64,000 bases of DNA from an uncultured Spirochaetales bacterium (GTDB taxonomy: Bacteria; UBP6; UBA1177). The stretch lies in the NCBI GenBank assembly GCA_964630905.1, contig CAZVWR010000002.1, forward strand, positions 23,531 through 87,530, written 5' to 3'. Shown here one piece after another: positions 1 through 64,000 of the stretch. The position numbers and the translations under genes are program-made. The notes beneath the pieces were generated by a model. The model did not search any database and was not told where the DNA came from. It was given only the letters and a program-made list of their open reading frames with translations. Positions within the stretch are counted from its first letter, which is position 1. The number at the start of each line of letters is the position of its first letter.

Positions 1-5
1 GAGCT

Positions 6-1727
6 ATGAATACAATGACTGTTAATGGAAAAGAGGTTCCTTTCAACGGGAACGAAACGATACTGACCGCACTTAAAAGAGAAGGAATAAAGATACCGAC
101 GCTCTGCCACATTGAAGGGCTTCCCCCTACCGGTGCGTGCAGAATATGTGTCGTGGAAGATGCAAAGACCGGAGTGCTTATCCCTTCATGCAGCTTTCCG
201 GCAACTGATAAGATGTCAATACTTACACACAGTCCTAAAGTAATAAAGGCAAGAAAAACCATTGTGGAACTGCTTCTTGCAAACCATCCTGATGACTGTC
301 TCTACTGCGACAGAAACCTCAACTGCGCATTGCAGACTCTGGCAGAAGAACACGGTGTCCGTCAGAGAAAGATCAGTGCTGAAAAGATAAAACAGTTCGT
401 TGACAACTCAAGTCCTTCAATAATGCGTGATCCTGAAAAATGTATCTTGTGTGGAAAATGTGTAAGAACCTGTGAAGAGATCCAGGGCGTTTCGGCACTT
501 GATTTCAGCGGAAGAGGGTCAAAAAGCAGAATCTCCACAGCTTTCAATGTATCACTCAATCTTTCGACCTGTGTTGCCTGCGGACAGTGTGTCAATGCAT
601 GCCCGACAGGGGCGCTTGTTGAAAGATCAAGTATCAGGGAGGTCGTCAACGCACTTCAGGATCCGGAAAAGACAGTTGTTATCCAGCATGCTCCGGCAGT
701 CAGTATTTCGCTTGCGGAGGAACTCGGTCTTGAACCGGGTACTGATATTATCGGAGTTATGACAGCGGCACTCAAGCAGATAGGATTCAATTATGTTTTT
801 GACACTTCTTTCTCAGCCGACCTTACCATAATGGAAGAGGCAAGCGAACTTGTTCAAAGAGTTACACAAAACGGTGTGCTTCCAATGATAACATCGTGTT
901 CTCCGGCGTGGATAAAATTTGCTGAAACATTCTATCCAGACCTTATTCCGAATGTATCTTCCTGTAAAAGTCCTCAGCAGATGCTCGGTTCCATGATAAA
1001 GAACTACTGGGCTCCCAAAATGAATATCCCTTCTGAAAAGGTATTTTCGGTCAGTGTCATGCCATGCACCGCAAAGAAATTCGAGATCGAACGGGAAGAG
1101 ATGGTTTCAAAAGGAATATCCGATATTGATGCGGTCCTTACAACAAGAGAGCTTGCCAAACTTATCAGAATGTATTCAATCGACATCAGAAAGGCGGGAT
1201 CTGCTGAGTGTGACCTTCCTTTCGGCGAAAGATCATCAGCAGGAAAGCTTTTCGGAGCAAGCGGAGGAGTAATGGAAGCTGCCATCAGAACAGCTTACTG
1301 GATGATAACAGGAAATGAACTAACAAACCTTGTCATATCAGAGCTTCGTGACAAGGAAAACTACAGAGAGATAACAGTTGACATAAACGGTCTGAAAGTA
1401 AAAGCGGCAGTTGTCAGCGGTCTTGGAAATGCACGGCTTGTGCTTGATAAAATGATGAAAAAAGAATGTGACCTCCACTTCCTTGAGATCATGTCATGCC
1501 CCGGCGGCTGCATTAACGGCGGAGGCCAGCCCAGAGCGATCGATAAAGAAGCAGTTAAAAAGAGAATGGCCGCCCTGTACTCAATTGACAGTTCAGCAGA
1601 AATAAGGGTGAGCCATAAGAACAGTTCAGTAATGGGTCTTTATGAAAATTTCCTTGGAAAACCGGGAAGCCATAAAGCTCATGAACTGCTTCATACAACA
1701 TACCAGAAAAGAACAGATCTAATCTAA
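6..1727 (+). CDS. hydA: [FeFe]-hydrogenase, CpI-like domain order: N-terminal 2Fe-2S ferredoxin, His-ligated 4Fe-4S, 2x 4Fe-4S, then the H-cluster domain
   Basis: Cys patterns HPDDCLYCDRNLNC, CILCGKCVRTC and CVACGQCVNACP. H-cluster motifs are L2 MPCTAKKFE and L3 EIMSCPGGCINGGGQP. L1 reads TSCSPAW rather than the canonical TSCCPxW. Length 573 aa, similar to CpI. Confidence 0.9.
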   Translation: MNTMTVNGKEVPFNGNETILTALKREGIKIPTLCHIEGLPPTGACRICVVEDAKTGVLIPSCSFPATDKMSILTHSPKVIKARKTIVELLLANHPDDCLYCDRNLNCALQTLAEEHGVRQRKISAEKIKQFVDNSSPSIMRDPEKCILCGKCVRTCEEIQGVSALDFSGRGSKSRISTAFNVSLNLSTCVACGQCVNACPTGALVERSSIREVVNALQDPEKTVVIQHAPAVSISLAEELGLEPGTDIIGVMTAALKQIGFNYVFDTSFSADLTIMEEASELVQRVTQNGVLPMITSCSPAWIKFAETFYPDLIPNVSSCKSPQQMLGSMIKNYWAPKMNIPSEKVFSVSVMPCTAKKFEIEREEMVSKGISDIDAVLTTRELAKLIRMYSIDIRKAGSAECDLPFGERSSAGKLFGASGGVMEAAIRTAYWMITGNELTNLVISELRDKENYREITVDINGLKVKAAVVSGLGNARLVLDKMMKKECDLHFLEIMSCPGGCINGGGQPRAIDKEAVKKRMAALYSIDSSAEIRVSHKNSSVMGLYENFLGKPGSHKAHELLHTTYQKRTDLI

Positions 1728-1738
1728 GGGGGAATAAA

Positions 1739-2134
1739 ATGGAAGAACTTCGGAACAGAATAATGCTGGTCGATGACGACCCCGACTTTCTCGAGCCGAT
1801 AAAGATGGTGCTCGAAAGTCACAACTACATTGTGGAAACGGCCAACAGTGAAGAAGGTGCCGTAAAGCTGATGGATGTTTTCAAACCTGACCTTGCAGTG
1901 TTCGATCTTATGATGGACAACTACGATTCAGGATTCATTCTGAGCCACAAGCTTAAAAGCAGATACCCTGACGCTCTCGTGATAATCGCAACAGGTGTCA
2001 CAAAAGAGACAGGGTTCAGGTTTTCAGCAGATTCCAAATATGGCGGAAACTGGACAAATGCTGACCTCATAATGGACAAAGGGATCCGTCCCGACCAGAT
2101 ATTAAAGGAAATAAAGAAGCTTTTAAAAGGCTAA
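1739..2134 (+). CDS. Stand-alone receiver (REC) domain protein, CheY-like
   Basis: IMLVDDDPDF...DLAVFDLMMD acidic pocket / phospho-Asp pattern; 131 aa; 11 bp after hydA stop. Confidence 0.8.
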   Translation: MEELRNRIMLVDDDPDFLEPIKMVLESHNYIVETANSEEGAVKLMDVFKPDLAVFDLMMDNYDSGFILSHKLKSRYPDALVIIATGVTKETGFRFSADSKYGGNWTNADLIMDKGIRPDQILKEIKKLLKG

Positions 2135-2142
2135 CGGAGGGG

Positions 2143-3270
2143 ATGATGAATTATCTCAAGCTGCTGATAGTTGACGATGACCAGAGAATGAGGGAAAGCT
2201 GTTCAATGCTTCTTGAAACATTGAAGATAAAACTTCCATGGCTCGAAGATGAATACCGTTTTCAGATAACGGAGACCGGAACAGCTGAGGAAGCAAAGAG
2301 CTTAATTGAATCGCAAAAAACAGATCTTCTCCTTCTTGATCAGCATCTTCCCGGTATTCAGGGAACAGATCTGCTTGAGTATATTTCAAGTCAGGAAATT
2401 GACATACAGACTGTTATGATAACAGGGAACGCAACACTTGATACGGCAGTAAGTGCCGCACGGAACGGTGCAAACGAGATACTGGCAAAACCTTTCACAC
2501 CTGAAGAGCTCAGAACGGCTGTCACAAAAGCGGCGAAGTTCCTCATACTCCAGAGGATCGTTTCTAAACTCGATGAGGAGCGGAAAAAAACAAGGTTTGA
2601 GTTCATAAGAGTTCTTTCGCATGAACTGAAAAGTCCTCTTGCGGCGGTGACAGGATATATGAACATCATAAAGAACAGAACCATCGGCAATGATCTTGAA
2701 ACATACATCCCTTCCATTGAAAGGTCGATTCTGCGGCTTGAAGGGATGAAACGGCTTATTTCCGACATGCTTGATCTGACAAGAATCGAATCCGGTGTCA
2801 AAGTAAGAAACATCTCTGAGCATGTGATCTCTGAAATTGTCGCTGACATGGTTGAAGGGGTCCGGACACAGGCGGCGGAAAGAAAAATATCAATAACAGC
2901 CGAAATTCCCGATTTTAAAATTATTGTTGACAGAGTTGATATTGAAATTATCTTGACAAATCTTTTAACTAATGCTGTAAAATATAATAAGGATGGTGGT
3001 AGTATTAAACTTACTGCTCATAAAATCGGTAGAGCTTTGAAGATTCAATGTTCGGACAGCGGTATAGGAATGACAGAAGAAGAAGTTTCCAGACTTTTTC
3101 AGGAGTTTACGAGAATAAGGAACGAACAGACAAAGAACATTCTCGGAAACGGTCTGGGGTTATCGATACTTAAAAAAGTTGTGTCACTTTACGACGGTGA
3201 AGTAAGCGTGTCATCGAAGTATGGAGAAGGAACCGAATTTACAGTGATTTTGCCGGGTATCATAAACTGA
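2143..3270 (+). CDS. Hybrid receiver + histidine kinase (REC-HisKA-HATPase_c)
   Basis: N-terminal REC (LLIVDDD...LLLLDQHLPG). H-box LSHELKSPLAAV. C-terminal ATPase G-boxes (GLGLSILKK). Confidence 0.85.
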   Translation: MMNYLKLLIVDDDQRMRESCSMLLETLKIKLPWLEDEYRFQITETGTAEEAKSLIESQKTDLLLLDQHLPGIQGTDLLEYISSQEIDIQTVMITGNATLDTAVSAARNGANEILAKPFTPEELRTAVTKAAKFLILQRIVSKLDEERKKTRFEFIRVLSHELKSPLAAVTGYMNIIKNRTIGNDLETYIPSIERSILRLEGMKRLISDMLDLTRIESGVKVRNISEHVISEIVADMVEGVRTQAAERKISITAEIPDFKIIVDRVDIEIILTNLLTNAVKYNKDGGSIKLTAHKIGRALKIQCSDSGIGMTEEEVSRLFQEFTRIRNEQTKNILGNGLGLSILKKVVSLYDGEVSVSSKYGEGTEFTVILPGIIN

Positions 3271-3287
3271 ATTAAAGGGAGATTATC

Positions 3288-3674
3288 ATGACAACTGCAC
3301 CAAAAAAAGTTTTTCTTGTTGACGATGATGCAGACATCATTGCACAGAACAAAATGGTTCTTGAAGCTAAAGGTTTTATTGTTGAAGATGCGGCAAGTGC
3401 AAAAGAAGCAGGGGAAAAGATCGGAAAATTCAGACCTGACATCATCATTCTCGATGTAATGATGGAACATCCCAGAGCAGGACTTGAATTTGCAGGAAAG
3501 ATCGCAACGGAAAAAGGAATGCCGAAGATCCCGATCATTCTTCTTACAAGTGACGGACACAACCCGGCATGGCTGAGCGAACCGAACTTTACATGGGTAA
3601 AAATAGCTCAGGTACTTGATAAACCGGTCACTCCCGAAAAGCTTGTTGAGACAGTCAACAAAATACTCAAGTAA
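3288..3674 (+). CDS. Stand-alone receiver domain protein
   Basis: VFLVDDDADI...DIIILDVMME; 128 aa. Confidence 0.8.
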   Translation: MTTAPKKVFLVDDDADIIAQNKMVLEAKGFIVEDAASAKEAGEKIGKFRPDIIILDVMMEHPRAGLEFAGKIATEKGMPKIPIILLTSDGHNPAWLSEPNFTWVKIAQVLDKPVTPEKLVETVNKILK

Positions 3675-3710
3675 CAAAGATCTGTTCTTTCAGTAATTCA
3701 TAAAAAAGAT

Positions 3711-3790
3711 CAAATTCAATTCTGAAGATCAACTCACCTGAAAACTGGAAAAGGTGGAATTTATTTAGGGTGTTGGGGTGAATTTGAATA
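3711..3790 (+). repeat. Intergenic repeat copy A (core ...tgaaaactggaaaaggtggaatttatttagggtgttgggg)
   Basis: Aligns with copies at 4801, 5411, 6108, 7073 and a partial copy at 10401, all in the same orientation. Confidence 0.8.
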
Positions 3791-3857
3791 AGAAAAACAT
3801 GTGTGGGAATGGGGGCACTTTCGGGTTTCAATCGCTAAGAATTAAGCTTTTGGTTTT

Positions 3858-4694
3858 TTAACCTTCGTCTGATTCGTCCTGATTTGTGGAAGAGAGAAAA
3901 TTCTGAGTCGAAATAATGCTTTTGCCAATCTCTTTTTCTGTTTCTTTTCTCGCTTTTCCGGCTACAGAGCCGCCTCTTTTTGCGACTTTTTTGTTTTTCT
4001 CAAATGTTTCCGGTTTTTCTTTTTTTGATATTTCAGTCGTCACTTTCTCTCCAAGCATGGTGAAGATAAGTTCAAAATCTGTCATATGATCCCGAAGATT
4101 CTGAGTTTTTTTCGTCAATCCTTTTAAATCTTTATATTGAGCAGGTGTCAGCCCGAAAGTCGCTTTTGAGATTTCAGCCGTCAGAATTGCAAAATCATTT
4201 TCTGAATCTATCCCTCTTTCTTTCCATTCATCAGTCAGATTCTGGCGAATTGCGATTCCACGAAGCCGCTTGTCAATCCAGTCTTTGGGATAACCTTTCT
4301 TTTCGTAAAGCTCTTTCATCCTTTCCTGAGCAAGTTCCGGGTTTTCAATTTCCTGAACTCTCTCGTATCCGACTTGAGCGAGCCACTGTTTGAAAGGTTC
4401 AGCTTTCGGTGATGGAATAGACTGAATTATCCTAAACATGTTTTTTGTATTGGCACAATCTGTTTCTCTCATTTTTCCATCAGGTGCCACAAGTTTCAAC
4501 CGTCGACAAATTGTCGACAGTTCAACTTCAGCATCAATAAGCTCTCTTTTTTTCATTTTAAACCAATAATCTCTGGCATTTAAACTGTCTGTCAATATTG
4601 CGATAATATCAACAACAGAAAAATACCATTCCTCATCATGCCAGATCCTTCTAATCTTCTTTCCTTCAAAAACGATCATCTTCTTTTCACTCAT
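3858..4694 (-). CDS. Bro-N domain protein (DinD / phage antirepressor-like)
   Basis: N-terminal RRIWHDEEWYFSVVDIIAIL Bro-N signature; 278 aa. Confidence 0.6.
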   Translation of the reverse strand: MSEKKMIVFEGKKIRRIWHDEEWYFSVVDIIAILTDSLNARDYWFKMKKRELIDAEVELSTICRRLKLVAPDGKMRETDCANTKNMFRIIQSIPSPKAEPFKQWLAQVGYERVQEIENPELAQERMKELYEKKGYPKDWIDKRLRGIAIRQNLTDEWKERGIDSENDFAILTAEISKATFGLTPAQYKDLKGLTKKTQNLRDHMTDFELIFTMLGEKVTTEISKKEKPETFEKNKKVAKRGGSVAGKARKETEKEIGKSIISTQNFLSSTNQDESDEG

Positions 4695-4800
4695 GATTTT
4701 ACCTCAGCAAAGATTATCTTAAATTTGAATTCTAAATAATCTATGAAGAGCATAACATAAATGCTCCCTTTTCTCAAGGATTCTTTTCTTTATTAAAAAG

Positions 4801-4872
4801 AAATTCAGGAAAATTTTCTTACTCGCCAGAAAACTGAAAAAAGTGGAATTTGTTTAGGGGTTTGGGGGTCAT
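4801..4872 (+). repeat. Intergenic repeat copy B
   Basis: aaattcaggaaaattttcttactcgccagaaaactgaaaaaagtggaatttgtttagggg. Confidence 0.85.
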
Positions 4873-4885
4873 TATGGTTCTGAAA

Positions 4886-5101
4886 TCAGACCAGTTTTTT
4901 AAGTTGTTCGAGAGTTATTCCGACTTTTTTGATGATGTTGTTGAGTGTTCCCTTTTTTAGTTCATCGTGAACTGGAACAATGACAGAGATATGGCGGTCA
5001 AGATTGTACATAAAAATGTGGCTGCCACGCTGATGATCAACCACAAAACCGAGCCGCCTTAAAGCTCTAACTACCTCCCGCCCTGAAAATGTTTTGCTCA
5101 T
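4886..5101 (-). CDS. hicA: HicA-family mRNA interferase toxin
   Basis: [33 protein letters not shown]... YcfA/HicA fold; internal Met start, overlapping hicB stop by 4 nt. Confidence 0.75.
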
Positions 5102-5325
5102 AATCTGACCATTAGTTCTCTTACTTTTTTCTTTGTTCCGGTTTTGATCTGATTGAGTTTTTCGAGCCCTTCGAGATAGCACTTAATTGCTTCGGATGCA
5201 TTACGCAAAGCTTCTTCTTCGGTGTCTCCCTGCGTAAAACAACCGTCAAGCGCCGGAACAGTAACATTGAATCCGCCTTCTTCGGCTTTTTCAAGAACAA
5301 CATTAAATTTCATATCACGCCTCAC
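5098..5325 (-). CDS. hicB: HicB-family antitoxin
   Basis: [43 protein letters not shown] (UPF0150/HicB N-terminal domain). Confidence 0.75.
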
Positions 5326-5410
5326 TTCAAAATGTTAGCGGTAAATAGTTTACTCGTGGACAGCACCATTGTCAAATCAAAGAGTGCGAGGAAGTGAGTG
5401 GAAGAGCAAG

Positions 5411-5518
5411 AAAACAGATAAGATTTTCTTACTCTCTGGAAAACAAAGGAAAGTGGAGTTGATTTAGGGGGTTGGTGGTTAATTACAGTCACATTTTTAT
5501 ATATAAATATTGCTCCCT
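5411..5518 (+). repeat. Intergenic repeat copy C with 3' extension agtcacatttttatatataaatattgctccct
   Basis: Core and extension both shared with copy E (7073-7178). Confidence 0.85.
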
Positions 5519-6052
5519 GACCCCTATGTTTCCTTTCTCCCTGACCCCTATGTTTCCAATTGCTTCCTGCTCATAAAAATTTCTTGCTTCTTTGTTTGCA
5601 ACCCTCATCAATGCTCGATAATGTGACCATGACAATTTTGAAGAAAACAGTAATCGATCAAATTCGCCACCTGACGGGTAGCTTTTTAAATGCTCTAAAC
5701 CGGATTGGCTACCTGACGGGTAGCTTTTCCTCGGCAACCGGTCTGCGAATGAAATATAAAACTGTCTAAAATTTTTAATGTTTGCAAGAGAAAATCCTTC
5801 GCCATATCTTTTTGTAAGGTTTTCAGAAAGCTCAAACACAACTTTTTTTCCATATTCAGCTCTCTCCTCTCCGCCTTGAATCTCTTCAACTATTTCTCGA
5901 CCGATAAGCCAGTAGGCAGTCACCATGTTGCTGTTGACAGCACGGATAACATTGTTCCTTGCTTCCTCAAGAATCAAGACAACACGATCAAAAATATCGT
6001 TCTTCAAGTTACTGACTTTTTTCATCAAAACCCTCCGACACACAAAATTCAT
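5489..6052 (-). pseudogene. yhcG: YhcG-like (DUF1016 N-terminal domain) gene truncated at the repeat junction; C-terminal PD-(D/E)xK nuclease half missing
   Basis: LSWSHYRALMRV...EARNFYEQEAIGN matches the YhcG N-domain. The reading frame runs into repeat copy C and ends ...GNIGVREKGNIGVREQYLYIKM* across a 21-bp tandem duplication. Confidence 0.6.
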
Positions 6053-6107
6053 CGCTTCTTATATTCAATGTCCAGAGTCAATATATCTAATGCCAGATTA
6101 ATTTACA

Positions 6108-6180
6108 AGAAATTCAGAAAAATTATCTTACTCACCAGAAAACTGGGAAAAGTGGAGTTTATTTATAGGGTTGGTGGACA
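6108..6180 (+). repeat. Intergenic repeat copy D
   Basis: aaattcagaaaaattatcttactcaccagaaaactgggaaaagtggagtttatttatagggttggtgg. Confidence 0.85.
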
Positions 6181-6193
6181 AGGTTACGAATGT

Positions 6194-6568
6194 TTATGAT
6201 GAATACTTTGCCTTTTTTTCTGCAACTATCCAGGACTTTTCTTTGTGTTTGAATTTTTCAGTATTTTTATCAATAGGTATTATCTCAATTTTTATATCGA
6301 AGATATTTTGAAGTTTTGCTATTGTTTTCATATTAAGAAATTTGTCTGACCCGAAAAGCTGAGTCACGAAAGCTTTAGATGTTTCCATTTTTTCTGAAAG
6401 ATCTTTTCTGCTCATTCCTCTCTTATCCATAATATCCTGAATTTTAAAGAGAAACTCCATTTGTATCTTCATTGCATCAAATTCAATCTTCTCATTATTA
6501 TCAATGGGGGTGAGTGCAAACTTGAGAGCTTCCTCGATTTTGAGCTTTTTTCTTTCACTTGAACTCAT
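6194..6568 (-). CDS. HTH (XRE-like) DNA-binding protein, probable antitoxin
   Basis: MSRKDLSEKMETSKAFVTQLF helix-turn-helix; overlaps upstream ORF by 14 nt. Confidence 0.55.
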   Translation of the reverse strand: MSSSERKKLKIEEALKFALTPIDNNEKIEFDAMKIQMEFLFKIQDIMDKRGMSRKDLSEKMETSKAFVTQLFGSDKFLNMKTIAKLQNIFDIKIEIIPIDKNTEKFKHKEKSWIVAEKKAKYSS

Positions 6569-6992
6569 ATTCGTATCCTCCGATCGTTTTATATTTCTGT
6601 GTCAACCTTTTATCATTTCTTGAACTTTGCTTTTTTTCAACTGAAACAACGACAACCTTTTTATCTGAAAAGAAAAATTCTTTGCATATCACTCTTCTTT
6701 TACCGAATTTCATTGCTGTCAAGCTCCATTCTTTATACTCCATTTTATAGTGCATATCATCGTATCTGTTGTTCATTACAACCGTCAATATAGCAAAAAG
6801 TTTTTTTCTGTTTTCCATAAAAAGCTCTGAAATTTCCGCTTCATTTTTCAAATCAACATAAATTTCAACTTTTGGCTTCTCTTTTTCAAAAACTTCAATG
6901 AACTTGTTAATTTCCGCAGTAATGTTGCGGCAACTTCTCTTAATAGTTAACTGATTGGTTAATTTTTTGCAAGTTTTTTCTTCTCTACTCAT
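6555..6992 (-). CDS. Hypothetical protein, possible toxin partner of the downstream HTH (higBA-like gene order)
   Basis: 145 aa; overlaps the HTH gene. The only family resemblance is weak and low-confidence: the C-terminal stretch GKRRVICKEFFFSDKKVVVVSVEKK loosely resembles the RelE/HigB motif. Confidence 0.3.
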   Translation of the reverse strand: MSREEKTCKKLTNQLTIKRSCRNITAEINKFIEVFEKEKPKVEIYVDLKNEAEISELFMENRKKLFAILTVVMNNRYDDMHYKMEYKEWSLTAMKFGKRRVICKEFFFSDKKVVVVSVEKKQSSRNDKRLTQKYKTIGGYEYEFK

Positions 6993-7072
6993 TTAGTTAA
7001 ATCCGTTTATTCAAATCAACAAAATTCTTCTGATTAGAAATTTATATCTATTAGTTATTTATTGCAATAAAA

Positions 7073-7178
7073 CATTCATAATATTTTCTTACTCACCAAA
7101 AAAACTGAAAAAAGTGGAATTTGTTTAGGGTGTTGACGGCAACTAAAGTCACATTTTTATATATAAATATTGCTCCCT
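7073..7178 (+). repeat. Intergenic repeat copy E with the same 3' extension as copy C
   Basis: atattttcttactcaccaaaaaaactgaaaaaagtggaatttgtttagggtgttgacggcaactaaagtcacatttttatatataaatattgctccct. Confidence 0.85.
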
Positions 7179-7221
7179 ATTTTATTCGAAATAGAAGATA
7201 TTGCAGAACTATGCTTTATCC

Positions 7222-7927
<706 letters not shown>

Positions 7928-8048
7928 TGAAAAATCCAAAGCATTTTAACAGATAAAAAATGTAAATACAAAAATTATAAACGATTTGAATTTGAAAAAT
8001 TTTGTATCGCGATGAATTCTCCGCAGGGGCAGAGGACTGAAAACGGAA

Positions 8049-8088
8049 CGGGGAATGCTCCTTGACGGAGCGTTACCCCGTTTTAAGC
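8049..8088 (+). other. GC-rich hairpin (acggggaatgctcc-ttgac-ggagcgttaccccg) followed by tttt, lying in a GC-rich patch of an AT-rich intergenic region
   Basis: Inverted repeat read directly; no upstream + strand gene for it to terminate. Confidence 0.4.
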
Positions 8089-8282
8089 ACAGAGGCGGTG
8101 CCGTCGTGAGACATCAAACAGATCCGAGAACTGACTTGCGTGAAGTGTAATAGCAAACTTGGCAATAATCTTCCGTCTGAAAATTAGAGCTATACGCAGT
8201 ATCCTTGTTTATTTATTTTGCAATTTACAATCTCCTATCGTATATTATTTTGAAATTTGTTAGAATTTTAAAGGGGGATACA

Positions 8283-8711
8283 ATGAAACAAAAAGTTTTA
8301 ATGTTTGTGCTGACATTAGTGTTTGCGGCATCATGTGGCGAAGACAGTGAAAAAGAAAACTACTCTTTAACTGAAACAGGAAAACTCTATTGCGAAAAAT
8401 ATAAAGAGTGTGTGCCTGAAGAATGGGAAGAGACCTTTTCTGACCAGGAAAAAGGGATGGAATACTGTATTAATTCCTTAGAGAAAGAAATAAATTCTGA
8501 AGTTGAGGAAGGAGACATGGTCAACACTTATGAGTGTAGAAAGGGCTTATATGATTATTACAAGTGCCTTTCAATTCTAACCTGTGAAAAATATCTTGAA
8601 GCATCGGAATATACATCTGAAGATGAAACAGGAATGTGCCTTTTTGAGCTCAAAGAATTTGCGAAGCACTGTTCTGCTCCCAGCGATGAAGACGAAGAGT
8701 TCGAAGAATAA
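8283..8711 (+). CDS. Small Cys-rich secreted lipoprotein
   Basis: MKQKVLMFVLTLVFAASCGE lipobox; 8 Cys; acidic C-terminus; SD aagggggat precedes the ATG. Confidence 0.6.
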   Translation: MKQKVLMFVLTLVFAASCGEDSEKENYSLTETGKLYCEKYKECVPEEWEETFSDQEKGMEYCINSLEKEINSEVEEGDMVNTYECRKGLYDYYKCLSILTCEKYLEASEYTSEDETGMCLFELKEFAKHCSAPSDEDEEFEE

Positions 8712-8837
8712 AGATAAAAATCCATCAGTAGTAAATTCACAACACCTTTAAAAGTTGTTTACTTAACACACCGAAACGATAAAGGAGAGGTCTTAAGATT
8801 GGCACTTATAGCGGCCTTGATGAAATCAATATGCCTG

Positions 8838-9344
8838 CTACAAACTTTTCTCAATTTCTTTGATCAGTTCAGGGTGTTTTTCACTTTTAAATATTATTCT
8901 GCCTGTTCTGTCGAGCATGAACATCTGCGGAACCACTGCGGAACCGTTCTTGTCTACTATGCCGAACTTTTTTCCGGTTATGGAATATTTGTCAAAAACG
9001 ACTGGGAACGAAATCTTCTGTTTTTTGAAAAACTCTTTTATTTTCACTAATTCTGCCGATCTGTCTTCTTCAACCGGAATGACTATAACAACAAATTTAA
9101 GTCCTTTCGCTGAATACTTGCGGTATACTTCATCCCATTTTGAAATTGATTTTTTACATGGCTCGCAATGTATTGAAAAAAAATCAGCGACCATGATCTT
9201 TGTATCATCTTTTTCAAGTTCCTTCTGAGATGAGTATAAAACATCATCAAGGGTATAAAGATCGAACTTTTTGACATCTTCATCACCGCTCATCCGGAAA
9301 GACAGAAACACAACTGCTATCATCAGAAAAATCCGTTTTTTCAT
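8838..9344 (-). CDS. Thioredoxin-fold thiol:disulfide oxidoreductase (TlpA/ResA/redoxin family)
   Basis: Signal peptide; FFSIHCEPCKK (CxxC) active site. Confidence 0.75.
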   Translation of the reverse strand: MKKRIFLMIAVVFLSFRMSGDEDVKKFDLYTLDDVLYSSQKELEKDDTKIMVADFFSIHCEPCKKSISKWDEVYRKYSAKGLKFVVIVIPVEEDRSAELVKIKEFFKKQKISFPVVFDKYSITGKKFGIVDKNGSAVVPQMFMLDRTGRIIFKSEKHPELIKEIEKSL

Positions 9345-9429
9345 AATAAGCTCCGTAATTGGATCACTGCAAAAAATCTTGATGCCGATTATACATTAAA
9401 CTTTTTAACCTTGCAAATTTAGAGGGAAT

Positions 9430-10341
9430 TTAAAGCAGTTTTGTCACCATCTTCGTAACATCAACTTCCATTTTGGAAAATCCGAACCATTTTCTGCCGA
9501 GATCTTTCAATGACGCGCCGAAATGATAGAGGTCGCGATTGTCAATTATCATGAATCTGTCATGGGAATGATTGAATTCTTTTATTTCAGCGGGCGGGAA
9601 CTGTTCATTGAATTTCTTTATGTCAAGTTGAAGTTGTTTTGAAGGGTTTTTGGTGAGAATTTTGAGCACGACCCCATCTTTCCGTTTTGAAAAAAGTGTG
9701 AGGACGGTATCATCAACATAATTGTCAATGAGGATGATCGACTTTTCAGCGGAACGGACAATATCCGAAACAAATTTGTGTGCGTCAAAAACCTGACCGT
9801 CAAAAAAGATGCCTTGCTTTGGCTGAATTTGCTTTGATTCAAGGGCTGAAAGCACTTTTTCGATTTTATTATCGGTTTCTATCTGCTTAACTTCCACAAA
9901 GGCAAGTCTTTGGAAAATCTCCGCATTTGATGTAATAAAATGCCTCATCTTAACAAAAGCGTCCATTATGAGAATGCTTACATCAATTGCAGTTTTGCTT
10001 TTCAAAACGGCTGAAAGCATTGCCACACCTTGTTCAGTGAAAACATATGGAACATATTTTCTATACTGACCTCTCCCACCCAACAATTTAGTCAATGATT
10101 TCGGATTGTTATTCTCTAAGGTCACAAATTGTGACCTTAGAGAACTATATTCATTCTCGGTAAGCCGGAATCTAAATCTTTCTGGAAAGCGTCCTTCATT
10201 TCTTTTTACAGCCTGATTTAAAACCTTTGTGTCAACTTGATATAGCTCAGCAAGATCACTATCCAGCATCACTTGCATTCCACGAATTGTGAAAATCCTT
10301 CTTTTAATCTCATCAATCTTTATCAGCTCGTTTTCAACCAT
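9430..10341 (-). CDS. ORF6N-domain protein (phage antirepressor-type DNA-binding N-domain)
   Basis: IRGMQVMLDSDLAELYQVDTKVLNQAVKRNEGRFPERFRFRLT matches ORF6N; 303 aa. Confidence 0.65.
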   Translation of the reverse strand: MVENELIKIDEIKRRIFTIRGMQVMLDSDLAELYQVDTKVLNQAVKRNEGRFPERFRFRLTENEYSSLRSQFVTLENNNPKSLTKLLGGRGQYRKYVPYVFTEQGVAMLSAVLKSKTAIDVSILIMDAFVKMRHFITSNAEIFQRLAFVEVKQIETDNKIEKVLSALESKQIQPKQGIFFDGQVFDAHKFVSDIVRSAEKSIILIDNYVDDTVLTLFSKRKDGVVLKILTKNPSKQLQLDIKKFNEQFPPAEIKEFNHSHDRFMIIDNRDLYHFGASLKDLGRKWFGFSKMEVDVTKMVTKLL

Positions 10342-10400
10342 CTTTCAACTCCTAAATTTTAGTCACCGATAGATAATGCAACAATTAGATTAAATATGCA

Positions 10401-10440
10401 AGAAAACGAATAAGATTATCTAACTCGTCCCGGAAAGGCT
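10401..10440 (+). repeat. Partial copy F of the 3.7-7.2 kb intergenic repeat
   Basis: aagattatctaactcgtcccggaaagg aligns with aagattttcttactctctggaaaacaaagg of copy C. Confidence 0.5.
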
Positions 10441-10445
10441 TGAGA

Positions 10446-10742
10446 TTACAGAATATCGAGTCCGATCGTGGCTTTCTCGGACACACCTATGAAAAGGGTC
10501 ACCTGAACTCCGTTTGACTGGAAAAGTTTTTTCACTTCGCTATAGAGAACATTTTTCAATTCCTCTTTATCTGCAAACTTATATTCCCCGATAAAGGTGA
10601 ACCGCGGAAGATCGCGAAGGGTGTCTCCTTCTGTTTTGATCCTGCTGTAAAGCCCTATCTCCTCGAGTTCTCCGTTGAAAAAATCGTGGTTGTAATTTTC
10701 TGCCTTGATCACTTCATAACTTAAAAAAGCGAAATAATGCAT
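10446..10742 (-). CDS. Hypothetical small protein (98 aa)
   Basis: ORF only; no motif recognised. Confidence 0.4.
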   Translation of the reverse strand: MHYFAFLSYEVIKAENYNHDFFNGELEEIGLYSRIKTEGDTLRDLPRFTFIGEYKFADKEELKNVLYSEVKKLFQSNGVQVTLFIGVSEKATIGLDIL

Positions 10743-10750
10743 TGAGTTAC

Positions 10751-11296
10751 CTATTTTGAAGAAAGTTTATTCACTATCGCAATTGCAAATTTTTCAGCGG
10801 CGGCAGGCCCGTTGCCTGTTATTATGTTACCGTCCTCAACAACTTCTCCACCACTGAAAACCGCACCGTATTTTTCCATCACGGCGCTTGTTTTCATTCC
10901 GTATTCAGCATCATCACCAAGCCATACTGTCGTCTTCTTTCCTTTGACAGCACCGGCTTTTGCAAGGATCGTGGGAGCCCAGCAGATCGCACCGAGAACT
11001 TCATGACCTGCACTGTTCTTAGCTATTTCAACTGCCCTCTTATCCGCCCTGACAGAAGGAACACCGGCTCCGCCGACAAAAACAACAGCGTCAAATTCAG
11101 ATTCATTCACTTCATCAAGTGTCTTTTTTACATCGAATTTTGCACCGAACATGCCGGTCGCAACACCTTTTTTCAAGCTCGCAACAGTTACTGAAGCACC
11201 TTCATCAACAAATTTCTTGAAAGGAATTTCAAACTCTTCATCCCTGAACTTCTCCGGCGCAATGATCATAAGGATCTTTTTGCTTTTAATTTTCAT
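10751..11296 (-). CDS. DJ-1/PfpI family protein
   Basis: ILMIIAPEKFRDEEF...AICWAPTILAKAG nucleophile-elbow Cys; 181 aa. Confidence 0.85.
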   Translation of the reverse strand: MKIKSKKILMIIAPEKFRDEEFEIPFKKFVDEGASVTVASLKKGVATGMFGAKFDVKKTLDEVNESEFDAVVFVGGAGVPSVRADKRAVEIAKNSAGHEVLGAICWAPTILAKAGAVKGKKTTVWLGDDAEYGMKTSAVMEKYGAVFSGGEVVEDGNIITGNGPAAAEKFAIAIVNKLSSK

Positions 11297-12473
11297 CTTC
11301 TCCTCCTTGATAATCGTTTTTCCAAAGATGCTGTCTTTGATATTTTATGACATTGTTAAGAACTCTCTTTCTTGCGGCACATATCTGATTTTTCTTGTAT
11401 TCTTCATGACTTGCCCTTCCCTCTCTGCTTTCTTTGAAGCTTTCTTCATCAAGGATCTGTATCTCAAATGGAAAAAAGAAACGGTAAACAATTTCAGGTT
11501 TGAAAAAATCCTTGATAGTTATAAGCTGTCTTCCTGTCAACTGGAGAGATGAATAAAGAGTCGAAGAATATAAATTGTTCTCTTTGATTATCCTGTCTGT
11601 TTCCAGCTCCTTCTCTTCGGGCGGAAGCTGAAGGTGCCTTTCAAGAAACTCCGCCACATCATCATCTTTCCAGCTTGAAAGATCGTGTGAGTTAAGTTCT
11701 TCTATTCCCTGCAGAAATCTTTCAACATTTATCAGATTGTTCCTTGTTCTGCTCGGCTTGATATTTGCAAAAGAGACCACATGATTAACAGAAAAGTATT
11801 TCAGAACAAGAATGACATCAAGCTTGTTATATGTGACGATCCTCACACCAATCCTGTCAAAGACATCCGCTGTTACATTCTCTTTTTTATGAAGAAGTTT
11901 CAGCAACAGGCTCTCTCTGCTTTTTTCGTTCTTCATCTCAAACATTTTGAGCTGTATCTTCTGATCACCTTCACCCAGATAATATTCCCCTGTTCTGCTG
12001 AGCTTCAGATGATCCATAAACCTTGAAAATATCTGCTTTTTTATCCCAGGCATAAAACTTTTTGCAAGATCGTTCTCGATATGGGTTATCGTATGGGCAA
12101 CCCTGAGAACAGAACACGCCCATGCCTGAAGCAGAGTTTTTTCCTTTTCTGAAGCCATAATTAGCATATCGAGAATATTGTCATTGAAAAGAACTTCAGG
12201 GGGCATTAAAAGTGCAGGGTCGCCCCCTTCAGGATCTTCAAGCAGATAGTTCTGAATGAAGTTTTTGGATTCCTGAAGAATAAGGCCTACTTTCTGTTTC
12301 ATCAGAGGATCAGTTGTGTCGTAACCGTAATTTCTCATATAACTCAAAGCGGTCGCTTCATCATGGACATTGAGCCGGTTTATATCAATGAAGCTTTTCC
12401 TTGAAAAAACTACATTGAACAACTCATAAGGGAATTTAAGAAAGTTTTTTTCAATTCTGTTTTTTGGTTCCAT
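11286..12473 (-). CDS. Hypothetical protein, possible nucleotidyltransferase (RelA/SpoT-like DRIGVRIV motif)
   Basis: DVFDRIGVRIVTYNKLD resembles the RelA/SpoT synthetase-fold motif; otherwise no match. Confidence 0.3.
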   Translation of the reverse strand: MEPKNRIEKNFLKFPYELFNVVFSRKSFIDINRLNVHDEATALSYMRNYGYDTTDPLMKQKVGLILQESKNFIQNYLLEDPEGGDPALLMPPEVLFNDNILDMLIMASEKEKTLLQAWACSVLRVAHTITHIENDLAKSFMPGIKKQIFSRFMDHLKLSRTGEYYLGEGDQKIQLKMFEMKNEKSRESLLLKLLHKKENVTADVFDRIGVRIVTYNKLDVILVLKYFSVNHVVSFANIKPSRTRNNLINVERFLQGIEELNSHDLSSWKDDDVAEFLERHLQLPPEEKELETDRIIKENNLYSSTLYSSLQLTGRQLITIKDFFKPEIVYRFFFPFEIQILDEESFKESREGRASHEEYKKNQICAARKRVLNNVIKYQRQHLWKNDYQGGEDEN

Positions 12474-12546
12474 ATCCGTTTCCTGAAAAGATCAAAGCCC
12501 TATTCTACAGAAAATAAGGATTCCGACAAATTTTTGTTTTCAGTAT

Positions 12547-12957
12547 TCATTCATTGATCTTTAAAACGGCAGATCTCGTAACTTCCTTAAGTTCATCAGG
12601 TCTGAAAGGTTTTCCAAGAAATCCGAACGCTCCGTTTCTCATTGCCGCATCAGCAGTTTCAACCGAAGGAAATGCGGTGATCATTATAGTAAGCGGTTTG
12701 TTTACACATTCTTTTGAAATCATTTCGAGCACTTCGGTTCCGGACATACCGGGAAGCTTGTTGTCAAGGAAACAGATGTCAAACCTTTCTTCAATAATAG
12801 CGGAAACACCCTCTTCACCAGTTTCAAAAATAGCGATTTCAAACTTAAAACTCTCTTCAGTCCCGGGTATTGTCATGTTTGCTGCCGAAAGAACTCTTCT
12901 TATCCCTTCACGGATACCGAACTCATCATCGATAACAATAACTTTGACAGTTTTCAT
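12547..12957 (-). CDS. Stand-alone receiver domain response regulator
   Basis: VKVIVIDDEFGI...DICFLDNKLPG; 136 aa. Confidence 0.8.
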   Translation of the reverse strand: MKTVKVIVIDDEFGIREGIRRVLSAANMTIPGTEESFKFEIAIFETGEEGVSAIIEERFDICFLDNKLPGMSGTEVLEMISKECVNKPLTIMITAFPSVETADAAMRNGAFGFLGKPFRPDELKEVTRSAVLKINE

Positions 12958-12966
12958 ATCCGGCTC

Positions 12967-14967
12967 CTAATATTCAGGTTTTTTTCTTGGCAGGGTAATG
13001 GTGAAAGTGGTTCCTGTCGGACCTTTGACACTGCTTGAATTTGAAACGACATTTATCTGCCCTTTATGCATTTTTATTATCCCGTAACTTACCGGTAGTC
13101 CTAGACCGGTTCCCTTTCCTGCAGGCTTGGTAGTAAAGAAAGGAACAAAAAGCTTATCCATATTCTCAGCTGGAATGCCCAGACCGTTGTCAGATATCTT
13201 TATAACAAGGTCTTTTTCGCTGCCGCCTATTGTTATTTTAACTTCTCCGCCCTTTTCCTCCACAGCTTCGACACTGTTCTTCACAAGATTTGTCAGAACC
13301 TGTTTTATCTGCTCCCTGTCAATATCGGCATTGTCTGAACTACCTTCATTGATGATCTCAAAAATGACATTGTCAGGCTTTATTATCCCTCTGAGAACTG
13401 ATTCAATCAGCTCAGGAATATCGGTTTTTTCATAGTTCACATCGTTCTTTCTTGCAAAGTTCAAAAGCCCGCCGACAATGTTCTTACACCTTTCAGCCTG
13501 TTCGGATATCAGTTTTATGTCATGATAAAGCTGAGAATCTTTCTCAATTTCATCAATGAGAAGATTCGAATAGAGCAGCACCACTCCCAGAGGATTGTTC
13601 ACTTCATGAGCAATTCCTGCCGCAAGCTGACCCATACTGGCAAGTTTTTCATTGTGTTTCAGAGCACTTCTTGCAGATTCAAGTTCTGTGATCGATCTGT
13701 GAAGCTGTTCTATCGTGTTTGGAAGACACATTTCCGATTCTGCAAGACCGTTAATTATTGCAACAGCATGTTCAACACAGGTCTCATATCCGCAGGCTCC
13801 GCAGTTCAGCATATCTTCGTCATGGATCTTACCCATCTTTTTAAGAGTTTCGGTTATATTGATGCCGTTAGGCGGTTCGATCCTCTGATCAAGATCAACA
13901 TACTCCCTTGAAAGATCAAGCTCTCTGTATTTTTCCATATACTTAAGCCAGAGTTCATTGTCCATTGTCGAAAGTTTCTGCTTTACATAATTTGCAACAT
14001 TTGACCTTCTTACAAACCTTTTCCCTTCTTCACTCATTCCAGGACCCATTATGCAGCCCTGACAGCACAGAAGTTCCAGATGATGGTTATGAAGAACACC
14101 GGAATCAAATTCCTTAAGAGATTCAATGAGTTCGTGCCTTCCTTCAGCGACAATAATATTAGTGGTTGATATGTCGACATTCATTTTTATCGTCTGGAGC
14201 ATCCCTCTTGTCACAGGAAATATCGCCCCTCTTCCCCCGACCGGAGGATCAAATTCGGTCGGATTAACCATTTCAGGAGTTATGCTGTGATTTTTGAAAG
14301 CATCTCTGAGCTCAGTAAATGTAAGGGCGTTATCAATTATTCCTGAAACCATCGGGTCATCAGCTTCGTTTTTCTTTGCTATGCAGGGACCGATGAAAAC
14401 GATCTTAACATCTTCACCATATTCAGCTTTCACAACTTTTCCCATCGCTATCATCGGACTTACAACTTTTCCGATGTTCTTGACCAGTGAAGGGTGATAA
14501 TGCTGAATAAAGTTCACAGCCGCAGGACAGTTGCCGACTATTGTAAATATTTCAGGTGATATATCTTCAAGCACTTCCTTATATTTTTCCGCAACGAGGT
14601 CTGCACCGAAAGCCACTTCGGTAACATAGGTGAACCCGAGCTTCCTTATCATTGAAACAAGCAGTCTGTAATCGCTTATCTCATTGAATTCAGCCGGAAA
14701 ACTCGGTGCAACTATTGCGACAACCTTTTTTCCTGATGCCAGAATATGTTCAACTTCCTCCAGAGAACCTCTGAATTTCTTTGCACCCTGAGAACAGACC
14801 TTCACGCAGTTTCCACAGCAGATGCATCTTTCGGATATGATCTCAGCCTGTCCTGATGTGACTCTTATCGCTTTTGCCGGGCATTCTCTGACACAGGTAT
14901 AACAGAGTTTACACCGTTCCTTAATCGTATAAAGCAGTGGTCTTGCGTCGACAGTTGCATTCATCAT
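12967..14967 (-). CDS. Sensor histidine kinase with N-terminal 2x[4Fe-4S] ferredoxin and a degenerate [FeFe]-hydrogenase large-subunit-like domain
   Basis: CKLCYTCVRECP and CICCGNCVKVC. Hydrogenase-like segment VVAIVAPSFPAEF ... GNCPAAV (L1 degenerate) ... GPCIAKKNE (L2 conserved) ... ELLCCQGCIMGPG (L3-like). Extra CGACGYETC. HisKA H-box AAGIAHEVNNPLG. HATPase_c G-boxes. Confidence 0.75.
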   Translation of the reverse strand: MMNATVDARPLLYTIKERCKLCYTCVRECPAKAIRVTSGQAEIISERCICCGNCVKVCSQGAKKFRGSLEEVEHILASGKKVVAIVAPSFPAEFNEISDYRLLVSMIRKLGFTYVTEVAFGADLVAEKYKEVLEDISPEIFTIVGNCPAAVNFIQHYHPSLVKNIGKVVSPMIAMGKVVKAEYGEDVKIVFIGPCIAKKNEADDPMVSGIIDNALTFTELRDAFKNHSITPEMVNPTEFDPPVGGRGAIFPVTRGMLQTIKMNVDISTTNIIVAEGRHELIESLKEFDSGVLHNHHLELLCCQGCIMGPGMSEEGKRFVRRSNVANYVKQKLSTMDNELWLKYMEKYRELDLSREYVDLDQRIEPPNGINITETLKKMGKIHDEDMLNCGACGYETCVEHAVAIINGLAESEMCLPNTIEQLHRSITELESARSALKHNEKLASMGQLAAGIAHEVNNPLGVVLLYSNLLIDEIEKDSQLYHDIKLISEQAERCKNIVGGLLNFARKNDVNYEKTDIPELIESVLRGIIKPDNVIFEIINEGSSDNADIDREQIKQVLTNLVKNSVEAVEEKGGEVKITIGGSEKDLVIKISDNGLGIPAENMDKLFVPFFTTKPAGKGTGLGLPVSYGIIKMHKGQINVVSNSSSVKGPTGTTFTITLPRKKPEY

Positions 14968-14968
14968 T

Positions 14969-15241
14969 TCACAGTTTCCCTCTCGGTTTATCCAGAAGCT
15001 CTTTTACAGTTTCAGTCATTCTTTCAAGATCGGCGACAACACTTGTGATTATTTTCTGCTGGTTGGGGGTGAGTTCACCGGCATATCCGTCTTTAAGGGT
15101 GTATGCGCTTAAAACTGCACTCGAAAGTGCTCCTTTCAGTTCATGCGAAAGAAGCGAGATCATTTTTTTAAGCTCCTCAAATGTTTCATTATCAACTTTT
15201 TCTTTTACCAGAGATAAAATATCGACTTTCGACATATCCAA
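14969..15241 (-). CDS. Small HisKA-like phosphoacceptor-fragment protein
   Basis: LSHELKGALSSAV H-box-like; 90 aa; 2 bp upstream of the sensor kinase. Confidence 0.4.
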   Translation of the reverse strand: MDMSKVDILSLVKEKVDNETFEELKKMISLLSHELKGALSSAVLSAYTLKDGYAGELTPNQQKIITSVVADLERMTETVKELLDKPRGKL

Positions 15242-15361
15242 AATGAACCCCCCTGAAAACGACCGCCTGATTATATAACCATTTTTACTGCCAATTCAAC
15301 TACAATTTTGATTTCCTTTAACAAAAATATATTATATCTGCGTGTTTTTTGAGAGGGGGTT

Positions 15362-16108
15362 ATGGAAAAGATCATTAAATGCTGCGGCGGCAGAGCTGAA
15401 ATTCATCAGTACAAAGGGACAAACAGCAACATCTATCTTGTCAGCTATCAGGAAGAAGGAAGAACTGTCGTGGTTGACTGCGGACTTCCGTGGGACATTC
15501 CGGGACTTATTGAATATATTGACAAAAACAATCTGCCGCCTGTTGAAAAAGTTATCTGCACCCATTTTCATGTCGATCACTGTTCGGGCTGGGTCGAACT
15601 TAAAAAGGTTCTTAAATCCGCTCCCATACATTTTCACATTGATGCAGCCCCTTTTGTAGACGGAACAAAAACGATGGAGATGCCTGCATTTTCCGATTTC
15701 AAAGAGATAATGATCCCTGTAATGAAAGAGAATCAGTACATGCCTGAGCTTAAAGAGGCAATAAAAACGCTATATTACGGGACATCGTTTAAAAGCAGGT
15801 TCCCGATGGACAGAGTTGTTTTTTTCGACGGCAAAGACAACCTCATTCCCGGATTTCTGACGATTCACACTCCGGGACACAGACCGGAATCGGTCAGCTT
15901 TTTCGATCCATCATCGGGAGTATTCATTTCAGGAGATTTCATAATTGTAATGAATGGAAAGATCGTTGTGAACACCTTTGTATATGACAGTCATAAACAG
16001 ATGGAAAGCTTTGAAAAAGTTAAAAAACTTGAAGACTTAATGTATCTTCTGCCCGGTCATGGCGAAATAAAACATTTCAACGAAAAACTTCTGAAATATA
16101 AGATCTGA
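15362..16108 (+). CDS. MBL-fold metallo-hydrolase
   Basis: THFHVDHCSGW (HxHxDH) and downstream His/Asp ligands. Confidence 0.8.
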   Translation: MEKIIKCCGGRAEIHQYKGTNSNIYLVSYQEEGRTVVVDCGLPWDIPGLIEYIDKNNLPPVEKVICTHFHVDHCSGWVELKKVLKSAPIHFHIDAAPFVDGTKTMEMPAFSDFKEIMIPVMKENQYMPELKEAIKTLYYGTSFKSRFPMDRVVFFDGKDNLIPGFLTIHTPGHRPESVSFFDPSSGVFISGDFIIVMNGKIVVNTFVYDSHKQMESFEKVKKLEDLMYLLPGHGEIKHFNEKLLKYKI

Positions 16109-16122
16109 AGAAACCGTAAGAC

Positions 16123-16950
16123 CTATTCCCCGCCTGTGTCAACAGTGAAAGAGAAGAAATCGCTTCCGTAACGGGCGGCATCTGTTCCTGTAAGACTTTT
16201 AACAGGTTTGAGAACGGCAAAAAACTTGTATGTTCCAATTAACGGAGCATCAGATAAATCTCTGAAATTAACAATTATCTTTCCTGAATCCTTATCAAAT
16301 TCAACTACTTCCGGAAGTTCAGCCGAAACTCCTGAAACAAACCATGAAAAAACATAATCATCTTTTACGACATCATCAACCACTGTTTTTTCTGGGATAA
16401 AACTCACTTCTTTCGGAACACTCGACGGACTGAACACAACTGACGAACCTTTTTCAATACTTATCTTCTGAGCACTTCCCGTCACATCGTATTCCATCTG
16501 CGAAATTTCAGGATTTACTCCGAAACTGTCAGGTTTATATCCCGATCCCGCAATTCTGAACATTTTGACTGCATTGTTTCCACTGTTCCTGATACCTACC
16601 TCGATGCTTACATCGGCATAACCGTTTCTTCTAATTTCAGCAGCAGTATCATCACCGAAAAGAGTTGACACATCATCCGGTATTGTGAACTCTGCGGTGG
16701 TCTTTCCTGCAAAGACCATGTTGCCTACACTTATATCCACCAACGGTTCTTCACCTCTGCCGTCATCAACTGCAACTGAAACAGCGATCTTTGTCCCGGG
16801 CGTTGCAACGGGCGGATCGACCTTCACCGATACCACAGAATTTTCGAGAATAACATCATCCCTTGAAAATTCCACCTCGTTGCAGGAAACAGAAATGAAA
16901 ACTAAAAACGCTATTAACACACTGAATTTTTTCATGATATTCCTCCTCAT
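16123..16950 (-). CDS. Secreted hypothetical lipoprotein
   Basis: Signal peptide FLVFISVSC; no motif. Confidence 0.45.
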   Translation of the reverse strand: MRRNIMKKFSVLIAFLVFISVSCNEVEFSRDDVILENSVVSVKVDPPVATPGTKIAVSVAVDDGRGEEPLVDISVGNMVFAGKTTAEFTIPDDVSTLFGDDTAAEIRRNGYADVSIEVGIRNSGNNAVKMFRIAGSGYKPDSFGVNPEISQMEYDVTGSAQKISIEKGSSVVFSPSSVPKEVSFIPEKTVVDDVVKDDYVFSWFVSGVSAELPEVVEFDKDSGKIIVNFRDLSDAPLIGTYKFFAVLKPVKSLTGTDAARYGSDFFSFTVDTGGE

Positions 16951-19436
16951 CAGAAATCTCCTCTAACGCCGACAGTTCCCAATACCGGATAGAGATAAAG
17001 TCCGCCACTTTCCGAGTAGTCACTGTTATAGATCACATCCATTTTTGCATTGGAACCCTTTATGTCACCATAGATCCCGAGAATGAAATCCTTAAAGAAC
17101 AGTGCATATTCAATTCTGAAACCGTATCCGACTGAATTGGAAAGTCTTATTCCGTTTATGTCATCCTCTTCAAATACCGGCACATAAATTCCGGCATCTG
17201 CCAGATATGTTGTTCCGGCAAGTCCGGTCATCAATGTTCCGGATGCTACTGAAATATCACCGGAAACAGTCCAGTTCTTGAGGAAATTATATGAAAGCGC
17301 CGCTTTTAAAATATGGGGAATATCGCCATCAGCCCTTCTTTCTTCCAATGATTCGCTGTCAGTTCTCAAACTTTTAACAAACGAATAAGATACCCAGCCT
17401 GTCACTTCCTTGTTTGAATATCCTGCTTTTATCTCGGTTCCTGCCGCCCAACCCTTTCCTGTGTTTTCATAATCGGTGATCTCTTCAGGATTTCTTCTTA
17501 TAAGGTCATAAAAATACTTGTAAAATCCAGCGACATCGGCTGTAAAACCTTCATATTCAAACGCAAATCCGAGTTTTGCATGAACAGCCTTTTCATAGTT
17601 AAGAGCTTCGTTACCGAGCTTATGGAAAACAATATCATACTGCGGTCTTTTTGAATACATTCCGCCGTTTGCATAAACTTTCATCCATTTAGTGATATCA
17701 TACGAAAGGTAAAGTCTCGGATCGATCGAACCTGACCACTCCTTTTTATTGTGAAAATCTCCCGAAACATATACTCCCGGAACAGCTTCAAACCCTTTGG
17801 CAAAGAAACGGTATTTCAAGTAAAGTGACGGGTGGATATATCCAATGTTATCAGCCTGAGAAAGCATCCCTGACGATCTTATCATACCCGGTTCGCCTTC
17901 AAGCGGAAGGAGAAGGAACGATGTATCTGTCGAAAATATTCCGGCGGCAAAAACAACCCCGAGGTCAAATCTGTTGCCTTCATTTATCTTAAAACTAAGA
18001 TGTTCTTCTATTGTTCCGCGATTGTCGATCGTCGTTAATTTTTCCCCTTTGAAAACATGATAATTAAAATCTGAAAGGACAAAACTTCCTGTAAATCTTG
18101 AATTCATTGATGCTGTTTTATATATGTGATCACCTTTTGCAAGGATGAACATCATTTCAGGGGAAAGCGATTCGCCAAGAACAGGAACATTTTTGTTTTT
18201 CAAAGTTGAAAGATGATAAAGGTTGTCCCTTGCTCCTGCAATTGTAAGAACTATTGAATTCTTACAGTCAATTTCATACAGATATCTGATGTGTCCGCTG
18301 AGATTACCCTGTGAAACTATTGAATTTTCATCATCATATGCAACTCTTGTGAAAAGATCGTCAGCTCCGAAATCAAATGAGATGGAAAAATAATTGGATT
18401 TAGCAAGAGGACCTTCCGCCATCAGCGAAACTCCGAACATGCTCAGATCAAATGTCCCCCCTATGTTGTCGGTTCTAGGGTCCTTGAAGAACAGATTGGT
18501 CACTCCTCCGATGGAATCACCAAGCTCTGGACCGAAATTTCCTGAATAAATATAAGTGCTTTTAAGAACATTCTGATCTATTACACTTTTTTCTGTCAGC
18601 ATGTGATGAGAAAAGGGAACTTTCACTCCATCAATGTAATAACTGTTCTCATTTGAACTGCTGCCGCCCATTATTAAGCCGGTTCCGTAAGCAGTTGAAG
18701 GAAGTCCGTTATAGACAAAGGGCATTTTAGATGTCGAGTTTTCGTTCTTATATCTGATGAGTTTTCTTTTTGCCGCTTCGATCGGTCCTGTTATGTCTGT
18801 CCCCGATTCTCTCTCTTCAAGCTGCTGCGGAGAATCAAAATAATACTGCTCAACTTTTTTCTTTTTTTCCTCAACCGGCTGTGTTTCAACAGGTTTTGCC
18901 GCCTCAACAGGCTTTGCCGCCTCAACAGGTTTTGCCGCCTCAACAGGCTTCTTAACCTCAACAGGCTTTGCCGCCTCAACAGGCTTCTTCACATCAACAG
19001 GCTTTGCCGCCTCAACAGGCTTCTTCACCTCAACAGGCTTTGCCGCCTCAACAGGCTTTGCCGCCTCAACGGGCTTTGCCGCCTCAACGGGCTTTGCCGC
19101 CTCAACGGGCTTTGCCGCCTCAACAGGTTTTGCCGCCTCAACAGGCTTTGCCGCCTCAACGGGCTTTGCCGCCTCAACAGGTTTTGCCTTTTTCTCCTTT
19201 ACCGGTTTCTTTTTGCCGGCAGTTATCGGAACAAGTTCAGGTGCTGCAACCACCGGTTCCTCTTTCTTTTCTTCTATTTTATCTTCTTTCTTCTCTTCTT
19301 TCTCTTCCTTCTTTTCCTCTTTTTCCACCTTTTCTTTGTCTTCAGTTTTTTCAGGTGCAAACTTCTTTTTCTGTGCACTCAGGAACAAAGGAAGACAAAA
19401 AATAAGAACCAGAAATAAAATAACGATCCTTTTCAT
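16950..19436 (-). CDS. Outer-membrane beta-barrel protein with N-terminal Lys/Glu-rich and (AAKPVE)n repeat region
   Basis: Signal peptide MKRIVILFLVLIFCLPLFLSA; ~20 PVEAAK repeats; alternating amphipathic strands; C-terminal ...RGDF (terminal Phe). Start set at ATG 19436 (SD aggagg). Confidence 0.6.
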   Translation of the reverse strand: MKRIVILFLVLIFCLPLFLSAQKKKFAPEKTEDKEKVEKEEKKEEKEEKKEDKIEEKKEEPVVAAPELVPITAGKKKPVKEKKAKPVEAAKPVEAAKPVEAAKPVEAAKPVEAAKPVEAAKPVEAAKPVEAAKPVEVKKPVEAAKPVDVKKPVEAAKPVEVKKPVEAAKPVEAAKPVEAAKPVETQPVEEKKKKVEQYYFDSPQQLEERESGTDITGPIEAAKRKLIRYKNENSTSKMPFVYNGLPSTAYGTGLIMGGSSSNENSYYIDGVKVPFSHHMLTEKSVIDQNVLKSTYIYSGNFGPELGDSIGGVTNLFFKDPRTDNIGGTFDLSMFGVSLMAEGPLAKSNYFSISFDFGADDLFTRVAYDDENSIVSQGNLSGHIRYLYEIDCKNSIVLTIAGARDNLYHLSTLKNKNVPVLGESLSPEMMFILAKGDHIYKTASMNSRFTGSFVLSDFNYHVFKGEKLTTIDNRGTIEEHLSFKINEGNRFDLGVVFAAGIFSTDTSFLLLPLEGEPGMIRSSGMLSQADNIGYIHPSLYLKYRFFAKGFEAVPGVYVSGDFHNKKEWSGSIDPRLYLSYDITKWMKVYANGGMYSKRPQYDIVFHKLGNEALNYEKAVHAKLGFAFEYEGFTADVAGFYKYFYDLIRRNPEEITDYENTGKGWAAGTEIKAGYSNKEVTGWVSYSFVKSLRTDSESLEERRADGDIPHILKAALSYNFLKNWTVSGDISVASGTLMTGLAGTTYLADAGIYVPVFEEDDINGIRLSNSVGYGFRIEYALFFKDFILGIYGDIKGSNAKMDVIYNSDYSESGGLYLYPVLGTVGVRGDF
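18880..19200 (+). repeat. About 18 tandem copies of an 18-bp unit (gccgcctcaacaggcttt and variants) inside the OMP gene
   Basis: Directly visible periodicity; encodes the AAKPVE repeats. Confidence 0.9.
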
Positions 19437-19446
19437 CGGAAACCTC

Positions 19447-22400
19447 CTAAACAGAAACCCCAAACCTCATTACTTCAAGGATAAATTTATCAACTTTATA
19501 ACCCGACTTTTCAGCCGCGGCGATAAGGTTCTTCACAACTTCATATCTTCTTTTGAATTCCACTTTTCTTTCAGATATTTTCTCAATGTTCCTGAGTATT
19601 TCAAGGGCCGAAATAACAAACAGTCCCGCCATAAAATTCTCAAAAGCTTCTTTGTTGAACCACCTCTCTCCTTCGTATTCATTGATCTGAAGGATTGAAA
19701 TCATGTTATCATCGGCAAAAACCTCTTCCATAAGTTTTACGATAAGGACTTCGGGTTCGTAATGTCTCCACCAGTTCTGGTAAAAAATGAAAGCCCTGAT
19801 GTGTCTGACCACGGTTTGTGCATGGTAATCGGTCATTCCGGTGGATTCAAAAAACTCTCTGAAAACGATGTTAAGCCTGTATTTTATGAACAGTTCCCAA
19901 CTCTTTTGCGCATCGTTCTTCTCACCAAAGATCATTGAAAGTCTCGCCCCTGTAACGAAACCCAGTACCATGTATAAGTAGTATTTGTCTTCTGAAAGAT
20001 TTCTGTGAAGATAGTCATCAGCCTCGATATCATAGTCTTTCAGCTTATATTTCGGAAGATCAATAACAGCGATCAGATCATTGATGAAAAGTCCCGCAAC
20101 ATCTCTGTTAATATGTTCAACACCTTCAAATCTGCTGAGTTCGTTTATGAATTTCTGATACTTATCTGCCAGAACTTTGTAAAATTTTGAAACAGGGCTC
20201 TTTTTCTTTTCGCTGAGCCTTTCTTCAACAAACTTTTCAAAAGTCTCCTTGCTGACAAAATCACGGAAAAGATCGTGTACCGGACGGAACCTTATTCTGT
20301 CAAGTTCAAGTTCAAGGTTTTCAACACCTGATCCATTAAGTTTTTCTGAAAGCTCTCTCCATGGCTCTAAAACAGAATCAGCAACTTCAGTAAAATCGCT
20401 GAAAACATAATATTTATAGGCATTTAATTTAACAAAAAAACCTTTGTCGCAAATTCCTTTACAGCTGAGAACATATTCCAGTCCGGTGATAAGATCCTTG
20501 AATTTCAGATATTTTTCTTCTCTGACACATATTCCGAGTGCTTCGTGAAGCTCTTTTCTTGCAAGAACCCCCGATCTTTTATCAAGGTATGCGGCAGATG
20601 TTTTTATCCATCCTTCTGTTGAAGCATACTTGTTGTGGTAGAACACCAGAACTCTTTTGTCACCGTAACCGTTTGAATATGCAAAAACATTTTCATCAAC
20701 ACTTCCGTCTGCCCGGTAAACATCAAAAAGATTGAAGTGTTCAACATGCGCGAACATGCTTCTTCTATGCATCAGGGGAAAAATATCCCTTTCATGCCTT
20801 TGAACAAGGTCCCAGTTGACTGATTCGTTCCAGTAAGCTTTTCTATATTCCATTCCGTATTTTTCAGAATATCCCTCTATCTGTCCATGGCCGAACATCG
20901 GCAGACCCGGCATAGTCACCATTGAAAGTGTAACTCCGAAATACTTGTCACCTGTTCCGAACTGTCTTACAGCAGTCTCTTCATCGGGATTATTCAGAAA
21001 ATTCACATGCCGCTCAAGGATGTGCGGATCAAATTCAAGAATATTCCTTATTGATTCCCGATACTTGGCATTGTCTTCGTCTTTCATGAAATTCATAAAC
21101 GCCGAATTGTAGACCCTGTGCATTCCAAGTGTCCTTACAAAATATCCTTCCATAAGCCAGAACGCTTCGGCAAGAAGAAGTGTTTCGGGGACTTCAGCAG
21201 CAACTCTGTCAACGACCTCTCTCCAGAATTCTTTCGGAAAATGGGTATTGAACTCCTCTCTTGTCATTCCGTGTTCCGATCTTGAAGCAATGTCTCCACC
21301 CCGCCCAGGCTCAGGGAACCACAGACGGTGATAATGTCTTTTCGCAAGTGTCATCGCGGCATCAAAACGGATTATCGGAAAATCTTTTGCTATGCTGATT
21401 ATTGTTCTGATAACATGCTCTCTCACATCTTCCCGCAGATAGTTAAGCTGTGCGGTATCGTTCCACGGCATGCATGTTCCGTCATTCCCATGATAGACAT
21501 ACCTGACATCGCCGTTTCTTTTATCCACCCTTTTAAATGTGACTGCGGCATCGGATTTTTCAAAATAATGGTCTTCAATAAATATTTCTGTTCCCGGATC
21601 ACTTGAAAGGTTCTCACCGTTATAAGTGTAACTCTGGAAAGGGGGTTCGTCTAATGAGAGAAACCATTCCGGATGTTCGTTGACCCATTTTGAATCTATT
21701 GCCATGTGATTCGGCACCATATCACTTGCTATCCTTATCCCGAACTGCCATGCTCTCTGCTTAAAGTTCTCAAAAGCAGTCTGTCCGCCGAGCTCTGTTG
21801 CAATTGAATAATCATAAAGGGAATATGCTGAAGCGACCGCATCATGATTGCCCATGATCTGCTTTATCCTCTTTGAAGCGGCACTCCTTTCCCACAACCC
21901 GATAAGCCACAAACCGGTAAAACCCCGCTTTGCAAGGGATTTCAGCTCATCGTCAGGAATTTTATCAAGGGTTGAAATATTTGTTGCGTATGTTTTTGAA
22001 AGCTGGTCAAGCCAGACAAAAACATTTTTTGCCATCATTACCACTCTTGGCATCCATGATGAGTCAACAGAAAAGTTCTCTGTTTCAACATCATAATAAT
22101 TCCAGTCACCTGATGAAAGGGATTCTTTTGTTATGACTTCCCCTCCATGACCGCCGCCGGGACCGAAGACAGGCCTGGTCTCTTCTTTCATTATGTCAAC
22201 AGAAACAAGAAGACGGTTTGAAAAATCCTTTAAAAGTTCAAGCCCCCAGTTTTCTTTCATATACAAAAGTTGACCTGCAAGAGAATCAGGAGACGCCCTG
22301 AACGGTGCTCTTAAAAGCTCTATGAGAGAGAACTTCTTGCCGTTAACAGTTATTTTTTCCTGTGAATCGAATGACTTTTCTATTGATGAAAAAGCTGAAA

Positions 22401-22935
22401 GATATCCGGTTTTTTCTATCAGAGATGAATCATCAAAAAGCTCCTTGAACTCTCCTGTCGCCGGGTTTTCATTTGCAATTTTAAGCAGTATCATCTCTTC
22501 AAATTTTATAAGTCTGCAAGGCATATCATCAATCTTTCCGTTTAGAAACTCATCCGCAGAGATCTCGCCTGACTCAACAGGAACAGGGGGAAACTCACCG
22601 GTAAAAAAGTCTATTGTTGACTCAAGTGACCTCTTTCCCACATTTGACAGCGCAGATTCATAAGCCTTTGAAAGGAAAAGGGGATCAATATTTTTTCTGT
22701 AGACACTGAAAATATAGTGCATTATCTCATCAATAAGCCCCATGGCATATATTTCGCCAGGTTTCACATATCTTTTCACACCCTCTTCAATGAATTTCCG
22801 GTTCATTCTGTCAGCAAATTCCTTTGCCGCGGCATAATCGGGGAAGATCACATTGCCGGTTATAGAGAATATCCCTTTTCTGAATGAGTATTTTTTTCTT
22901 GAATCCCTGCTGATGTGAAAGTTGAATTTTTTCAT
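19447..22935 (-). CDS. Large multidomain GH13 (alpha-amylase family) glycoside hydrolase
   Basis: GH13 regions I DMVPNHMA, II IRFDAAMTLAKRH, III LLAEAFW, IV FLNNPDE; 1162 aa. Confidence 0.7.
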   Translation of the reverse strand: MKKFNFHISRDSRKKYSFRKGIFSITGNVIFPDYAAAKEFADRMNRKFIEEGVKRYVKPGEIYAMGLIDEIMHYIFSVYRKNIDPLFLSKAYESALSNVGKRSLESTIDFFTGEFPPVPVESGEISADEFLNGKIDDMPCRLIKFEEMILLKIANENPATGEFKELFDDSSLIEKTGYLSAFSSIEKSFDSQEKITVNGKKFSLIELLRAPFRASPDSLAGQLLYMKENWGLELLKDFSNRLLVSVDIMKEETRPVFGPGGGHGGEVITKESLSSGDWNYYDVETENFSVDSSWMPRVVMMAKNVFVWLDQLSKTYATNISTLDKIPDDELKSLAKRGFTGLWLIGLWERSAASKRIKQIMGNHDAVASAYSLYDYSIATELGGQTAFENFKQRAWQFGIRIASDMVPNHMAIDSKWVNEHPEWFLSLDEPPFQSYTYNGENLSSDPGTEIFIEDHYFEKSDAAVTFKRVDKRNGDVRYVYHGNDGTCMPWNDTAQLNYLREDVREHVIRTIISIAKDFPIIRFDAAMTLAKRHYHRLWFPEPGRGGDIASRSEHGMTREEFNTHFPKEFWREVVDRVAAEVPETLLLAEAFWLMEGYFVRTLGMHRVYNSAFMNFMKDEDNAKYRESIRNILEFDPHILERHVNFLNNPDEETAVRQFGTGDKYFGVTLSMVTMPGLPMFGHGQIEGYSEKYGMEYRKAYWNESVNWDLVQRHERDIFPLMHRRSMFAHVEHFNLFDVYRADGSVDENVFAYSNGYGDKRVLVFYHNKYASTEGWIKTSAAYLDKRSGVLARKELHEALGICVREEKYLKFKDLITGLEYVLSCKGICDKGFFVKLNAYKYYVFSDFTEVADSVLEPWRELSEKLNGSGVENLELELDRIRFRPVHDLFRDFVSKETFEKFVEERLSEKKKSPVSKFYKVLADKYQKFINELSRFEGVEHINRDVAGLFINDLIAVIDLPKYKLKDYDIEADDYLHRNLSEDKYYLYMVLGFVTGARLSMIFGEKNDAQKSWELFIKYRLNIVFREFFESTGMTDYHAQTVVRHIRAFIFYQNWWRHYEPEVLIVKLMEEVFADDNMISILQINEYEGERWFNKEAFENFMAGLFVISALEILRNIEKISERKVEFKRRYEVVKNLIAAAEKSGYKVDKFILEVMRFGVSV

Positions 22936-22949
22936 TTAATCTTTTCCGT

Positions 22950-23390
22950 TTAGTTCTTTAAAAGGCATTTTTTCACTGTTTCGCTTGCAAGTTTTCCGTC
23001 AAACTGACCATCGTATTTCTTTTTAAGCTCAGCCATCACCGCACCCATCATTTTTACAGACTTTTCAGGAAGTGCGGCCGCAATGCCGTCGATTATCGTT
23101 TCAAGTTCTTCAGGACTCAACTGTTTCGGGAGAAATGATTCAAGTATCTCTTTTTCTTTCGTGACGGCACTTTTATCTTTTCCCATTTCATCAAGGATCT
23201 TTATGTTCTCATTGGCATTTTTAATGAATTTTTTAATGATATTAACAACTTCCTGATCAGTTGTCGCCCTGTTGCCGTCATTTTTGCCCACCATTGCGGC
23301 CTCTGCTACAAGGGTTGAAAGAAGGTTGCTTTTAGCTGTGTCATGTTCCATTTTGGCTTTCATCATCGCCTTTTTAAGTTCGTTTATCAT
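22950..23390 (-). CDS. GatB/YqeY domain protein
   Basis: Whole-length similarity to YqeY-like proteins; 146 aa. Confidence 0.75.
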   Translation of the reverse strand: MINELKKAMMKAKMEHDTAKSNLLSTLVAEAAMVGKNDGNRATTDQEVVNIIKKFIKNANENIKILDEMGKDKSAVTKEKEILESFLPKQLSPEELETIIDGIAAALPEKSVKMMGAVMAELKKKYDGQFDGKLASETVKKCLLKN

Positions 23391-23494
23391 TTTTCACCTC
23401 TTAGAATGAATTAAGACTTAACGGGGAATTATATCTGTTATAAATTAAATATCAAATTAGAGGCAGGAGAAAATGTTATATGGCAGTCAGATTT

Positions 23495-24940
23495 CTATTT
23501 TTCAGGAACGGTTATATAAAAAGTGCTCCCTTTTCCGGGGGTGCTTTCAACATTTACAAAACCGTTATGTGACTGGGCTATGTGCTTGACTATGGCAAGC
23601 CCGAGCCCTGTTCCTCCGAGCTTTCTGCTTCTTGCCTTGTCAACTCTGTAAAATCTTTCAAAAAGTCTGTCGAGGTGCTCTTTTTCTATTCCGCAGCCGT
23701 GATCTTGCACTTTGACAGTGACTTTTCCACCTTCCTGATATGCAGATACTTCCACAGTTGATCCCGGTTCGCTGTATTTCACAGCATTGTCAATCAGGTT
23801 TATGACTGCCTGTTCAAGAAGTCTCGCATTTATTTTTGCATTGAGATCGTCACTGCATTCAACATTTACAGTGATATCTGATTTAGCGGCTATGGCAAAC
23901 ACCGAGTTCACTGCGCTCACTATCACAGGTCTTACTTTACTTACAGAAAGCTCAACATCCTGACTTTCATTATCCTTTTCTATCCTCGAAAGACAGAGTA
24001 GATCTTCAATTATGCTGTTCAGTCTTTCTGTCTGTCTTGATATGATCTCAATGAATTCAAGAGCATTCTCCCGGTCATCTATGGCTCCGTCCCTGAGCGT
24101 TTCAATATAACCCTTGATGCTTGTGATCGGAGTTCTAAGCTCATGGCTCACATTTGCAACAAATTCCTTCCTTATGTTTTCAAGTCTTGCAAGTTCGTTC
24201 CTCTGACGGGTTATGGTGTTGAGCCTGTATTTCAGATCTATTGCCATCTGGTTCATATTTTCTGCAAGTTTTGAAAACTCATAAGTGATGCTCTCATCAA
24301 GTTTCCCGTCAAGTTCTCCCTGACCGAAAAGTTCGACACCTCTAAGTATTTTCTTAAGCGGTTTGATGATGAACATTGAAAAAAGAAATGAGAAAAAAAT
24401 GGATATGAACGCTGTCATGACACCGGCGATAATGAATTTCATCGTCATAGGCTCAAGCGTCTCAGAAAGACTGAGTGCGGGCAGAGATGTCCTTGTAACT
24501 CCTTTTATTTCGCCATTTTTCATGAAAGGTATCGCCACATAGAGCATATCTTTTCCTAAAGTTGAGGAATATCTGGTTGAAACACCGTTTCCGCCTTTCA
24601 GAGCTTCTATGATCTCAGGACGGCCGGCATGGTTCTCCATTTTCCTTATATCCTCTTGCGAATCGGCAAAAACCCTCCCGTCGGGAGAGATCAGGGTTAT
24701 CCTCGTACCAATGGAACTACCTGTCTTTTTGAGGAAAACATCTACTTCCTCAGAATTTTCCTCTATTCCCTTTGAATATATTTCCTCAAGAAGGATCGCT
24801 TTGGCCTTCAATTCATTTACAGTCTGATCTATGTGAAACCGTTTTACAGCATCCCACAAAAAGAAAGTGACAGAAGCTATTGAAAATATTACAAGAAAAA
24901 TGTATGTGGGAAGGAGCTGCCATATAAGTTTTATTTTCAT
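23495..24940 (-). CDS. Membrane sensor histidine kinase, PhoR-like
   Basis: Two TM segments; H-box ANVSHELRTPITSI; HATPase_c motifs. Confidence 0.8.
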   Translation of the reverse strand: MKIKLIWQLLPTYIFLVIFSIASVTFFLWDAVKRFHIDQTVNELKAKAILLEEIYSKGIEENSEEVDVFLKKTGSSIGTRITLISPDGRVFADSQEDIRKMENHAGRPEIIEALKGGNGVSTRYSSTLGKDMLYVAIPFMKNGEIKGVTRTSLPALSLSETLEPMTMKFIIAGVMTAFISIFFSFLFSMFIIKPLKKILRGVELFGQGELDGKLDESITYEFSKLAENMNQMAIDLKYRLNTITRQRNELARLENIRKEFVANVSHELRTPITSIKGYIETLRDGAIDDRENALEFIEIISRQTERLNSIIEDLLCLSRIEKDNESQDVELSVSKVRPVIVSAVNSVFAIAAKSDITVNVECSDDLNAKINARLLEQAVINLIDNAVKYSEPGSTVEVSAYQEGGKVTVKVQDHGCGIEKEHLDRLFERFYRVDKARSRKLGGTGLGLAIVKHIAQSHNGFVNVESTPGKGSTFYITVPEK

Positions 24941-24943
24941 CTA

Positions 24944-25630
24944 TTAATCCTTGAACCTGTATCCGACACCTCTGACAGTTTCAATATTGGCACCTGCATC
25001 ACCGAGTTTTTTTCTCAGATTGAGGATCTGGACATCGACAGAACGGTCAGTTACAGGATAGTCATCACCCTTTACACCGTTAATTATCTGCGACCTTGTA
25101 AAAACCCACCCCGGCCTTCTTGCAAGATAAACAAGGATTTCGAACTCCGTGGCTGTAAGATCTATTGCGTCTCCGCTGACAGCGACTCTGTGTCTGACAG
25201 TGTCGATTTCCATTTCGTCAACTTTTATCAACGGGCTTTTGCCCTCCTTCACCTTGCTGTCCCTTCTGAGGACCGTCTTCACCCTTGCGATCAGAACCCT
25301 CGGACTGAAAGGCTTGGTTATATAGTCATCTGCCCCCAGCTCAAGCCCTGCAACGATATCACTGTCCTCACCTTTTGCTGTGAGCATAACTATCGGAGTT
25401 TTCATAACATTCTTGTCATTTTTCAATATCCTGCATACATCGAAACCGTCCATTCCAGGAAGCATGAGATCAAGCAGTATGAGATCAGGGACGTTTTCTC
25501 TTGCAGCCCTTACAGCAGCTTCTCCGGTAGTTACCGTCTCAACTTTAAACCCCTCTCTTTCAAGGTTGTATTTGACAAGATTTAAAATATCCTCTTCATC
25601 ATCTACAAGAAGAATTCTTTCTCTGCTCAT
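24944..25630 (-). CDS. OmpR/PhoB-family response regulator
   Basis: REC (ILLVDDEEDI...LILLDLMLPG) plus winged-helix (TVRGVGYRFKD). Confidence 0.9.
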   Translation of the reverse strand: MSRERILLVDDEEDILNLVKYNLEREGFKVETVTTGEAAVRAARENVPDLILLDLMLPGMDGFDVCRILKNDKNVMKTPIVMLTAKGEDSDIVAGLELGADDYITKPFSPRVLIARVKTVLRRDSKVKEGKSPLIKVDEMEIDTVRHRVAVSGDAIDLTATEFEILVYLARRPGWVFTRSQIINGVKGDDYPVTDRSVDVQILNLRKKLGDAGANIETVRGVGYRFKD

Positions 25631-25675
25631 AGTTATCCTCCCGGAAATCCTTGATAATTCTAATATTTATTCCAT

Positions 25676-27400
25676 TTAAGTCCAGAATTTGTGTCCTGCT
25701 CCGACTTCTGCAATGTTATGCACCTGTGAAGCCATTCCATCAAGGTTGGTAAGCATTTCAATGTATATCATCGACGCCTCTTCCATGCATTTTCCTTCTT
25801 TTAATCTGTTGAAATGGGATATCTTCGCTTCCCTTATCTCAGCTTTCAGCTCTCTTTTTCTATTTTCCGCATTTTTAAGAAATTCATTTGTGTCCTTTAT
25901 CTCAACTTCAAGCGCTTTCACAGTATCATCAAAGAAATTCATGAGCTTATCGGTAAGAGATGCCAGTCCTTCCTGCCCTTCTTTTGAAAGCTTCAGGCCG
26001 TTATCTTTGAAATTCCTGAACTGGACTGCAATATTTGCAAGGAAATCAGCAAATTTTTCAAGATTGGCGGCTGCGGTTATTGAATTACCTACAACATGAG
26101 CATCCCTCTCCGAGAGACTTTTCTGAGAAAGTGAAAGCAGAAAGGATGTTATCATCTTTCTATATTCATCAATAAGGTTCTCGTTCTCCTCTATTTTTGC
26201 AAAAAGTTCCGGACCTATCTCCTTTCCTGTGAAAAGTTCCTGAACCCTTAAACCGTTCTTTTTAACTCTGTTGGCCATTGCAATGAGCTCTTTCTGCGAT
26301 TCTGCGATCCCTATTGCAGGGGTATCGATAAGCTCAAAGTGAATGTGGGAGAACCTGAAAGCCCCTTTTTTCTCTTTTTCTTTCGGAGTAGGGATTATGA
26401 ATGTGACAACTTTTGCAAGAACACCGATCAGCGGAGTGAAAATTATTACATTTGTTATGTTGAAAAGGGAGTGGAACATTGCAATATGTGTTCCGATGTA
26501 AGGTTTGACACCGATATCCATTTTATATTTTGCCGCCTGTTCAGCCGTCTGAATTACAAAATCGGGCATTCCCGGAACAAGCCAGTTTACAAAATGGGCA
26601 AACGGGTAGAAAAAGGTCAATATTATAACAACGCCCATTACATTAAAAACTGTGTGGGCGATCGCCGCCCTTTTTGCATGGTGATTAGCACCTATCGATG
26701 CAAGGATCGCAGTGATGGTCGTACCGATATTGTCACCCAGAACCAGTGCGGCCGCCCCTTCATAGGTGAGAAGCCCCTGTGTTGCAAGGGCGATCGCTAT
26801 ACCTATCGTCGCAGAGCTTGACTGGACGATCACTGTTGTCGCAGTTCCTATGAAAACGCCAAGGAAAACAGTAACATAAGAAGAACCGCTGACAAGTTTG
26901 AAAAAGTTAATGAAATCGGGGTTCGACCTTAACGGCTTGAAACCGTCTCCCATTGTTGTCATTCCGAGAAAAAGTATGCCGAAACCGAATATTATCTCTC
27001 CTGTATACCTCCATTTGGTGGATTTGCTGAAAAATCTCAGCATTACACCGAAACCGATCATCGGAAGTGCCCATTTAACAACAGGAAGAGTGACGATCCA
27101 GCCGGTAACAGTCGTTCCGATGTTGGCTCCGAGAACAACTCCTATGGCCTGAGTAAGAGTCATCAGTCCGGCATTTACAAAACCGACGATCATGACCGTT
27201 GTAGCTGAACTTGACTGAATAACTGCTGTCACAAGAAATCCTACAAAAACCGCCACATATCTGTTGATCGTCAGATAGTTAAGGATCTTTTTCAATCCGT
27301 CACCTGCTGTTTTCTGCATCCCTTCGCTCATGATCTTCATTCCCATAAGGAAAAGACCGAGTCCCCCGAACACCTGAAAAAACACTTCTTTCCAATCCAT
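25676..27400 (-). CDS. Na/Pi cotransporter family protein with C-terminal PhoU-like domain
   Basis: Duplicated QSSSATTVM / QSSSATIGI motifs characteristic of NptA-type transporters. Confidence 0.85.
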   Translation of the reverse strand: MDWKEVFFQVFGGLGLFLMGMKIMSEGMQKTAGDGLKKILNYLTINRYVAVFVGFLVTAVIQSSSATTVMIVGFVNAGLMTLTQAIGVVLGANIGTTVTGWIVTLPVVKWALPMIGFGVMLRFFSKSTKWRYTGEIIFGFGILFLGMTTMGDGFKPLRSNPDFINFFKLVSGSSYVTVFLGVFIGTATTVIVQSSSATIGIAIALATQGLLTYEGAAALVLGDNIGTTITAILASIGANHHAKRAAIAHTVFNVMGVVIILTFFYPFAHFVNWLVPGMPDFVIQTAEQAAKYKMDIGVKPYIGTHIAMFHSLFNITNVIIFTPLIGVLAKVVTFIIPTPKEKEKKGAFRFSHIHFELIDTPAIGIAESQKELIAMANRVKKNGLRVQELFTGKEIGPELFAKIEENENLIDEYRKMITSFLLSLSQKSLSERDAHVVGNSITAAANLEKFADFLANIAVQFRNFKDNGLKLSKEGQEGLASLTDKLMNFFDDTVKALEVEIKDTNEFLKNAENRKRELKAEIREAKISHFNRLKEGKCMEEASMIYIEMLTNLDGMASQVHNIAEVGAGHKFWT

Positions 27401-27467
27401 TTTCTTCTCCCGGATCTGTTAAAAAAACAATTCGGCCCATAAATCACAAATATTATTAAACCACAAT

Positions 27468-27507
27468 TGTTAGGATTGTGTTAGGATAAAGTTAATATTG
27501 TGTGATC
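27468..27507 (+). promoter_or_regulatory. Four 7-bp direct repeats (TGTTAGG, TGTTAGG, AGTTAAT, TGTGATC) at exact 11-bp spacing: Pho-box-like architecture
   Basis: Read directly; lies between the divergent nptA-phoB-phoR-like operon and ttcA. Confidence 0.4.
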
Positions 27508-27543
27508 AGTGCGATTTTTCTTAATTTCTGAAGTCATATTGAC

Positions 27544-28344
27544 TTGATATCAAATATGGATAATGTGTTTTTTATGAATGGAGGAAACCCTGCGGGGAAA
27601 GAGACCAAGCGGTTTCTCAATATGCACAAAAGGCTTGAAGCCGCAATAATTGATTACAATATGATAAAACCGGGCGACCATGTCATTGCCGGTCTTTCGG
27701 GCGGAAAGGACAGTTCAGTCCTTTTAAAGCTCCTTACAAGAAAAAAGATCCAGACGACCAATGATTTCAAGCTTTCGTCCGTTTTTGTCAAAACAGGTTT
27801 TGAAGGTGATGACAGAACAGCTGAATATCTCAGGGATTATTCTTTTGGACTTGGGGTGCCGTTCCATATTGTTGAAACAGATATTTATGACCGGGTGATC
27901 AGCAAAAGTGATGAAAAACCATGCTATATGTGCTCAAGGGGAAGAAGACTTGCAATATTCGATCTTGCCGACAGGATCGGAGGAAATGTAATAGCTTTCG
28001 GACACCACCGGGATGACTTTATTCAAACCCTTCTTCTCAATCTTTTTTATTCAGGAAGTTTTCAGGCAATGAAACCGGACAATCCTTTTTTCGGTGGAAA
28101 ATACAGGATAATAAGACCGATGGTTTACATTGATGAAAAAATGATCTTAACCGAAAAAGAGCAGAGCGGAATAAAAACATTCCCGTCAGAGTGTCCGTTT
28201 GACTCAACATCGGAAAGAATGTTCATCAAAGATATCATAAAAACAGTTGAAAAACGGAATCCCGATGCAGTAAAGAATATTTTCAGAGCGATGTATTCAC
28301 CCAATCCCGACTATCTGTTAAAAAAACCTTCGAAAAATGTTTAG
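27544..28344 (+). CDS. ttcA: TtcA-family PP-loop ATPase (tRNA 2-thiocytidine biosynthesis)
   Basis: SGGKDS PP-loop in AGLSGGKDSSVLL; CxxC motif CYMCSRGRR; true start probably an internal Met (MHKRL at ~27622). Confidence 0.75.
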   Translation: MISNMDNVFFMNGGNPAGKETKRFLNMHKRLEAAIIDYNMIKPGDHVIAGLSGGKDSSVLLKLLTRKKIQTTNDFKLSSVFVKTGFEGDDRTAEYLRDYSFGLGVPFHIVETDIYDRVISKSDEKPCYMCSRGRRLAIFDLADRIGGNVIAFGHHRDDFIQTLLLNLFYSGSFQAMKPDNPFFGGKYRIIRPMVYIDEKMILTEKEQSGIKTFPSECPFDSTSERMFIKDIIKTVEKRNPDAVKNIFRAMYSPNPDYLLKKPSKNV

Positions 28345-28347
28345 AAA

Positions 28348-29310
28348 TTAAAGTTTTGAGACAAGTCCGTCCCTTCTGAGATAATTTCTGTGTTCCCCTT
28401 TGTGATTTTCAAGAATAAAATTCAAGTATTTGATATTATTATTCATTCCGTTGTGATAAAGATTGCTTTCAATTCCATACCTTTCCTTGAAATGGAGTAT
28501 TGCAAGCTGATCTATTCCTTCAAGGTCGTTCCTGAACCGTCTTTCCATCTGCTTATAAAAATCTATGGTCTTTTCAAGCAGTTCCTCTTCAGAATCAAAT
28601 CCGGGGACTCCCCCTGCCTTGAATTCGCGGTAAAGGAACAGAAGTTTTTCAAGATAAACTCTGTCGGCCATCTGACCCAGAAGGTCACCCGCTCCGAGAA
28701 TTTTTGCAAGTTTACGCACTTCCGGGGTTATGAAACCTACTTTTTCAAGGTCGACCTTCAGCTCCGTTGAAAGTATTACCTGACCGATCTTTTCTGCAAT
28801 CAGCGATGGATAACCCTTTGATCTCATATATTTTTTCATGAATTCGATGCTTCTTTCGACATGAATGTTGGTGTATATAGCACCGTTCTCAACAGGGTCT
28901 GATGTTTCGGGAATATAACCTGTGTCATGCATCAGAGCGGCAACTGTAATAATGAAAATCCCTTCGTGGGAAAGGTAGTTATCGCTCAGGATCACTGCAT
29001 CTGTAAGACGGAGCGACGCCAGAAGGACATCCATAATATGTCTGAAATTGTGATATTCGGTGTCACACGCCCGGTAGCCTTCATATTTTCCTTCATAAAG
29101 GTCCCGCACATCATCAAATATCAATGCCGCTTTTTTTGACAGATCACGGTCAAAACCTGTAAAATCAAAAAGCTGCAGCACAGCCTCTTTCGCCTTAACA
29201 TAATCACCTGTGTCAACGATCATCGACAACTGGTCAAGTTGAAAATTTTTCATTGCTTTTTCTCCAATCACATTGAAGAATTTTACAAATGTAAAAAAAA
29301 GTGTCAACAA
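28348..29310 (-). CDS. HD-domain phosphohydrolase
   Basis: H...HD motif (HNFRHIMDV ... ALMHDTGY). Confidence 0.7.
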   Translation of the reverse strand: MLTLFFTFVKFFNVIGEKAMKNFQLDQLSMIVDTGDYVKAKEAVLQLFDFTGFDRDLSKKAALIFDDVRDLYEGKYEGYRACDTEYHNFRHIMDVLLASLRLTDAVILSDNYLSHEGIFIITVAALMHDTGYIPETSDPVENGAIYTNIHVERSIEFMKKYMRSKGYPSLIAEKIGQVILSTELKVDLEKVGFITPEVRKLAKILGAGDLLGQMADRVYLEKLLFLYREFKAGGVPGFDSEEELLEKTIDFYKQMERRFRNDLEGIDQLAILHFKERYGIESNLYHNGMNNNIKYLNFILENHKGEHRNYLRRDGLVSKL

Positions 29311-29407
29311 TTCTATTTGATTTCATAGTTCCCCCAACAAATTAAATCCTTTGGATTTGCAAAATTTGTTGGAGACGATCAGAAATATATAAATTCACCA
29401 TAGAAAA

Positions 29408-29519
29408 CCTTTTCCAGGCAGAGAAACAAGTTATGTTACACTCAGAAATGGTGTCTTTTAAAAGCTAATGAAATTAGGCAGTTATGAATTCATGTAACTA
29501 AATGTATGTTGTGTTACAG
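29408..29519 (+). repeat. Copy 1 of a TGTTACA-rich intergenic element (second copy at 51022-51188)
   Basis: ccttttccaggcagagaaacaagttatgttacactcagaaatggtgtcttttaaaagctaatgaaattaggcagtta..catgtaac..ttgtgttaca; ~90 % identity to the 51 kb copy. Confidence 0.85.
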
Positions 29520-29622
29520 TGGGGAGGGGGGTTTTTAGACATTCCAGTTTGTGGCATAGATAGCCAAAAGAGTTTAAAATGATTTATAAAATGGATAAAT
29601 TAAAAAAGAGCCGGTTGTGTCC

Positions 29623-31956
29623 TCAATTACAATCTTCGTGGAACGGACACACCAGCATTCTGCCGACATAAGGTTTCCTATGATCAGTGCCGTCAAAAAA
29701 TGCCGTTATCACCAGATATTCATAATCATCTTTTTTTACAAGAACATGTTGATCAATCCGAGGAAATATGGTTCTTGTCGAGAACTGGCGCAGTTCAATT
29801 TTTTCCCAAATATTTTTAGTGGTGTCTTTTAAAAATATATCTTGAGCATTTCCCATGATATATCTGTTGTCATCCACTACGACATGGAACAACACACTAT
29901 CTCCTTGTTTAAGCAATTGATCCGGCAAATCATCAACCTTCTCCCATGTGGAAAGCAGCTCATTATAACAGAAAATGTCATCGGCATCGGCATCGGCTAA
30001 ACATTGGCCTTTTGCCCAACCTGCACCGGCATAGCAAATCATATCTGAAAAGAAAAACATAGCCCCTCCTGCACGAGGTGGATTTGGAAGAGAATCCATT
30101 GTGTTCCATGTCTGACTGGCGGACTCTATATATGCACAATTTCCATATTGAGTACAGTTATTGCTGAAGCCACCGCATGCAATCAGTTTTGATTTGTCGG
30201 CATTAGTTATTGATGAAACTCCATGAGCATTCCATGTTAAAGAATCTGCATTGTTCCAGGATGTTCCATCGAAATACCTTACAGCTTTTGATCCAGTAAA
30301 GCCGGTGTAGCCGCCGATTGACCAAAGCTTATTGTCAAATTGGAAAAGAGAATGCCCGTAAGTGCCTGTAGTCATTGCTGGTCCATCACTCCAGATCATT
30401 GTATTTAAATCTAATATCTTATGATCCTGCAATGCCTGCGAGTAATTACCACCTGTGCAATGGATCTTTCCTGTCACAGTATAGAATGCACAAGAAGGCA
30501 ACGACCAGTCGACAGCATTAGTGGTTAGCGTTCCCGGATATAAAACATCTGTATCGTGTAATTCAAGCCAGACAGAAAAAGGAAGAGGATCTCCATTCCA
30601 TGGTGCGGAATCTAAAAACACTAAAGAATCTTTATTCAATGTCGTCGAAATCCCCGACAAATCCCATTTTATACAAGAATCGTTCAATTCACAGGTTTGA
30701 AGATTTATTGGCAAGCTGTTTTCGAGATTAATTTCATAAGCACTTTTTCTATCACATGATACTAATATTTTATCTTCAGCAAGAAAAAGTGGTGATGAAG
30801 AAAACGGGGTATCATCAACTGAACAATCCAAAATAAGGTTTTTTGTGTCGCTACTGGTATCACAATAATACAGTTGCGTTATACCTGAATATCCCGCAAG
30901 CTTATTATAATGAAATGCAAACCTGTTCCCTGAATCCGAAACTGCTCCGAATGCTTTTGAGTGACCATCGGTTGAAGCACAAGGAAGAGCTGTCTGGGTT
31001 CCCCATGAAGATACAGTATCCCCGCTTAAACTTAATTCACCTATATAATTATCAGGAACCCAGTTGGCTGGCCAGAAACTTGCAAAGATACTTTCCCTCT
31101 GAGAAACAGCGCTGAAATTTTCGCTAGCCGTACAGCCCATAGCTTTGGTACTAAGAACTGTCCCACCTTCCACGCTCAAACTCCACAACGAAAGGGCACG
31201 ATTTGAAGTATTTCCGCAAGCACCGCCCGATGTTGTATAATAACCTAATACTAAACGGTCTTCCGAAAGGAAGTCACAACGACTTAATTCGGTTGATACA
31301 GGGGTTAGCTGACTAATATTAAGCTCATTCAGTTTTTCTACAACTCCTTTTGTGCTCCATATTTCCATTCTTTCCGGCACAAGATCTTTTCTTAAAAGTG
31401 CCATTTTGTCCCCTAATGGACTCAAACAAGCAACATAGGAAAACCTTGCAGGAACACTGAAAGATAATAATTTTGAAATCTCTGCTCCTCGCTTGGTCAA
31501 CATATATATGCTTCTTATATCATCCTTGTCATGTGCAAACAAAACTATCCTGTCAGATCCATCAGAAATTGTGTCGCTATCGTCTGTTTCAGTTACATCA
31601 TCGTCCAATTCGATATCGTCTGTGTCTACACCGATAATATCATCATCACCCGAATCTCCACTGTCTCCTGAATTTCCTGAATCACCAGTATTTCCAGTAT
31701 CTTCATCACCTGCCGTATTGCCAGTATCTCCGGTGTTTCCTGAATTTCCTGAATCGCCAGTATTTCCTGTATTTCCTGAATCATCATCATTTTTTGCTTC
31801 ATCGGGTTTGACACATTTCCCGTCATCACAGACAAGTCCTTTTCTGCATGTACCGTTGCCGAAACATGCCGCACCTTCTTTACCCACCTCTATATCTTTA
31901 AAATTCTCACACCCGGCAAAAACAAAAATAATCATTAAAAAATATAGATATTTCAT
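29623..31956 (-). CDS. Lipoprotein with Cys-rich N-module, (D/N/S)TG repeat linker and C-terminal Kelch / beta-propeller repeats
   Basis: Lipobox [55 protein letters not shown] linker. Repeated W..GG/ACGG Kelch-like blades. ATG at 31956 (ORF track start is a GTG). Confidence 0.65.
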   Translation of the reverse strand: MKYLYFLMIIFVFAGCENFKDIEVGKEGAACFGNGTCRKGLVCDDGKCVKPDEAKNDDDSGNTGNTGDSGNSGNTGDTGNTAGDEDTGNTGDSGNSGDSGDSGDDDIIGVDTDDIELDDDVTETDDSDTISDGSDRIVLFAHDKDDIRSIYMLTKRGAEISKLLSFSVPARFSYVACLSPLGDKMALLRKDLVPERMEIWSTKGVVEKLNELNISQLTPVSTELSRCDFLSEDRLVLGYYTTSGGACGNTSNRALSLWSLSVEGGTVLSTKAMGCTASENFSAVSQRESIFASFWPANWVPDNYIGELSLSGDTVSSWGTQTALPCASTDGHSKAFGAVSDSGNRFAFHYNKLAGYSGITQLYYCDTSSDTKNLILDCSVDDTPFSSSPLFLAEDKILVSCDRKSAYEINLENSLPINLQTCELNDSCIKWDLSGISTTLNKDSLVFLDSAPWNGDPLPFSVWLELHDTDVLYPGTLTTNAVDWSLPSCAFYTVTGKIHCTGGNYSQALQDHKILDLNTMIWSDGPAMTTGTYGHSLFQFDNKLWSIGGYTGFTGSKAVRYFDGTSWNNADSLTWNAHGVSSITNADKSKLIACGGFSNNCTQYGNCAYIESASQTWNTMDSLPNPPRAGGAMFFFSDMICYAGAGWAKGQCLADADADDIFCYNELLSTWEKVDDLPDQLLKQGDSVLFHVVVDDNRYIMGNAQDIFLKDTTKNIWEKIELRQFSTRTIFPRIDQHVLVKKDDYEYLVITAFFDGTDHRKPYVGRMLVCPFHEDCN

Positions 31957-32840
31957 CACCACCTCCCCTGTAAACCGGTCACAAATCCATCTCCGGAAGG
32001 AATAACATAAAAAGAGACATGCTCATTCTTCCTTTCCGGCGCTACTGCATCAAGAATAAGAAGTGTTATCCCCCCCGCAATGAAAACAGAGCCGGCGACA
32101 TAACCGCCTATCGTAAGACCTCTAAACATTTTAAACTTATCTTCGTCATCGCTTTTTCCCGTTTTTATAAACGCATCCCTTGATGAATTCATCATCACAT
32201 TGGATATGGCTCCCCCGGCAAGAACAAGAGCTCCCGCAACTGTAAATGTCCAGCCAGTCGCTTTTTTCCATGAAACCGGTGCCTTTTCATTCTTTTCAGC
32301 TTTTTTTTCGGATTGCGGCTTAACTTCTTTCACTTCAACGGTCTTTGTTTCAGCCGGCTTCGGCTGACCGAAAAGTTCAATTACAAGAGGTGTCAACGAT
32401 TCTATAAGTGTATTCATATCACCTTTGAATTTTTTTGTAACTCTTGATTTTACCTCGACTTTTTTAACATCAACGAGCTGGATCGTTATGACCCAGTAGT
32501 CTCCCATCTTCGAGAGTATTCCCGAAATTGAAAACGGGGCTCCGAGCGTTGCACCCACTTCCGCAATGCATGAGTTGTCGTCTATGCCGCAGGATGCTCT
32601 TATTGTTTCTCCATCAATGACACTTCTAACTTCTGATTCACTGATCACAACCATTTTGGAAACCTGCTCGATCTCACTCGTAAGGATAGAAGTTACAGTG
32701 ATAGATTCCTTTTCAGTTACGCCCGTCTGCGGCTTCAGATTCCAGACAACGATCTTGTCTGCGAACAGATTTCCGGTGAACAGTGTGAGCATTGCAAAAA
32801 CGATTAAAACTCGTGTCATTTTTATCTCCGCTTCAACCAT
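31956..32840 (-). CDS. Secreted/membrane hypothetical protein
   Basis: Signal peptide MTRVLIVFAMLTLFTGNLFA; C-terminal hydrophobic segments. The true start is probably the internal Met; my reading of the upstream coordinates disagreed with the ORF track by 12 nt. Confidence 0.4.
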   Translation of the reverse strand: MVEAEIKMTRVLIVFAMLTLFTGNLFADKIVVWNLKPQTGVTEKESITVTSILTSEIEQVSKMVVISESEVRSVIDGETIRASCGIDDNSCIAEVGATLGAPFSISGILSKMGDYWVITIQLVDVKKVEVKSRVTKKFKGDMNTLIESLTPLVIELFGQPKPAETKTVEVKEVKPQSEKKAEKNEKAPVSWKKATGWTFTVAGALVLAGGAISNVMMNSSRDAFIKTGKSDDEDKFKMFRGLTIGGYVAGSVFIAGGITLLILDAVAPERKNEHVSFYVIPSGDGFVTGLQGRW

Positions 32841-32987
32841 TAAAAAAACTTTTAAACACTTAATCCTGAAAATTATAATCGCGCTAGGGTTTAAGTCAAA
32901 AAACAGGGGAAAGTCACCGGAAAGTCAACAAGAAATAAACCGTTACCCGACCACCTCCCCCAAAATCCCCCTGATTTTCTGTTATAA

Positions 32988-33356
32988 GTGTTTGTGAATA
33001 CAGACATTATTTCAGGAGGAAACTATGAAAGAGATCGCGAGTACTATTGCAGAGAGGGGTGCGGGTTACTGTTCAAATCCGGATCTGCTGGTTTTGTAAC
33101 GCTCACGGTGAACGGCAACAACTGCCTGATTTCAAAGCGGGTCATCTTTATCGGGACTCTCAACAAGTCAATCGTCCATCCGAGAGAGGTGTTCGCTGCG
33201 GCCATTTCAGATCATGCGGCGGGGATCGTCCTGGTGCACAACCATCCAAGCGGCAACCCCGAACCGAGCAATGAGGACATCATCATGCCCATGAGAATTG
33301 AAAACATCAGAAGCCGGAAAGCTGCCACAGAGCAGAAAGCGACAAAAGCCGCGTGA
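32988..33356 (+). pseudogene. radC: radC-like JAB/MPN gene remnant fused in frame to the tail of a dnaN-like gene
   Basis: IVLVHNHPSGNPEPS JAB motif retained; ends ...IIMPMRIENIRSRKAATEQKATKAA, identical to the C-terminus of the 59098-60324 protein. Confidence 0.75.
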
Positions 33357-33384
33357 AAAGGTTGGGGATGAGAAAGAAAAACCT

Positions 33385-33412
33385 CCCGCCGGAAGGCGGG
33401 AGGGGGTGGAAA
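33385..33412 (-). terminator. Hairpin terminator CCTCCCGCC-GGAA-GGCGGGAGG with T-tract on the minus strand, 3' of the protease gene
   Basis: Perfect 9-bp stem; minus-strand reading gives the hairpin followed by TTTTTCTTTC. Confidence 0.6.
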
Positions 33413-33424
33413 AACAATAAAAAC

Positions 33425-34633
33425 CTAAATTATCAACAAGGCACATCCGCCCTGATTATCTGACGCATCATAATAATACGGATTCTTCTTACAATTGTTG
33501 CCACATTCACCATAAGAATACACACTCCCCTCGTCACACTCTTCAGGATACTGAACAATCCCGTCTCCACACCTTCCGATTCTTGTGCTTCGACAATCGT
33601 TTGAACATTCATCGTCATCAATATTATTTCCGTCGTCACACATTTCATTACTGTTCACTATTCCATTGCCGCAAACCATTTCTGCACATTGTAATGAGTT
33701 ATAGGATTTGCAGTTTTCAGAACAACCTGCCATATCACCTTTTTCATAATTTCCCAATGTGGAGCAGTCAACCTTATCGTTTCTTTCGCAAACCTCTCCA
33801 TCGTCAATATCTCCATCACCACATATAGTTTCAAGGTCGTGTCCTGCAAGCTCTATCATTTTTTCATTTATCCAGTTTCTGTACGCAACAACTCTTATTA
33901 AAAAAGAATTACCCACTGCTGAACAGCCTCCCCGACCAAAAGAAGTTATCCCCGACACAACCATTTTATTGTTCTGAGTTGTAAATAAAGGACCCCCGGA
34001 ATCTCCTTGACAAGTTCCCGAAGGGTTTCCAATTTCTAAAAGCTGCTCACCCGTGTCAATGTCAAGAATTGTAGTGTTTCCCCATCTCTGGGTTAAAGCG
34101 TCATCTTTGTCGTCTCCGGTTATACCATAGCCGACCACTATTCCTTTTTCTCCTTTATTTTCTGCAGGATTGTCCCTTACTTTATACATTAAAAGATCCG
34201 TGATGTTTTTATTCAGTAGCAGCATCGCTATATCAGTTCCCGGCAATTCTCCATCCCAGCTTTCATGTGTGACAGCTTTTGTGACTGAAGCCTTATTTGA
34301 ATAATATGAAAGATTTAAGCCATCATGAATGCTTAATATTCCAGGGTTACTAACTCCGTTAAATTCAACATTCCCGTTCTCATCTTTTGAAAACACACAA
34401 TGCCCCGCCGTTAAAACAACATTGGGGGCGATGAGTGTTCCTGTACATATTGAAGCTGTTCCATCTCCCAAATCTGCTATAACTCCCACAACACCACTAA
34501 ATCTACTATCCCAGTCACTCCAAGTAGTTTCAGTTCCGTTTACAATTTTCGGCTCAATTTCGCCAAAAAGTTGAAAACCGGTAGTAAGTATAAAAACAAG
34601 CAATATAACGACATATGTTCTCATATTTTTCAC
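33425..34633 (-). CDS. Secreted trypsin-like (S1) serine protease with C-terminal Cys-rich repeats (CGNG..E.CDDGN type)
   Basis: TAGHC His motif, GDSGGPLF Ser motif; repeats CGDGDIDDGEVCERN..., CGNGIVNSNEMCDDGNN..., CGDGIVQYPEECDEG. Confidence 0.8.
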   Translation of the reverse strand: MKNMRTYVVILLVFILTTGFQLFGEIEPKIVNGTETTWSDWDSRFSGVVGVIADLGDGTASICTGTLIAPNVVLTAGHCVFSKDENGNVEFNGVSNPGILSIHDGLNLSYYSNKASVTKAVTHESWDGELPGTDIAMLLLNKNITDLLMYKVRDNPAENKGEKGIVVGYGITGDDKDDALTQRWGNTTILDIDTGEQLLEIGNPSGTCQGDSGGPLFTTQNNKMVVSGITSFGRGGCSAVGNSFLIRVVAYRNWINEKMIELAGHDLETICGDGDIDDGEVCERNDKVDCSTLGNYEKGDMAGCSENCKSYNSLQCAEMVCGNGIVNSNEMCDDGNNIDDDECSNDCRSTRIGRCGDGIVQYPEECDEGSVYSYGECGNNCKKNPYYYDASDNQGGCALLII

Positions 34634-34643
34634 CTCTTAATAA

Positions 34644-35540
34644 TCATAATCCCTTAAAAGTAACACGGAAACTCTCAACACCATCCGAAAGAATATCATA
34701 ATCTTCTTCAGTAACCTCACCAATTTTAAGAAATGTTCCAAGAATTGACGAAGAAATATATGGTGTTGATACAATATCATCGGCGTCATCGTCATCATCA
34801 TATATCATAAAAAAAAGACTTTCTCCTTTTAAAACAACTGTGGATTCATATGAGAAAGACCATGAAGCATAAAAAGAATCTTCGATGGTTTCAGTTCTAA
34901 AAATTTCCGTGTCATTTTTAAAAACTATCACAAATATATCAGGTGGTTCAAAAGGCCAAGGATCCCAATCTTCACCATTAGGCATTAAAGATGTCAGCGA
35001 AACATTATGTACCTGAATTCTCCAGCTGCGTCCGAAAATATTTCTGCACACACTGTTTTCACATCTCTGATCTTCTTCACAGTCAGCATTTGAAATACAT
35101 CCTCCAGTATCACCGGTATCACTGGTATCACCTGAATTCCCCGTATTCCCTGAATCTCCGGAATTTCCACTATCTCCTGAGTTTCCGGAATCACCTGTGT
35201 TTCCAGTATTTCCTGAATTACCAGAATCCCCGGAGTTATTTTCATAACGGCTTTCATCAACTAGAACACATCGTGGCTCTGTAAAGTCATTTATAAATTT
35301 ACACTTCTTTTCTTCTGTTCCATCTTCATCTTCACATGAACCGAAAAAAACCCACTCACCATCTACGCATATTTCCGCATCTTTATCACTGTGAGTAGCA
35401 CAGCGGAAAGTTCCGTCAGGTTCACAGTCAGGAGCATTATCTTTAGAATCAGATCCACCGCAGCTTGGCAAAGCCATTAATAAAAAAACTGTCAAAATTA
35501 AAAAAAACATTGGCAAAATTAAAAATTTTATCATTTCCAA
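34644..35540 (-). CDS. Lipoprotein with Cys-rich modules and an (N/D/S)SG/TG repeat linker
   Basis: Lipobox LMALPSC; [45 protein letters not shown]; 10 bp upstream of the protease gene. Confidence 0.6.
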   Translation of the reverse strand: MEMIKFLILPMFFLILTVFLLMALPSCGGSDSKDNAPDCEPDGTFRCATHSDKDAEICVDGEWVFFGSCEDEDGTEEKKCKFINDFTEPRCVLVDESRYENNSGDSGNSGNTGNTGDSGNSGDSGNSGDSGNTGNSGDTSDTGDTGGCISNADCEEDQRCENSVCRNIFGRSWRIQVHNVSLTSLMPNGEDWDPWPFEPPDIFVIVFKNDTEIFRTETIEDSFYASWSFSYESTVVLKGESLFFMIYDDDDDADDIVSTPYISSSILGTFLKIGEVTEEDYDILSDGVESFRVTFKGL

Positions 35541-35870
35541 ACCTCATCATAATTTAAACACAACGGAAGTATTTTAATAAATTTAAAACAGAATAGAAGT
35601 TTTCCCCACCCATAAACAAAATTCCCCCTTCCCCTCATAAACCACAACCTTCGTTTCTATCTGCCTGGGTCGGAAAGATATGAAAGAAAACGGTGAATGA
35701 TGCGGTAAATTTTCATTCCGCACAAGTATTATGCCTCTATGAAAAAGTATGTCAAAAAAGTGAAATTCAGAACCTCAATGGATTTTTATTAACATAGAGT
35801 AACTTTTATTTACAATTATAGTGCAGATGGATATATTGTGGTGATTGAATTACCTCTATGGAGATTTCGT

Positions 35871-37838
35871 ATGGATCAGATCACACACAACACGATAGTA
35901 AATTTTATATGGAATATTGCTGATGATGTATTAAGAGATGTTTATGTTCGTGGTAAGTACCGGGATGTTATTCTTCCAATGACAGTCATCCGGCGCCTTG
36001 ATGCACTTCTTGAGCCGACAAAAGGTGCTGTAATTGAAATGAAAAAACATCTTGATACGGCTGGAATTGCGAATCAGGATGCGGCTTTGTGTCAAGTTGC
36101 CAAAGAAGCGTTTTTTAATAGATCTGCGTTTACTCTTAAAGACTTGAAAAACCGTTCAAAAATACAGCAGTTGAAGGCTGATTTTGAAGAATATCTTGAT
36201 GGGTTTTCTCCGAATGTCCAGGAGATTCTTGATAAATTTAAATTCCGCAATCAGATTCCCACACTTGTAGAGGCAGGAATTCTTGGTTCACTGATTGAAA
36301 AATATATTAATCCTGCAATAAATCTCAGTCCGAAACCCGTGCTTGATTCCAACGGCAATGAAAAAATTCCCGGACTTGATAATCACAGTATGGGTATGAT
36401 TTTTGAAGAGCTTATCCGCCGATTCAATGAGGAGAATAATGAAGAGGCCGGAGAACACTTTACACCTCGTGATGTAGTGAAGCTCATGGCAGACCTGATT
36501 TTTCTTCCAATAGCAGACAAAATTGAGTCAGGAACATACCTTGTTTATGACGGAGCATGTGGAACTGGTGGAATGCTGACTGTGGCTGAAGAAAGACTCC
36601 ACAAACTGGCAAAAGATTCAGGGAAGGAGGTGTCAATACATCTTTACGGTCAGGAAATTCAACCTGAAACTTATGCAATTGCCAAAGCTGATCTCCTGTT
36701 GAAAGGTGAAGGTGCTGAAGCTGAAAACATTATATATGGCTCCACTCTTTCCAGTGATGGTTTTATCTCAAACAAATTTGACTTTATGCTTTCAAATCCG
36801 CCATACGGAAAAAGCTGGAAAACCGATCTTGAAAGAATGGGTGGAAAAAATGATATTAAAGATCCGAGATTTATTATTGAATTTGCAGATGATCCCGAAT
36901 ATAAAATGCTCACAAGATCAAGTGACGGCCAGTTAATGTTCCTGGTGAACAAGCTGATGAAAATGAAGGAAAAAAGCAAGCTTGGCAGTCGTATTGCCCA
37001 GGTTCATAACGGATCATCCCTTTTTACCGGTGATGCCGGACAGGGAGAGAGCAACATCCGCAGATGGATTATAGAAAATGACTGGCTTGAAGCTATAGTT
37101 GCTCTGCCCGAGAATATTTTTTATAACACTGGAATTGCGACATATATCTGGGTGCTTACCAATAAAAAGTCTGAAAACAGAAAAGGAAAAGTGCAACTGA
37201 TAGATGCGACAAAATGGTATCAGTCACTTCGTAAAAATATGGGTAAGAAAAACTGTGAGCTGAATGAAGACCACATTAAAGAAATCTGCGAACTCATTAT
37301 TGCTCCCAAGGAAACAGAGCAGTCAAAGATTTTTCCCAATGACGCATTCGGATATTATAAAGTTCATGTGCTTAGACCGCTTCGTGTAAAAAACATTGAT
37401 CCTGAAAATGTTTATTCAACAAAAGAAATCAAAGACTTTAAAGATAAAAATATGATTGCTGAAGAAGGTTTTCCTGTTATAAAAAAAATTCACAAAAAAG
37501 GAACAGAACCAAATCCTTTGCATGGACTGTTTGAAGTCAAAATCAACGGGAAGAAACAGGTTGTGGAATATCATTTTGACACAGAACTCAGTGACACCGA
37601 ACAAGTTCCACTGCTTGAAAAAGGGGGAATCAGCGAATTTATAGAAAGAGAAGTACTTCCATACACACCTGATGCGTGGATAGACCCGGCAAAAACACAA
37701 ATCGGCTATGAAATATCATTCACACGCCATTTTTATAAACCGGCACCAATGAGAACACTTGAAGAAATAAAAGCAGACATCTTCGCACTTGAAAAAGAGA
37801 CAGATGGACTGCTTGAAGAAATTATCGGGGAAAAGTGA
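35871..37838 (+). CDS. hsdM: Type I restriction-modification methyltransferase subunit (N6-adenine)
   Basis: HsdM N-domain; motif I YDGACGTGGM; motif IV LSNPPYG; ATG at 35871 (ORF track start is a GTG). Confidence 0.9.
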   Translation: MDQITHNTIVNFIWNIADDVLRDVYVRGKYRDVILPMTVIRRLDALLEPTKGAVIEMKKHLDTAGIANQDAALCQVAKEAFFNRSAFTLKDLKNRSKIQQLKADFEEYLDGFSPNVQEILDKFKFRNQIPTLVEAGILGSLIEKYINPAINLSPKPVLDSNGNEKIPGLDNHSMGMIFEELIRRFNEENNEEAGEHFTPRDVVKLMADLIFLPIADKIESGTYLVYDGACGTGGMLTVAEERLHKLAKDSGKEVSIHLYGQEIQPETYAIAKADLLLKGEGAEAENIIYGSTLSSDGFISNKFDFMLSNPPYGKSWKTDLERMGGKNDIKDPRFIIEFADDPEYKMLTRSSDGQLMFLVNKLMKMKEKSKLGSRIAQVHNGSSLFTGDAGQGESNIRRWIIENDWLEAIVALPENIFYNTGIATYIWVLTNKKSENRKGKVQLIDATKWYQSLRKNMGKKNCELNEDHIKEICELIIAPKETEQSKIFPNDAFGYYKVHVLRPLRVKNIDPENVYSTKEIKDFKDKNMIAEEGFPVIKKIHKKGTEPNPLHGLFEVKINGKKQVVEYHFDTELSDTEQVPLLEKGGISEFIEREVLPYTPDAWIDPAKTQIGYEISFTRHFYKPAPMRTLEEIKADIFALEKETDGLLEEIIGEK

Positions 37839-39220
37839 TGAAACCATACCCGAAATATAAAGATTCTGGAATAGTCTGGTTAGGAAAAATACCGGAACAT
37901 TGGGAAAGTGCAAAAATTAGATCAATTTTATCTCCTATAATAGAAAAAAACAGATCAGATCTTCCGCTATTATCCGTAGTTCGCGAAAAAGGAGTTATTA
38001 AGCGAAATATTGAAAGCAAAGAAGAAAACCACAATTATATTCCAGATGATCTTTCAAATTATAAAGTTGTAAAAAAAGGACAGTTTGCAATGAATAAGAT
38101 GAAAGCATGGCAAGGTTCTTATGGAGTCTCAGCCTTTGATGGAATAGTTAGTCCTGCTTATTTTACCTTTCAAATTGATAGAGTGGAAAGAGAATTTTTT
38201 CATGCTGCAATGAGATCAAAGGCATATGTTCCTTTTTTTACGCAAGCTTCTGATGGAGTGCGAGTTGGTCAATGGGATTTGAACCAGTCAAGAATGGGAG
38301 ATATTCCTTTTTTTATCCCTCCTGAATCCGAACAAACACAAATTGCCCGTTATCTTGACTGGCAGACTTCTAAAATAAACAAGTTCATAAAAAACAAAAA
38401 GAAACTCATTGCATTACTGAAAGAACAGAAGCAGAACATCATCAACGAAGCTGTAACAAAAGGCCTCAACCCCAATGTTAAAATGAAAAACAGCGGTGTT
38501 GAATGGATCGGAGAAATCCCGATGCATTGGGAGGCTCTGTATATAAGGCGTTGCACAAAATTCGTGAAAACCGGTGGAACACCAAAAGGTGCCAACGAAT
38601 CGCATTTCTGCGAGAAAGGTTTTAACTGGTTTACTCCATCTGATTTTAAGGAAGAGGTGTTTCTGAAAAATTCTTATCGTCAGTTATCAGAATTAGGCAA
38701 GAAAGATGTAAAGCTGTTTCCAGCAAATACAGTAATGATGATTGGAATAGGCGGTACGATTGGGAAGGTTTCTATTTCCCCTGACATTTCAAGCTGCAAT
38801 CAACAAATCAATGCGATTTTTACAAATGAGAGAGTTGTTTCAATATATATGACTTTTGCTCTAAGGTGCTTAAAAAGCTTCATTATTGAATGTGGAAAAT
38901 ATACAACGATGCCAATTATAAATCAGGATGAAACAAAGACCTTAAAAATTCCCGTACCACCAATTTCTGAACAGCAAGAAATAGTTGCTTTCATAGAAAA
39001 AGAAACTGCTCTCATCGACAAGACCATCGCCCGCACTGAAAAAGAAATTGAACTGATTCAGGAATATCGCACTCGCCTTGTTTCGGATGTTGTAACCGGT
39101 AAGATTGATGTGCGGGATGTTGAAGTTCCAGATTTTGTAGAAGAAATTGTTGAAATTAATGCAGATGAAGATGAAAACGAAGAAGAATTTATTCAGGCAG
39201 GAGATGAGGGAAATGATTAG
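37838..39220 (+). CDS. hsdS: Type I R-M specificity subunit, two target-recognition domains
   Basis: Duplicated TRD + conserved-helix organisation (…LKEQKQNIINEAVTKGLNP… and …EIELIQEYRTRLVSDVVTGKIDV…); ATG overlaps hsdM stop (TGATG). Confidence 0.85.
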   Translation: MKPYPKYKDSGIVWLGKIPEHWESAKIRSILSPIIEKNRSDLPLLSVVREKGVIKRNIESKEENHNYIPDDLSNYKVVKKGQFAMNKMKAWQGSYGVSAFDGIVSPAYFTFQIDRVEREFFHAAMRSKAYVPFFTQASDGVRVGQWDLNQSRMGDIPFFIPPESEQTQIARYLDWQTSKINKFIKNKKKLIALLKEQKQNIINEAVTKGLNPNVKMKNSGVEWIGEIPMHWEALYIRRCTKFVKTGGTPKGANESHFCEKGFNWFTPSDFKEEVFLKNSYRQLSELGKKDVKLFPANTVMMIGIGGTIGKVSISPDISSCNQQINAIFTNERVVSIYMTFALRCLKSFIIECGKYTTMPIINQDETKTLKIPVPPISEQQEIVAFIEKETALIDKTIARTEKEIELIQEYRTRLVSDVVTGKIDVRDVEVPDFVEEIVEINADEDENEEEFIQAGDEGND

Positions 39221-40106
39221 AGCGTTGTTCGAACGGTTTAGAAAAAATATTCCAACTCCAAAAAGAAGTCGATCAACACTTCACTTGAATTGGCATAATC
39301 TGCCTGATGGTTGTAGATGTATGTATCTTTCAAGTGATTTGTATCCTGAACTTTTTGAATTGCGTTTCCCAGATATTTTTAGAAAAGCTGGAGGAGGGTG
39401 GCGACAAAAAAGTTCAAATACATCTCAAAAATATCTCTGGTTTCCTTCAAAATCTGTAACTGAAGATGATATAAAAAAAGTAAATTGTTGGGGGCGAAAA
39501 TTTGGCCAATTTGTAGTGTTGGGGATTAATAAAAACATTGAAGATTATTTCTCTACCGAAATGGACTTCTGTTTGGCGTTAAGCTTCAACAAAGACAATC
39601 CAAAAGAAAAAGAAAGAACCTTTTATGGAGAAGCAGAATATCAAATAAAATACAAAGAAAAAAACGACCCTTACTTAGGTTATCTTTTTGATGGATTGCA
39701 AGATGCCTATGATTATCTGCCTATTTATAGACCAAAAGAGAATATAATACTTACTACTATTCCTTCCGAAAGAACTGAAAAGCTCCCACACAAACTGTTA
39801 AAAAGTGTTGCAGAGAACAAACATCTGGAATATGTCATTCCATATCTAAACTGTGACAAAAAGAAGTTTAAGGGATTGCCCATATCTGAAAAGATTCCAG
39901 AATGGGATCATGTTTTTTCCAATGACAGAAACATTGAATTAAATAAAAACCTTAGCGGAAAAACAGTAATTATAATAGACGATTTATATCAATCCGGTGC
40001 AACGATGTGGTCATTTGCAAAATATTTAAAAAGCAAAAAAGCAAAAGAAGTCATTGGATTGGTTTGTGTTAAATCTTTAAGGGACACAGATAATACGGAT
40101 GGATGA
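39204..40106 (+). CDS. shosT: Phosphoribosyltransferase (PRTase type I) domain protein, ShosT-like
   Basis: C-terminal VIIIDDLYQSGATMWSFAKYLKSKKAKEVIGLVCV = PRTase PRPP-binding loop. Start overlaps the hsdS stop; an ATG at 39213 is equally possible. Pairing with a downstream DprA-like gene matches the described ShosTA toxin/antitoxin defence pair. Confidence 0.5.
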   Translation: MREMIRALFERFRKNIPTPKRSRSTLHLNWHNLPDGCRCMYLSSDLYPELFELRFPDIFRKAGGGWRQKSSNTSQKYLWFPSKSVTEDDIKKVNCWGRKFGQFVVLGINKNIEDYFSTEMDFCLALSFNKDNPKEKERTFYGEAEYQIKYKEKNDPYLGYLFDGLQDAYDYLPIYRPKENIILTTIPSERTEKLPHKLLKSVAENKHLEYVIPYLNCDKKKFKGLPISEKIPEWDHVFSNDRNIELNKNLSGKTVIIIDDLYQSGATMWSFAKYLKSKKAKEVIGLVCVKSLRDTDNTDG

Positions 40107-40109
40107 TAT

Positions 40110-41096
40110 ATGATTGATGCCAAAGTGCTGCAATTTATTTTAGCAAAGGGCGCCGGCGATGCTGCTTTAAAAAAGTTTCTTGAATATATCAATAAAAATG
40201 GGATCGAAAGTGTTTCAGAATTGTTGAAGACTCCCCAAGAAATCGTTTATAACTTAAATATTAAAGAAGATGTCGCCAGCAACATAATAAATACTGAAAA
40301 TGAGGCAATGATATTAAGCGATAATTTGAAAAAAGATGAAATTACTCTTCTGACAAACATAGACAAAGATTATCCATCAAAAAAATTGAAGGTTTTAGAA
40401 AAAGATGCCTCCCCAGTTTTATTCGTGAAAGGAAATAAAGATTTATTGTCAATGAAGTCAATTGGTTTTTGTGGTTCCAGAAAAGCTTCAGAAAAAGGAA
40501 TAGATATAACACAAAACTGTAGCAAGCAGTTGGTGGAAAAAGATTATTGCATCATAAGTGGATATGCTCATGGAGTTGATATGGCTGCACACATATCGGC
40601 ACTTAAAAATGGAGGAAAAACTATCTTTGTATTAGTGGATGGTATTTTAAGATTTACTGAAAAAAAAGAAATTAAGGAGTATTTATCTAGTTCAAACCAT
40701 TTAATAGTTTCACAATTTCCTCCGAACATAACATGGATCGGGCACAATGCGATGCGAAGAAATTTAACAATAATTGGATTGTCTGATGCGATGATTCTTG
40801 TTGAGTCAGGCATCACTGGCGGAACTTTTGCGGCAGGGGAAGAGACTTTAAAGGTGAAAAGACCATTATTTGTTATAGATTTTGCTAAGCCTGGTCCGTC
40901 TGCTGAAGCAAATCCTTATTTTATAAAAAAAGGTGGAATCTCTATAAGAGGAAAAAAAGGTGTTCCTAATTTAAGCGAATTAATCAAAATAACATCATCA
41001 GAGCCTTCTACTGTTGGAAAAGAAGAAAAAACATTCGGTGAACAACTATCTTTATTCCAATTTGGTGATATTAAAATTGAGGAGAGCGACGAATGA
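40110..41096 (+). CDS. shosA: DprA/Smf-like (SLOG Rossmann fold) protein, ShosA-like
   Basis: GFCGSRKASEKG...IISGYAHGVDMAAHISALKNGGKTIFVLVDGI...RRNLTIIGLSDAMILVESGITGGTFAAGEE matches the DprA Rossmann-domain pattern; 4 nt after the shosT-like stop. Confidence 0.55.
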   Translation: MIDAKVLQFILAKGAGDAALKKFLEYINKNGIESVSELLKTPQEIVYNLNIKEDVASNIINTENEAMILSDNLKKDEITLLTNIDKDYPSKKLKVLEKDASPVLFVKGNKDLLSMKSIGFCGSRKASEKGIDITQNCSKQLVEKDYCIISGYAHGVDMAAHISALKNGGKTIFVLVDGILRFTEKKEIKEYLSSSNHLIVSQFPPNITWIGHNAMRRNLTIIGLSDAMILVESGITGGTFAAGEETLKVKRPLFVIDFAKPGPSAEANPYFIKKGGISIRGKKGVPNLSELIKITSSEPSTVGKEEKTFGEQLSLFQFGDIKIEESDE

Positions 41097-41731
41097 CAGT
41101 TCCCGCTAATCCAAAGATTTATCACATAACTCATGTTGAAAACCTCGCTTCAATTATTTCTGACGGTTGTATCTGGTCTGATGCAAAAACTGTACATAAT
41201 CAAGGAGTTGTCAAAATTGGGATGTCAGAAATCAAGCGGAGAAGGTTGTATGAAAATCAACTCACAAGTCATCCCGGTCTTTATGTCGGGGAGTGTGTTC
41301 CGTTTTATTTCTGTCCGCGATCTATTATGCTCTTCCTGTTTTATATGAACAATCATAAAGATATAACATACAAAGGAGGACAGGAGCCAATCATTCATCT
41401 TGAAGCAGATTTAAAAAAAGTGGTAAATTGGGCTGAACAGAACAACAAAAGGTGGGCTTTCACTCTTTCCAATGCAGGAGCATCCTACTTTGAAGACAGA
41501 AAAAGTCTTGAGAATCTGGATGAACTTGACTGGAATGCCATTAATTCCACAAGCTGGCATGAATGCAGAGAAAAGAAGCAGGCAGAATTTCTCATTGAGG
41601 AAAAATTTCCATGGAGTCTTATTGATAGAATTGGAATATATTCTGAAAATTATTATAATAATGTAATCCGTTCTTTTAATGGAAACAGTCATCGTCCAGT
41701 GGTTGAGATTAAAAGAAGCTGGTATTATTGA
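41093..41731 (+). CDS. darT: DarT-like ssDNA ADP-ribosyltransferase toxin (DUF4433)
   Basis: IYHITHVENLASIISDGCIWS ... YVGECVPFYFCPRSIMLF matches the DUF4433/DarT signature; ATGA overlap with upstream stop. Confidence 0.7.
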   Translation: MTVPANPKIYHITHVENLASIISDGCIWSDAKTVHNQGVVKIGMSEIKRRRLYENQLTSHPGLYVGECVPFYFCPRSIMLFLFYMNNHKDITYKGGQEPIIHLEADLKKVVNWAEQNNKRWAFTLSNAGASYFEDRKSLENLDELDWNAINSTSWHECREKKQAEFLIEEKFPWSLIDRIGIYSENYYNNVIRSFNGNSHRPVVEIKRSWYY

Positions 41732-41739
41732 GAGGAACT

Positions 41740-42795
41740 ATGATGAAATTTACTCAGGGTGATATTTTCACCGCAAACACAGAAGCAATTGTCAATACAG
41801 TGAACTGTGTCGGAGTTATGGGAAGAGGAATCGCTCTTCAGTTTAAAAAAAGATTCCCTGAAAATTTCAAAGAATATGAATCTGCATGCAGTAGAGAAGA
41901 AGTTGTTCCGGGGAAAATGTTCGTTTATGAAACAGGAGCTCTTTTTAATCCGAGAATAATTATTAATTTCCCCACAAAACGACATTGGCGTGGCGAAAGT
42001 AAAATTGAAGACATAGAAAATGGATTGATTGATCTTGTCAGAATTATTCAAGAAAAGAACATTAAATCAATTGCATTGCCGCCTCTTGGATGTGGATTGG
42101 GTGGTTTGAACTGGTCTGATGTGAAAATGCTTATTCAAAAATATCTGATCGCATTAAATGATGTTGAAGTTCTTGTTTTTGAACCTATTGGAGCTCCGGC
42201 TGCCGAAGAAATGGTGAAAAACCGGAAAGTTCCGGAAATGACATCCGGCAGAGCTGCTTTAATTGAACTGGTTGCTCACTATTTAAATGGATTGCTTGAC
42301 CCCATCGTAACACTTCTTGAAGTTCATAAATTAATGTATTTTCTTCAGGCATCAGGAGAAAATCTGAGACTTAATTATACGAAAGGACCTTTCGGACCTT
42401 ATTCTAAAAATCTGAGCCATGTTCTGAATGCTATAGAAGGACATTTGATTTCAGGTTATGCGGATGGAGGCGATAAACCGGACAAACGACTTAAACTGGT
42501 TCCAGGTGCTTATGAAAGTGCATCCGAATTTCTTGAAACGCAGAAAAATACAATAAAAAATCTGGAACGGGTCGCTGATCTTGTGAAAGGATTTGAAACC
42601 CCGTTTGGAATGGAACTCTTATCCACTGTTCATTGGGTGGTAGTTAATGAAAAAGCTGAGTCAAAAGAAGATGTTGTTGCAAAAGTTCATGCATGGGGAG
42701 AAAGAAAAAAACAATTTACGCCGCGGCAGATTTTTATAGCTCTTGATGTCCTTTCAAAAAAGAAATGGGTGGATGTTTCTTCATGGGAAAGCTAA
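41740..42795 (+). CDS. darG: DarG-like macrodomain antitoxin
   Basis: N-terminal macrodomain (GDIFTANTEAIVNTVNCVGVMGRGIALQFKK ... IALPPLGCGLGGL) plus ~200-aa C-terminal domain; overlaps darT stop. Confidence 0.7.
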   Translation: MMKFTQGDIFTANTEAIVNTVNCVGVMGRGIALQFKKRFPENFKEYESACSREEVVPGKMFVYETGALFNPRIIINFPTKRHWRGESKIEDIENGLIDLVRIIQEKNIKSIALPPLGCGLGGLNWSDVKMLIQKYLIALNDVEVLVFEPIGAPAAEEMVKNRKVPEMTSGRAALIELVAHYLNGLLDPIVTLLEVHKLMYFLQASGENLRLNYTKGPFGPYSKNLSHVLNAIEGHLISGYADGGDKPDKRLKLVPGAYESASEFLETQKNTIKNLERVADLVKGFETPFGMELLSTVHWVVVNEKAESKEDVVAKVHAWGERKKQFTPRQIFIALDVLSKKKWVDVSSWES

Positions 42796-45700
42796 ATATA
42801 AAACCAACCGACACAACTGAAGCCGGACTTGAATCTCTCATTGTTAAATCACTGATTGAAGAATCGAAATATGTTGCAGGTGATCCTCGTGATTATGACA
42901 GAACACATGCTGTTGACCTTGTTAAACTGACTGATTTTATTAAATCTACTCAGCCGGAAATTGCCGATTCTCTTTCCCTTGATGCTGACTCTCCGACCCG
43001 GACCCAATTCCTTCACAGGCTTCAGGGTGAAATAGCAAAAAGGGGCGTGATTGATGTTTTGCGTAGAGGATTGAATCACGGACCCCACTCAATAACAGCA
43101 TTTTACGGAACTCCGACAGCAAACAATGAAAAAGCAAAAGAACTGTTTGAGAAGAATATTTTCAGTGTGACCCGTCAGCTCCGTTACAGCTCAAGTGAAA
43201 CACAACTTGCTCTCGATATGGGCGTTTTCATAAATGGATTGCCTGTGGCAACATTTGAGCTGAAAAACAAGCTGACAAAACAGACTGTTGAAGATGCAGT
43301 GCAGCAATATAAGAATGATCGTGACTCCAAAGAACTGCTTTTCCAGTTTGGTCGGTGTATGGTTCATTTTGCGCTAGATGATCATGAAGTTGAAATGTGT
43401 GCTCACTTAAAAGGAAAAGACTCATGGTTTCTGCCATTTAATAAAGGTTTTAATGATGGAGCAGGAAATCCGCCCAATCCGGATGGCCTGGCAACAGATT
43501 ATTTATGGAAAGAAATACTAACAAAGCCGAGACTGACAGATATTATTGAGAATTATGCTCAGATCGTTGAAGAAAAAGACCCGAAAACCGGAAAGAAAAA
43601 ATATAGGCAGATATTTCCACGGTATCATCAGTTAAAAGCAGTTCGAAAGCTGCTCTCAGACGCACAAATCAACGGAGCCGGGAAACGATATCTCATTCAA
43701 CATTCTGCCGGAAGCGGCAAGTCAAATTCAATCGCCTGGCTTGCTCATCAACTCGTCGGGCTTGAAAAAAACAAAAAACCTGTATTTGACTCCATAATTG
43801 TTGTAACAGATCGAAGGGTTCTTGATAAGCAGATCAAAGACACAATTAAATCATTTGCTCAGGTTTCCAACATCATAGGTCATGCAGAAAGATCCGGAGA
43901 CTTGAAACGGTTTATCAGTGAAGGCAAGCAGATAATAATCACAACAGTCCAGAAATTTCCTTTCATAATTAATGAGATCGGAGATGAGCACAGAAATAAT
44001 AAGTTTGCAATAATTATTGATGAAGCTCACTCAAGCCAGGGAGGAAAAGCTGCAACGAAAATGAATATTGCTTTAGCATCTACATCAGAAGTGAGGGAAA
44101 ACTGCGAAAAATATGATGATTTGCTGATGGTTGCTGAAAGAAGTCCTGAATATACTGGCGAGTGTGAAGATGTTGACTTGGAAGATCAAATCAATTTTAT
44201 TATGGAAAGCAGAAAGATGCTTAATAATGCAAGCTATTTTGCATTCACTGCAACTCCGAAAAACAAGACTCTTGAAATATTCGGAGAACCTTTTCCGCAA
44301 CCTGACGGCAAGATTAAACATAAGCCTTTTGACAGTTATACAATGAAGCAGGCAATACAGGAAGGATTTATAAGGGATGTGCTTAAAAATTACACTCCAG
44401 TGGAAAGTTATTATAAAATCACAAAAAAAATTGAGGACGACCCATATTTTGATTCTAAAAGAGCCCAGAAAAAACTCAGAAAGTTTGTAGAATCGAACAA
44501 ATATGCAATTAAAGAAAAAGCAGAGATAATAATTGATCATTTCCAGACTCAGGTGATTTCCCGTCGTAAAATCGGGGGTGAAGCCCGTGCAATTGTTGTA
44601 ACAAGCGGGATAATGCGTGCAATTGAATATTACTATGAAATAAGCGCCTACATAAAAGAAAAAAAACTGCAGTACAAAGCCATCGTTGCATTTTCAGGGG
44701 AACATGAATACGGTGGGGGAAAAGTCACGGAATCTACAATTAATGGATTTCCAAGTAATCAGATAGAAGATAAAATTATTGAGGATCCATACCGTATTCT
44801 GGTTGTTGCCGATAAATATCTTACTGGCTATGACGAACCATTGATGCACACAATGTATGTTGATAAGCCGCTTGAAGGAATTAAAGCTGTTCAGACACTT
44901 TCCCGGCTTAATAGAGCCCATCCTAAAAAACACGATACTTTCGTTCTGGATTTTTATAATGACACAGTAACCATTCAGAGTGCGTTCGCAGATTATTACA
45001 GAACAACCATATTGAGTGAAGAGACCGACCCCAATAAGCTTCACGATCTCAAATCTGACATTGATCTTTATCAAGTTTATTCATTTGAGCAGATTGATGA
45101 TCTTGTGGAAAAATATCTGTCAGGAGCTGAAAGAGATTCTATTGATCCTATCCTTGACACATGTGTTGCTGTTTATAATAGTGAACTTGATGAAAATGGA
45201 CAGGTTGATTTTAAAGGTAAGGCAAAGGCATTTGTAAGAACATACGGGTTTCTTTCTGCACTTCTTCCGTATAACAACGCTGAATGGGAAAAACTCTCGA
45301 TATTTCTTAATTTTCTAATACCCAAACTTCCTGCCCCGAAAGAAGAAGATCTTTCAAAAGGTATTTTGGAAACTATTGATCTTGAAAGTTACAGAGCTGA
45401 AATGAAAGCGACAATAAATATCTCTCTGCCTGATGAAGATGCTGAACTTGGAGCTGTGCCTACCACAGGAGGTGGTCGTAAACCCGAGCCGGAGCTTGAT
45501 CAACTCAGCAACATATTGAAAACTTTTAATGATCTTTTTGGGAATATCGAGTGGAAAGATGATGATAAGATCAGGAAAGTCATTGCTGAAGAAATTCCCG
45601 AAATGGTTGCCGCTGACACAGCATATCAGAATGCAATGAAAAATTCTGATAAACAGAACGCCAGAATAGAGCATGACAAGGCCCTCCAAAGAGTAATTCT

Positions 45701-45827
45701 AACGCTTATTGCCGATCACACGGAGCTTTATAAACAGTTCAGCGACAATCCATCTTTCAATAAATGGTTGGGAGACACAATATTTAACGCAACTTATTCA
45801 GAGAATGAAAATAATATAAACAGGTGA
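42783..45827 (+). CDS. hsdR: Type I restriction enzyme R subunit
   Basis: Walker A HSAGSGKSNS, DEAH box IIIDEAHSSQ, helicase motifs, HsdR N-terminal nuclease region; start overlaps darG stop. Confidence 0.9.
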   Translation: MGKLNIKPTDTTEAGLESLIVKSLIEESKYVAGDPRDYDRTHAVDLVKLTDFIKSTQPEIADSLSLDADSPTRTQFLHRLQGEIAKRGVIDVLRRGLNHGPHSITAFYGTPTANNEKAKELFEKNIFSVTRQLRYSSSETQLALDMGVFINGLPVATFELKNKLTKQTVEDAVQQYKNDRDSKELLFQFGRCMVHFALDDHEVEMCAHLKGKDSWFLPFNKGFNDGAGNPPNPDGLATDYLWKEILTKPRLTDIIENYAQIVEEKDPKTGKKKYRQIFPRYHQLKAVRKLLSDAQINGAGKRYLIQHSAGSGKSNSIAWLAHQLVGLEKNKKPVFDSIIVVTDRRVLDKQIKDTIKSFAQVSNIIGHAERSGDLKRFISEGKQIIITTVQKFPFIINEIGDEHRNNKFAIIIDEAHSSQGGKAATKMNIALASTSEVRENCEKYDDLLMVAERSPEYTGECEDVDLEDQINFIMESRKMLNNASYFAFTATPKNKTLEIFGEPFPQPDGKIKHKPFDSYTMKQAIQEGFIRDVLKNYTPVESYYKITKKIEDDPYFDSKRAQKKLRKFVESNKYAIKEKAEIIIDHFQTQVISRRKIGGEARAIVVTSGIMRAIEYYYEISAYIKEKKLQYKAIVAFSGEHEYGGGKVTESTINGFPSNQIEDKIIEDPYRILVVADKYLTGYDEPLMHTMYVDKPLEGIKAVQTLSRLNRAHPKKHDTFVLDFYNDTVTIQSAFADYYRTTILSEETDPNKLHDLKSDIDLYQVYSFEQIDDLVEKYLSGAERDSIDPILDTCVAVYNSELDENGQVDFKGKAKAFVRTYGFLSALLPYNNAEWEKLSIFLNFLIPKLPAPKEEDLSKGILETIDLESYRAEMKATINISLPDEDAELGAVPTTGGGRKPEPELDQLSNILKTFNDLFGNIEWKDDDKIRKVIAEEIPEMVAADTAYQNAMKNSDKQNARIEHDKALQRVILTLIADHTELYKQFSDNPSFNKWLGDTIFNATYSENENNINR

Positions 45828-45834
45828 TAGTACT

Positions 45835-46689
45835 TTGAAAACAGGACATAGATCTACACTTATAATTTTAATCATCGCAACCGTAGTTATCATTATAATA
45901 GGGTTTGGATATCCTTTTTTTACAAACGAAACCATGAACATGTCAAGTCTTTCAAGTTGGATTTCAGCTATAATATCCAGTACTGCTTTCATATGGCTTA
46001 TATTCGGTTATTTTTTGCAGATGAAATCTTTAAATATACAAAGTATAGAAGTCGAACGGATGGCAAAGTTTGCAGCTTTGCAACAGATTCAAAATGCATT
46101 TGGCTTATTAAATGAAAAGGTAAAAAATTCAGGATATAAAGACGTTCATACTTTATCTGTGGAATTTCCGATGACTATGGCATTCACCATTAAAAATGTT
46201 GTTGAAAATAAAACCGATGAAAAACTGAAAATGGAGTGGATGTCTAAATGGACAAATTTTAAAAGTCTGTGTGATGAATTTATTGGCACTTTCGCAATGA
46301 TGTTAAAGCTTTATGATGAAGCACCTGAAAAAGAGATGGTTCAAAAAAAGAAACTGACTACCATAGAGAGTTCAATGAAAACCCTGAACATTGATGCAAA
46401 AACAATAAAGGATTTTGAGTCCATCGTGGACTATAAAAATGCATGGTATATTAAGACGAATTTCAAAAGAGCCCAAGAAATTCCAGTATTAGCTTTTTAT
46501 TCAAAGGCGGCTGGGATGTTGGCCGAGAGTATGATTCGTTTTGAACCAGGCATTGATATAGTCGAACTTGAGATACTTGAGGACAGTGAAAAAACCATTC
46601 CTGGTTGTGTAAAGAGCGAATATTTAGAAAAATTAAGAAAAAAGGTTGGCGATAGGGAAAAAGAAAGAGAGTCCAAAAAGAAGGTCTAA
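45835..46689 (+). CDS. Hypothetical membrane protein (2 N-terminal TM helices + ~220-aa helical cytoplasmic domain)
   Basis: LIILIIATVVIIIIGF and ISSTAFIWLIFGYFL hydrophobic helices; TTG start 8 nt after hsdR. Confidence 0.45.
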   Translation: MKTGHRSTLIILIIATVVIIIIGFGYPFFTNETMNMSSLSSWISAIISSTAFIWLIFGYFLQMKSLNIQSIEVERMAKFAALQQIQNAFGLLNEKVKNSGYKDVHTLSVEFPMTMAFTIKNVVENKTDEKLKMEWMSKWTNFKSLCDEFIGTFAMMLKLYDEAPEKEMVQKKKLTTIESSMKTLNIDAKTIKDFESIVDYKNAWYIKTNFKRAQEIPVLAFYSKAAGMLAESMIRFEPGIDIVELEILEDSEKTIPGCVKSEYLEKLRKKVGDREKERESKKKV

Positions 46690-46697
46690 GTTTAAAT

Positions 46698-47414
46698 ATG
46701 GTCAAGAAAAAGTTAAACCATAGTGTTTTATTCAGTCAGTCAGGTATTAATTATTCAACGACGGTTGAAGCTGCATTAGCAAAAACCATAATTCATGCGC
46801 TCGAACAGTACAAAATAAAATGGTCTTTGGGAAACAAGGTGTTATATGCAATGTGTAAAAATCACCCTGGACATAAAACTGAAGAGGAAATTCTGGCAAA
46901 AATATGGCTTATCGGAAGATCTTACGCTGCTGCCCTTGAGAGAAGAAAGAACAAAGAAAAAGAGTCAAGTAACGACGATTTTTACAATAATGCGGCAGAT
47001 CAGATCCAACAATCTGAAATAGATAAATGGATTGAGGAGAGTCGAAACAACAATGACCCTCAGGTTCACATTAAAACACACAAAAAGGTAACAACTCTTT
47101 TTGAAACGATAACTGGGCTCGAAAAACGGTCTCTTGCATCAAAATACCTTCACTTCCACCTGCCGAAAAAGTTTTTCATATATGATTCCAGGGCTGCTGG
47201 GGCAATGCCGGCTCTTTTACGGGAACTCGGCATTAAAAAGGTCACTGTCACCCATAAGGGCGAGGAATACGATGAAAAATATGCAGCGTTTTACGAGAAA
47301 TGTTTTGTCGCCCAGAAAGCAATAAAAGAAAAGTTCAACATAAATTGCAGTTGCAGAGATCTTGATACTGTGTTGATACATTTTGATAAGATCAAGAAAA
47401 CATTAAATATTTAA
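46698..47414 (+). CDS. Hypothetical protein (238 aa)
   Basis: ORF 9 nt after the preceding gene; no motif recognised. Confidence 0.4.
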   Translation: MVKKKLNHSVLFSQSGINYSTTVEAALAKTIIHALEQYKIKWSLGNKVLYAMCKNHPGHKTEEEILAKIWLIGRSYAAALERRKNKEKESSNDDFYNNAADQIQQSEIDKWIEESRNNNDPQVHIKTHKKVTTLFETITGLEKRSLASKYLHFHLPKKFFIYDSRAAGAMPALLRELGIKKVTVTHKGEEYDEKYAAFYEKCFVAQKAIKEKFNINCSCRDLDTVLIHFDKIKKTLNI

Positions 47415-47425
47415 GGGTGGTAATT

Positions 47426-48355
47426 ATGAGTAATAAAATAAAAAATGTTAAAAAGGTTCTTTTCATAAAACTTGGTGAGAAAGGTAAGTTTGAGGAGGAC
47501 TGTATTGAGAAAAGCAACACACTGAAACTTGATTACACAGAAATAGATCATAATGCTTGCACTAACGGTAACTGGGATAAGGTTAGAGAACATTACTTAA
47601 TTAAAGGTAATAAGCCGCAAGTAGCGACAGGTCATGTAAACCAAATAAAGCGTTTTTATGAAGAAGATAAGAAAACTCTCTGGATAACCTTTTATTCAAA
47701 CAAGCTATGGTGGTGTTTTTCAACTCCGAAGATCACAAAACTTCATGACAGCACCAAAACCCGTCCAGTAATCGGTAAGTGGTCTGACAAAGACATAAAT
47801 GGGAAAAAACTTTCTTTCGATAAGCTAAGCGGGAAGTTGCTGAAAACCCAAGGGTTCAGAGGTACTATTTGTGAGGTTCCGGAAAAAGAATATGTTCTGG
47901 CTAAAATTAATAGTGAAAAAAACCAAGATGTTTTGGATGTTGAAAAAGCTGTTTCAGTCCTGCAATCAAAGTTGACCAAGTTAATTCAAACTCTTCATTG
48001 GAAAGATTTTGAAACCCTTGTTGATCTTATATTCAGACAAGCAGGATGGCAAAGAGTTAGTGAGGTAGGAAAAACACAGAAAACATTAGATCTTGATCTT
48101 TTTGCGCCGGTAACTGGTGAAAGAGCACTGGTGCAGATAAAAGCACAGTCAAAATTTTCTGAGTTTGAAGAGTATAAGAAGGACTTTGAAAACATGAGCA
48201 GTTTCAACAAATTCTTTTATGTTGTACACACTTCTGACGAAAAACTTAAAAGTTATAAAAATGTCGGGAATATAAATATATGGCTCATCGAAAAAGTGGC
48301 AGAGCTGACAATTTCTGCCGGGTTAGTAGACTGGGTTATAAAGAAAACTTCCTGA
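47426..48355 (+). CDS. Protein with C-terminal Mrr-cat type PD-(D/E)xK restriction-endonuclease domain
   Basis: WKDFETLVDLIFRQAGWQRV ... TLDLDLF ... ALVQIKAQS (D...QxK core) as in Mrr N-terminal catalytic domains; unknown ~180-aa N-domain. Confidence 0.5.
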   Translation: MSNKIKNVKKVLFIKLGEKGKFEEDCIEKSNTLKLDYTEIDHNACTNGNWDKVREHYLIKGNKPQVATGHVNQIKRFYEEDKKTLWITFYSNKLWWCFSTPKITKLHDSTKTRPVIGKWSDKDINGKKLSFDKLSGKLLKTQGFRGTICEVPEKEYVLAKINSEKNQDVLDVEKAVSVLQSKLTKLIQTLHWKDFETLVDLIFRQAGWQRVSEVGKTQKTLDLDLFAPVTGERALVQIKAQSKFSEFEEYKKDFENMSSFNKFFYVVHTSDEKLKSYKNVGNINIWLIEKVAELTISAGLVDWVIKKTS

Positions 48356-48505
48356 CCCCCGCCCTTTTCTTATGAATTCACCATAGCAAATTCCGCCATT
48401 TATTTTTGCTCCATTCCCTAATTAAGCTATAATCCTCCGATGTTTGCGCCGATTTGCACTCTTGCTTGCGGGCGCTTTATAAAAACTGCTAAAAGGAGGA
48501 ATCCA

Positions 48506-48979
48506 ATGAAATTTCATTCAAAGATCTTAGGTGCGTTAATTCAGAAACAGAGGTTTGAGCACAAACGCTTGACAAGGAAGGGACTCGCAAAAATGCTCGG
48601 CTACAGCAATCTAGGTCGCGGGATCTGGCAGATTGAGCAGATCGAGAACGGGATAATCGAAGAACCGCTTGTTTCAAGGATCTGCGAGCTTCTTGATATT
48701 TCAGAGCTTGACCGGAAACGGTGTGAACTTGAGGAGAAGAAACAACTCCTTGAATATAGGATGGCTCTGCCACCGTTCAAACCGCACATCTCCGTCCGGC
48801 TTGGAAGCTGTTTCGGAAAGAACTATGCAATTCCTGAAGAGATCCTGGGAGTTGACGGACACATCTCATACGCGATAGGATTTGCAAAAACCATGAAACA
48901 GGCAGTGCATCTATGGATAACCCGTGACTTGAGCTATGTTGTTGAACCGGATGGGAAATGCAAGGTTGAGGGGCATTAG
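48506..48979 (+). CDS. HTH (XRE-like) DNA-binding protein
   Basis: RLTRKGLAKMLGYSNLGRGIWQIEQIENG helix-turn-helix; strong SD aaaggagga before the ATG at 48506. Confidence 0.55.
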   Translation: MKFHSKILGALIQKQRFEHKRLTRKGLAKMLGYSNLGRGIWQIEQIENGIIEEPLVSRICELLDISELDRKRCELEEKKQLLEYRMALPPFKPHISVRLGSCFGKNYAIPEEILGVDGHISYAIGFAKTMKQAVHLWITRDLSYVVEPDGKCKVEGH

Positions 48980-49078
48980 CAAATTCCACCCCTCCCGATT
49001 TTCATCAATTCTTGTTGGGTATACCCCACATAAGACACAAAAAGCCCAATGATTTCAAGAAAGCGTTCCGCCAGATCT

Positions 49079-49186
49079 GGTTGTCTATTTCCCACAACAG
49101 CCAGGCCGTCAACCTCGGAAATGTTGTCTATATCCTACAAGAATAGTTCCTCTGCAGCATAATTGTTGTCTATATCCTACAAGAAT
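49079..49186 (+). repeat. Three 22-23 bp direct repeats (gttgtctat[a/t]tcc[t/c]acaa...) with 16-20 bp spacers, bracketed by an 11-bp direct repeat cctcccgattt (48991-49001 and 49207-49217)
   Basis: Read directly; iteron-like. Confidence 0.7.
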
Positions 49187-49318
49187 CCGGTTTTTGAGGG
49201 CAGTCGCCTCCCGATTTCCTTAAAACTTCAATTTATACCAATATACTTTAAGTACTATTTAAGAGGAATGATTTTAAAGATTTACAGAAAAGAAACAAGC
49301 CGTTTGAGACTTTTGTTT

Positions 49319-49903
49319 TTAACTTTTAAGCCACAATTCTACCTCAGAAAGCGTTTCCATGGTTCCGTCCTTGCCCGCTGCTGTTACAAGAGAACCGGTA
49401 CTTAAAGAATATACCGAGTACCCTCGGTTTTCTTTTAGTAAATAGAACCCTGCTTTTTTTAAGCGATCGTCCATTATTGCTTCCTCTTCGTCTAGGTCAA
49501 TCTGAAATGCTCTATATTCCTCTTCAAGAATATCTTTCTGTTGTTCTACATCAGACAGTGTTAAAGTTGCAGTTTTTGAAGAAGATTCCCAACCATATAA
49601 AGGACTGTCGTCGCTGTCGCAGATATAGTATAGCCCTTTTTTCTTGATCAAATCATAACCCATTGATTGCAAATTCCGTCGCAGCAATCTTTCTGTTTCT
49701 TCTATATCGTTTTCAATACTTTCGACTTCTTTTTCAAGATCGTCAAGGCTGAACATTGCACACTTTGATGTTGGATCCCATCCATATTCCGGAACCCCGC
49801 GATCATTCATAATAAAGAAATTACTTTTGATTTTTGAAACAGAGAATCCTCCTCCCGCAATTCTTTCATTGAGAGCACTAATTTTACTCATGATATCCTC
49901 CAA
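49319..49903 (-). CDS. Hypothetical protein with internal duplication (two ~80-aa homologous halves)
   Basis: GWDPTSKCAMFSLDDLEKEV... vs GWESSSKTATLTLSDVEQQK... Confidence 0.4.
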   Translation of the reverse strand: MEDIMSKISALNERIAGGGFSVSKIKSNFFIMNDRGVPEYGWDPTSKCAMFSLDDLEKEVESIENDIEETERLLRRNLQSMGYDLIKKKGLYYICDSDDSPLYGWESSSKTATLTLSDVEQQKDILEEEYRAFQIDLDEEEAIMDDRLKKAGFYLLKENRGYSVYSLSTGSLVTAAGKDGTMETLSEVELWLKS

Positions 49904-50180
49904 AAAAATAAATCTACAAAAATTCCATCAACACAGTCCGTTTTTCTTGATTGTTTTTCAAAAAACATTTTACCTCCAATACAAAAATTAATGAACAACA
50001 TACCAACACCATTGTAGGTATATTTAAAAATCAGAGAGCATACTATAAAAAAGCTCTGCATCAGATATGATGATTTTTTTCATCATACAGTTTTGCCGTA
50101 CATCGAGATATCGTGATAAGTCGTATGAAGTCTTGTGATGCCCTGCCGTGCCTTTTTTCCATTCTATCGGGCTGAATCAA

Positions 50181-50276
50181 AAAATGACTCAATAAGAATC
50201 GAAAAATCCTCAAAGAGAAAGCTGCATAAATCCTCAAGGGCGAAGCAGCGTTAATCCTCAATAGGAAAAACTGTGT
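50181..50276 (+). repeat. Four iteron-like units at exact 24-bp period (core AATCCTCAA.G.GAA) 3' of the recombinase gene
   Basis: aatcctcaa at 50205, 50229, 50253 plus a degenerate unit at 50181. Confidence 0.7.
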
Positions 50277-50370
50277 AAATATAACAAAACGCATCTGTTT
50301 TGTCAATAAGACGAAAAAAAAAACCAAAAAAAAGGAGCCCATTACAGACTCCCTTTTAATACAAATTTCG

Positions 50371-50916
50371 CTATAGCGAAAACTTCTCCAGCGACTCATC
50401 AATGGCATCCTGAGTTATGCCGATATACCTCAGTGTGACTGCGGGTGATGAGTGGTTGAAGATCTTCTGGAGCATGGCGATGTCCTTGCTCATGCGGTAG
50501 TAATGAAACCCGAAGGTCTTTCTCATTGTGTGTGTTCCTATCCCTTCAAGTCCTACTTCCCTGGCGGCACTGTTGAGGATCCTCCATGCCGAAACTCTGG
50601 TGAGCGGTCGCTTTCCCCCCTGCCTTGAGAGGAACAGAAACTCATCATCATCCCTGCCCCGGACATAGCAGTCGATCTCCCGCTGAAGGTTGTCATTGAT
50701 CTTGAACTTCTTCTCCTTGCCGGTCTTCTGTTCACGGATAACGATATGGCTCCGCTCCCGGACATCCTCCACCCTGAGCCGGAGCAGATCCCCGACCCTG
50801 ATGCCGATGTTTATCCCCGACACAAAAAGGAAATAGTTCCTGAAGGACTGCTCCCGCAGTATCTTCTTCATCTGCTCGATCTTTTCCTGATCCCTTATCG
50901 GATTTACACTGTTCAT
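50371..50916 (-). CDS. Small tyrosine recombinase (181 aa)
   Basis: Catalytic-domain motifs GTHTMRKTFG (H..R) and VTLRYIG (Y). Its size resembles FimB/FimE and other small inversion recombinases. Confidence 0.75.
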   Translation of the reverse strand: MNSVNPIRDQEKIEQMKKILREQSFRNYFLFVSGINIGIRVGDLLRLRVEDVRERSHIVIREQKTGKEKKFKINDNLQREIDCYVRGRDDDEFLFLSRQGGKRPLTRVSAWRILNSAAREVGLEGIGTHTMRKTFGFHYYRMSKDIAMLQKIFNHSSPAVTLRYIGITQDAIDESLEKFSL

Positions 50917-51021
50917 GGTAGCACCTCTCTTTTAAGTTATTATCTCTGATCTGAAACTTTTCTGACCTGATACTTATACCACAGAATGCCCGGTTTTTGC
51001 GTCAGAACGAAAATGCGCAAT

Positions 51022-51188
51022 CCCTTTTCCAGGCAGGGAAATAAGTTATGTTACACTCAGTGAAACACACTATGTTTTTATGTTACCCGATTTTGCTCAG
51101 TATGTTACACCCAGAAATGGTGTCTTTTAAAAGCTAATGAAATTAGGCAGTTACAAATTCATGTAACTTAATGTATATTGTGTTACAT
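51022..51188 (+). repeat. Copy 2 of the TGTTACA-rich element, with a ~55-bp internal duplication flanked by atgttacacYcag
   Basis: Aligns with 29408-29519; contains GTTACA-n6-TGTAAC-n14-GTTACA inverted repeats and four (a)tgttac(a) motifs. Confidence 0.85.
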
Positions 51189-51231
51189 ATAATAATAAAA
51201 TCCTTGCTTGTTTTCTTTGCTAATATTAATT

Positions 51232-52005
<774 letters not shown>

Positions 52006-52160
52006 TTTTACCTCTCTTTAAAGTTTGTATTTAAAAAAACTCGCACCCTTCTTTATTAGAATAAATATTACAAGATGTTAATCAAGTTTTTACGGCATAT
52101 ATGCCGTGGACAATTAATTTTCCTCACATATTGTTATTTCAACCTTTTTGTGGGAGTTTC

Positions 52161-52409
52161 ATGAAAGTCGAAAAGTTTCTGGCAGAGATTCTCCGAAGAG
52201 AGAGAAGAAAGAAAAAACTATCGCAGGAAAAAACTGCTGTTCTTGCTGGAATTGACCGTTCATATTATTCAAAAATTGAAAGGGGCGAAAATAAGCCGAC
52301 TCTTGTAATTCTTTTTAAAATCAGCAGCGTTTTCGGAATTAAACTCTCTGAAATGATTAAAGAATTAGAAGACAGAAATCCAAAAATTTACAAAAATCCT
52401 GATAAATAA
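52161..52409 (+). CDS. HTH XRE-family DNA-binding protein
   Basis: LSQEKTAVLAGIDRSYYSKIERGENKPTL. Confidence 0.6.
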   Translation: MKVEKFLAEILRRERRKKKLSQEKTAVLAGIDRSYYSKIERGENKPTLVILFKISSVFGIKLSEMIKELEDRNPKIYKNPDK

Positions 52410-52808
52410 TTTTAAAATATCGCAGTGTGTTCAGATAATAAAGAGATCCTGCTTAAAAGATCCCTTTGCAACCGGCTTTCTTCAGTGCCTCAAGTTGAAG
52501 ATTCAGTATCTGATCAAGAATGATTACCTGTGCACAACCTACTCACGATTTTCCTCCTTGAAGTTAATATGTATATTGAAAATTCTGATCTCTACAATTA
52601 CTTATAACAGAATCCCAGAAAATTTTTCGGGTCGGACTTATCTCATAAACGCCAGTTAAGCGATGTTGATTTTGAGACGGGATTTGAGACAGGTTTTTTT
52701 ATCTTCTGAAGGGTTTCATAAACCTTCGTTTTTGAGAATTAATTATTTTTCTTTATATCGACTTAGTATCTGTAAATTATATTTTAAATCCCAAAAACAA
52801 AGAGAATT

Positions 52809-52958
52809 TTAAAAATCCCATTTGAAAAGAAATATATCATTACCACCGGCACCGGTCTTACCGTCCAGAGATCCTTTGGTGTACCCGGTTACAAATATGT
52901 TACCGCTGCTGTCCACTGCAACAGAGGATGCAAAATCACCTTCGCTCGTTCTCTGTCA
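52809..52958 (-). pseudogene. Remnant of an SBBP-repeat (beta-propeller) protein gene
   Basis: Minus-strand frame QRTSEGDFASSVAVDSSGNIFVTGYTKGSLDGKTGAGGNDIFLFKWDF* preceded by an in-frame stop; no intact gene. Confidence 0.5.
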
Positions 52959-53244
52959 CTGGTTACCGTCACGCAGTGACATAGAGCCAGAGAGAAAACG
53001 GAGACTGCTCTACGGCAGACTCAGAGCAGTTAAGAGATTATTATGGCAGTTGATTAAATTTGATATGTCTTTGGAAAAAACCTATACTCCGAAAAGAACT
53101 TGCTTTGGAAAGAAGGGGTTATGAGAATGTCATATAATTGGGAAAACAATTAATATCGAGTACACATGGACATCAATATAAACTCAATGGAACAGTACTA
53201 ATATAAATTGACAGGGTGTTTTTGAAATAAACAAGGAGCAGTAA

Positions 53245-54132
53245 ATGACTGAAAAAACAAAAGTACGGAAGTATGTTATAATAATGATAACAATAGTAAT
53301 AATATTTATTATTGGATCTATACTTTTTGTGGCTACTATGAATTCTGACCTGTATGGCAGGTTGATCGAAACAAAAAAGATCCAATTCTTCAACTCTGGA
53401 AAAGAGCAGTCTGACATACTACCTGAAGTTACGCTCATTTTACATAAATATGTCCGAGAAGAAAATTCAATAGAAGCATCAATGATTCTTAGATATGATG
53501 AAAGAAAGATGTTTCAGGACCTTAAAACCGACACTTTGCAATTCGTTGTTAGGTATGATGAGGGTTCTGGTATCTTACCTTTTGGACTTAACAAGTTCTA
53601 TCATACCGACAAATTTAATGGTGAAAACTATGGCGCTGTTAATTCGGTTTTTGAAACTAACAGGTTTTTAATTCCAACTCTTCCCTCTATGTATGGTTTC
53701 CCCTTTGACGATATACAAATTATCCCAATAATCTTTTTGTATGTTAACGGAAGGAACAGTAAGCTAAATACTGTAATTCAGAAAAATATTCCTGGCAGGA
53801 CAATAGAATTCTCAGAGAATAACAAAAAAGTAATTTTTCTAACCAGACTTCCGGCAGAAAAGTATCTGGTAATGATTAGCTCCGTGGTTTTTTTATTATT
53901 GACTATATTACTTACTTATAGCCTTTTTACTACAAAAGAAGAACTGAAAACAGTTGAGGAACTTATTGCAGTAGCGGGATACATCTTGGCGACAGCAGGT
54001 TTTAAAGAGATTGTTGGCATCGATAGAAGCAATGGAACGAGTGCTTTAGAAATTCTTGTTATTTTAATTCCACTTTTATTAGTTTTTTCGGGATTAATAT
54101 ATTCATTTTATAAGGCCAAAAAAGCTGTATAG
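53245..54132 (+). CDS. Hypothetical membrane protein (N- and C-terminal TM segments)
   Basis: Hydrophobic segments IIMITIVIIFIIGSILFVA and LVMISSVVFLLLTILLTYSLF. Confidence 0.4.
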   Translation: MTEKTKVRKYVIIMITIVIIFIIGSILFVATMNSDLYGRLIETKKIQFFNSGKEQSDILPEVTLILHKYVREENSIEASMILRYDERKMFQDLKTDTLQFVVRYDEGSGILPFGLNKFYHTDKFNGENYGAVNSVFETNRFLIPTLPSMYGFPFDDIQIIPIIFLYVNGRNSKLNTVIQKNIPGRTIEFSENNKKVIFLTRLPAEKYLVMISSVVFLLLTILLTYSLFTTKEELKTVEELIAVAGYILATAGFKEIVGIDRSNGTSALEILVILIPLLLVFSGLIYSFYKAKKAV

Positions 54133-54497
54133 GATGAACAAATAATCAATAACACGAGTTCAACTTATTTGAATTTGCAAAGAAATCGAAAATCAGGACA
54201 CTTATAAAAAATTGCCTTGCTACAATGACAGGTGGTATGTATAAAATTACAAACGATTATCTATATATATGCCTACAGGAATGATGTTTTTAATGGTTTT
54301 TCAAACGCGCCTGATTGAAAATATTCACAGTTTAAGATACTGAGTGGTTTTGGTCGTCATCGTTTGTCGATGTCGGGGGATACTGATTTGGGATATATTT
54401 CGCAATTGCTCTTATAAATGATCCTGAACTCAATAAGGGCACACCTGCATTACCTAATTTTGTTAAGAAGATCGTGAAGAATCGGTAGTTAGTCGAA

Positions 54498-57400
54498 TTA
54501 ATTACCAAGATTTATCATAATATGAAACATTTCAGCATTTTCACCATGTAATGTTTTTGCTATCTTGAAGTTTCTCACATCATCAAATTCATTAGTGATA
54601 TCAATAAAACCTCGTTTCTTATCTATCAAAAAAGTGGAAGGATAGTCAATCCCAAGAACATGTGATTCATATTTATTCCAGTTTTTATCAAAATTTTCAG
54701 ACTTTTTAAGGTAATAAATTATAACATAATACCTGTTTAAATATTCAATATATTTTTCACACTTTAAAATATGCTTCTGATTATATTCTTCTGTTCCAAA
54801 AACAAGAGCTTCTATAAGTGCAAAATCTTTTCCTCTTGAACTTAATGCAAAATCAGCATTACCCGCATCCTTCCCACCGTCAGATTTTCCAGTTCTTGGT
54901 TGATCATTTATATTCCAACCCCAAATAGCAAACCTTGGCAACAAGACTGCTTGAATAAAATCATTATAATGGTTTTCCAATATTTTCTGAGTTGCAACTT
55001 TCTTTTTCAATAAAGTTTGAAGAGCTAATATCAACTCATTTAAAATAAAAACTTCCAGCTCTTTTTTATTATTAATACATTCGGGAGTTATTCTTGGAAT
55101 ATTCTTTGGTTCTTGATTAATAATGTCCTTAAAAGAGTCTTTTAATATCGGCAATCTTTCCAATTTTGAATTCTGAATTAAATCATTAACATTTTTAGAT
55201 ACATCTTTATCATGTTCCCTTATATAACACTCTGATTTTTTTATATAATTGGACGCGAACTCATACATTTCCCTTTTCTTATAAAACTCATAAATTACCG
55301 GTATCATATCTTCATCATACAAAAATCGTTTTGATAACCGATTTATTGTTTGGTCAAAACTTACAGAATCTTCAATTGAAACATAGTAAAAAACCTTGTT
55401 ACTATCTACTTCTTCTGAAAAACCTACAAGCTTTTTCTTTTCCTCTGTATCATTAAGATTTTTAATGAAATTGTCCCATTCAGCATTAGCTTTGGCAAAC
55501 ATTTCTTTTGAAAATTCTTTTTCATTTGCTTCCAATGTTTGAGCACAATATAAGTATAGAGAATATTTTACATCTTGAGGATTTTTCTTAGACAAAGATT
55601 TCAAAATTTTAACTGCTTCAGGATAGTTTTTATCTTTATACATTTTATAAATAGCTACATAAAATGTCTTAAGATCTTCATTGGAAAATTTGTTGGGACC
55701 TCCCTCCGTTTTTGGAATTTCAAGACCATAAAGAGTTTCCCAATCTTTTTCTTTAAAAGCCAAAAGTAATTTTACCTCAAACATGAAAGAGTTAAAACGC
55801 GCATCAACAGTTTTTCTTTTTATATGATGTTTCTGAACTTCTTCAATAAGTGACTTTGCAAAAGCATAATGCTGTTCTGAATTAACCGCCTCTACTAAAG
55901 CATGTTCAAGTTCTGTAATCCAGTGTGCCGAATTTATAAAATCGTCAATTTTTATTTCCTTTATTCTTTTTGAAATCACATCTTTTACTTCTTTAGAATC
56001 TGTGCTGTTAATTGCTTTTAGCATTCTTTCAAAATTGACACTTTTTAAAAAGAATTCTTTAAAAAATTCGATTTGATTCCCTTTGTTAAAATAATTCAAA
56101 GACTTATATAGCAATTTTATTAATGGGGTGTGGTAAATGTTCTTCTCACTTAAATGGAATTTTTCATTAAAAACATCAATTCTTTTATTAGATAGCTCAT
56201 CACGAGAATAATTAAATGAGTAATATTTTATTAGGCTTTCCAATTCATTTGTAGTCTTTGTAACGGGCAAACAATGTGATTCATAAGCATCACGGCTTTG
56301 ATTTATTGATGTGTGAGCAACTAATAAAGTTTTCAAATAAGTCTTAATCTTTTCATGCTGTTCTAAATTTTCTTCATCATATTCACTTTCGTCTGAATTA
56401 AAACTCAGAGAACTAATAAAATCAGAGTCTATTTTTTTGAGAAAATCATACTTTTGAAAATGTAAAAACAAACATCCCCAGTCAATTATCTCATATCCAA
56501 ACTCTCCTGTACCTCTTCTTCTGACCTTTTCTGTTTTTGTTAATCCTGAGGAACAATCTATTACAGATATTTCTTTTGCACAGTAGAACCTTATTATGTA
56601 GTCCTTCAACGATGCAACTAACTCTTTTAAGAATTTTTCTATTTCGTCTTTCTTTTCAGACTCTTCCAAACCAGAAATATAGCTGTCATAAAAATTCAAA
56701 AGCTTTATTGAAAAATCAACAACGCCTGAATCTAGGTTTAATAATCCTGTATGATTTGGACTTGGATTATCTAATTTATTGATAATATATTTAGAAAGAC
56801 TTTGGATAGAATCATTTACTAACCCATGGTTGAAGTTACTGCCAACTATTCTCTTATTTTCAATAAGATATAAAGCTTTTTGATATCTTTTTTTATAAAA
56901 ATCATGCCGATTATTATCAAACCTACCCGCCGATCTTCCATTAAAAGCTTTTTCTGCAGCATCAAGCAAAATTCTAGCGAACATATTTCCAATTTCTTTG
57001 TCTCTAGAATTAGAAATGCTTATCTTATCCAGTATAAACTCAAACATTTCAAGCCAAATTTGACTCTTTATTTCGTATTGTTCCGTCATATCGTTGTGAT
57101 TGACTTTTTTTAAGATATTGTGATTTATTACAACTTCATCGACCATTCTTAACACAACTGGAACTGTATCTGGATCATATAATAAATACGGCAGGATCTC
57201 AGGATATTTTTCAGGAACTGTCTTAAATAAAGCCCAAATTAGAAAAGGCCTCGAAATGTCTTTAAAAATGGAAATAATTTCATCATATTTACTAAAATTA
57301 TTTGATTCATTCAAAATTATCAATCTTAAAAAAGTGTGATATATATATCGAGGCCCCTCATACAAACAACAGCAATCTCTGTTTGGCCATTCAAATATTT

Positions 57401-58319
57401 CCAGATTTTTAAGCACAGCATCAATATTCTCATCTTTTAATCTAAACATTTTATCATTTGAATAACTAACTTTTATTTCATATCTTTCAAAACAATCAAA
57501 AACATTCTTTGTTGATTCATATTCTGAATTTATAAGATCTTCTTCATCAATGAGATAATTATGTGCCGACTTGCAAATTGCCAAACATTCTGACTCCGGC
57601 AAATAATTTCTCATATCGCCCACATATAATCCAGAAATTCTAATATATTCAAAAAATTGATTAAACTTTTCATCGTATGATTTTTTGTTTTTAATCAAAT
57701 GCCACAAAATTGAACCAATTTCATTTTTGAATAAATTTAATAAGTGGTGATGCCGTTTATTCCAAACATAGTCTTTTTCATCTTTTTCCATCCAAATAAG
57801 TTTTTCTTTTTTGAAATATTCCACACTCAAACCTGAGTTTTCTTCAATCAATATTTTCTCTATTACCTCTTTTGAAACGAAAACTCTATCTTCTTGAAAA
57901 TACTGTTCATTATATAAATTTAAACATTTTAATAGATTTAATTTTTTTTCAGAGATGTCATTGTTTTCTTTATCTTTTAAAACTTTCTTAACATAAAGCA
58001 ATACTTGACGAGGAATTAATGCTTGACCAGTTAAAATTCTGATCCAACCTTCTTGCTTAAAATCTTCTAAAATTAATGCAGTGCAATTCTCTTCATTATA
58101 CTTTTCAATTATTTCTAAGAATTTATTTTTACTTTTATCTGAAGATTTTAATTCTAAAATAATTCTTGCAAGAATGTATGAAAGCCTGTGTTTAAGGTCA
58201 TCTTTCCTTATAATCCAATCATTATGGCGCCCATTTCTGCTTCTGTCTAAATTATAAAACTTTAATCTTTGGCTTAATGATTCCAGTTTTATTGAATCTT
58301 GTGGCTTTATAAATGGCAT
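54498..58319 (-). CDS. Very large (1273 aa) AT-rich orphan protein, no recognised catalytic motif
   Basis: Continuous ORF. Base composition is markedly more AT-rich than flanking genes. C-terminal segment TGKSDGGKDAGNADFALSSRGKDFALIEALVF is weakly PD-(D/E)xK / Mrr-like. Confidence 0.45.
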   Translation of the reverse strand: MPFIKPQDSIKLESLSQRLKFYNLDRSRNGRHNDWIIRKDDLKHRLSYILARIILELKSSDKSKNKFLEIIEKYNEENCTALILEDFKQEGWIRILTGQALIPRQVLLYVKKVLKDKENNDISEKKLNLLKCLNLYNEQYFQEDRVFVSKEVIEKILIEENSGLSVEYFKKEKLIWMEKDEKDYVWNKRHHHLLNLFKNEIGSILWHLIKNKKSYDEKFNQFFEYIRISGLYVGDMRNYLPESECLAICKSAHNYLIDEEDLINSEYESTKNVFDCFERYEIKVSYSNDKMFRLKDENIDAVLKNLEIFEWPNRDCCCLYEGPRYIYHTFLRLIILNESNNFSKYDEIISIFKDISRPFLIWALFKTVPEKYPEILPYLLYDPDTVPVVLRMVDEVVINHNILKKVNHNDMTEQYEIKSQIWLEMFEFILDKISISNSRDKEIGNMFARILLDAAEKAFNGRSAGRFDNNRHDFYKKRYQKALYLIENKRIVGSNFNHGLVNDSIQSLSKYIINKLDNPSPNHTGLLNLDSGVVDFSIKLLNFYDSYISGLEESEKKDEIEKFLKELVASLKDYIIRFYCAKEISVIDCSSGLTKTEKVRRRGTGEFGYEIIDWGCLFLHFQKYDFLKKIDSDFISSLSFNSDESEYDEENLEQHEKIKTYLKTLLVAHTSINQSRDAYESHCLPVTKTTNELESLIKYYSFNYSRDELSNKRIDVFNEKFHLSEKNIYHTPLIKLLYKSLNYFNKGNQIEFFKEFFLKSVNFERMLKAINSTDSKEVKDVISKRIKEIKIDDFINSAHWITELEHALVEAVNSEQHYAFAKSLIEEVQKHHIKRKTVDARFNSFMFEVKLLLAFKEKDWETLYGLEIPKTEGGPNKFSNEDLKTFYVAIYKMYKDKNYPEAVKILKSLSKKNPQDVKYSLYLYCAQTLEANEKEFSKEMFAKANAEWDNFIKNLNDTEEKKKLVGFSEEVDSNKVFYYVSIEDSVSFDQTINRLSKRFLYDEDMIPVIYEFYKKREMYEFASNYIKKSECYIREHDKDVSKNVNDLIQNSKLERLPILKDSFKDIINQEPKNIPRITPECINNKKELEVFILNELILALQTLLKKKVATQKILENHYNDFIQAVLLPRFAIWGWNINDQPRTGKSDGGKDAGNADFALSSRGKDFALIEALVFGTEEYNQKHILKCEKYIEYLNRYYVIIYYLKKSENFDKNWNKYESHVLGIDYPSTFLIDKKRGFIDITNEFDDVRNFKIAKTLHGENAEMFHIMINLGN

Positions 58320-58485
58320 CTCAACTCCTTTTAATCTTAAAAAACGCCAATGATTACGAAAGATAACCTTATTGTTTCAATTGTCAATTTAAGCCACCAA
58401 AACCCAGAAAAGAACACATCCCAAAATCCCTCCATTTTTCTGTTATAAGTGTTTGTGAATACAGACATTATTTCAGGAGGAAACT

Positions 58486-59094
58486 ATGAAAGAGATCGCG
58501 AGTACTATTGCAGAGAGGGGTGCTGGTTACTGTTCCAATCCGGATCTGCTGGAATTCATTTTCGGGAAGGTCCGTCCGGATCACCGTCATGCTATCGAGA
58601 GGATAATAAATTCAGGTGAGGATCCTGAGAACACGAAGCTTCCGGGAAAGATGAAGCTGAAGCTGAAGGCGTTTTATGAGCTGGGTGCCCGGATGTTCGA
58701 GAAGGGTAAGATCCGGCTGGGGAAGAGTTCCGATGTGGCGGATCTGTGCAGGGATATGAGGACTCTGAAGCAGGAGCATTTTGTAACGCTCACGGTGAAC
58801 GGCAACAACTGCCTGATCTCAAAGCGGGTCATCTTCATCGGGACTCTCAACAAGTCAATCGTCCATCCGAGAGAGGTGTTCGCTGCGGCCATTTCAGATC
58901 ATGCGGCGGGGATCGTCCTGGTGCATAACCATCCAAGCGGCAACCCCGAGCCGAGTACTGAGGACATCATCATGACCCGTAAGCTTGCAGAAGCGGGAAA
59001 TATCCTGGGGATAGAGGTCATTGATCATGTGATCATAGCGGATTCGAATCATTACAGTTTTCAAGGTAACGGACTTATTAAGAGGGAGGTTTAA
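58486..59094 (+). CDS. radC: RadC-family JAB/MPN domain protein
   Basis: HNHPSGNPEPSTEDI JAMM-like motif; 202 aa. Confidence 0.8.
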   Translation: MKEIASTIAERGAGYCSNPDLLEFIFGKVRPDHRHAIERIINSGEDPENTKLPGKMKLKLKAFYELGARMFEKGKIRLGKSSDVADLCRDMRTLKQEHFVTLTVNGNNCLISKRVIFIGTLNKSIVHPREVFAAAISDHAAGIVLVHNHPSGNPEPSTEDIIMTRKLAEAGNILGIEVIDHVIIADSNHYSFQGNGLIKREV

Positions 59095-59097
59095 ACC

Positions 59098-60324
59098 ATG
59101 CAGATCAGTACACATGAATTTAAAAGGGCGGTTGAGAACTGCCTGCTCATCACACCGAAGAAACCGAAGCTCAGCATACTCGGGCTTCTCAAACTTGATG
59201 CCGGTAATAACAGCATCACACTTTCAGCAACGAACCTTGAAGAGCACTACTCTGTCACAGTGTCGGTCAGGAACGGCGAAGAGTTTTCGGCACTTATCCA
59301 GGGTGACCAGCTTTTGAAGGTGTTAAAGAACATTAAGAATGAAACGGTCGAGCTTGACGGTGAAAGGAATGAAACATCTGACATAGCTCATATCAGGATC
59401 GTTTCAGGTATGACATTCCGGCTCAATGCGGAAAACAGTGTCGATGATTTTCCGGGTATCCCCCGTGACGACTTCAGGAAAAGTGCGGCAGTTGAGATCT
59501 CTGATCAGAAAGTGCTTTTTGAGATCATGAAGAAAGTCCTTTTCAGCACAACTCAGCAGAATGTCAACAAGGCATATTCCGGAGTGCTGTTCTCTCAGAA
59601 GGATGATCACCTTGAAGTTGTCACGACCGACATCCACCGGCTCACAGTGGTAACAACGACTTCGGCACAGACAAAAGCCGATTTTGTGATACCGGCAGAA
59701 TCGGTAAAAAATCTGACCAGAATGTTTAAAGATGCGGCAGTTACAGAAGTTCTTCTTGCAACTGAACCGCAGGAAGAGAGTGGATCAGAAAAACCGGTTG
59801 ATGCGACAATGATCATGTTCATGACCAGCCATGAATGCTATGTCTCACGGCTTCTCAAGAACGAATTTCCCAATTACAACAGGGTTGTAGACATTGGCAT
59901 CGTTGAAAAAAGCTGGTTTGAAATTGAGAGAAAACCGCTCCTTGAAAAGCTCAAAACACTCATAGACTTCCATGCCGGAATGAAAATTGTGAGCGCAGTC
60001 TTTGACTTTGTTAACGAAACCCTCCACATCTCAACATGCGGAGGCGCTGAATCGTCCGTGCAGACAGAGATCCCCATCCGGCCCGTCAACGAAAACCCCG
60101 ACGCAGTAAAAATCACCGGACTCAATCTGAAGTACCTCCAGGAAGCAGTCAGCAGCATGGGAAGTGTCGCCGTCAACCTCATCGAAGGAGCAGAACTCAA
60201 ACCCTTCTACCTCACCGACAGACAACCCGGTTACCGGCTCTATCACCTCATCATGCCCATGAGAATTGAAAATATCAGAAGCCGGAAAGTTGCCACAGAG
60301 CAGAAAGCGACAAAAGCCGCGTGA
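59098..60324 (+). CDS. DNA polymerase III beta (sliding clamp)-like protein, divergent paralogue
   Basis: Three-domain clamp-like length (408 aa) and a DnaN-type C-terminal tail PFYLTDRQPGYRLYHLIMPMRI (compare ...YVVMPMRL); start 4 nt after radC stop. Confidence 0.55.
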   Translation: MQISTHEFKRAVENCLLITPKKPKLSILGLLKLDAGNNSITLSATNLEEHYSVTVSVRNGEEFSALIQGDQLLKVLKNIKNETVELDGERNETSDIAHIRIVSGMTFRLNAENSVDDFPGIPRDDFRKSAAVEISDQKVLFEIMKKVLFSTTQQNVNKAYSGVLFSQKDDHLEVVTTDIHRLTVVTTTSAQTKADFVIPAESVKNLTRMFKDAAVTEVLLATEPQEESGSEKPVDATMIMFMTSHECYVSRLLKNEFPNYNRVVDIGIVEKSWFEIERKPLLEKLKTLIDFHAGMKIVSAVFDFVNETLHISTCGGAESSVQTEIPIRPVNENPDAVKITGLNLKYLQEAVSSMGSVAVNLIEGAELKPFYLTDRQPGYRLYHLIMPMRIENIRSRKVATEQKATKAA

Positions 60325-60345
60325 AAAGGTTGGGGAAGAGAAAGA

Positions 60346-60372
60346 GAACCCTCCCGCCGGAAGGCGGGAGGG
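60346..60372 (-). terminator. Same CCTCCCGCC-GGAA-GGCGGGAGG hairpin as at 33385, T-tract on the minus strand, 3' of the 60386-60685 gene
   Basis: Perfect stem, read directly. Confidence 0.6.
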
Positions 60373-60385
60373 GGTGGTGAATAAA

Positions 60386-60685
60386 TTATTTCTTACCGGA
60401 AGTTAAGCCAGCCATTTTTTCGAGATCTTTTAGACGGTATCTTTTAATGCTTTTCCCGATGACACAAGGTTTAAGGAATCCTTTCACTGTAGGTGTATAA
60501 ACAGTCTGCCGGGTAACATTCAGCCATCTGGCCGCTTCCTGCTGTGTAAGAAGCACCTGCTGTACCGGAGGCTTATTTCCCTTTAAGACTGCTTTTACCT
60601 GTTTTTTCTGAAGCTCACTCACATTCGGATCGCTCTGCAATGCAGTTTCAACTATTCTGACGGTGTCCCGTTTTATCTTCTTCAT
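60386..60685 (-). CDS. Excisionase/MerR-like HTH DNA-binding protein
   Basis: LLTQQEAARWLNVTRQTVYTPTVKG...GKSIKRYRLKDLE (HTH_17 type); start at internal Met with SD gggagg. Confidence 0.55.
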   Translation of the reverse strand: MKKIKRDTVRIVETALQSDPNVSELQKKQVKAVLKGNKPPVQQVLLTQQEAARWLNVTRQTVYTPTVKGFLKPCVIGKSIKRYRLKDLEKMAGLTSGKK

Positions 60686-60803
60686 AGTTAACCTCCCTGA
60701 AATAATGCCAAAAGCAGTCTGTAAAGATTTTAGCAGATTGAAAATAAAAGGCAAAAAGGGGCGGCACGGAGTGAATGGTGAACGATGAAGAGTGACTTGT
60801 CCG

Positions 60804-61331
60804 TTACTTAAATACACTGTCCGGGGGTTTGGGAAGGCCGAGAACGGCATATAATTCTTCGATTGCATGAAGATGAGGAATGTATGTGTAAAGTACCCTG
60901 TTCATTTTCATATTTATCTGTTCAAGATCAAAGCTCCCTTCTTCAATAGCGGCATCCATATAAATTCCGATCGAAAATATAAGATCGTTCTGACAGCCGG
61001 TCAGCCGCCTGTTCGGAAGACTTTTTGTAAATACAACTTCTGATGCTTCAAGCATTACCTCGTTAATTTTATCATCAGGAATTTCCGCCAGTTTCAGCAT
61101 TCTTTCCAGGCGGTCAAGAAATGCCTGTCTGAGAGTTGTTTTTGAAATATCTGTCAGTAAAAATGAGAAGAGCGTCTTTTCGTTTGAAAAGATGTAGTAT
61201 TTTTTCCTTCTGAAAATAAAAACATTGGCAGTCCAGTCACCCAGAAACCCGGGATGGTTTATGTCAGGAAGGGGAGACAGATGAAGTTTTAAACTGTCCG
61301 CCATTTTCTTTGTACAGCCAATGAAGATCAC
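60804..61331 (-). CDS. Hypothetical protein
   Basis: ORF only. Confidence 0.35.
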   Translation of the reverse strand: MIFIGCTKKMADSLKLHLSPLPDINHPGFLGDWTANVFIFRRKKYYIFSNEKTLFSFLLTDISKTTLRQAFLDRLERMLKLAEIPDDKINEVMLEASEVVFTKSLPNRRLTGCQNDLIFSIGIYMDAAIEEGSFDLEQINMKMNRVLYTYIPHLHAIEELYAVLGLPKPPDSVFK

Positions 61332-61451
61332 TTAGCACACTCCTTTAGAAAAAATCATCGGATTATTAAGGAAAATATCGGAAAAGGCAAGAGAGGTTAC
61401 GGAGTGACTTGGTGAACGGTGACCTTTCTGCTCACCCACGCAAAGCGTGTA

Positions 61452-61925
61452 TCATCCGTCACTGTTCACTGTATAAAAGCGACACACACGGACAAAATTT
61501 TTAGCAAGATCGTAGCTTAAGAAAACATTTCCTGTGTTGAAAGCAACACCTAATTTGTTAGCGGAATAATTATTGTGGGATGTAGAAGACCAGAAATATC
61601 CTGAATTATTATTACTATGCACCCAGACACCTTTTTCCATATAAAAACCATTTTCGCCGGGACCTTTATTTTTTTCTCCAGATTCTTTTTCTTCAGATAC
61701 ACCGGTAACAAGGGTCTTCAGTTCTTCAATTGTAGGCAACCGCCAATCTGAAAAGTCTCCCAGACGGAGATCTTCTGCATATTTTTCCACTTCATTACGC
61801 CATTCGAACTCTTTCTCACTGCAGGATCTCTGCCACATAAGCCCTGTTTTCAAATCAACAACAATTTCTTCATTATTTACACTGAAAATCTCATGCCTTC
61901 CGGCAACTGTTTCAATTTTTTTCAT
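61452..61925 (-). CDS. DUF1566 (Lcl C-terminal domain) protein
   Basis: TGLMWQRS ... DWRLPTIEELKTLV. Confidence 0.6.
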   Translation of the reverse strand: MKKIETVAGRHEIFSVNNEEIVVDLKTGLMWQRSCSEKEFEWRNEVEKYAEDLRLGDFSDWRLPTIEELKTLVTGVSEEKESGEKNKGPGENGFYMEKGVWVHSNNNSGYFWSSTSHNNYSANKLGVAFNTGNVFLSYDLAKNFVRVCRFYTVNSDG

Positions 61926-62512
61926 GCTTTAAATTCAGTCCTTTTTGAAAGAAACTTTAAAAATCCTATTTTCAATACCCATAAATTAACACCAACTTTC
62001 CCATTCGTCCTTATAGTATTTATCCGGTTCGTCGGGCCAGGTACTGTATTTGACTTTTCCCAGATAATAATCACTCCTGCTTTATAAGTTTAAAAGAGTA
62101 AACTAGCCAATTTTACTGATTTTAACACAAATTTGAAGTTTTTGTGGCGTTGCCGCGGTGAGTGGTAGAGCCACCGGAAGGAGTAAAGGGTGATATGTGG
62201 GAGAAGTGTTCCGGATTATTTGTTTTAAAAACTGATAATTCTTGAAATACAAGTAAAATCAATAAGTAAGGAAATAGTTGTCATTGTAAGGTCTATTTTT
62301 TATAATTTAAAACCTGATAGATGAGGGAATTGAAAAAATCGCAGATATTGTGGGAAACAACGATTTTACCCCCTACATATTGTTTGAAGGAGGCCGGAAA
62401 TGAAAAGATTTTTTTTACCTGCGGCAAGAATATTTTTTTGGGCGTTAAAATAAATATTTTAAAAAGTGTCACGCAGCATTATAATTAACGGTCAATTTAC
62501 TACGGAGCTACC

Positions 62513-62857
62513 ATGAAAGACCTTCCCCAACTGGAAGATTTCAAAGACCTTGAAAGATCTATGTATGTCGACATAGAAAATTTCCTTCTCCTCTTTCCCG
62601 ATGATCCGTTTATTTATTCAGGTGATATTTCAGAAACATTTTCCCTCAGGGCTTTACTTGAGAGTAGCAACATTACAAGAGTTTCCCGGCTCCTCCTGGT
62701 TGTCAGAGGAGGGTTTGATATAATAATGAACCTCTCTCATGATATTAAGGAGATCCTTGATGATGGTCTTGAAAATAATCTTTTAATGACCGGAACGGGC
62801 GGGAAAAGAAGGATTGTAGTGGTCGCTCAGCCTGCCGGAGGCAAGGATGAAGTATAA
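62513..62857 (+). CDS. Hypothetical protein
   Basis: First of three overlapping small ORFs. Confidence 0.35.
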   Translation: MKDLPQLEDFKDLERSMYVDIENFLLLFPDDPFIYSGDISETFSLRALLESSNITRVSRLLLVVRGGFDIIMNLSHDIKEILDDGLENNLLMTGTGGKRRIVVVAQPAGGKDEV

Positions 62858-63200
62858 GTTGTACCTTGATGATATCCGCCACCCGAGGCATACTCCTGAA
62901 TACAGGGATTTCGACCGTGATTTTTTTAAGGACATAACGATAGCCAGAAATTATGATGAGGTTGTTGAGATATTGACTGAGAAAGGACTTCCGGCAGTTT
63001 TGATGTTGGACTACGATCTGGGGCAGGATATCCATACCGGTCAGGATGTCGTTAATTACTTCATATCGCTTGTTAAAGAAAACCCTTCAGCACTTGACCC
63101 CAAATTTATTTATTTTGTCCACTCCAACAGCAAAGCTGGTGCGGCTCTGATGCGTGAAACACTTGATAATTTCCTTAAAGAGATAGGCAGGATGAAATGA
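62847..63200 (+). CDS. Small receiver-fold-like protein (MKYKLYLDDIRHP ... LMLDYDLGQD ... FVHSNSKAG)
   Basis: Acidic-pocket, Asp, Ser and Lys positions are consistent with a minimal REC-like fold; family not identified. Confidence 0.35.
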   Translation: MKYKLYLDDIRHPRHTPEYRDFDRDFFKDITIARNYDEVVEILTEKGLPAVLMLDYDLGQDIHTGQDVVNYFISLVKENPSALDPKFIYFVHSNSKAGAALMRETLDNFLKEIGRMK

Positions 63201-63655
63201 GAGTCTGTTATGTGAGATTTGTTATCGGCTGCAGAAAGATAATTATTGATGACCCCCGTTTTAATATCAGAGGCGATGTCATTCCTCTTAAAAATGGTGA
63301 AGGTCTTGAGATAACAGTGGATTTATACAATGTTTATGAGCAAAAGCACCTTCCCGTGTCCATGAACAGTCACGATTACAGGGATGATTTCGGCATACCG
63401 TCAGATGCCTCTGATACGGTATTTTCGCTTTTACATGATCTCAGAAAGGATTTTTTACTTTTCAAGCGTCTTGTCTCCTCAGATCCGGAAGAATGGGGCA
63501 CATTTGATGACCTTAAAGTAGACAAATTGAAAAAAAGCGTCGGTTACATATGTGGCAGTTATTATTACAGTCTGATCAGAACTGATGGAAAATACACCCT
63601 TGAACCTTTTGATGCTCCGGAATCTTTGAGACGACTTCAGAATGAATGCTGCTGA
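63197..63655 (+). CDS. Hypothetical protein
   Basis: ORF overlapping upstream stop by 4 nt. Confidence 0.35.
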   Translation: MRVCYVRFVIGCRKIIIDDPRFNIRGDVIPLKNGEGLEITVDLYNVYEQKHLPVSMNSHDYRDDFGIPSDASDTVFSLLHDLRKDFLLFKRLVSSDPEEWGTFDDLKVDKLKKSVGYICGSYYYSLIRTDGKYTLEPFDAPESLRRLQNECC

Positions 63656-63927
63656 TTGTTTTTGTTCGGCATCCTGCATGATTCCTTTACTCTAGCTGAT
63701 TCTTCCTTTATTTTAGAGATCTCCTCTTCCCTTCCAAGCATTTTATAGCAGTCTTCCATACTGCTTAAAGCCTTTTCAAGTCCTTTCATATATGCATCAG
63801 GATTATGCTGAAAAAGAAGTCTGAGGTATTCCAATGCCGTTTTACTGACACCCATGTCTTTATCATACTGCTTTAGCGCTCTGAAACATTTACCTGTTTC
63901 TATTCCGTTCTCAGCATGATAGCCCAT
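63637..63927 (-). CDS. Hypothetical protein
   Basis: ORF only. Confidence 0.3.
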   Translation of the reverse strand: MGYHAENGIETGKCFRALKQYDKDMGVSKTALEYLRLLFQHNPDAYMKGLEKALSSMEDCYKMLGREEEISKIKEESARVKESCRMPNKNNQQHSF

Positions 63928-64000
63928 ATAGTCAAAAATATTTTTCTTACACAGTATCTTTAACAGCCGGTCCGCTTCGCGGAAATTATAAAGAGCTTCC

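Follow-up and report, generated by a model that had tools for sequence, protein, structure and literature searches.

The Type I R-M operon in the 64,000-nucleotide stretch of DNA analysed here (the window) appears to serve as a scaffold that carries independently mobile defence cassettes, comprising a PRTase–DprA pair, a DarTG pair and the three genes of its variable 3′ tail, here termed gA, gB and gC. We consider it fairly probable that these tail genes are three separate pieces of cargo that share the transcription of the operon and are not subunits of one system, with gC a Type IV-style nuclease, gB a candidate glycosylase and gA a rare two-transmembrane (TM) protein. All three genes are uncharacterised, and we infer the functions proposed for them below.

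Organization of the operon

The hsdM, hsdS and hsdR genes are all present, identifying the system as Type I R-M, and darT and darG are inserted between hsdS and hsdR (Table 1). The initial annotation had taken the region for a defence operon and this is upheld, since DarTG and a PsyrTA/ShosTA-like pair are embedded in the Type I R-M genes. Defence genes also surround relatives of gB and of gC. The PRTase-domain protein probably starts near position 39213, and is 297 residues long as called in the relative L017 (relatives are designated by locus number).

Behind hsdR, three co-directional ORFs on the + strand are closely packed, as had been described, with gaps of 7, 8 and 2–11 nt. The range in the last value reflects the start of gC, for which homologues and gene callers use the ATG (P0121; gap of 11 nt) as opposed to the upstream GTG (gap of 2 nt). 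Since each of the three has full-length homologues (72 for gA, 1,940 for gB and 1,179 for gC), they are genuine genes and not chance ORFs. The 179-residue ORF that follows gC has a likelier start at ATG 48507, which is preceded by AGGAGG. Its only library match is a weak one to phrog_8 (E = 0.058), and a possible HTH is only weakly indicated.

Table 1. Features of the Type I R-M operon and its 3′ flank, in window coordinates.
Feature	Position	Strand	Description and evidence
hsdM	35838..37838	+	Methylase subunit of the Type I R-M system, 666 aa, opens the operon; assigned by NPPY methylase motif and position in operon with hsdS and hsdR
hsdS	37835..39220	+	Specificity subunit, 461 aa; 45% identity to Methylase_S protein of L006
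PRTase-domain gene	39147..40106	+	ShosT/PsyrT-like (weak); Pfam Pribosyltran 5.6e-7, PADLOC ShosT 3e-7, PsyrT 3e-6
DprA-like gene	40110..41096	+	PsyrA/ShosA-like antitoxin partner; Pfam DNA_processg_A 4e-42, PADLOC PsyrA 7.6e-58, ShosA 6.3e-47
darT	41093..41731	+	ssDNA thymidine ADP-ribosyltransferase toxin; Pfam DarT 5.1e-62, PADLOC DarT 2.2e-63
darG	41728..42795	+	Macrodomain antitoxin; Pfam Macro 5.7e-26, PADLOC DarG 2.4e-137
hsdR	42765..45827	+	Type I restriction subunit, 1020 aa; Pfam HSDR_N, ResIII, SWI2_SNF2, T1R_D3-like, PADLOC REase_I 2.7e-45
gA	45835..46689	+	284 aa, TTG start, two N-terminal TM helices (hydropathy); 7 nt behind hsdR stop at 45827
gB	46698..47414	+	238 aa, ATG start, predicted all-alpha, PF27257 (HI_0787_N) via homologues; 8 nt behind gA
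gC	47426..48355	+	309 aa from ATG 47426, ORF open from GTG 47417; N-domain (~1–165) and C-terminal Mrr_cat PD-(D/E)xK
Small ORF	48440..48979	+	179 aa, conserved flank of the variable tail; 90% identity to ORF after gC in L005, 64% to last ORF of L006
Terminator-like hairpin	49413–49428	.	Bidirectional, clearest one 3′ of gC; consensus match only, match number not above shuffles

None of the gaps between genes from hsdR to the end of gC contains a terminator-like hairpin, and a single weak match lies inside gB (47196–47212). The transcription unit probably ends at the hairpin 3′ of gC. Transcription units were not defined from the promoter and terminator scan. Since its match numbers do not exceed the shuffled expectation, co-transcription of the tail genes is judged solely from their spacing, which is tight enough to allow translational coupling.

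The three tail genes occur together in a single lineage

The three genes had been read as one sensor/effector module, a proposal that comparison with other genomes does not support. The triplet is found only in the near-identical operons L017 and L018 (identical) and L099 (∼90–92% protein identity; hsdR 99%), with hsdR 99–100% identical over the three, and it is absent from 79 other gB loci and 79 other gC loci. In 80 genome loci with a gB homologue, gC is also present only in L019, which is the same contig as L005 and encodes a gB that is 91% identical, and gA is present in none. Likewise, in 80 metagenome loci with a gC homologue, gA and gB occur only in L099, which is the same operon (gC 90%), leaving 79 of the 80 gC loci with no gB. 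Neighbour clustering revealed no recurrent partner for gB or for gC, and members of the gA family also occur without gB and without gC. The initial annotation had named beforehand the lack of recurrence elsewhere as the finding that would tell against a module, and what was found is largely this: parts are swapped in close relatives and the families mostly live apart. A conserved three-gene module is thus unsupported, because the triplet is limited to near-identical operons and each family mostly occurs without the other two.

The swapping is evident in the relatives themselves. The tail of L005 is DUF4145–gB–gC, and that of L006 is hsdR (96%)–gA–gB followed by an unrelated 161-residue gene. 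A motif seen by eye in the 161-residue protein suggested a GIY-YIG nuclease, which was dropped when Pfam gave no match. L099 has neither the PRTase–DprA pair nor the 179-residue ORF. Nucleotide identity between the window and L099 is 98–99.7% in hsdR and DarG and ∼94% in all three tail genes, which are shared as one block of equal divergence.

This co-inheritance, together with the tight spacing, means that the tail genes may cooperate functionally in this lineage. In such a lineage-specific system, newly assembled from existing parts, gA would sense or execute, gB would adapt and gC would cleave. The short gaps with no terminator-like site between the genes, the equal divergence of the block, and the occurrence of gA with gB in L006 and of gB with gC in L005 all point in this direction. 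We nevertheless regard it as distinctly unlikely, given that it is seen in one lineage only (hsdR 96–100% identical), that the genes at either end are replaceable (DUF4145 for gA and the 161-residue gene for gC), and that all three families occur mostly apart from one another.

gC is a probable stand-alone Mrr-type nuclease

The catalytic domain of gC is shown by both sequence and modelled fold to be of the Mrr-type PD-(D/E)xK class, in agreement with the initial annotation. The Pfam Mrr_cat model matches residues 191–246 at 27.3 bits (cut-off 21) as well as 20 of 20 divergent gC homologues, and the D...QxK residues (D222, Q237 and K239) are invariant. The C-terminal part of the structural model (residues 167–309) is confident and matches restriction-endonuclease folds, with hits to EcoT38I, MspJI, Bax1 and Cap4. 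By contrast with this domain, the N-terminal domain is unlike anything known, as had been noted: residues 1–185 have no match in Pfam, NCBIfam or the PDB, and neither an Mrr_N winged helix nor an SRA-like reader was detected there. It has a pLDDT below 50 in the AF2 model, for which the alignment was shallow (∼65% identity), and since the domain is not modelled, a sensor role for it is a guess. A PDB profile search with gC likewise returned nothing usable.

The gC family comprises 1,179 homologues in over 1,100 clusters, strongly conserved proteins of ∼308 residues, and is represented on 116 plasmids. It is also present on 101 Klebsiella plasmids. Its members sit almost exclusively among defence or mobile-element genes. 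For example, one identical protein (P0140) is encoded on 389 contigs, where it adjoins IS110 copies, SIR2-HerA, McrBC, DUF4145 or a large methylase cluster. The PADLOC model PDC-S02 matches gC weakly (E = 2e-5, 22 bits, profile positions 58–218 of 324) and weakly matches 11 of the 20 divergent homologues, with a best value of 1.5e-6. We propose that gC is a self-contained nuclease in which the conserved N-terminal domain, presumed to be the recognition or sensor part, is fused to the Mrr-type catalytic domain. Most likely it would act in the manner of Type IV enzymes, cutting DNA that its N-terminal domain reads as foreign.

gB is a candidate glycosylase of the PF27257 family

The initial annotation had found no recognisable motif in gB. 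This stands with respect to the local family libraries, none of which gave a match, but not with respect to its homologues, many of which have precomputed matches to PF27257 ‘HI_0787_N’, a Pfam family of recent date (the matches of P0003 and P0005 carry the mark ‘weak’). The gB family is large (1,940 homologues in ∼1,900 clusters) and is patchily distributed across most bacterial phyla.

The AF2 model of gB is all-alpha with a pLDDT of 87.5, and its best Foldseek matches are the Ogg2 enzymes 3knt and 3n0u (probability 0.92, TM 0.45–0.52), each of them individually non-significant (E ∼0.3, TM ∼0.5). The HhH-GPD superfamily accounts for ∼10 of the 50 best PDB matches, Ogg2 enzymes first, and DUF2419 is also among the fold matches. 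In an ungapped register with MjOgg, A131-S132 corresponds to A147-S148 of gB, F134-L135 to Y150-L151, and D147 to D163, which is invariant in 36 gB-family sequences, and the S148–D163 spacing of 15 is the same as that of S132–D147 in MjOgg. The GxG hairpin of HhH proteins is absent, with G140-L-E-K-R-S in gB against G-I-G-Y-K-E in MjOgg. The position of the Ogg2 catalytic lysine (K129) is taken in this register by an invariant serine, S145, with K143 located two residues upstream. Monofunctional members of the superfamily such as MutY likewise have no catalytic lysine. Profile comparisons gave no corresponding signal: gB has no Pfam HhH-GPD match, no HhH-GPD, OGG or AGOG model matched any of the 36 family members at E values up to 10, and a PDB profile search returned no glycosylase and nothing usable. 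A relationship to E. coli Nth (endonuclease III) was considered and rejected (hhalign probability 0.1).

The predicted fold thus weakly resembles that of HhH/Ogg2 glycosylases, and we propose a glycosylase role because of this weak fold match together with the motif spacing. gB would most likely be a stand-alone, defence-associated HhH DNA glycosylase that flips out and excises a non-canonical base of phage DNA by means of Asp163, leaving abasic sites that would block replication or be cut by other nucleases.

The genomic neighbourhood of gB bears on whether it serves defence and whether it has a partner. Immediate neighbours include a wide variety of defence proteins, among them MADS, PD-T4-1, PifA, IetA, DrmD, AbiU, BrxH, SoFic and UzuA, and many gB loci adjoin housekeeping genes. 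Among 67 close partners on the same strand, 55 are singletons, and those seen more than once include argininosuccinate lyase, thiolase and an ABC ATPase. It could be argued from the many housekeeping neighbours, from the fold that gB shares with Qng1/DUF2419 and from an integrase fragment 2 kb downstream that no defence role is involved. According to such an explanation, gB would serve in repair or nucleoside salvage, gC would be an orphan or selfish nuclease, and gA would be a housekeeping membrane protein, all hitch-hiking in a recombination hot spot by an integrase remnant. The published test of one PDC-S02 representative, which showed no protection, would fit with this. It is, in our estimation, highly improbable in view of the patchy distribution of gB across phyla and its frequent defence neighbours, and of the defence or mobile-element setting of almost all gC genes.

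A second alternative is that gB, as a glycosylase or base-recognition protein, and an adjoining nuclease form a two-gene module in which the nuclease is exchanged non-orthologously between lineages, gC being the nuclease in the window and gA unrelated cargo. Among the gB homologues of at least 50% identity, which make up the closer subclade, every context inspected has a nuclease-type gene no more than two genes away. This is gC with its Mrr_cat domain in the window, L099 and L005, and an unrelated Mrr_cat protein of 342 residues in L001. In L004 and L077 a DUF2779 gene, which we take to encode a PD-(D/E)xK fold, lies directly upstream of gB, and in L190 this position is occupied by PDDEXK_1, again in the tail of an R-M operon. 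Moreover, serine at the lysine position suggests a monofunctional glycosylase, which would therefore need a partner to cut the abasic sites. Against this, the Pfam families matched by at least two of 142 immediate gB neighbours include no nuclease family, most of its close partners are singletons, and gB is absent from 79 of 80 gC loci. Since nucleases are common in defence islands, the adjacency may be coincidental, and we regard the two-gene module as unlikely. To detect Mrr-like neighbours of gB, the nuclease domain of gC was made into an HMM, which was abandoned as too insensitive, since it missed the Mrr_cat protein of L001.

A broader version would join these threads. PF27257 would be an undescribed antiviral clade of HhH-type glycosylases without the canonical lysine or GxG, whose abasic products are often passed to an adjacent and interchangeable PD-(D/E)xK nuclease, in the window gC and at other loci PDDEXK_1, DUF2779 or a different Mrr_cat protein; gB and gC would be a working pair, and the gC N-terminal domain a new reader of DNA lesions or modified bases. 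As a whole we consider this doubtful, and we continue to favour gB and gC as separate cargo.

gA is a rare two-TM protein

The two TM segments attributed to gA are supported by Kyte–Doolittle windows above 1.6 at approximately residues 3–31 and 39–63, and no such windows occur in gB or gC. Searches of the family libraries gave nothing above cut-off and a few weak sub-threshold matches, such as DUF4212 at 19.3 bits (cut-off 30), and a PDB profile search gave nothing usable. The family is rare, with two homologues found by word index and 72 representatives by exhaustive HMMER. Its contexts are mixed: some relatives lie behind the gene for a DUF4062 protein or for a Laminin_G surface protein, others behind nothing that could be recognised. 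In the window, L099 and L006, which represent one lineage, the gene lies directly 3′ of hsdR, and in L007 a relative with 51% identity is located behind another SF2 helicase-nuclease (T5orf172 and ResIII). The 220-residue gene after this relative was considered as a distant gB, which would have made gA–gB a deep pair, and rejected, as the alignment was limited to a 17-residue SKxLHF...D motif (hhalign probability 5.8%).

These positions raise the question of whether gA, and perhaps gB or gC, assist the Type I enzyme as accessory factors, modulating HsdR or determining its location, for instance through a membrane anchor, in the way that tail genes are carried by other R-M operons. The extra tail gene (an M48 peptidase) of the EPEC Type I R-M/DarTG island and the gB homologue at the tail of a Type III-like operon in L190 are also consistent with such a role. 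We judge it very unlikely, however, as the three hsdR-linked cases of gA amount to a single lineage with other relatives elsewhere, and as gB and gC overwhelmingly have no adjoining R-M operon. The favoured reading of gA remains that of a rare two-TM protein placed behind hsdR in this lineage only.

Discussion

The operon provides a clear case of a Type I R-M system used as a landing pad by exchangeable defence cassettes (PRTase–DprA, DarTG and the tail genes), and cautions that tight operon packing is no proof of a single system. The analysis also flags two large and unstudied families as single-gene defence candidates, namely the ∼308-residue Mrr-type nuclease with a novel N-terminal domain and PF27257. 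If the latter are indeed glycosylases, the antiviral-glycosylase theme would extend to a widespread family whose link to known glycosylases escapes sequence searches.

Among known systems, gC can be compared with PDC-S02, a PADLOC single-gene candidate that, like gC, has no obligate partner and sits in defence islands. The match takes in part of the gC N-terminal domain and runs into the beginning of its nuclease domain, but it is weak (∼22 bits) and partial, and gC forms a tight family of its own. One PDC-S02 representative has been tested and did not protect against T4, T5 or T7. Mrr/Type IV enzymes such as Mrr and the MspJI-like proteins share with gC the arrangement of an N-terminal domain and a C-terminal Mrr_cat domain with D...QxK in one polypeptide. 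They differ in that gC has no detected Mrr_N or SRA-like reader, and modification dependence of gC is only putative.

The predicted all-alpha fold of gB is closest to the Ogg2-type 8-oxoG glycosylases, and the invariant aspartate of gB follows its A-S pair at exactly the same distance as in MjOgg. Single-gene HhH ‘Dag’ glycosylases (Dag1–17; Getz et al., 10.1101/2025.10.29.685425) defend against 7-deazaguanine phages, and gB resembles their description in being small, unannotated, single-gene, patchy and often located among defence genes. In contrast to gB with its invariant serine, the Ogg2 enzymes and Dag1 carry the catalytic lysine, and gB is set apart from the HhH-GPD superfamily by the lack of a significant sequence or profile link and of the GxG hairpin.

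For the operon as a whole, the counterpart is the RRDM island of EPEC (RptR–Type I R-M–DarTG2–M48), which functions in defence and is located on mobile DNA (PMC12255303). Relative to this island, the window adds the PRTase–DprA pair, has gA–gB–gC as its tail instead of the M48 peptidase, and has no identified RptR. The order of the genes is nonetheless the same in both, hsdM–hsdS–darT–darG–hsdR, followed in each case by additional tail coding capacity.

The three tail genes as probable independent cargo

The genes from hsdM to hsdR and the three that follow, gA, gB and gC, form one long co-directional array on the plus strand. As the initial annotation described, the three are packed tightly after hsdR, with gaps of 7 nt (hsdR/gA), 8 nt (gA/gB) and 2-11 nt (gB/gC), and they are real genes, because full-length homologues exist for each. 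A PRTase and DprA-like pair (39147-41096) is inserted between hsdS and darT, and the DarT-DarG toxin-antitoxin (41093-42795) is placed between hsdS and hsdR. The DprA-like protein matches the PADLOC models PsyrA (7.6e-58) and ShosA (6.3e-47), while its PRTase partner matched ShosT and PsyrT weakly. A small ORF, with a weak hint of a transcription regulator (phrog_8, E = 0.058), starts ∼85-150 nt past gC.

Features of the window and of compared contigs (L numbers)
Feature	Contig	Position	Strand	Remark
Repeat ORF	window	34644-35540	-	(D/G)(T/S)GN(T/S)
hsdM	window	35838-37838	+	
hsdS	window	37835-39220	+	
PRTase-domain gene	window	39147-40106	+	
DprA-like gene	window	40110-41096	+	
darT	window	41093-41731	+	
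darG	window	41728-42795	+	
hsdR	window	42765-45827	+	
gA	window	45835-46689	+	284 aa
gB	window	46698-47414	+	238 aa
gC	window	47417-48355	+	309 aa from ATG 47426, the start in gene callers and all homologues
Small ORF	window	48440-48979	+	179 aa; likelier start ATG 48507, preceded by AGGAGG
Truncated tyrosine-recombinase gene	window	50371-50916	-	
181-aa and overlapping 115-aa ORFs	window	50061-50916	-	
1,273-aa ORF	window	54498-58319	-	
RadC-like and beta-clamp-like genes	window	58486-60324		
Repeat ORF	L007	4201-5007		(D/G)(T/S)GN(T/S)
Repeat ORF	L179	1944-3074		(D/G)(T/S)GN(T/S)
gB fusion	L045	6128-7615		N-terminal extension ∼290 aa
gB fusion	L034	1109-2053		N-terminal extension ∼115 aa
Small gene 3' of gB	L006	9605-10090		
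Small gene 3' of gB	L026	7579-8040		
Small gene 3' of gB	L021	5701-6429		
Type III-like operon and tail	L190	1-7282		
IS110-flanked gC homologue	L009	4577-8688		
gC, 67-aa and 308-aa genes	L015/L016	6001-8053		

The three genes had been read as a candidate sensor/effector defence module. This reading is not borne out: the triplet was found only in contigs carrying the same operon (L099 and the mutually identical L017 and L018), and outside this lineage gA, gB and gC occur independently. Among 80 loci from species-representative genomes that carry a gB homologue (Verrucomicrobiota, Nitrospirota, Pseudomonadota, Bacteroidota, Bacillota, Planctomycetota and CPR), gC is present in one (the L005 contig) and gA in none, even with its family HMM; among 80 loci from metagenomes that carry a gC homologue, L099 alone contains gA and gB. 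Neighbour clustering yielded a recurrent partner for neither gB nor gC. The defence-island setting is supported, and gA, gB and gC are most likely three independent cargo genes, and gB and gC each come from a large single-gene family that is uncharacterised and probably functions in defence.

Close relatives of the operon differ in their tails. L099 shares 98.9% protein identity with the window in HsdR, 91.9% in gA and in gB, and 90.3% in gC; it is otherwise 96-99% identical and has neither the small ORF after gC nor the PRTase-DprA pair, which is therefore a cassette indel. L005 has the order DUF4145-gB (91%)-gC (92%), and L006 has hsdR (96%)-gA (90%)-gB (78%, frameshifted) and then, where gC would be, an unrelated 161-aa gene; both keep the small ORF after the tail genes (90% and 64%, respectively). 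At the nucleotide level the window and L099 are 98-99.7% identical in hsdR and darG but ∼94% over gA, gB and gC. The step, from ∼99% to ∼91-94% at 45600-45900 near the hsdR stop codon, is likely a recombination boundary, and a second dip, to 82%, lies at the darT start (41072-41371). The swapped genes and the identity drop together indicate that the operon is a mosaic with cassette-like gain and loss.

gA is a rare membrane protein

The two transmembrane segments initially assigned to the first gene are recovered as hydrophobic stretches at approximately residues 3-31 and 39-63 of gA; the same hydropathy scan found none in gB or gC. A word index gave only two gA homologues and exhaustive HMMER 72 representatives of similar length, and gA has no catalytic signature. 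Family members are located after hsdR (in the window's lineage only), a T5orf172-ResIII helicase, a DUF4062 protein or a Laminin_G surface protein, or have no informative neighbour. ORFs with long (D/G)(T/S)GN(T/S) repeats, secreted or lipoprotein-like, occur both in the window and close to the gA homologues of other contigs. These contigs are MAGs from sludge or digesters, and the similar repeat proteins suggest related source organisms.

gB is a possible glycosylase

The gB family comprises ∼1,940 clusters. Homologues of gB are assigned to PF27257 (HI_0787_N), a new Pfam entry for which a search found no functional annotation. The alignment contains many invariant residues (N46, H59, K68, R74, E81-R82-R83, D109, H128, R144-S145, K149, H152, H154, D163, R165, D192, R220 and D223), and so dense a set of polar positions suggests an enzyme or nucleic-acid binder. 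The AF2 model is all-alpha and confident (pLDDT 87.5). Its top Foldseek matches in the PDB are the Ogg2-type 8-oxoguanine glycosylases 3knt and 3n0u (probability 0.91-0.92, TM 0.45-0.52, near full-length), followed by hOGG1, EndoIII, MutY, an AlkA-like enzyme and DUF2419, although no individual match reaches significance. The gB segment LASKYLHFHLPKKFFIYDSR aligns without gaps with EASHFLRNVGYDDVAIIDRH of the Ogg2-type reference MjOgg (real sequence, from the PDB), bringing an A-S pair, an aromatic-Leu pair and the catalytic Asp (MjOgg D147, gB D163) into register. However, the catalytic Lys position of MjOgg is an invariant Ser in gB, the MjOgg GxG hairpin is absent, and profile methods found no link from gB to HhH glycosylases. 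gB is possibly an HhH-like glycosylase. Dag1-17, sequence-orphan single-gene HhH glycosylases, are antiviral effectors (10.1101/2025.10.29.685425), and of the candidate mechanisms considered for gB a Dag-like antiviral activity would be the likeliest, at well below even chances.

The immediate neighbours of gB are very diverse, including some housekeeping genes and many defence proteins from different systems. The tail of an R-M operon again holds a gB homologue in L190, where a Type III-like pair of N6_N4 methylase and 984-aa helicase genes leads into PDDEXK_1, the homologue, a Macro-domain protein and then an FtsK-like ATPase. Each of the closer gB lineages inspected has a PD-(D/E)xK-type gene within two genes of gB (gC, another Mrr_cat protein, DUF2779 twice, and PDDEXK_1), so that gB and its neighbour could be a glycosylase-nuclease pairing with interchangeable nucleases. 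The adjacency could also be explained simply by the abundance of nucleases in defence islands, and no general rule of such pairing is supported by the broad survey of neighbours.

In L045 and L034 a gB-family domain follows an N-terminal extension within one fused protein; these extensions have no Pfam match and are possible 'Rosetta-stone' clues to partners of gB. In three loci a small protein family (∼150-160 aa), also without a Pfam match, replaces gC directly 3' of gB.

gC has an Mrr-type nuclease domain

An Mrr-type core had been recognized in the third gene, and gC does match Pfam Mrr_cat above the curated cut-off (residues 191-246). The C-terminal half (residues 167-309) has a confident structure model that matches restriction-endonuclease folds (EcoT38I, MspJI, Bax1, Cap4 and the Rpb5 N-domain), and E196, D200, D222, Q237 and K239 are invariant in an alignment at 38-90% identity. 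The N-terminal 165 residues are conserved as strongly as the nuclease half and have no match in Pfam, NCBIfam or the PDB. We infer that gC is a nuclease that works alone, carrying its own recognition domain and acting through a Type IV-style restriction mechanism.

The family (>1,179 clusters) is unusually conserved, with ∼65% identity across all 308 aa and a mean column identity of 72%. One identical gC protein, P0140, occurs in 389 contigs and at least six different settings: among others, it lies between two IS110 transposases, follows SIR2-HerA, McrBC or a DUF4145 gene, or precedes an HTH and large methylase cluster. Relatives at 37-49% identity are found on 116 plasmids (101 of Klebsiella) and in no phages. 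In L009, 452-aa IS110-family transposase genes flank P0140 on both sides, which could allow it to move as a composite element. In L015/L016, downstream of SIR2-HerA, gC precedes a 67-aa gene and then another gene of 308 aa, which has neither a Pfam match nor detectable similarity to gC.

Possible mobile DNA in the wider region

The 181-aa ORF 2 kb from the operon end contains only the Phage_integrase catalytic domain (3.6e-23) and, overlapped by a 115-aa ORF, appears to be a tyrosine recombinase that has been truncated or split. Further on, a 1,273-aa ORF with no family match, in Pfam or otherwise, occupies a low-GC stretch (27-31% versus ∼40% elsewhere) that may be recently acquired DNA. It is followed by a RadC-like JAB protein and a divergent DNA polymerase III beta-clamp-like protein (408 aa), a pairing typical of integrative elements. 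The recombinase remnant, this pair and the low-GC segment would all fit a region that is mobile and variable.

Comparison with known systems

The sole named relative of gC, at weak scores, is the PADLOC single-gene candidate PDC-S02, one representative of which did not protect against T4, T5 or T7 in a published test. The EPEC RRDM island, which has been studied by experiment, offers a functional precedent for the operon as a whole and has the same order as the window, hsdM-hsdS-darTG-hsdR and a tail gene (PMC12255303).

Follow-up and report, generated by a model that had tools for sequence, protein, structure and literature searches.

What does a small tyrosine recombinase do with the repeat-rich DNA beside it? 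The locus that raises this question lies in a 64-kb window (the whole stretch of DNA analyzed here), which is part of a 122-kb MAG contig. A gene for a tyrosine recombinase of 181 aa (50371-50916, minus strand) is separated by a 315-bp spacer (50917-51231) from a gene for a 257-aa lipoprotein (51232-52005, minus strand) with a lipoprotein-like N-terminus, a collagen-like repeat, and an Lcl_C/DUF1566 domain. The sequence-only reading of this DNA described a recombinase of FimB/FimE size next to a TGTTACA-rich element and proposed a promoter-inversion or shufflon switch, possibly controlling the lipoprotein family. Its description of the DNA itself was accurate. TGTTAC(A) motifs occur at 51049, 51081 (as TGTTACC), 51103, and 51181; the arrangement GTTACA-n6-TGTAAC-n14-GTTACA occupies 51150-51187; and the reported internal duplication is real, consisting of TATGTTACAC[T/C]CAG at 51047 and again at 51101, 54 bp apart. 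The spacer holds six GTTAC/GTAAC pentamers where the remainder of the window would predict 0.35 (Poisson P ~2e-6), while the richest other 315-bp stretches hold three at most. The palindrome CTTTTAAAAG (51124-51133) is also present as described; it is broken or absent in three related loci (L003, L005, and L018) and is probably without function. No Rfam family matched the region from 48.9 to 52.2 kb.

The recombinase consists of a catalytic domain only, a "mini-Xer" whose sole Pfam match is PF00589 (Phage_integrase, residues 10-165). The PHROG 216 "integrase" family covers residues 1-180 (2.9e-64), and proteins of 179-187 aa from Bacillales, Clostridia, phages, and plasmids are 50-65% identical to it over their whole length, a full-length similarity that places it among the ~180-aa "site-specific integrases" of Firmicutes phages and plasmids. 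The GTDB species genomes contained no near relative, with matches at 22-29% identity alone, and no PADLOC model matched the recombinase or most of its neighboring genes. Residues R40, K64, H129, R132, H155, and Y164 show no variation in alignments of 19 and of 24 homologs. The AlphaFold model of the protein (pLDDT 88.6) has XerA and XerH as its nearest folds, the top PDB match being archaeal XerA 4a8e (TM 0.77), of which residues 108-276 alone are aligned. Together, the invariant R-K-H-R-H-Y residues and the closest folds suggest an active, Xer-like enzyme.

The gene appears to belong to a compact module. An intrinsic-terminator-like hairpin (50329-50357, minus strand) stands at its end, and in the aligned downstream regions of relatives conservation stops just past this hairpin; terminator, gene, and site together span ~0.87 kb. 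On the other side of the gene, a possible extended -10 element, TGGTATAAG, can be read at 50973-50981 (minus strand), within a block that is kept in L005 and L018, whose sites are 72-74% identical. A scan with the sigma-70 consensus did not pick up this element, and we therefore treat it as a candidate part of the recombinase promoter.

The inverted motifs of the spacer fall within a single core of 12-6-12 form, CATGTAACTTAA TGTATA TTGTGTTACATA (51160-51189). Its full-site score against a position weight matrix (PWM) was 29.4, compared to a maximum of 17.1 in shuffles, and both arms are one half-site sequence. When ATGTAACTTAA TGTATA TTGTGTTACAT is compared with E. coli dif (sequence from PMC3025954), 19 of the 28 positions are identical, including the whole TGTATA center, and the resemblance is strongest in the XerD arm and the center. 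Across the 64-kb window, the PWM found just two full sites, in direct orientation. The sequence-only reading had suggested that the inverted repeats are crossover sites. The inverted GTTACA/TGTAAC repeats are indeed very probably where the recombinase binds and crosses over, but they are the arms of one core and bracket no invertible segment. The central 6 bp, TGTATA, is the predicted crossover region.

Four further half-sites, with the consensus GTAACATAA, lie between the core and the recombinase gene, all in the same sense. The outermost, GTGTAACATAA on the gene strand (51046-51056, minus), has a half-site PWM score of 15.4, among the top four of the window, and is kept in L005 and L018 although the flanking spacers diverge. 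The next, GGGTAACATAA (51078-51088, minus), is 32 bp from it, and a Bacillus cereus plasmid (L045) likewise has two accessory half-sites 32 bp apart. The third, GTGTAACATAC (51100-51110, minus), makes up the 54-bp duplication with the first. The core-proximal half-site, AGTTACAAA (51149-51157, minus), has its GTTACA 6 bp away from the left arm's TGTAAC and is weakly conserved, reading GTTAT, GTTAC, and GTTAG in L005, L018, and L007, respectively. Judged by sequence, the TGTTACA-rich motifs of the spacer are thus parts of one composite site, a core with same-sense accessory half-sites.

This arrangement recurs among relatives of the gene. Homologs with 54-65% identity come from unrelated hosts, among them plasmids of Bacillus, viral contigs of IMG/VR, and other metagenomes; ~125-175 bp upstream of their start codon stands the same core, in most cases with one or two accessory half-sites. 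The TGTAAC-N14-GTTACA core was found in the B. cereus plasmid and in metagenome locus L007 as well, and in none of the shuffled loci. Where the half-site varies, to GCAAC (L046) or GAAAC (L077), both arms are altered together. Accessory half-sites of the GTAACATA type stand between core and gene in the window, L005, L018, L007, L045, L052, L059, and L046, and that of L077 is of the GAAAC variant; throughout the family they keep one orientation relative to the gene. The linkage of site and gene is not universal, as most homologs in Firmicutes phages (~52% identity) have no such core upstream, their gene overlapping an ArpU-like gene. A search of IMG/VR with the core pattern gave no match. In the literature we found no named function for this recombinase family, and annotation and literature searches returned no assigned site or function for the ~180-aa "site-specific integrase" genes. 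Xer-like recombinases of plasmid prophages are merely "believed" to resolve dimers (PMC8026635), and another phage recombinase adjoins a similar putative 11-6-11 site that is likewise uncharacterized (PMC9703825).

The recombinase module sits in a hypervariable island, and the DNA past the outer core arm differs between strains. We fetched 27 loci matching the 271-bp site, from ~22 distinct contigs. Full-length matches numbered 21 and were 72-98% identical; the fetched loci also include one with a truncated site only and two with the core only. Homology among the relatives ends exactly past the outer GTTAC(A), which holds for eight different contexts on the right-hand side, and at least six different DNA segments start after the same base in different contigs. 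In 14 contigs, radC directly adjoins the site, the empty state, and related contigs connect position 51188 of the window straight to 58420. The intervening 7.2 kb (51188-58419) is a strain-specific insertion that is absent from these 14 contigs, with a GC content of 24-34% over most of its length versus ~40% for the window. In it lie the Lcl_C lipoprotein gene and an XRE-type HTH gene, along with ORFs of 295 aa (no family match) and 1273 aa (family unknown), and family scans found no mobility gene there. Beyond it lies the conserved right-hand neighbor (58420-60324, plus strand), a flank starting CCCAAAATCC followed by radC and a dnaN-like gene.

A second copy of the site, with no recombinase, lies at 29408-29520. 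It comprises one accessory half-site and a core, CATGTAACTAAA TGTATG TTGTGTTACAGT (29491-29520), which has the highest PWM score in the window (31.3), and it does not contain the 54-bp duplication unit. The two cores of the window (starting at 29491 and 51160) are in direct repeat, 21.7 kb apart; L022 similarly has two direct sites, at 6484 and 12113. The centers of the paired sites differ, by one base in the window (TGTATG versus TGTATA) and by more in L022 (TAGGTA versus TGTATG), so present-day recombination between them may be inefficient. Between the two sites of the window are a Type I R-M system, DarTG, an Mrr-like gene, and the recombinase. The DNA after the second site (29519-32951) starts with GTGGGGAGG and contains an ORF for a 779-aa collagen/Kelch protein and another of 294 aa; exact-protein look-ups of the latter and of a 320-aa ORF returned no record. 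GTGGGGAGG also directly follows the core in L001, L017, L018, and site 2 of L022; five independent segments start with it. We considered this motif as a ribosome-binding site and rejected the idea because no start codon follows. Next to this DNA, at 32952-33409 (plus strand), blastn of L002, L003, and L022 revealed a decayed second copy of the radC flank with radC-dnaN fragments.

The junctions of the inserts are less regular than their starting point. The unrelated insertions of the window and of L016 finish at the identical base, directly before the CCCAAAATCC of the radC flank. Among "empty" sites that are otherwise 96-97% identical, the 9-12 bp that separate GTTAC from CAAAATCC are variable. 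The insertion in L016 removed the core and the accessory half-sites, which indicates that not every event respects the site. A PWM scan of the far ends of the inserts (32.9 kb and 58.4 kb) found neither a second full site nor a half-site above background. At its right-hand junction, insert A (7.2 kb) shows a 4-bp ACAT microhomology and the loss of ~10 bp, and insert B (3.4 kb) has at most a GTTAC. As neither insert has a second full site, simple two-site integration fails to explain them; their junctions could stem from tandem elements that decayed or from conserved flanks that underwent homologous exchange. The left end of insert A has marginal homology to the radC flank, sharing AAAATCC, with 11 of 500 shuffles scoring equally high, and the left end of insert B has no homology to this flank. 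Misassembly was judged an unlikely origin of the 7.2-kb insert, given that any repeat common to its junctions is 4 bp long at most.

We put the probability at roughly 0.65 that the spacer is the recombinase's cognate composite site, serving resolution and excision/integration on the plan of a chromosome-dimer (dif) or transposon resolution site, and an exchange point at which the variable island has taken in foreign DNA more than once. Recombinase monomers would bind GTAACA(T/C)AA half-sites, and two inverted half-sites around the 6-bp TGTATA would make up a dif-like core at which strands are cleaved and exchanged. The three to four same-sense half-sites between core and gene would act as accessory sites, building a selective synapse and perhaps autoregulating the gene, like DR1/DR2 of the Tn4430 TnpI/IRS system. 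The expected reaction would be deletion (resolution or excision) between direct sites, together with the reverse integration, and no inversion; the orphan second site and the first site, as a direct repeat, would bracket the 21.7-kb block. The sequences themselves show how the site is built, that it is conserved and changes in both arms at once across the family, which catalytic residues are kept, where homology breaks off, that empty and occupied states exist, and that inverted variants are absent; binding, the position of crossover, directionality, and the recombinase's making of the observed junctions are what we infer here.

Several other explanations deserve consideration. An invertible switch, in which the recombinase flips the segment between the GTTACA repeats and thereby controls the lipoprotein gene or its own gene, has an attractive precedent in FimB/FimE, which the protein resembles in size and in architecture without a core-binding domain (25% identity to FimB over 151 aa), and short inverted repeats are present in the spacer. 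Those repeats, however, belong to one core as its arms, the accessory half-sites are uniformly oriented relative to the gene across the family, and the protein stays far below the cut-offs of the NCBIfam models for FimB/FimE (34 bits for NF007370, cut-off 221; 32 for NF007371, cut-off 222). None of the 27 loci contains an inverted segment, each giving a single colinear match, in consensus assemblies that cannot exclude a rare subpopulation. Moreover, the stop codon of the lipoprotein gene faces the spacer, which is 3' of this gene and 5' of the recombinase gene and so cannot contain the lipoprotein promoter, and the convergent lipoprotein gene is missing in most strains. We therefore give hardly any credence to the switch; the idea that the spacer is a flip-switch for the neighboring lipoprotein gene is not supported, and phase variation of the lipoprotein family is a negative result. 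Very improbable, too, is a domesticated DNA-binding regulator for which the repeats are operators, along the lines of MrpR/YopR of SPbeta, a recombinase-like repressor that provides a precedent (PMC10516654). All six catalytic residues, the nucleophilic tyrosine among them, are invariant in distant hosts, the 12-6-12 geometry fits a crossover site, and the homology breakpoints fall at the core; autoregulation would in any case be compatible with recombination. Alternatively, the host's XerCD might be the main user of the site, as a dif or an IMEX-type attachment site, leaving the small protein an accessory or regulatory role. The strong resemblance to dif, above all in the XerD arm and center, suits this proposal, as does the finding that Xer-exploiting elements integrate at dif and become flanked by dif-like sites (PMC5357621). 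The identical arms are better suited to a single homomeric recombinase than to distinct XerC and XerD arms, though, and the site accompanies the small gene across phyla, with the half-site altering in step and the catalytic residues unvarying. Two copies within 22 kb and homologous sites on plasmids and phage-like or viral contigs also argue against a chromosomal dif role, and we regard use by XerCD as improbable.

The junctions bring up a further alternative, an integron-like capture platform whose resident recombinase would take up circular segments that lack a recombinase, placing them at the primary site's outer edge and gathering defense and surface-protein genes. Empty and occupied states with identical flanks, a low-GC insert with no mobility gene, the variety of segments that start after the same base, the five that begin with GTGGGGAGG, and the two inserts that end at one base of the radC flank all speak for such a platform. 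On the other hand, the far insert ends carry no attC-like or second dif-like site, the inserted genes point in both directions and therefore offer no Pc-type expression logic, and the insertion in L016 disrupts the site itself. The protein is not an IntI (37 bits for the integron-integrase model TIGR02249, cut-off 265; 18.8 for NF011946, cut-off 435), and the class of segments starting with GTGGGGAGG would equally fit the other attP arm of tandem recombinase-carrying elements, as in L022 and at the window's second site. We thus consider it unlikely that this is a chromosomal gene-capture hotspot, where an Xer-like recombinase with no more than a catalytic domain would work at a dif-like primary site, following integron-like logic without attC. 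If it were, its cargo would be the Type I R-M system, DarTG, the Mrr-like gene, and large unknown ORFs, along with Lcl_C/collagen-like surface genes; entry would take place at the outer edge of the core, in the ~10 bp before CCCAAAATCC, and the host would be an uncultivated bacterium of anaerobic digesters.

The preferred reading, a composite site for resolution and excision/integration, has implications beyond this island. Annotations of Firmicutes phages, plasmids, and metagenomes include thousands of genes for ~180-aa "site-specific integrases," and the present locus offers a concrete, testable model of a site for them: a GTAACATAA half-site, a dif-like 12-6-12 core with TGTATA, and same-sense accessory repeats running from core to gene. 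The site also marks a sharp edge to gene exchange within a defense-rich island. Should the proposed mode of action hold, the enzyme would be a minimal recombinase of one domain whose target is short and defined, a tool for asking how a tyrosine recombinase does without a core-binding domain, and an aid to annotating the recombinases of defense islands.

Among known systems, the single-recombinase Xer systems XerS/difSL, XerH/difH, and archaeal XerA/dif share with the window a dif-like site of ~11-6-11 form with near-symmetric arms, and the core has the layout of Xer/dif sites in general, which are ~28 bp long with two ~11-bp arms and a center of 6-8 bp. XerA also provides the top fold and sequence matches of the recombinase, and xerS lies immediately adjacent to difSL as one module (PMC5357621), similar to the present gene, which adjoins its own site. 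Xer enzymes, however, are 292-362 aa long, with an N-terminal core-binding domain, and exceed their family cut-offs, whereas the 181-aa protein has no such domain and reaches 82 bits for XerA (cut-off 220), 62 for XerD (330), and 42 for XerS (267), and falls far below the cut-off for XerC as well. In addition, Xer systems use a single site, located in the terminus region, while the site described here is found on mobile DNA, with accessory half-sites and twice within 22 kb. FimB and FimE, at ~200 aa, resemble the protein in build, and their genes likewise adjoin the site, but in the fim switch a promoter lies between two separate inverted repeats, in place of one core with same-sense accessory sites.

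Other likenesses concern the DNA between and beyond the sites. IMEX and dif-flanked plasmid modules hold blocks of accessory genes between dif-like sites, comparable to the 21.7-kb block between the two direct sites here, where DNA is exchanged at the site; but they rely on the host's XerCD and have no recombinase, whereas the window site has its own and its inserts lack a pair of flanking sites. In integrons, too, a resident recombinase gene is located by the primary site and variable genes start at the site; unlike integrons, the locus has no IntI signature, attC hairpins, common cargo orientation, or promoter logic, nor is there a second site or palindrome at the far insert ends that would mark cassettes. 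TnpI, the recombinase of the TnpI/IRS system, is a larger, two-domain protein of ~284 aa, in contrast to the catalytic domain of 181 aa in the window. The IRS motif is unrelated in sequence to the half-site of the window, which resembles dif, and no Tn3-family transposase was present among the ORFs scanned (27.5-64 kb). The two systems are nevertheless alike in their plan, in which one tyrosine recombinase acts alone, the cleavage points (predicted in our case) are 6 bp apart between inverted motifs, and accessory copies of the motif form direct repeats to one side of the core, here at 51046, 51078, 51100, and 51149. In TnpI/IRS, the inverted-motif core and the accessory direct repeats share the same 9 bp, and the accessory motifs confer selectivity for resolution, restricting the reaction to deletion between sites in direct repeat (PMC2847244).

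The gene at 50371-50916 (minus strand) encodes a small tyrosine recombinase of 181 aa whose sole Pfam domain is Phage_integrase (residues 10-165). The protein has no core-binding or arm-binding domain, with ~39 residues preceding the catalytic arginine R40, and R40, K64, H129, R132, H155 and Y164 do not vary across alignments of 19 and 24 homologues. It matches PHROG 216 "integrase" (2.9e-64), and no curated NCBIfam family passed: XerA scored 82 bits against a cut-off of 220, XerD 62 against 330, the integron integrase model 37 against 265, and the FimB/E models 32-34 against ~221. FimB shares its domain layout at 25% identity. The closest fold to a confident structure model (pLDDT 88.6) is archaeal XerA (4a8e, TM 0.77), followed by the catalytic domains of XerH, Tn1549 Int, IntI and Cre.

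The 315-bp spacer upstream of this gene lies downstream of the next ORF (51232-52005, likewise minus), which encodes a 257-aa protein with a lipoprotein-like N-terminus, a collagen-like GNTGDT repeat and an Lcl_C/DUF1566 domain. The TGTTAC-type motifs, inverted repeats and palindrome listed there by a sequence-only reading are all present, and the element is non-random, with six GTTAC/GTAAC pentamers against 0.35 expected (P ~2e-6) and never more than three in other 315-bp windows. On the gene strand, a core of two inverted 12-bp arms and a 6-bp centre (CATGTAACTTAA TGTATA TTGTGTTACATA, 51160-51189) is followed toward the gene by accessory half-sites with the common motif GTAACATAA (51149, 51100, 51078 and 51046), all in one orientation. 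Scanned with a weight matrix derived from related cores, the window yields two full sites and no more, with scores of 29.4 and 31.3; shuffled sequence reaches 17.1 at most.

This architecture accompanies the recombinase gene in several homologues, including a Bacillus cereus phage-plasmid (L045) and a 65%-identical metagenome homologue (L007), and no shuffled control had such a core. Both arms carry GCAAC in B. badius pPM8 and GAAAC in the related locus L077, paired changes that keep the palindrome. In these relatives the interval from core to gene holds one or two accessory GTAACATA-type half-sites, oriented relative to the gene as they are here; the window's 32-bp half-site spacing recurs in L045, and two loci with sites 72-74% identical (L005 and L018) retain the half-sites while the spacers have drifted. 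With the core conserved alongside the gene and its arms changing in pairs, the earlier suspicion of recombinase crossover sites appears right, and the element is very probably the recombinase's own composite site, with a dif-like sequence and a layout of the TnpI/IRS type. Contigs carrying no recombinase gene also have near-identical 26-bp cores (TGTAACTTAATGT.T.TTGTGTTAC), in unrelated contexts, at L023 382-407 and at L024 1604-1628, the latter between two large ORFs resembling methyl-accepting chemotaxis proteins by sequence. These may be solo or target sites, or chance matches, as 21 specified bases were sought across the whole collection.

The sequence-only reading had further proposed an inversion switch, possibly controlling the lipoprotein family. 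The 271-bp site gives a single colinear match in each of the 27 loci holding it (~22 distinct contigs; 21 full-length matches, 72-98% identical), with none inverted, and both full sites of the window form a direct repeat. The recombinase-lipoprotein link is, judging from the loci compared, strain-specific, because 14 contigs, drawn from many anaerobic-digester samples, have the site directly abutting a radC-dnaN pair, and in the window a 7.2-kb low-GC insert (insert A, 51188-58419) separates the two. With the spacer downstream of the lipoprotein gene, no inverted variant among these consensus assemblies and a strain-specific link, we rejected a lipoprotein phase-variation switch. Deletion and integration would instead be expected between direct copies of the putative composite site.

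Terminator, gene and site form a conserved unit of ~0.87 kb (50327-51187), with relatives diverging on both sides. On the right, eight contexts show homology breaking off right at the end of GTTAC(A), and five independent right-hand contexts start with GTGGGGAGG. Besides the lipoprotein gene, insert A contains an HTH gene, a 295-aa ORF lacking family hits and an orphan ORF of 1273 aa, but no mobility gene; other cargo comprises Metallophos, Sel1 and Lcl_C genes (L001), PrsW and TIR-Lcl_C genes (L005), PEGA-Lcl_C (L018), a 2077-aa protein (L016) and different DNA in L017. The unrelated inserts of the window and L016 share their end base, before CCCAAAATCC, and the 9-12 bp separating GTTAC from CAAAATCC differ among otherwise near-identical empty sites. 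Some junctions may stem from decay, illegitimate events or homologous exchange between conserved flanks, since the weight matrix found no second site at the far ends of inserts A and B, the far junction of insert A shows only 4-bp microhomology with ~10 bp lost, and part of the site is deleted in L016.

For the 1273-aa ORF (54498-58319, GC 24-31%), which adjoins the XRE-type HTH gene and the 295-aa ORF, Pfam, NCBIfam and PADLOC gave nothing credible, the sole match being a marginal one to TIGR02552 (E 0.0014); the ORF is a candidate for an unknown defence or conflict gene. In several strains, variable DNA by the site repeatedly encodes Lcl_C/DUF1566 proteins (window 51232-52005 and 61452-61925; L001 1686-2711; L005 1-811; L018 639-2810), which often include collagen-like, PEGA or TIR parts. 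This may be no more than the effect of a large paralogous family in the lineage.

A partial second copy of the site (29408-29520), in direct orientation to the first and with no recombinase gene, has one accessory half-site and a perfect core with centre TGTATG. It is followed by a GTGGGGAGG-type segment (insert B, 29519-32951) and a decayed, internally deleted copy of the radC flank, with radC and the 3' end of a dnaN-like gene (32952-33409; intact copy 58420-60324). Between the two sites, 21.7 kb of DNA holds a Type I restriction-modification system with embedded DarTG, a DprA-like gene, an Mrr-like gene and the recombinase. In the Type I operon (35838-45827; hsdM, hsdS ... hsdR), four genes between hsdS and hsdR encode a phosphoribosyltransferase-like protein, a DprA/SLOG protein, DarT and a macro-domain DarG-like protein; ORFs of unknown function and the Mrr-like nuclease gene follow (45835-48355). 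Homology between the window and an 86%-identical strain (L042) ends at 29315, which places the start of the variable island at this point. A more compact version of this layout occurs in L022, where 5.6 kb separates an orphan core with GTGGGG from the recombinase, which is followed by its site and radC. The pattern fits, but does not prove, a history in which elements carrying the recombinase integrated in tandem and decayed; their attP would consist of P-arm, core and GTGGGGAGG. The site is a probable hotspot boundary of gene exchange in a defence-rich island.

Two further features deserve mention. Shortly downstream of a strong promoter-like site (TTGACA-17-TATATT with TG; 50278-50306, minus strand) come three exact AATCCTCAA direct repeats with 24-bp spacing (50205, 50229 and 50253; 50205-50261). 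Promoter-like site and repeats belong to 1.26 kb of strain-specific inserted DNA (49063-50326) that separates the recombinase terminator from a 179-aa HTH-like ORF; the repeats could be an operator or iteron-like array. The contigs L007 (7099-10818) and L008 (7099-9546), otherwise 100% identical, have a segment of 2.4 kb or more in opposite orientations. It is delimited by an inverted repeat, at least 123 bp long, that falls within the gene for a 542-aa large serine recombinase; this gene begins 160 bp downstream of the small recombinase with 65% identity. No GTAAC core is present at the breakpoints, and the inversion may be serine-recombinase-linked or an assembly alternative.

The recombinase belongs to a large, strongly conserved family (50-65% identity, full length) with members in Bacillales, Clostridia and others, in 228 phage records and on 2389 plasmid records. 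At the phage and phage-plasmid loci examined, its gene follows a Holliday-junction resolvase gene or a DNA-binding, ArpU-like late-activator gene (as in L041, L045, L047 and L048, from Bacillus, Brevibacillus and Streptococcus) and precedes the terminase genes where these are visible, directly so in L045 and L048. This placement, unlike that of a lysogeny integrase, suggests that the enzyme takes part in resolving or maturing the genome. A full-length tyrosine recombinase accompanies the small one in Pseudobacteroides cellulosolvens (355 aa; L028 6557-8549), with an intergenic palindrome, AACACAAT-GTTT-ATTGTGTT, between the two genes, and on a Priestia megaterium plasmid (283 aa; L040 1450-3043).

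The family and its site appear to lack experimental characterisation, while their logic is familiar. The core matches E. coli dif (GGTGCGCATAA TGTATA TTATGTTAAAT; PMC3025954) at 19 of 28 positions, with an identical centre and one arm near-identical to the XerD-type arm of dif. Like XerS/difSL, the gene adjoins a dif-like site (PMC5357621). The layout resembles the Tn4430 TnpI/IRS resolution site, in which a core is flanked on one side by accessory direct repeats of the same motif, and there these motifs impose deletion between directly repeated sites (PMC2847244).

Follow-up and report, generated by a model that had tools for sequence, protein, structure and literature searches.

RESULTS

A two-gene operon for a RadC-family protein and a beta clamp

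The window analyzed here is a 64-kb stretch of DNA from an uncultured Spirochaetales bacterium, and its main features are collected in Table 1. The locus of interest is a homology block on the plus strand (58420-60381) that comprises a promoter and leader, a gene for a RadC protein of 202 residues, a gene for a 408-residue beta clamp, and a GC hairpin. This full copy is one complete and intact transcription unit, i.e., a self-promoted and self-terminated two-gene operon, with a GC content of about 45% versus 27 to 40% in the surrounding DNA. The initial annotation had already assigned a common leader and hairpin to a RadC-family JAB protein and a DnaN-like clamp homolog, and this assignment holds. 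Since a generic sigma-70 scan did not call the operon promoter, its placement is by sequence reading. The leader motif GTTATAAGT is deeply conserved, being present in 10 of 11 aligned leaders (that of locus L004 sits within a longer open reading frame [ORF] call) and still found 5′ of the 28%-identical clamp of L043. It is often paired with an inverted ACTTATAAC, and the two together look like an operator. The RadC stop lies 3 nt before the clamp ATG, with GGAGG within the RadC 3′ end, and the two genes are probably translationally coupled. The hairpin closing the operon has no T-run on the plus strand and a T-rich tail on the minus strand. An equivalent hairpin is located 3′ of the last gene in every lineage, and in L029 nearly the same hairpin follows a third gene, which is described below as Gam-like. 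A search of positions 50000-61500 against Rfam found no RNA family.

Table 1. Features of the RadC-clamp locus, its decayed copy, and their surroundings (window coordinates)
Feature	Position	Strand	Details
Partial second copy of the repeat region	29408..29518		94-95% identical; 40-bp internal gap; no recombinase gene attached
Different 3.4-kb insert at the same junction of the decayed copy	29519..32958		779-aa Kelch/collagen-repeat protein and 294-aa protein
Decayed copy	32959..33413	+	Leader and RadC 5′ end, 32959-33091; RadC JAB core fragment, 33092-33279; clamp tail and hairpin, 33280-33413
Tyrosine recombinase, 181 aa, catalytic domain only	50371..50916	-	PF00589, 82.6 bits versus 27.1
Recombinase-proximal repeat region	51023..51188		Five direct and one inverted GTTACA-containing repeats; ends ..TGTGTTACA(T)
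7.2-kb low-GC insert, exactly between recombinase site (presumed) and operon leader	51189..58419		Missing from L024, L025, and L031-L040
Promoter and leader (by sequence reading)	58420..58485	+	CCCAAAATCC..TTTTCTGTTATAAGT, extended -10 TGnTATAAg, then AGGAGG 5 nt 5′ of ATG
RadC-family JAB/MPN protein, 202 aa	58486..59094	+	PF04002, E 2.4e-43
Element-specific beta sliding-clamp paralog, 408 aa (predicted)	59098..60324	+	Pfam, PDB profiles, AF2 model
3′ hairpin closing the operon	60349..60372		10-bp GC stem, GGAA loop: CCCTCCCGCC-GGAA-GGCGGGAGGG

The RadC protein carries a RadC-type JAB domain (PF04002, 147.3 bits versus a cutoff of 22.1), scores above the TIGR00608 cutoff (143.9 versus 133.85 bits), and matches the RadC homolog in PDB entry 2qlc (E = 1.9e-24). 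Its E..HxH..S..D metal site is intact (HPREVF; HNHPSGNPEPSTED) and invariant in nine homologs. The protein stays below the cutoff of the full-length chromosomal equivalog NF000642 (156.2 versus 180 bits), and its N-terminal region is divergent, given that this match spans residues 58-197 only. By eye, no obvious clamp-binding motif was found in RadC or in the clamp tail. Computed against relatives differing at 6 to 60% of synonymous sites (pS), dN/dS was 0.08 to 0.15 for RadC and 0.09 to 0.21 for the clamp; with an overall range of 0.08 to 0.21, both genes are under purifying selection.

The clamp is not the host DnaN

The 408-aa protein exceeds the cutoffs of the Pfam beta-clamp N-terminal and central domains, its PDB profile matches cover the full length (positions 3-390), and an 18-aa basic tail ending in KAA follows its MPMRI sequence. 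The AF2 model (pLDDT, 89.7; pTM, 0.86) is that of a three-domain beta clamp, and the top 50 Foldseek matches in the PDB are all beta clamps, the best-ranked being bacterial beta clamps with TM scores of 0.83 to 0.89. As modeled, the protein is a true three-domain beta clamp, the fold that the initial annotation had looked to structure prediction to confirm. It is not the host dnaN product: it falls below the TIGR00663 equivalog cutoff (131.6 versus 137.65), there is no dnaA or recF nearby, its neighbors being RadC and island genes, and its nearest relatives, at 24 to 32% identity (about 30%), are chromosomal clamps of uncultured lineages, for which the order dnaA-dnaN-recF was confirmed in the three loci checked.

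Both the partner-binding hydrophobic cleft and the C-terminal MPxR motif are present in the island clamp. In an alignment with E. coli beta (366 residues), the cleft residues T172, H175, R176, L177, P242, N320, Y323, M362, P363, and R365 (E. coli numbering) are kept. In addition, unusual residues of the host-lineage clamps also occur in the island clamps (Y for L155, I for G174, and K and A for Y153 and Y154). The island clamp thus seems to be derived from the DnaN of the host lineage, far diverged but with its partner-binding cleft retained. At the interface, E. coli K74, R103, R105, E300, E301, and E304 are replaced by Q, M, F, S/T, S, and T, respectively, in an alignment that is ambiguous by one residue. 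A charge-for-hydrophobic swap at R108/D290 appears in the MAFFT alignment, the register of which is shifted in a gapless alternative. With these salt-bridge residues replaced, the island and host clamps might not mix.

A decayed second copy

The region at 32959-33413 aligns in three blocks to 58420-58552, 58779-58966, and 60248-60381 of the full copy, with 436 of 455 positions identical (95.8%). It is therefore a decayed copy without 58553-58778 (226 bp) and 58967-60247 (1281 bp). These two deletions are those by which the second copy had been said to have collapsed, and the boundaries, initially described as identical, do agree between the copies to within 1 to 2 bp. In both, the left end lies at (C)CCCAAAATCC and the right end just past GGGAGGGGGTGG, and the same module ends are found in metagenome contigs with further, different flanks. 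Because the blocks are 95 to 97% identical and share their ends, a chance origin of the two copies is impossible. Two copies of TCATCATG bracket the 1281-bp deletion, which preserves the reading frame. Because the 226-bp deletion causes a frameshift, the RadC ATG at 33026 reads 24 codons before a stop; the 122-aa ORF listed in this copy is chimeric, with its start at an upstream GTG. The region is a pseudogene remnant and clearly dead. Its leader is identical at 134/134 positions to the L031/L036/L040 type and to L024, and the full copy matches the L032 type. Since the leaders match these different types, the two copies in the window do not represent a recent internal duplication.

A tyrosine recombinase and insertions at the operon junction

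The translation of the tyrosine recombinase contains the catalytic R, HxxR, and Y (GIRVGDL, HTMRKTF, and LRYIG). The exact protein is found in 33 collection blocks, and its gene is divergently transcribed from the operon in most related contigs. RadC lies about 345 bp from the recombinase at 7 of 10 inspected locations (L032, L034, L035, L038, L039, and L040 by gene call and L031 by DNA), and a recombinase homolog with 83% identity lies upstream of a trio of RadC, clamp, and Gam-like genes in L029. The repeat region next to the recombinase gene is presumed to be its site. A 7-bp spacer joins this region to the operon leader, with the sequence TTCGTCT in L024, L025, L031, and L033-L040 and CTCACCT in L032.

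The 7.2-kb insert at this junction in the window contains a gene for an Lcl_C/collagen-repeat lipoprotein, an HTH_3 gene, a 295-aa ORF, and a 1273-aa ORF; contig L042 (7342 bp) is identical to it and breaks at both flanking repeats. The 3.4-kb insert beside the decayed copy retains, at its right junction, the CACCT of the L032-type spacer. Two different insertions at the same nucleotide, next to a minimal tyrosine recombinase, hint at a simple gene-capture site. The likeness to an integron platform, namely, a tyrosine recombinase divergent from its site and different segments at one nucleotide in two copies, is in logic only. The island recombinase comprises a catalytic domain without the N-terminal domain and reaches 37 bits with TIGR02249 against a cutoff of 265, no repeated attC-like element bounds the inserts, and their genes run in the opposite direction; an integron was rejected on these grounds.

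Three other arrangements were considered. Taking 32959-51188 as one 18-kb island, with the operon at its left end, the recombinase at its right end, and an attP junction in its circular form, is disfavored because neither the supposed attL nor the supposed attR repeats the spacer TTCGTCT and because one simple junction insertion better explains both window copies and L029. An invertible promoter switch was rejected, given that the site did not recur in inverted form within the window and that none of the contigs had the opposite orientation, as was a circular 3-kb mini-element, since the left and right ends of L024 and L025 do not overlap.

Conservation of the cassette in relatives

The RadC and clamp genes are adjacent in every relative examined (38 to 98% identity), which confirms the conserved pairing on which the first reading of the locus had depended. 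In L001, L002/3, L004-8, L010, L028, L029, and L041, the order is RadC, clamp, and a protein of 180 to 182 aa, with clamp identities of 38 to 65%. This third protein matches phrog_491, “Mu Gam-like end protection” (E = 2e-8 to 7e-5), falls under the Pfam PF07352 threshold (26.5 versus 28.3 bits), and has no PDB match by sequence. Its gene is found outside the clade of the window, and tblastn detected no Gam-like sequence anywhere in the 64 kb. We conclude that the ancestral cassette consisted of RadC, the clamp, and a Mu Gam-like DNA-end binder and that the clade of the window lost the third gene and kept the terminator. A more distant relative, L043/44, carries the clamp and the Gam-like gene without RadC, beside DUF932 and PriCT_2/DUF5906 primase-helicase genes (hhalign probability, 98.6%). 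In L010, the RadC and Gam-like proteins belong to the L028 type (91% and 86%), whereas the clamp belongs to the L004 type (92%).

No block other than the cassette is common to all loci compared; a few genes in the flanks are shared by subsets of the loci, and the defense genes differ. Within the close clade, the recombinase, the site, and the operon are constant and both flanks change. As the sole block shared across lineages, the cassette is more likely backbone than cargo of the islands. It is also rare, with 19 cluster representatives at E < 1e-30 among 1.84 billion. A viral origin was rejected, as no relatives were found in IMG/VR viral contigs and phage and plasmid matches in GenBank reach only 20 to 28% identity.

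The mobile-element or defense setting initially proposed for the module is supported by the adjacent recombinase and by nearby defense genes. In the window, these encode a type I restriction-modification system, DarT/Macro (DarTG), and Mrr; in relatives, they encode TIR proteins (L001), Schlafen/AlbA_2 (L002), SNF2 and a methylase (L004), and AbiH and TerB (L041). A DUF6933 neighbor matches the PADLOC candidate PDC-S63, and HTH regulators lie next to many cassettes. In PADLOC-DB 2.0, the clamp and the Gam-like protein had no match and RadC had a marginal, generic JAB match (E = 0.0014). Within 10 kb of the RadC-containing cassettes, no gene for a relaxase, type IV secretion, a phage structural protein, or a replication initiator was seen. 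Such defense-rich neighborhoods fit a defense or anti-defense role as well as they fit the explanation favored below, which is a point against the latter.

DISCUSSION

The observations at this locus comprise the identities of the genes, the fold of the clamp, a conserved gene order, purifying selection, the recombinase association, and the decay of the second copy. From them, we tentatively propose as the best explanation that the operon is a conserved backbone module of small integrative islands in an uncultured lineage and handles the island's own DNA. The mechanism that we infer, including the loading of the clamp, its partners, and its substrate, would proceed as follows. Excision, transfer, or replication may produce an intermediate of the island DNA that has ends, nicks, or gaps. 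The host clamp loader would load the private clamp onto this DNA, and the conserved hydrophobic cleft of the clamp would recruit host polymerase or ligase-type partners. Translational coupling would yield RadC in fixed proportion, and RadC would process nucleic acid; in the complete cassette, the Gam-like protein would cap free ends against host exonucleases. If the version in the window works, end protection would be nonessential, because this version lacks the Gam-like protein. The conserved backbone position, together with the association with Gam-like, DUF932, and primase genes, fits the handling of the island's own DNA better than a clamp hijack or decoy, the role raised in the initial annotation.

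It is rather unlikely that the cassette is instead an anti-defense or takeover module, in which the private clamp replaces or outcompetes the host clamp, acts as a decoy, or escapes an inhibitor, and RadC and Gam neutralize host nucleases. Mu Gam-type proteins are classical RecBCD blockers, and the third gene matches phrog_491. The shuffling of clamp alleles between cassettes seen in L010 is a pattern typical of conflict genes, and there are known cases of phages exploiting or targeting the clamp (MuC, PMC12867686). The replaced salt-bridge residues of the canonical dimer interface could prevent mixing with the host clamp, but their alignment is ambiguous by one residue, and the conservation of the cleft and of lineage-specific residues points toward normal partner binding and away from a dead decoy. 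Moreover, no conjugative leading-region context was found for RadC-containing cassettes.

We consider it doubtful that the cassette is an anti-phage defense system carried as cargo, in which a Ku/Gam-like protein and the clamp would sense or thread onto the free ends of invaders with RadC as the effector. It does lie within defense islands (the window, L001, L002, L004, and L041) and has the DUF6933 neighbor matching PDC-S63, but the PADLOC searches gave nothing for the clamp and Gam-like protein beyond the marginal RadC match, and the cassette is constant whereas the defense genes vary. The clade of the window has dropped the putative end sensor, yet its remaining two genes are under purifying selection, and in L043 the clamp and Gam-like genes adjoin DUF932 and primase-helicase genes, which are element backbone genes.

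A more elaborate reading is improbable when all of its parts are taken jointly. The clamp would be orthogonal, with a rewired interface that keeps it unmixed with the host clamp, and would sit on the ends of island or invader DNA with a Ku/Gam-like ring, tethering RadC as a clamp-guided nucleic-acid-processing enzyme; the recombinase and the GTTACA site would form an integron-like capture point for unrelated gene segments; and the AA/AS C termini of the clamp and the Gam-like protein would give both a short life through ssrA-type proteolysis. Should this be true, it would provide the first defined substrate and partner for RadC.

Other uses of clamps offer precedents of different kinds. T4 gp45 is a trimeric PCNA-type clamp. 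In phage Mu, clamp-binding motifs in MuC give access to the host clamp, and, as in both of these cases, the island would depend on a clamp beyond bulk chromosome replication (PMC12867686). On these precedents, the clamp could be a sliding platform for island transcription or regulation that couples expression to nicks or replication, and the HTH regulators adjoining many cassettes and the conserved GTTATAAGT leader motif, often with inverted ACTTATAAC, would fit. This is very unlikely, given that no matching activator was found at the cassette, that no Mor/MuC-like or sigma-like partner is conserved with it, and that the conserved partners RadC and Gam-like protein point to DNA and not to RNA polymerase. 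Second dnaN genes are self-resistance determinants in, e.g., griselimycin producers, and a “second dnaN” is reportedly mentioned in a paper on mycoplanecin. By analogy, the extra clamp could be an allele conferring resistance to a toxin or antibiotic that targets clamps, which seems highly improbable with no biosynthetic cluster or toxin gene conserved beside the cassette and with DNA-handling proteins as its conserved partners. That both copies are decaying remnants without present function is scarcely tenable: 32959-33413 is dead and the Gam-like gene is lost in the clade, but the full copy has intact ORFs, ribosome-binding site, promoter motif, and hairpin and a dN/dS of 0.08 to 0.21.

The own-DNA-handling module that we favor resembles several known systems in part. 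Phages of Caulobacter, Ralstonia, Nodularia, and Arthrobacter (DnaN) and Nostoc plasmid pCC7120beta (dnaN) likewise have their own three-domain clamp on a mobile element, and the island clamp model matches viral clamps in Foldseek with TM scores of 0.82 to 0.87 (PHROG 947, E = 1.4e-41). In pCC7120beta, the sole neighborhood inspected, the clamp is accompanied by dnaX, holA, and an exonuclease, whereas the island clamp sits with RadC and the Gam-like protein in a cassette without polymerase or loader; the island clamp also differs from phage and plasmid clamps in its conserved basic C-terminal tail ending in AA and in having no IMG/VR relative. Compared with Gam/Ku-type end protection in phage Mu, the complete cassette offers a third gene that matches phrog_491 and, weakly, PF07352, but with a protein under the Pfam threshold and without a structure match by sequence, and the gene is absent from the window. 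The island RadC shares its JAB domain, intact metal site, and mobile-element setting with the RadC proteins of conjugative elements and prophages. For RadC, a role in nucleic acid processing is predicted, and among polyvalent proteins it is confined to those of conjugative elements (PMC5512222); it is also competence associated (PMC12826799). Its described partners are HhH, ArdC-N, and DinG-type helicases (PMC5512222) and DUF3085 (PMC12826799), and neither study mentions a clamp partner, in contrast to the pairing found here. The cassette is undescribed in the literature that we searched for RadC with clamp, DnaN, or Gam.

The immediate impact of these findings is modest because the cassette is rare and comes only from uncultured organisms. 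RadC is among the most widespread proteins of bacteria and mobile elements, and we know of no function for it (“RadC, a misleading name?”). Its fixed association with a coupled clamp, usually joined by an end binder, gives a lead, i.e., that RadC may be active at DNA ends or at primer-template junctions, where a clamp would tether it or cooperate with it. The captured clamp itself, with its cleft kept, its interface changed, and a tail gained, would be a natural experiment in maintaining a second, possibly nonmixing clamp in one cell.

A RadC-clamp operon and its decayed copy

A single compact transcription unit on the plus strand (58420-60381) carries a RadC-family gene and a beta-clamp gene. 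The clamp ORF starts 3 nt past the RadC stop codon, with GGAGG located within the RadC 3′ end, and the module has a GC content of about 45% against a background of 27-40%. The leader is kept across all lineages, with an extended -10 (TGTTATAAG) and a strong RBS, and its promoter motif GTTATAAGT (58440-58455) persists even where the clamp is only 28% identical. In several lineages (leaders of loci L004, L006, L010, L028, and L043), an inverted ACTTATAAC lies 17-22 nt upstream of GTTATAAGT; the window clade retains only the right half of this inverted pair, which is probably an operator for nearby XRE-type HTH genes.

The initial annotation had described this module, with its common leader and hairpin, and a second copy with identical boundaries collapsed by two deletions, and both descriptions proved correct. 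The second copy (32959-33413) consists of three blocks aligned to 58420-58552, 58779-58966, and 60248-60381 (436 of 455 aligned positions identical), and it therefore lacks 226 bp and 1281 bp. Two TCATCATG octamers flank the larger deletion, which preserves the reading frame; the smaller one shifts it, so that the RadC start codon reads 24 codons before a stop. Both copies start and end at the same nucleotides, with unrelated flanks. Judged from its sequence, the shorter copy is a pseudogene remnant.

Coordinates of features in the window
Feature	Position	Strand	Remarks
Partial recombinase-site copy	29408-29518		Followed by a different 3.4-kb segment, then the decayed copy
HsdM (type I RM)	35838-37838	+	
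HsdS (type I RM)	37835-39220	+	
PRTase-like ORF	39147-40106	+	
DprA/SLOG-like ORF	40110-41096	+	
DarT	41093-41731	+	E 5e-62
Macro-domain DarG-like protein	41728-42795	+	
HsdR (type I RM)	42765-45827	+	
Mrr_cat protein	47417-48355	+	After HsdR
181-aa tyrosine recombinase	50371-50916		
Recombinase site (GTTACA repeats)	51023-51188		
7.2-kb low-GC segment	51189-58419		Between recombinase site and operon
Leader, 66 nt		+	5′ part of unit
RadC-family protein, 202 aa	58486-59094	+	PF04002, TIGR00608
Beta-clamp ORF, 408 aa	59098-60324	+	Pfam, model, fold search
10-bp GC hairpin	60349-60372		3′ end of unit
DUF6933 protein	60804-61331	-	Beside operon; PADLOC candidate PDC-S63, E 3e-7
cREC_REC (cyclic-phosphate receiver) protein	62847-63200	+	1.5 kb beyond DUF6933

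Identity of the two proteins

The RadC assignment is unambiguous according to PF04002 (E 2.4e-43), a TIGR00608 score above the cutoff, the solved RadC homologue 2qlc (E 1.9e-24), and an intact E..HxH..S..D metal site that is invariant in nine homologues. Nucleic-acid processing is the predicted role of RadC (PMC5512222). dN/dS values of 0.08-0.21 for the RadC and clamp genes indicate that purifying selection acts on both.

In Pfam, the 408-aa protein hits the beta-clamp N-terminal and central domains, and a profile built from its family aligns over the whole length with clamps of solved structure. An AlphaFold2 model built from 59 sequences (pLDDT 89.7, pTM 0.86) had only bacterial beta clamps as top PDB matches (TM 0.83-0.89) and also matched many phage clamps. 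The protein is therefore a real three-domain clamp, as the initial annotation had proposed. It was rejected as the replicative DnaN, with a score below the dnaN equivalog cutoff and neither dnaA nor recF adjoining. The nearest nonisland clamps, of about 380 aa and 24-32% identity, belong to the chromosomes of uncultured lineages labeled “bacterium,” UBP6, or “uncultured Spirochaetales,” and the three loci checked all showed the dnaA-dnaN-recF order. In an alignment to E. coli beta (sequence length verified), the island clamps share the unusual residues of that lineage, with Y at L155, I at G174, and K and A at Y153 and Y154, and retain both the residues of the cleft and the MPxR motif at the C terminus. 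The simplest reading is that the island clamp is a captured host-lineage dnaN that then diverged strongly while retaining its partner-binding cleft. Two features distinguish the island clamps. The charged residues of the canonical dimer-interface salt bridges are substituted, in a region where the alignment register is uncertain, and a basic extension of roughly 18 residues follows MPMRI, ending in KAA without exception (60271-60321 in the window); more distant members (among P0063, P0067, and P0075) end in NAA, AAAA, or LAA. Gam-like proteins (see below) end in LKxAS or RQAA (L001, L002, L005, L010, L028, L029, and L043). The resemblance of both sets of C termini to ssrA-type degrons suggests that the two proteins are kept short-lived.

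Conservation of the cassette

The close clamp family is small, with nine 90%-identity clusters in a word-indexed search and 19 representatives at E<1e-30 among 1.84 billion in a full HMM scan. In all relatives within the RadC-linked clade whose context was readable (L001, L002/3, L004-8, L010, L024-27, L028, L029, L030, L032, L034-40, and L041), RadC lies directly upstream of the clamp, at 38-98% clamp identity, so the pairing holds elsewhere. Beyond the clade to which the window belongs (86-100% identity), the clamp is invariably followed by a third gene, of 180-182 aa, whose product matches phrog_491, “Mu Gam-like end protection” (E 2e-8 to 7e-5), and falls just under the PF07352 threshold. 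No Gam-like gene was found across the whole window. A near-identical hairpin follows the Gam-like gene in L029 and the clamp in the window; the third gene was therefore excised from the window version and the terminator kept. The distant clamp P0067 (28% identity) keeps a Gam-like partner (hhalign probability 98.6%), lacks RadC, and adjoins DUF932 and a PriCT_2/DUF5906 primase-helicase. The L010 RadC and Gam-like proteins are 91% and 86% identical to those of L028, whereas its clamp is only 43% identical to that of L028 and 92% identical to that of L004. These identities indicate that the cassette is mosaic and that whole clamp genes are swapped from one cassette to another.

A recombinase-linked insertion site

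In 12 metagenome or MAG contigs (DNA 95-98% identical), a 7-bp spacer links the operon to a repeat-rich region with five direct (T)GTTACA motifs and one inverted, upstream of an adjoining, divergently transcribed gene for a 181-aa tyrosine recombinase with a catalytic domain only. In the window, two unrelated segments are inserted exactly at the last repeat of the site; both begin directly after ..TGTGTTACA and stop just before CAC(C/A)T-CCCAAAATCC, the same spacer point. A contig identical to the 7.2-kb segment, from another run (SRR10083294, 7342 bp), ends exactly at both flanking repeats. In L029, a 55%-identity lineage, a recombinase homologue (83%) accompanies a repeat site (690-830), and a 3.5-kb insert with an integrase, an IS91-type transposase, and a thioredoxin separates the site from the trio. 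In close relatives, the operon's right end, just past the hairpin, borders on five or more different sequences. The repeat region, with its two unrelated inserts at the last repeat, may be a minimal gene-capture site.

The 7.2-kb segment contains a 1273-aa ORF (54498-58319, minus strand, 27-29% GC) with no Pfam or PADLOC match and only a far-subthreshold NCBIfam match, which could be an unrecognized defense or cargo gene, as well as an ORF at 53245-54132 (plus strand) and an 82-aa HTH_3 gene near 52160-52410. A 402-bp segment (60389-60790), missing from contig L032 (otherwise 96-98% identical), holds an HTH_17/excisionase-like reading frame, probably of 98 aa from an internal Met. Protein-coding repeats of 9-nt period occur in several predicted secreted proteins or lipoproteins (7745-7859, 31640-31799, 35095-35245, and about 51640-51830), and two of these genes lie directly beside recombinase-site copies. 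Elsewhere, five copies of a 35-nt intergenic repeat (AAAACTG.AAAAGTGGAATTT.TTTAGGG.GTTG) lie between small minus-strand genes (3741-7178, spacings of 600-1100 nt), a 38-nt repeat lies at 5481 and 7141, and about 24 units of an 18-nt tandem repeat (18814-19245) lie within an ORF (16950-19463).

Possible functions of the cassette

Defense genes around the cassettes vary by locus: a type I RM system with DarT/Macro and a DprA-like gene, Mrr, and DUF6933 in the window and TIR, Schlafen/AlbA_2, SNF2 with methylase, AbiH, and TerB at other loci. The window's defense island spans 35838-48355 (plus strand), with Hsd genes interrupted by PRTase-like, DprA/SLOG-like, DarT, and Macro-domain genes. L031 also has a 55% homologue, recorded with the DUF6933 and cREC_REC proteins; it lies on the cassette's recombinase side. 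Genes for a relaxase, secretion, a capsid, or an initiator were not seen near RadC-containing cassettes, and IMG/VR yielded no relative.

Across these comparisons, the cassette stays constant within a family of small, recombinase-associated islands. Its constancy while cargo varies points to a backbone function, and the partners (a DNA-end binder, RadC, and, distantly, DUF932 and a primase-helicase) suggest that it handles the island's own DNA. We tentatively favor, at somewhat less than even probability, a private clamp system: the clamp would be loaded on island DNA intermediates, its conserved cleft would recruit host enzymes, RadC would act on the same DNA substrate, and the Gam-like protein, where present, would protect DNA ends. 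An anti-defense role, or the decoy role raised in the initial annotation, is mildly favored by allele shuffling between cassettes and by the altered dimer interface but seems unlikely. That the cassette is itself a defense system is more doubtful still; the neighborhood is consistent with it, but a constant cassette with variable neighbors does not fit, and PADLOC gave no match for the clamp or the Gam-like protein and only a marginal JAB hit (E 0.0014) for RadC. Minor alternatives are a transcriptional role for the clamp, resistance to a toxin through an extra clamp, and simple decay.

Each component has well-known counterparts: clamps and RadC genes on mobile elements, and end binders of the Gam type. 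The literature searched on the pairing yielded no description of a fixed RadC-clamp(-Gam) operon, and a clamp is not among the RadC partners given in PMC5512222 and PMC12826799. The cassette gives a starting point for finding out what RadC does and how the host's clamp can coexist with another.
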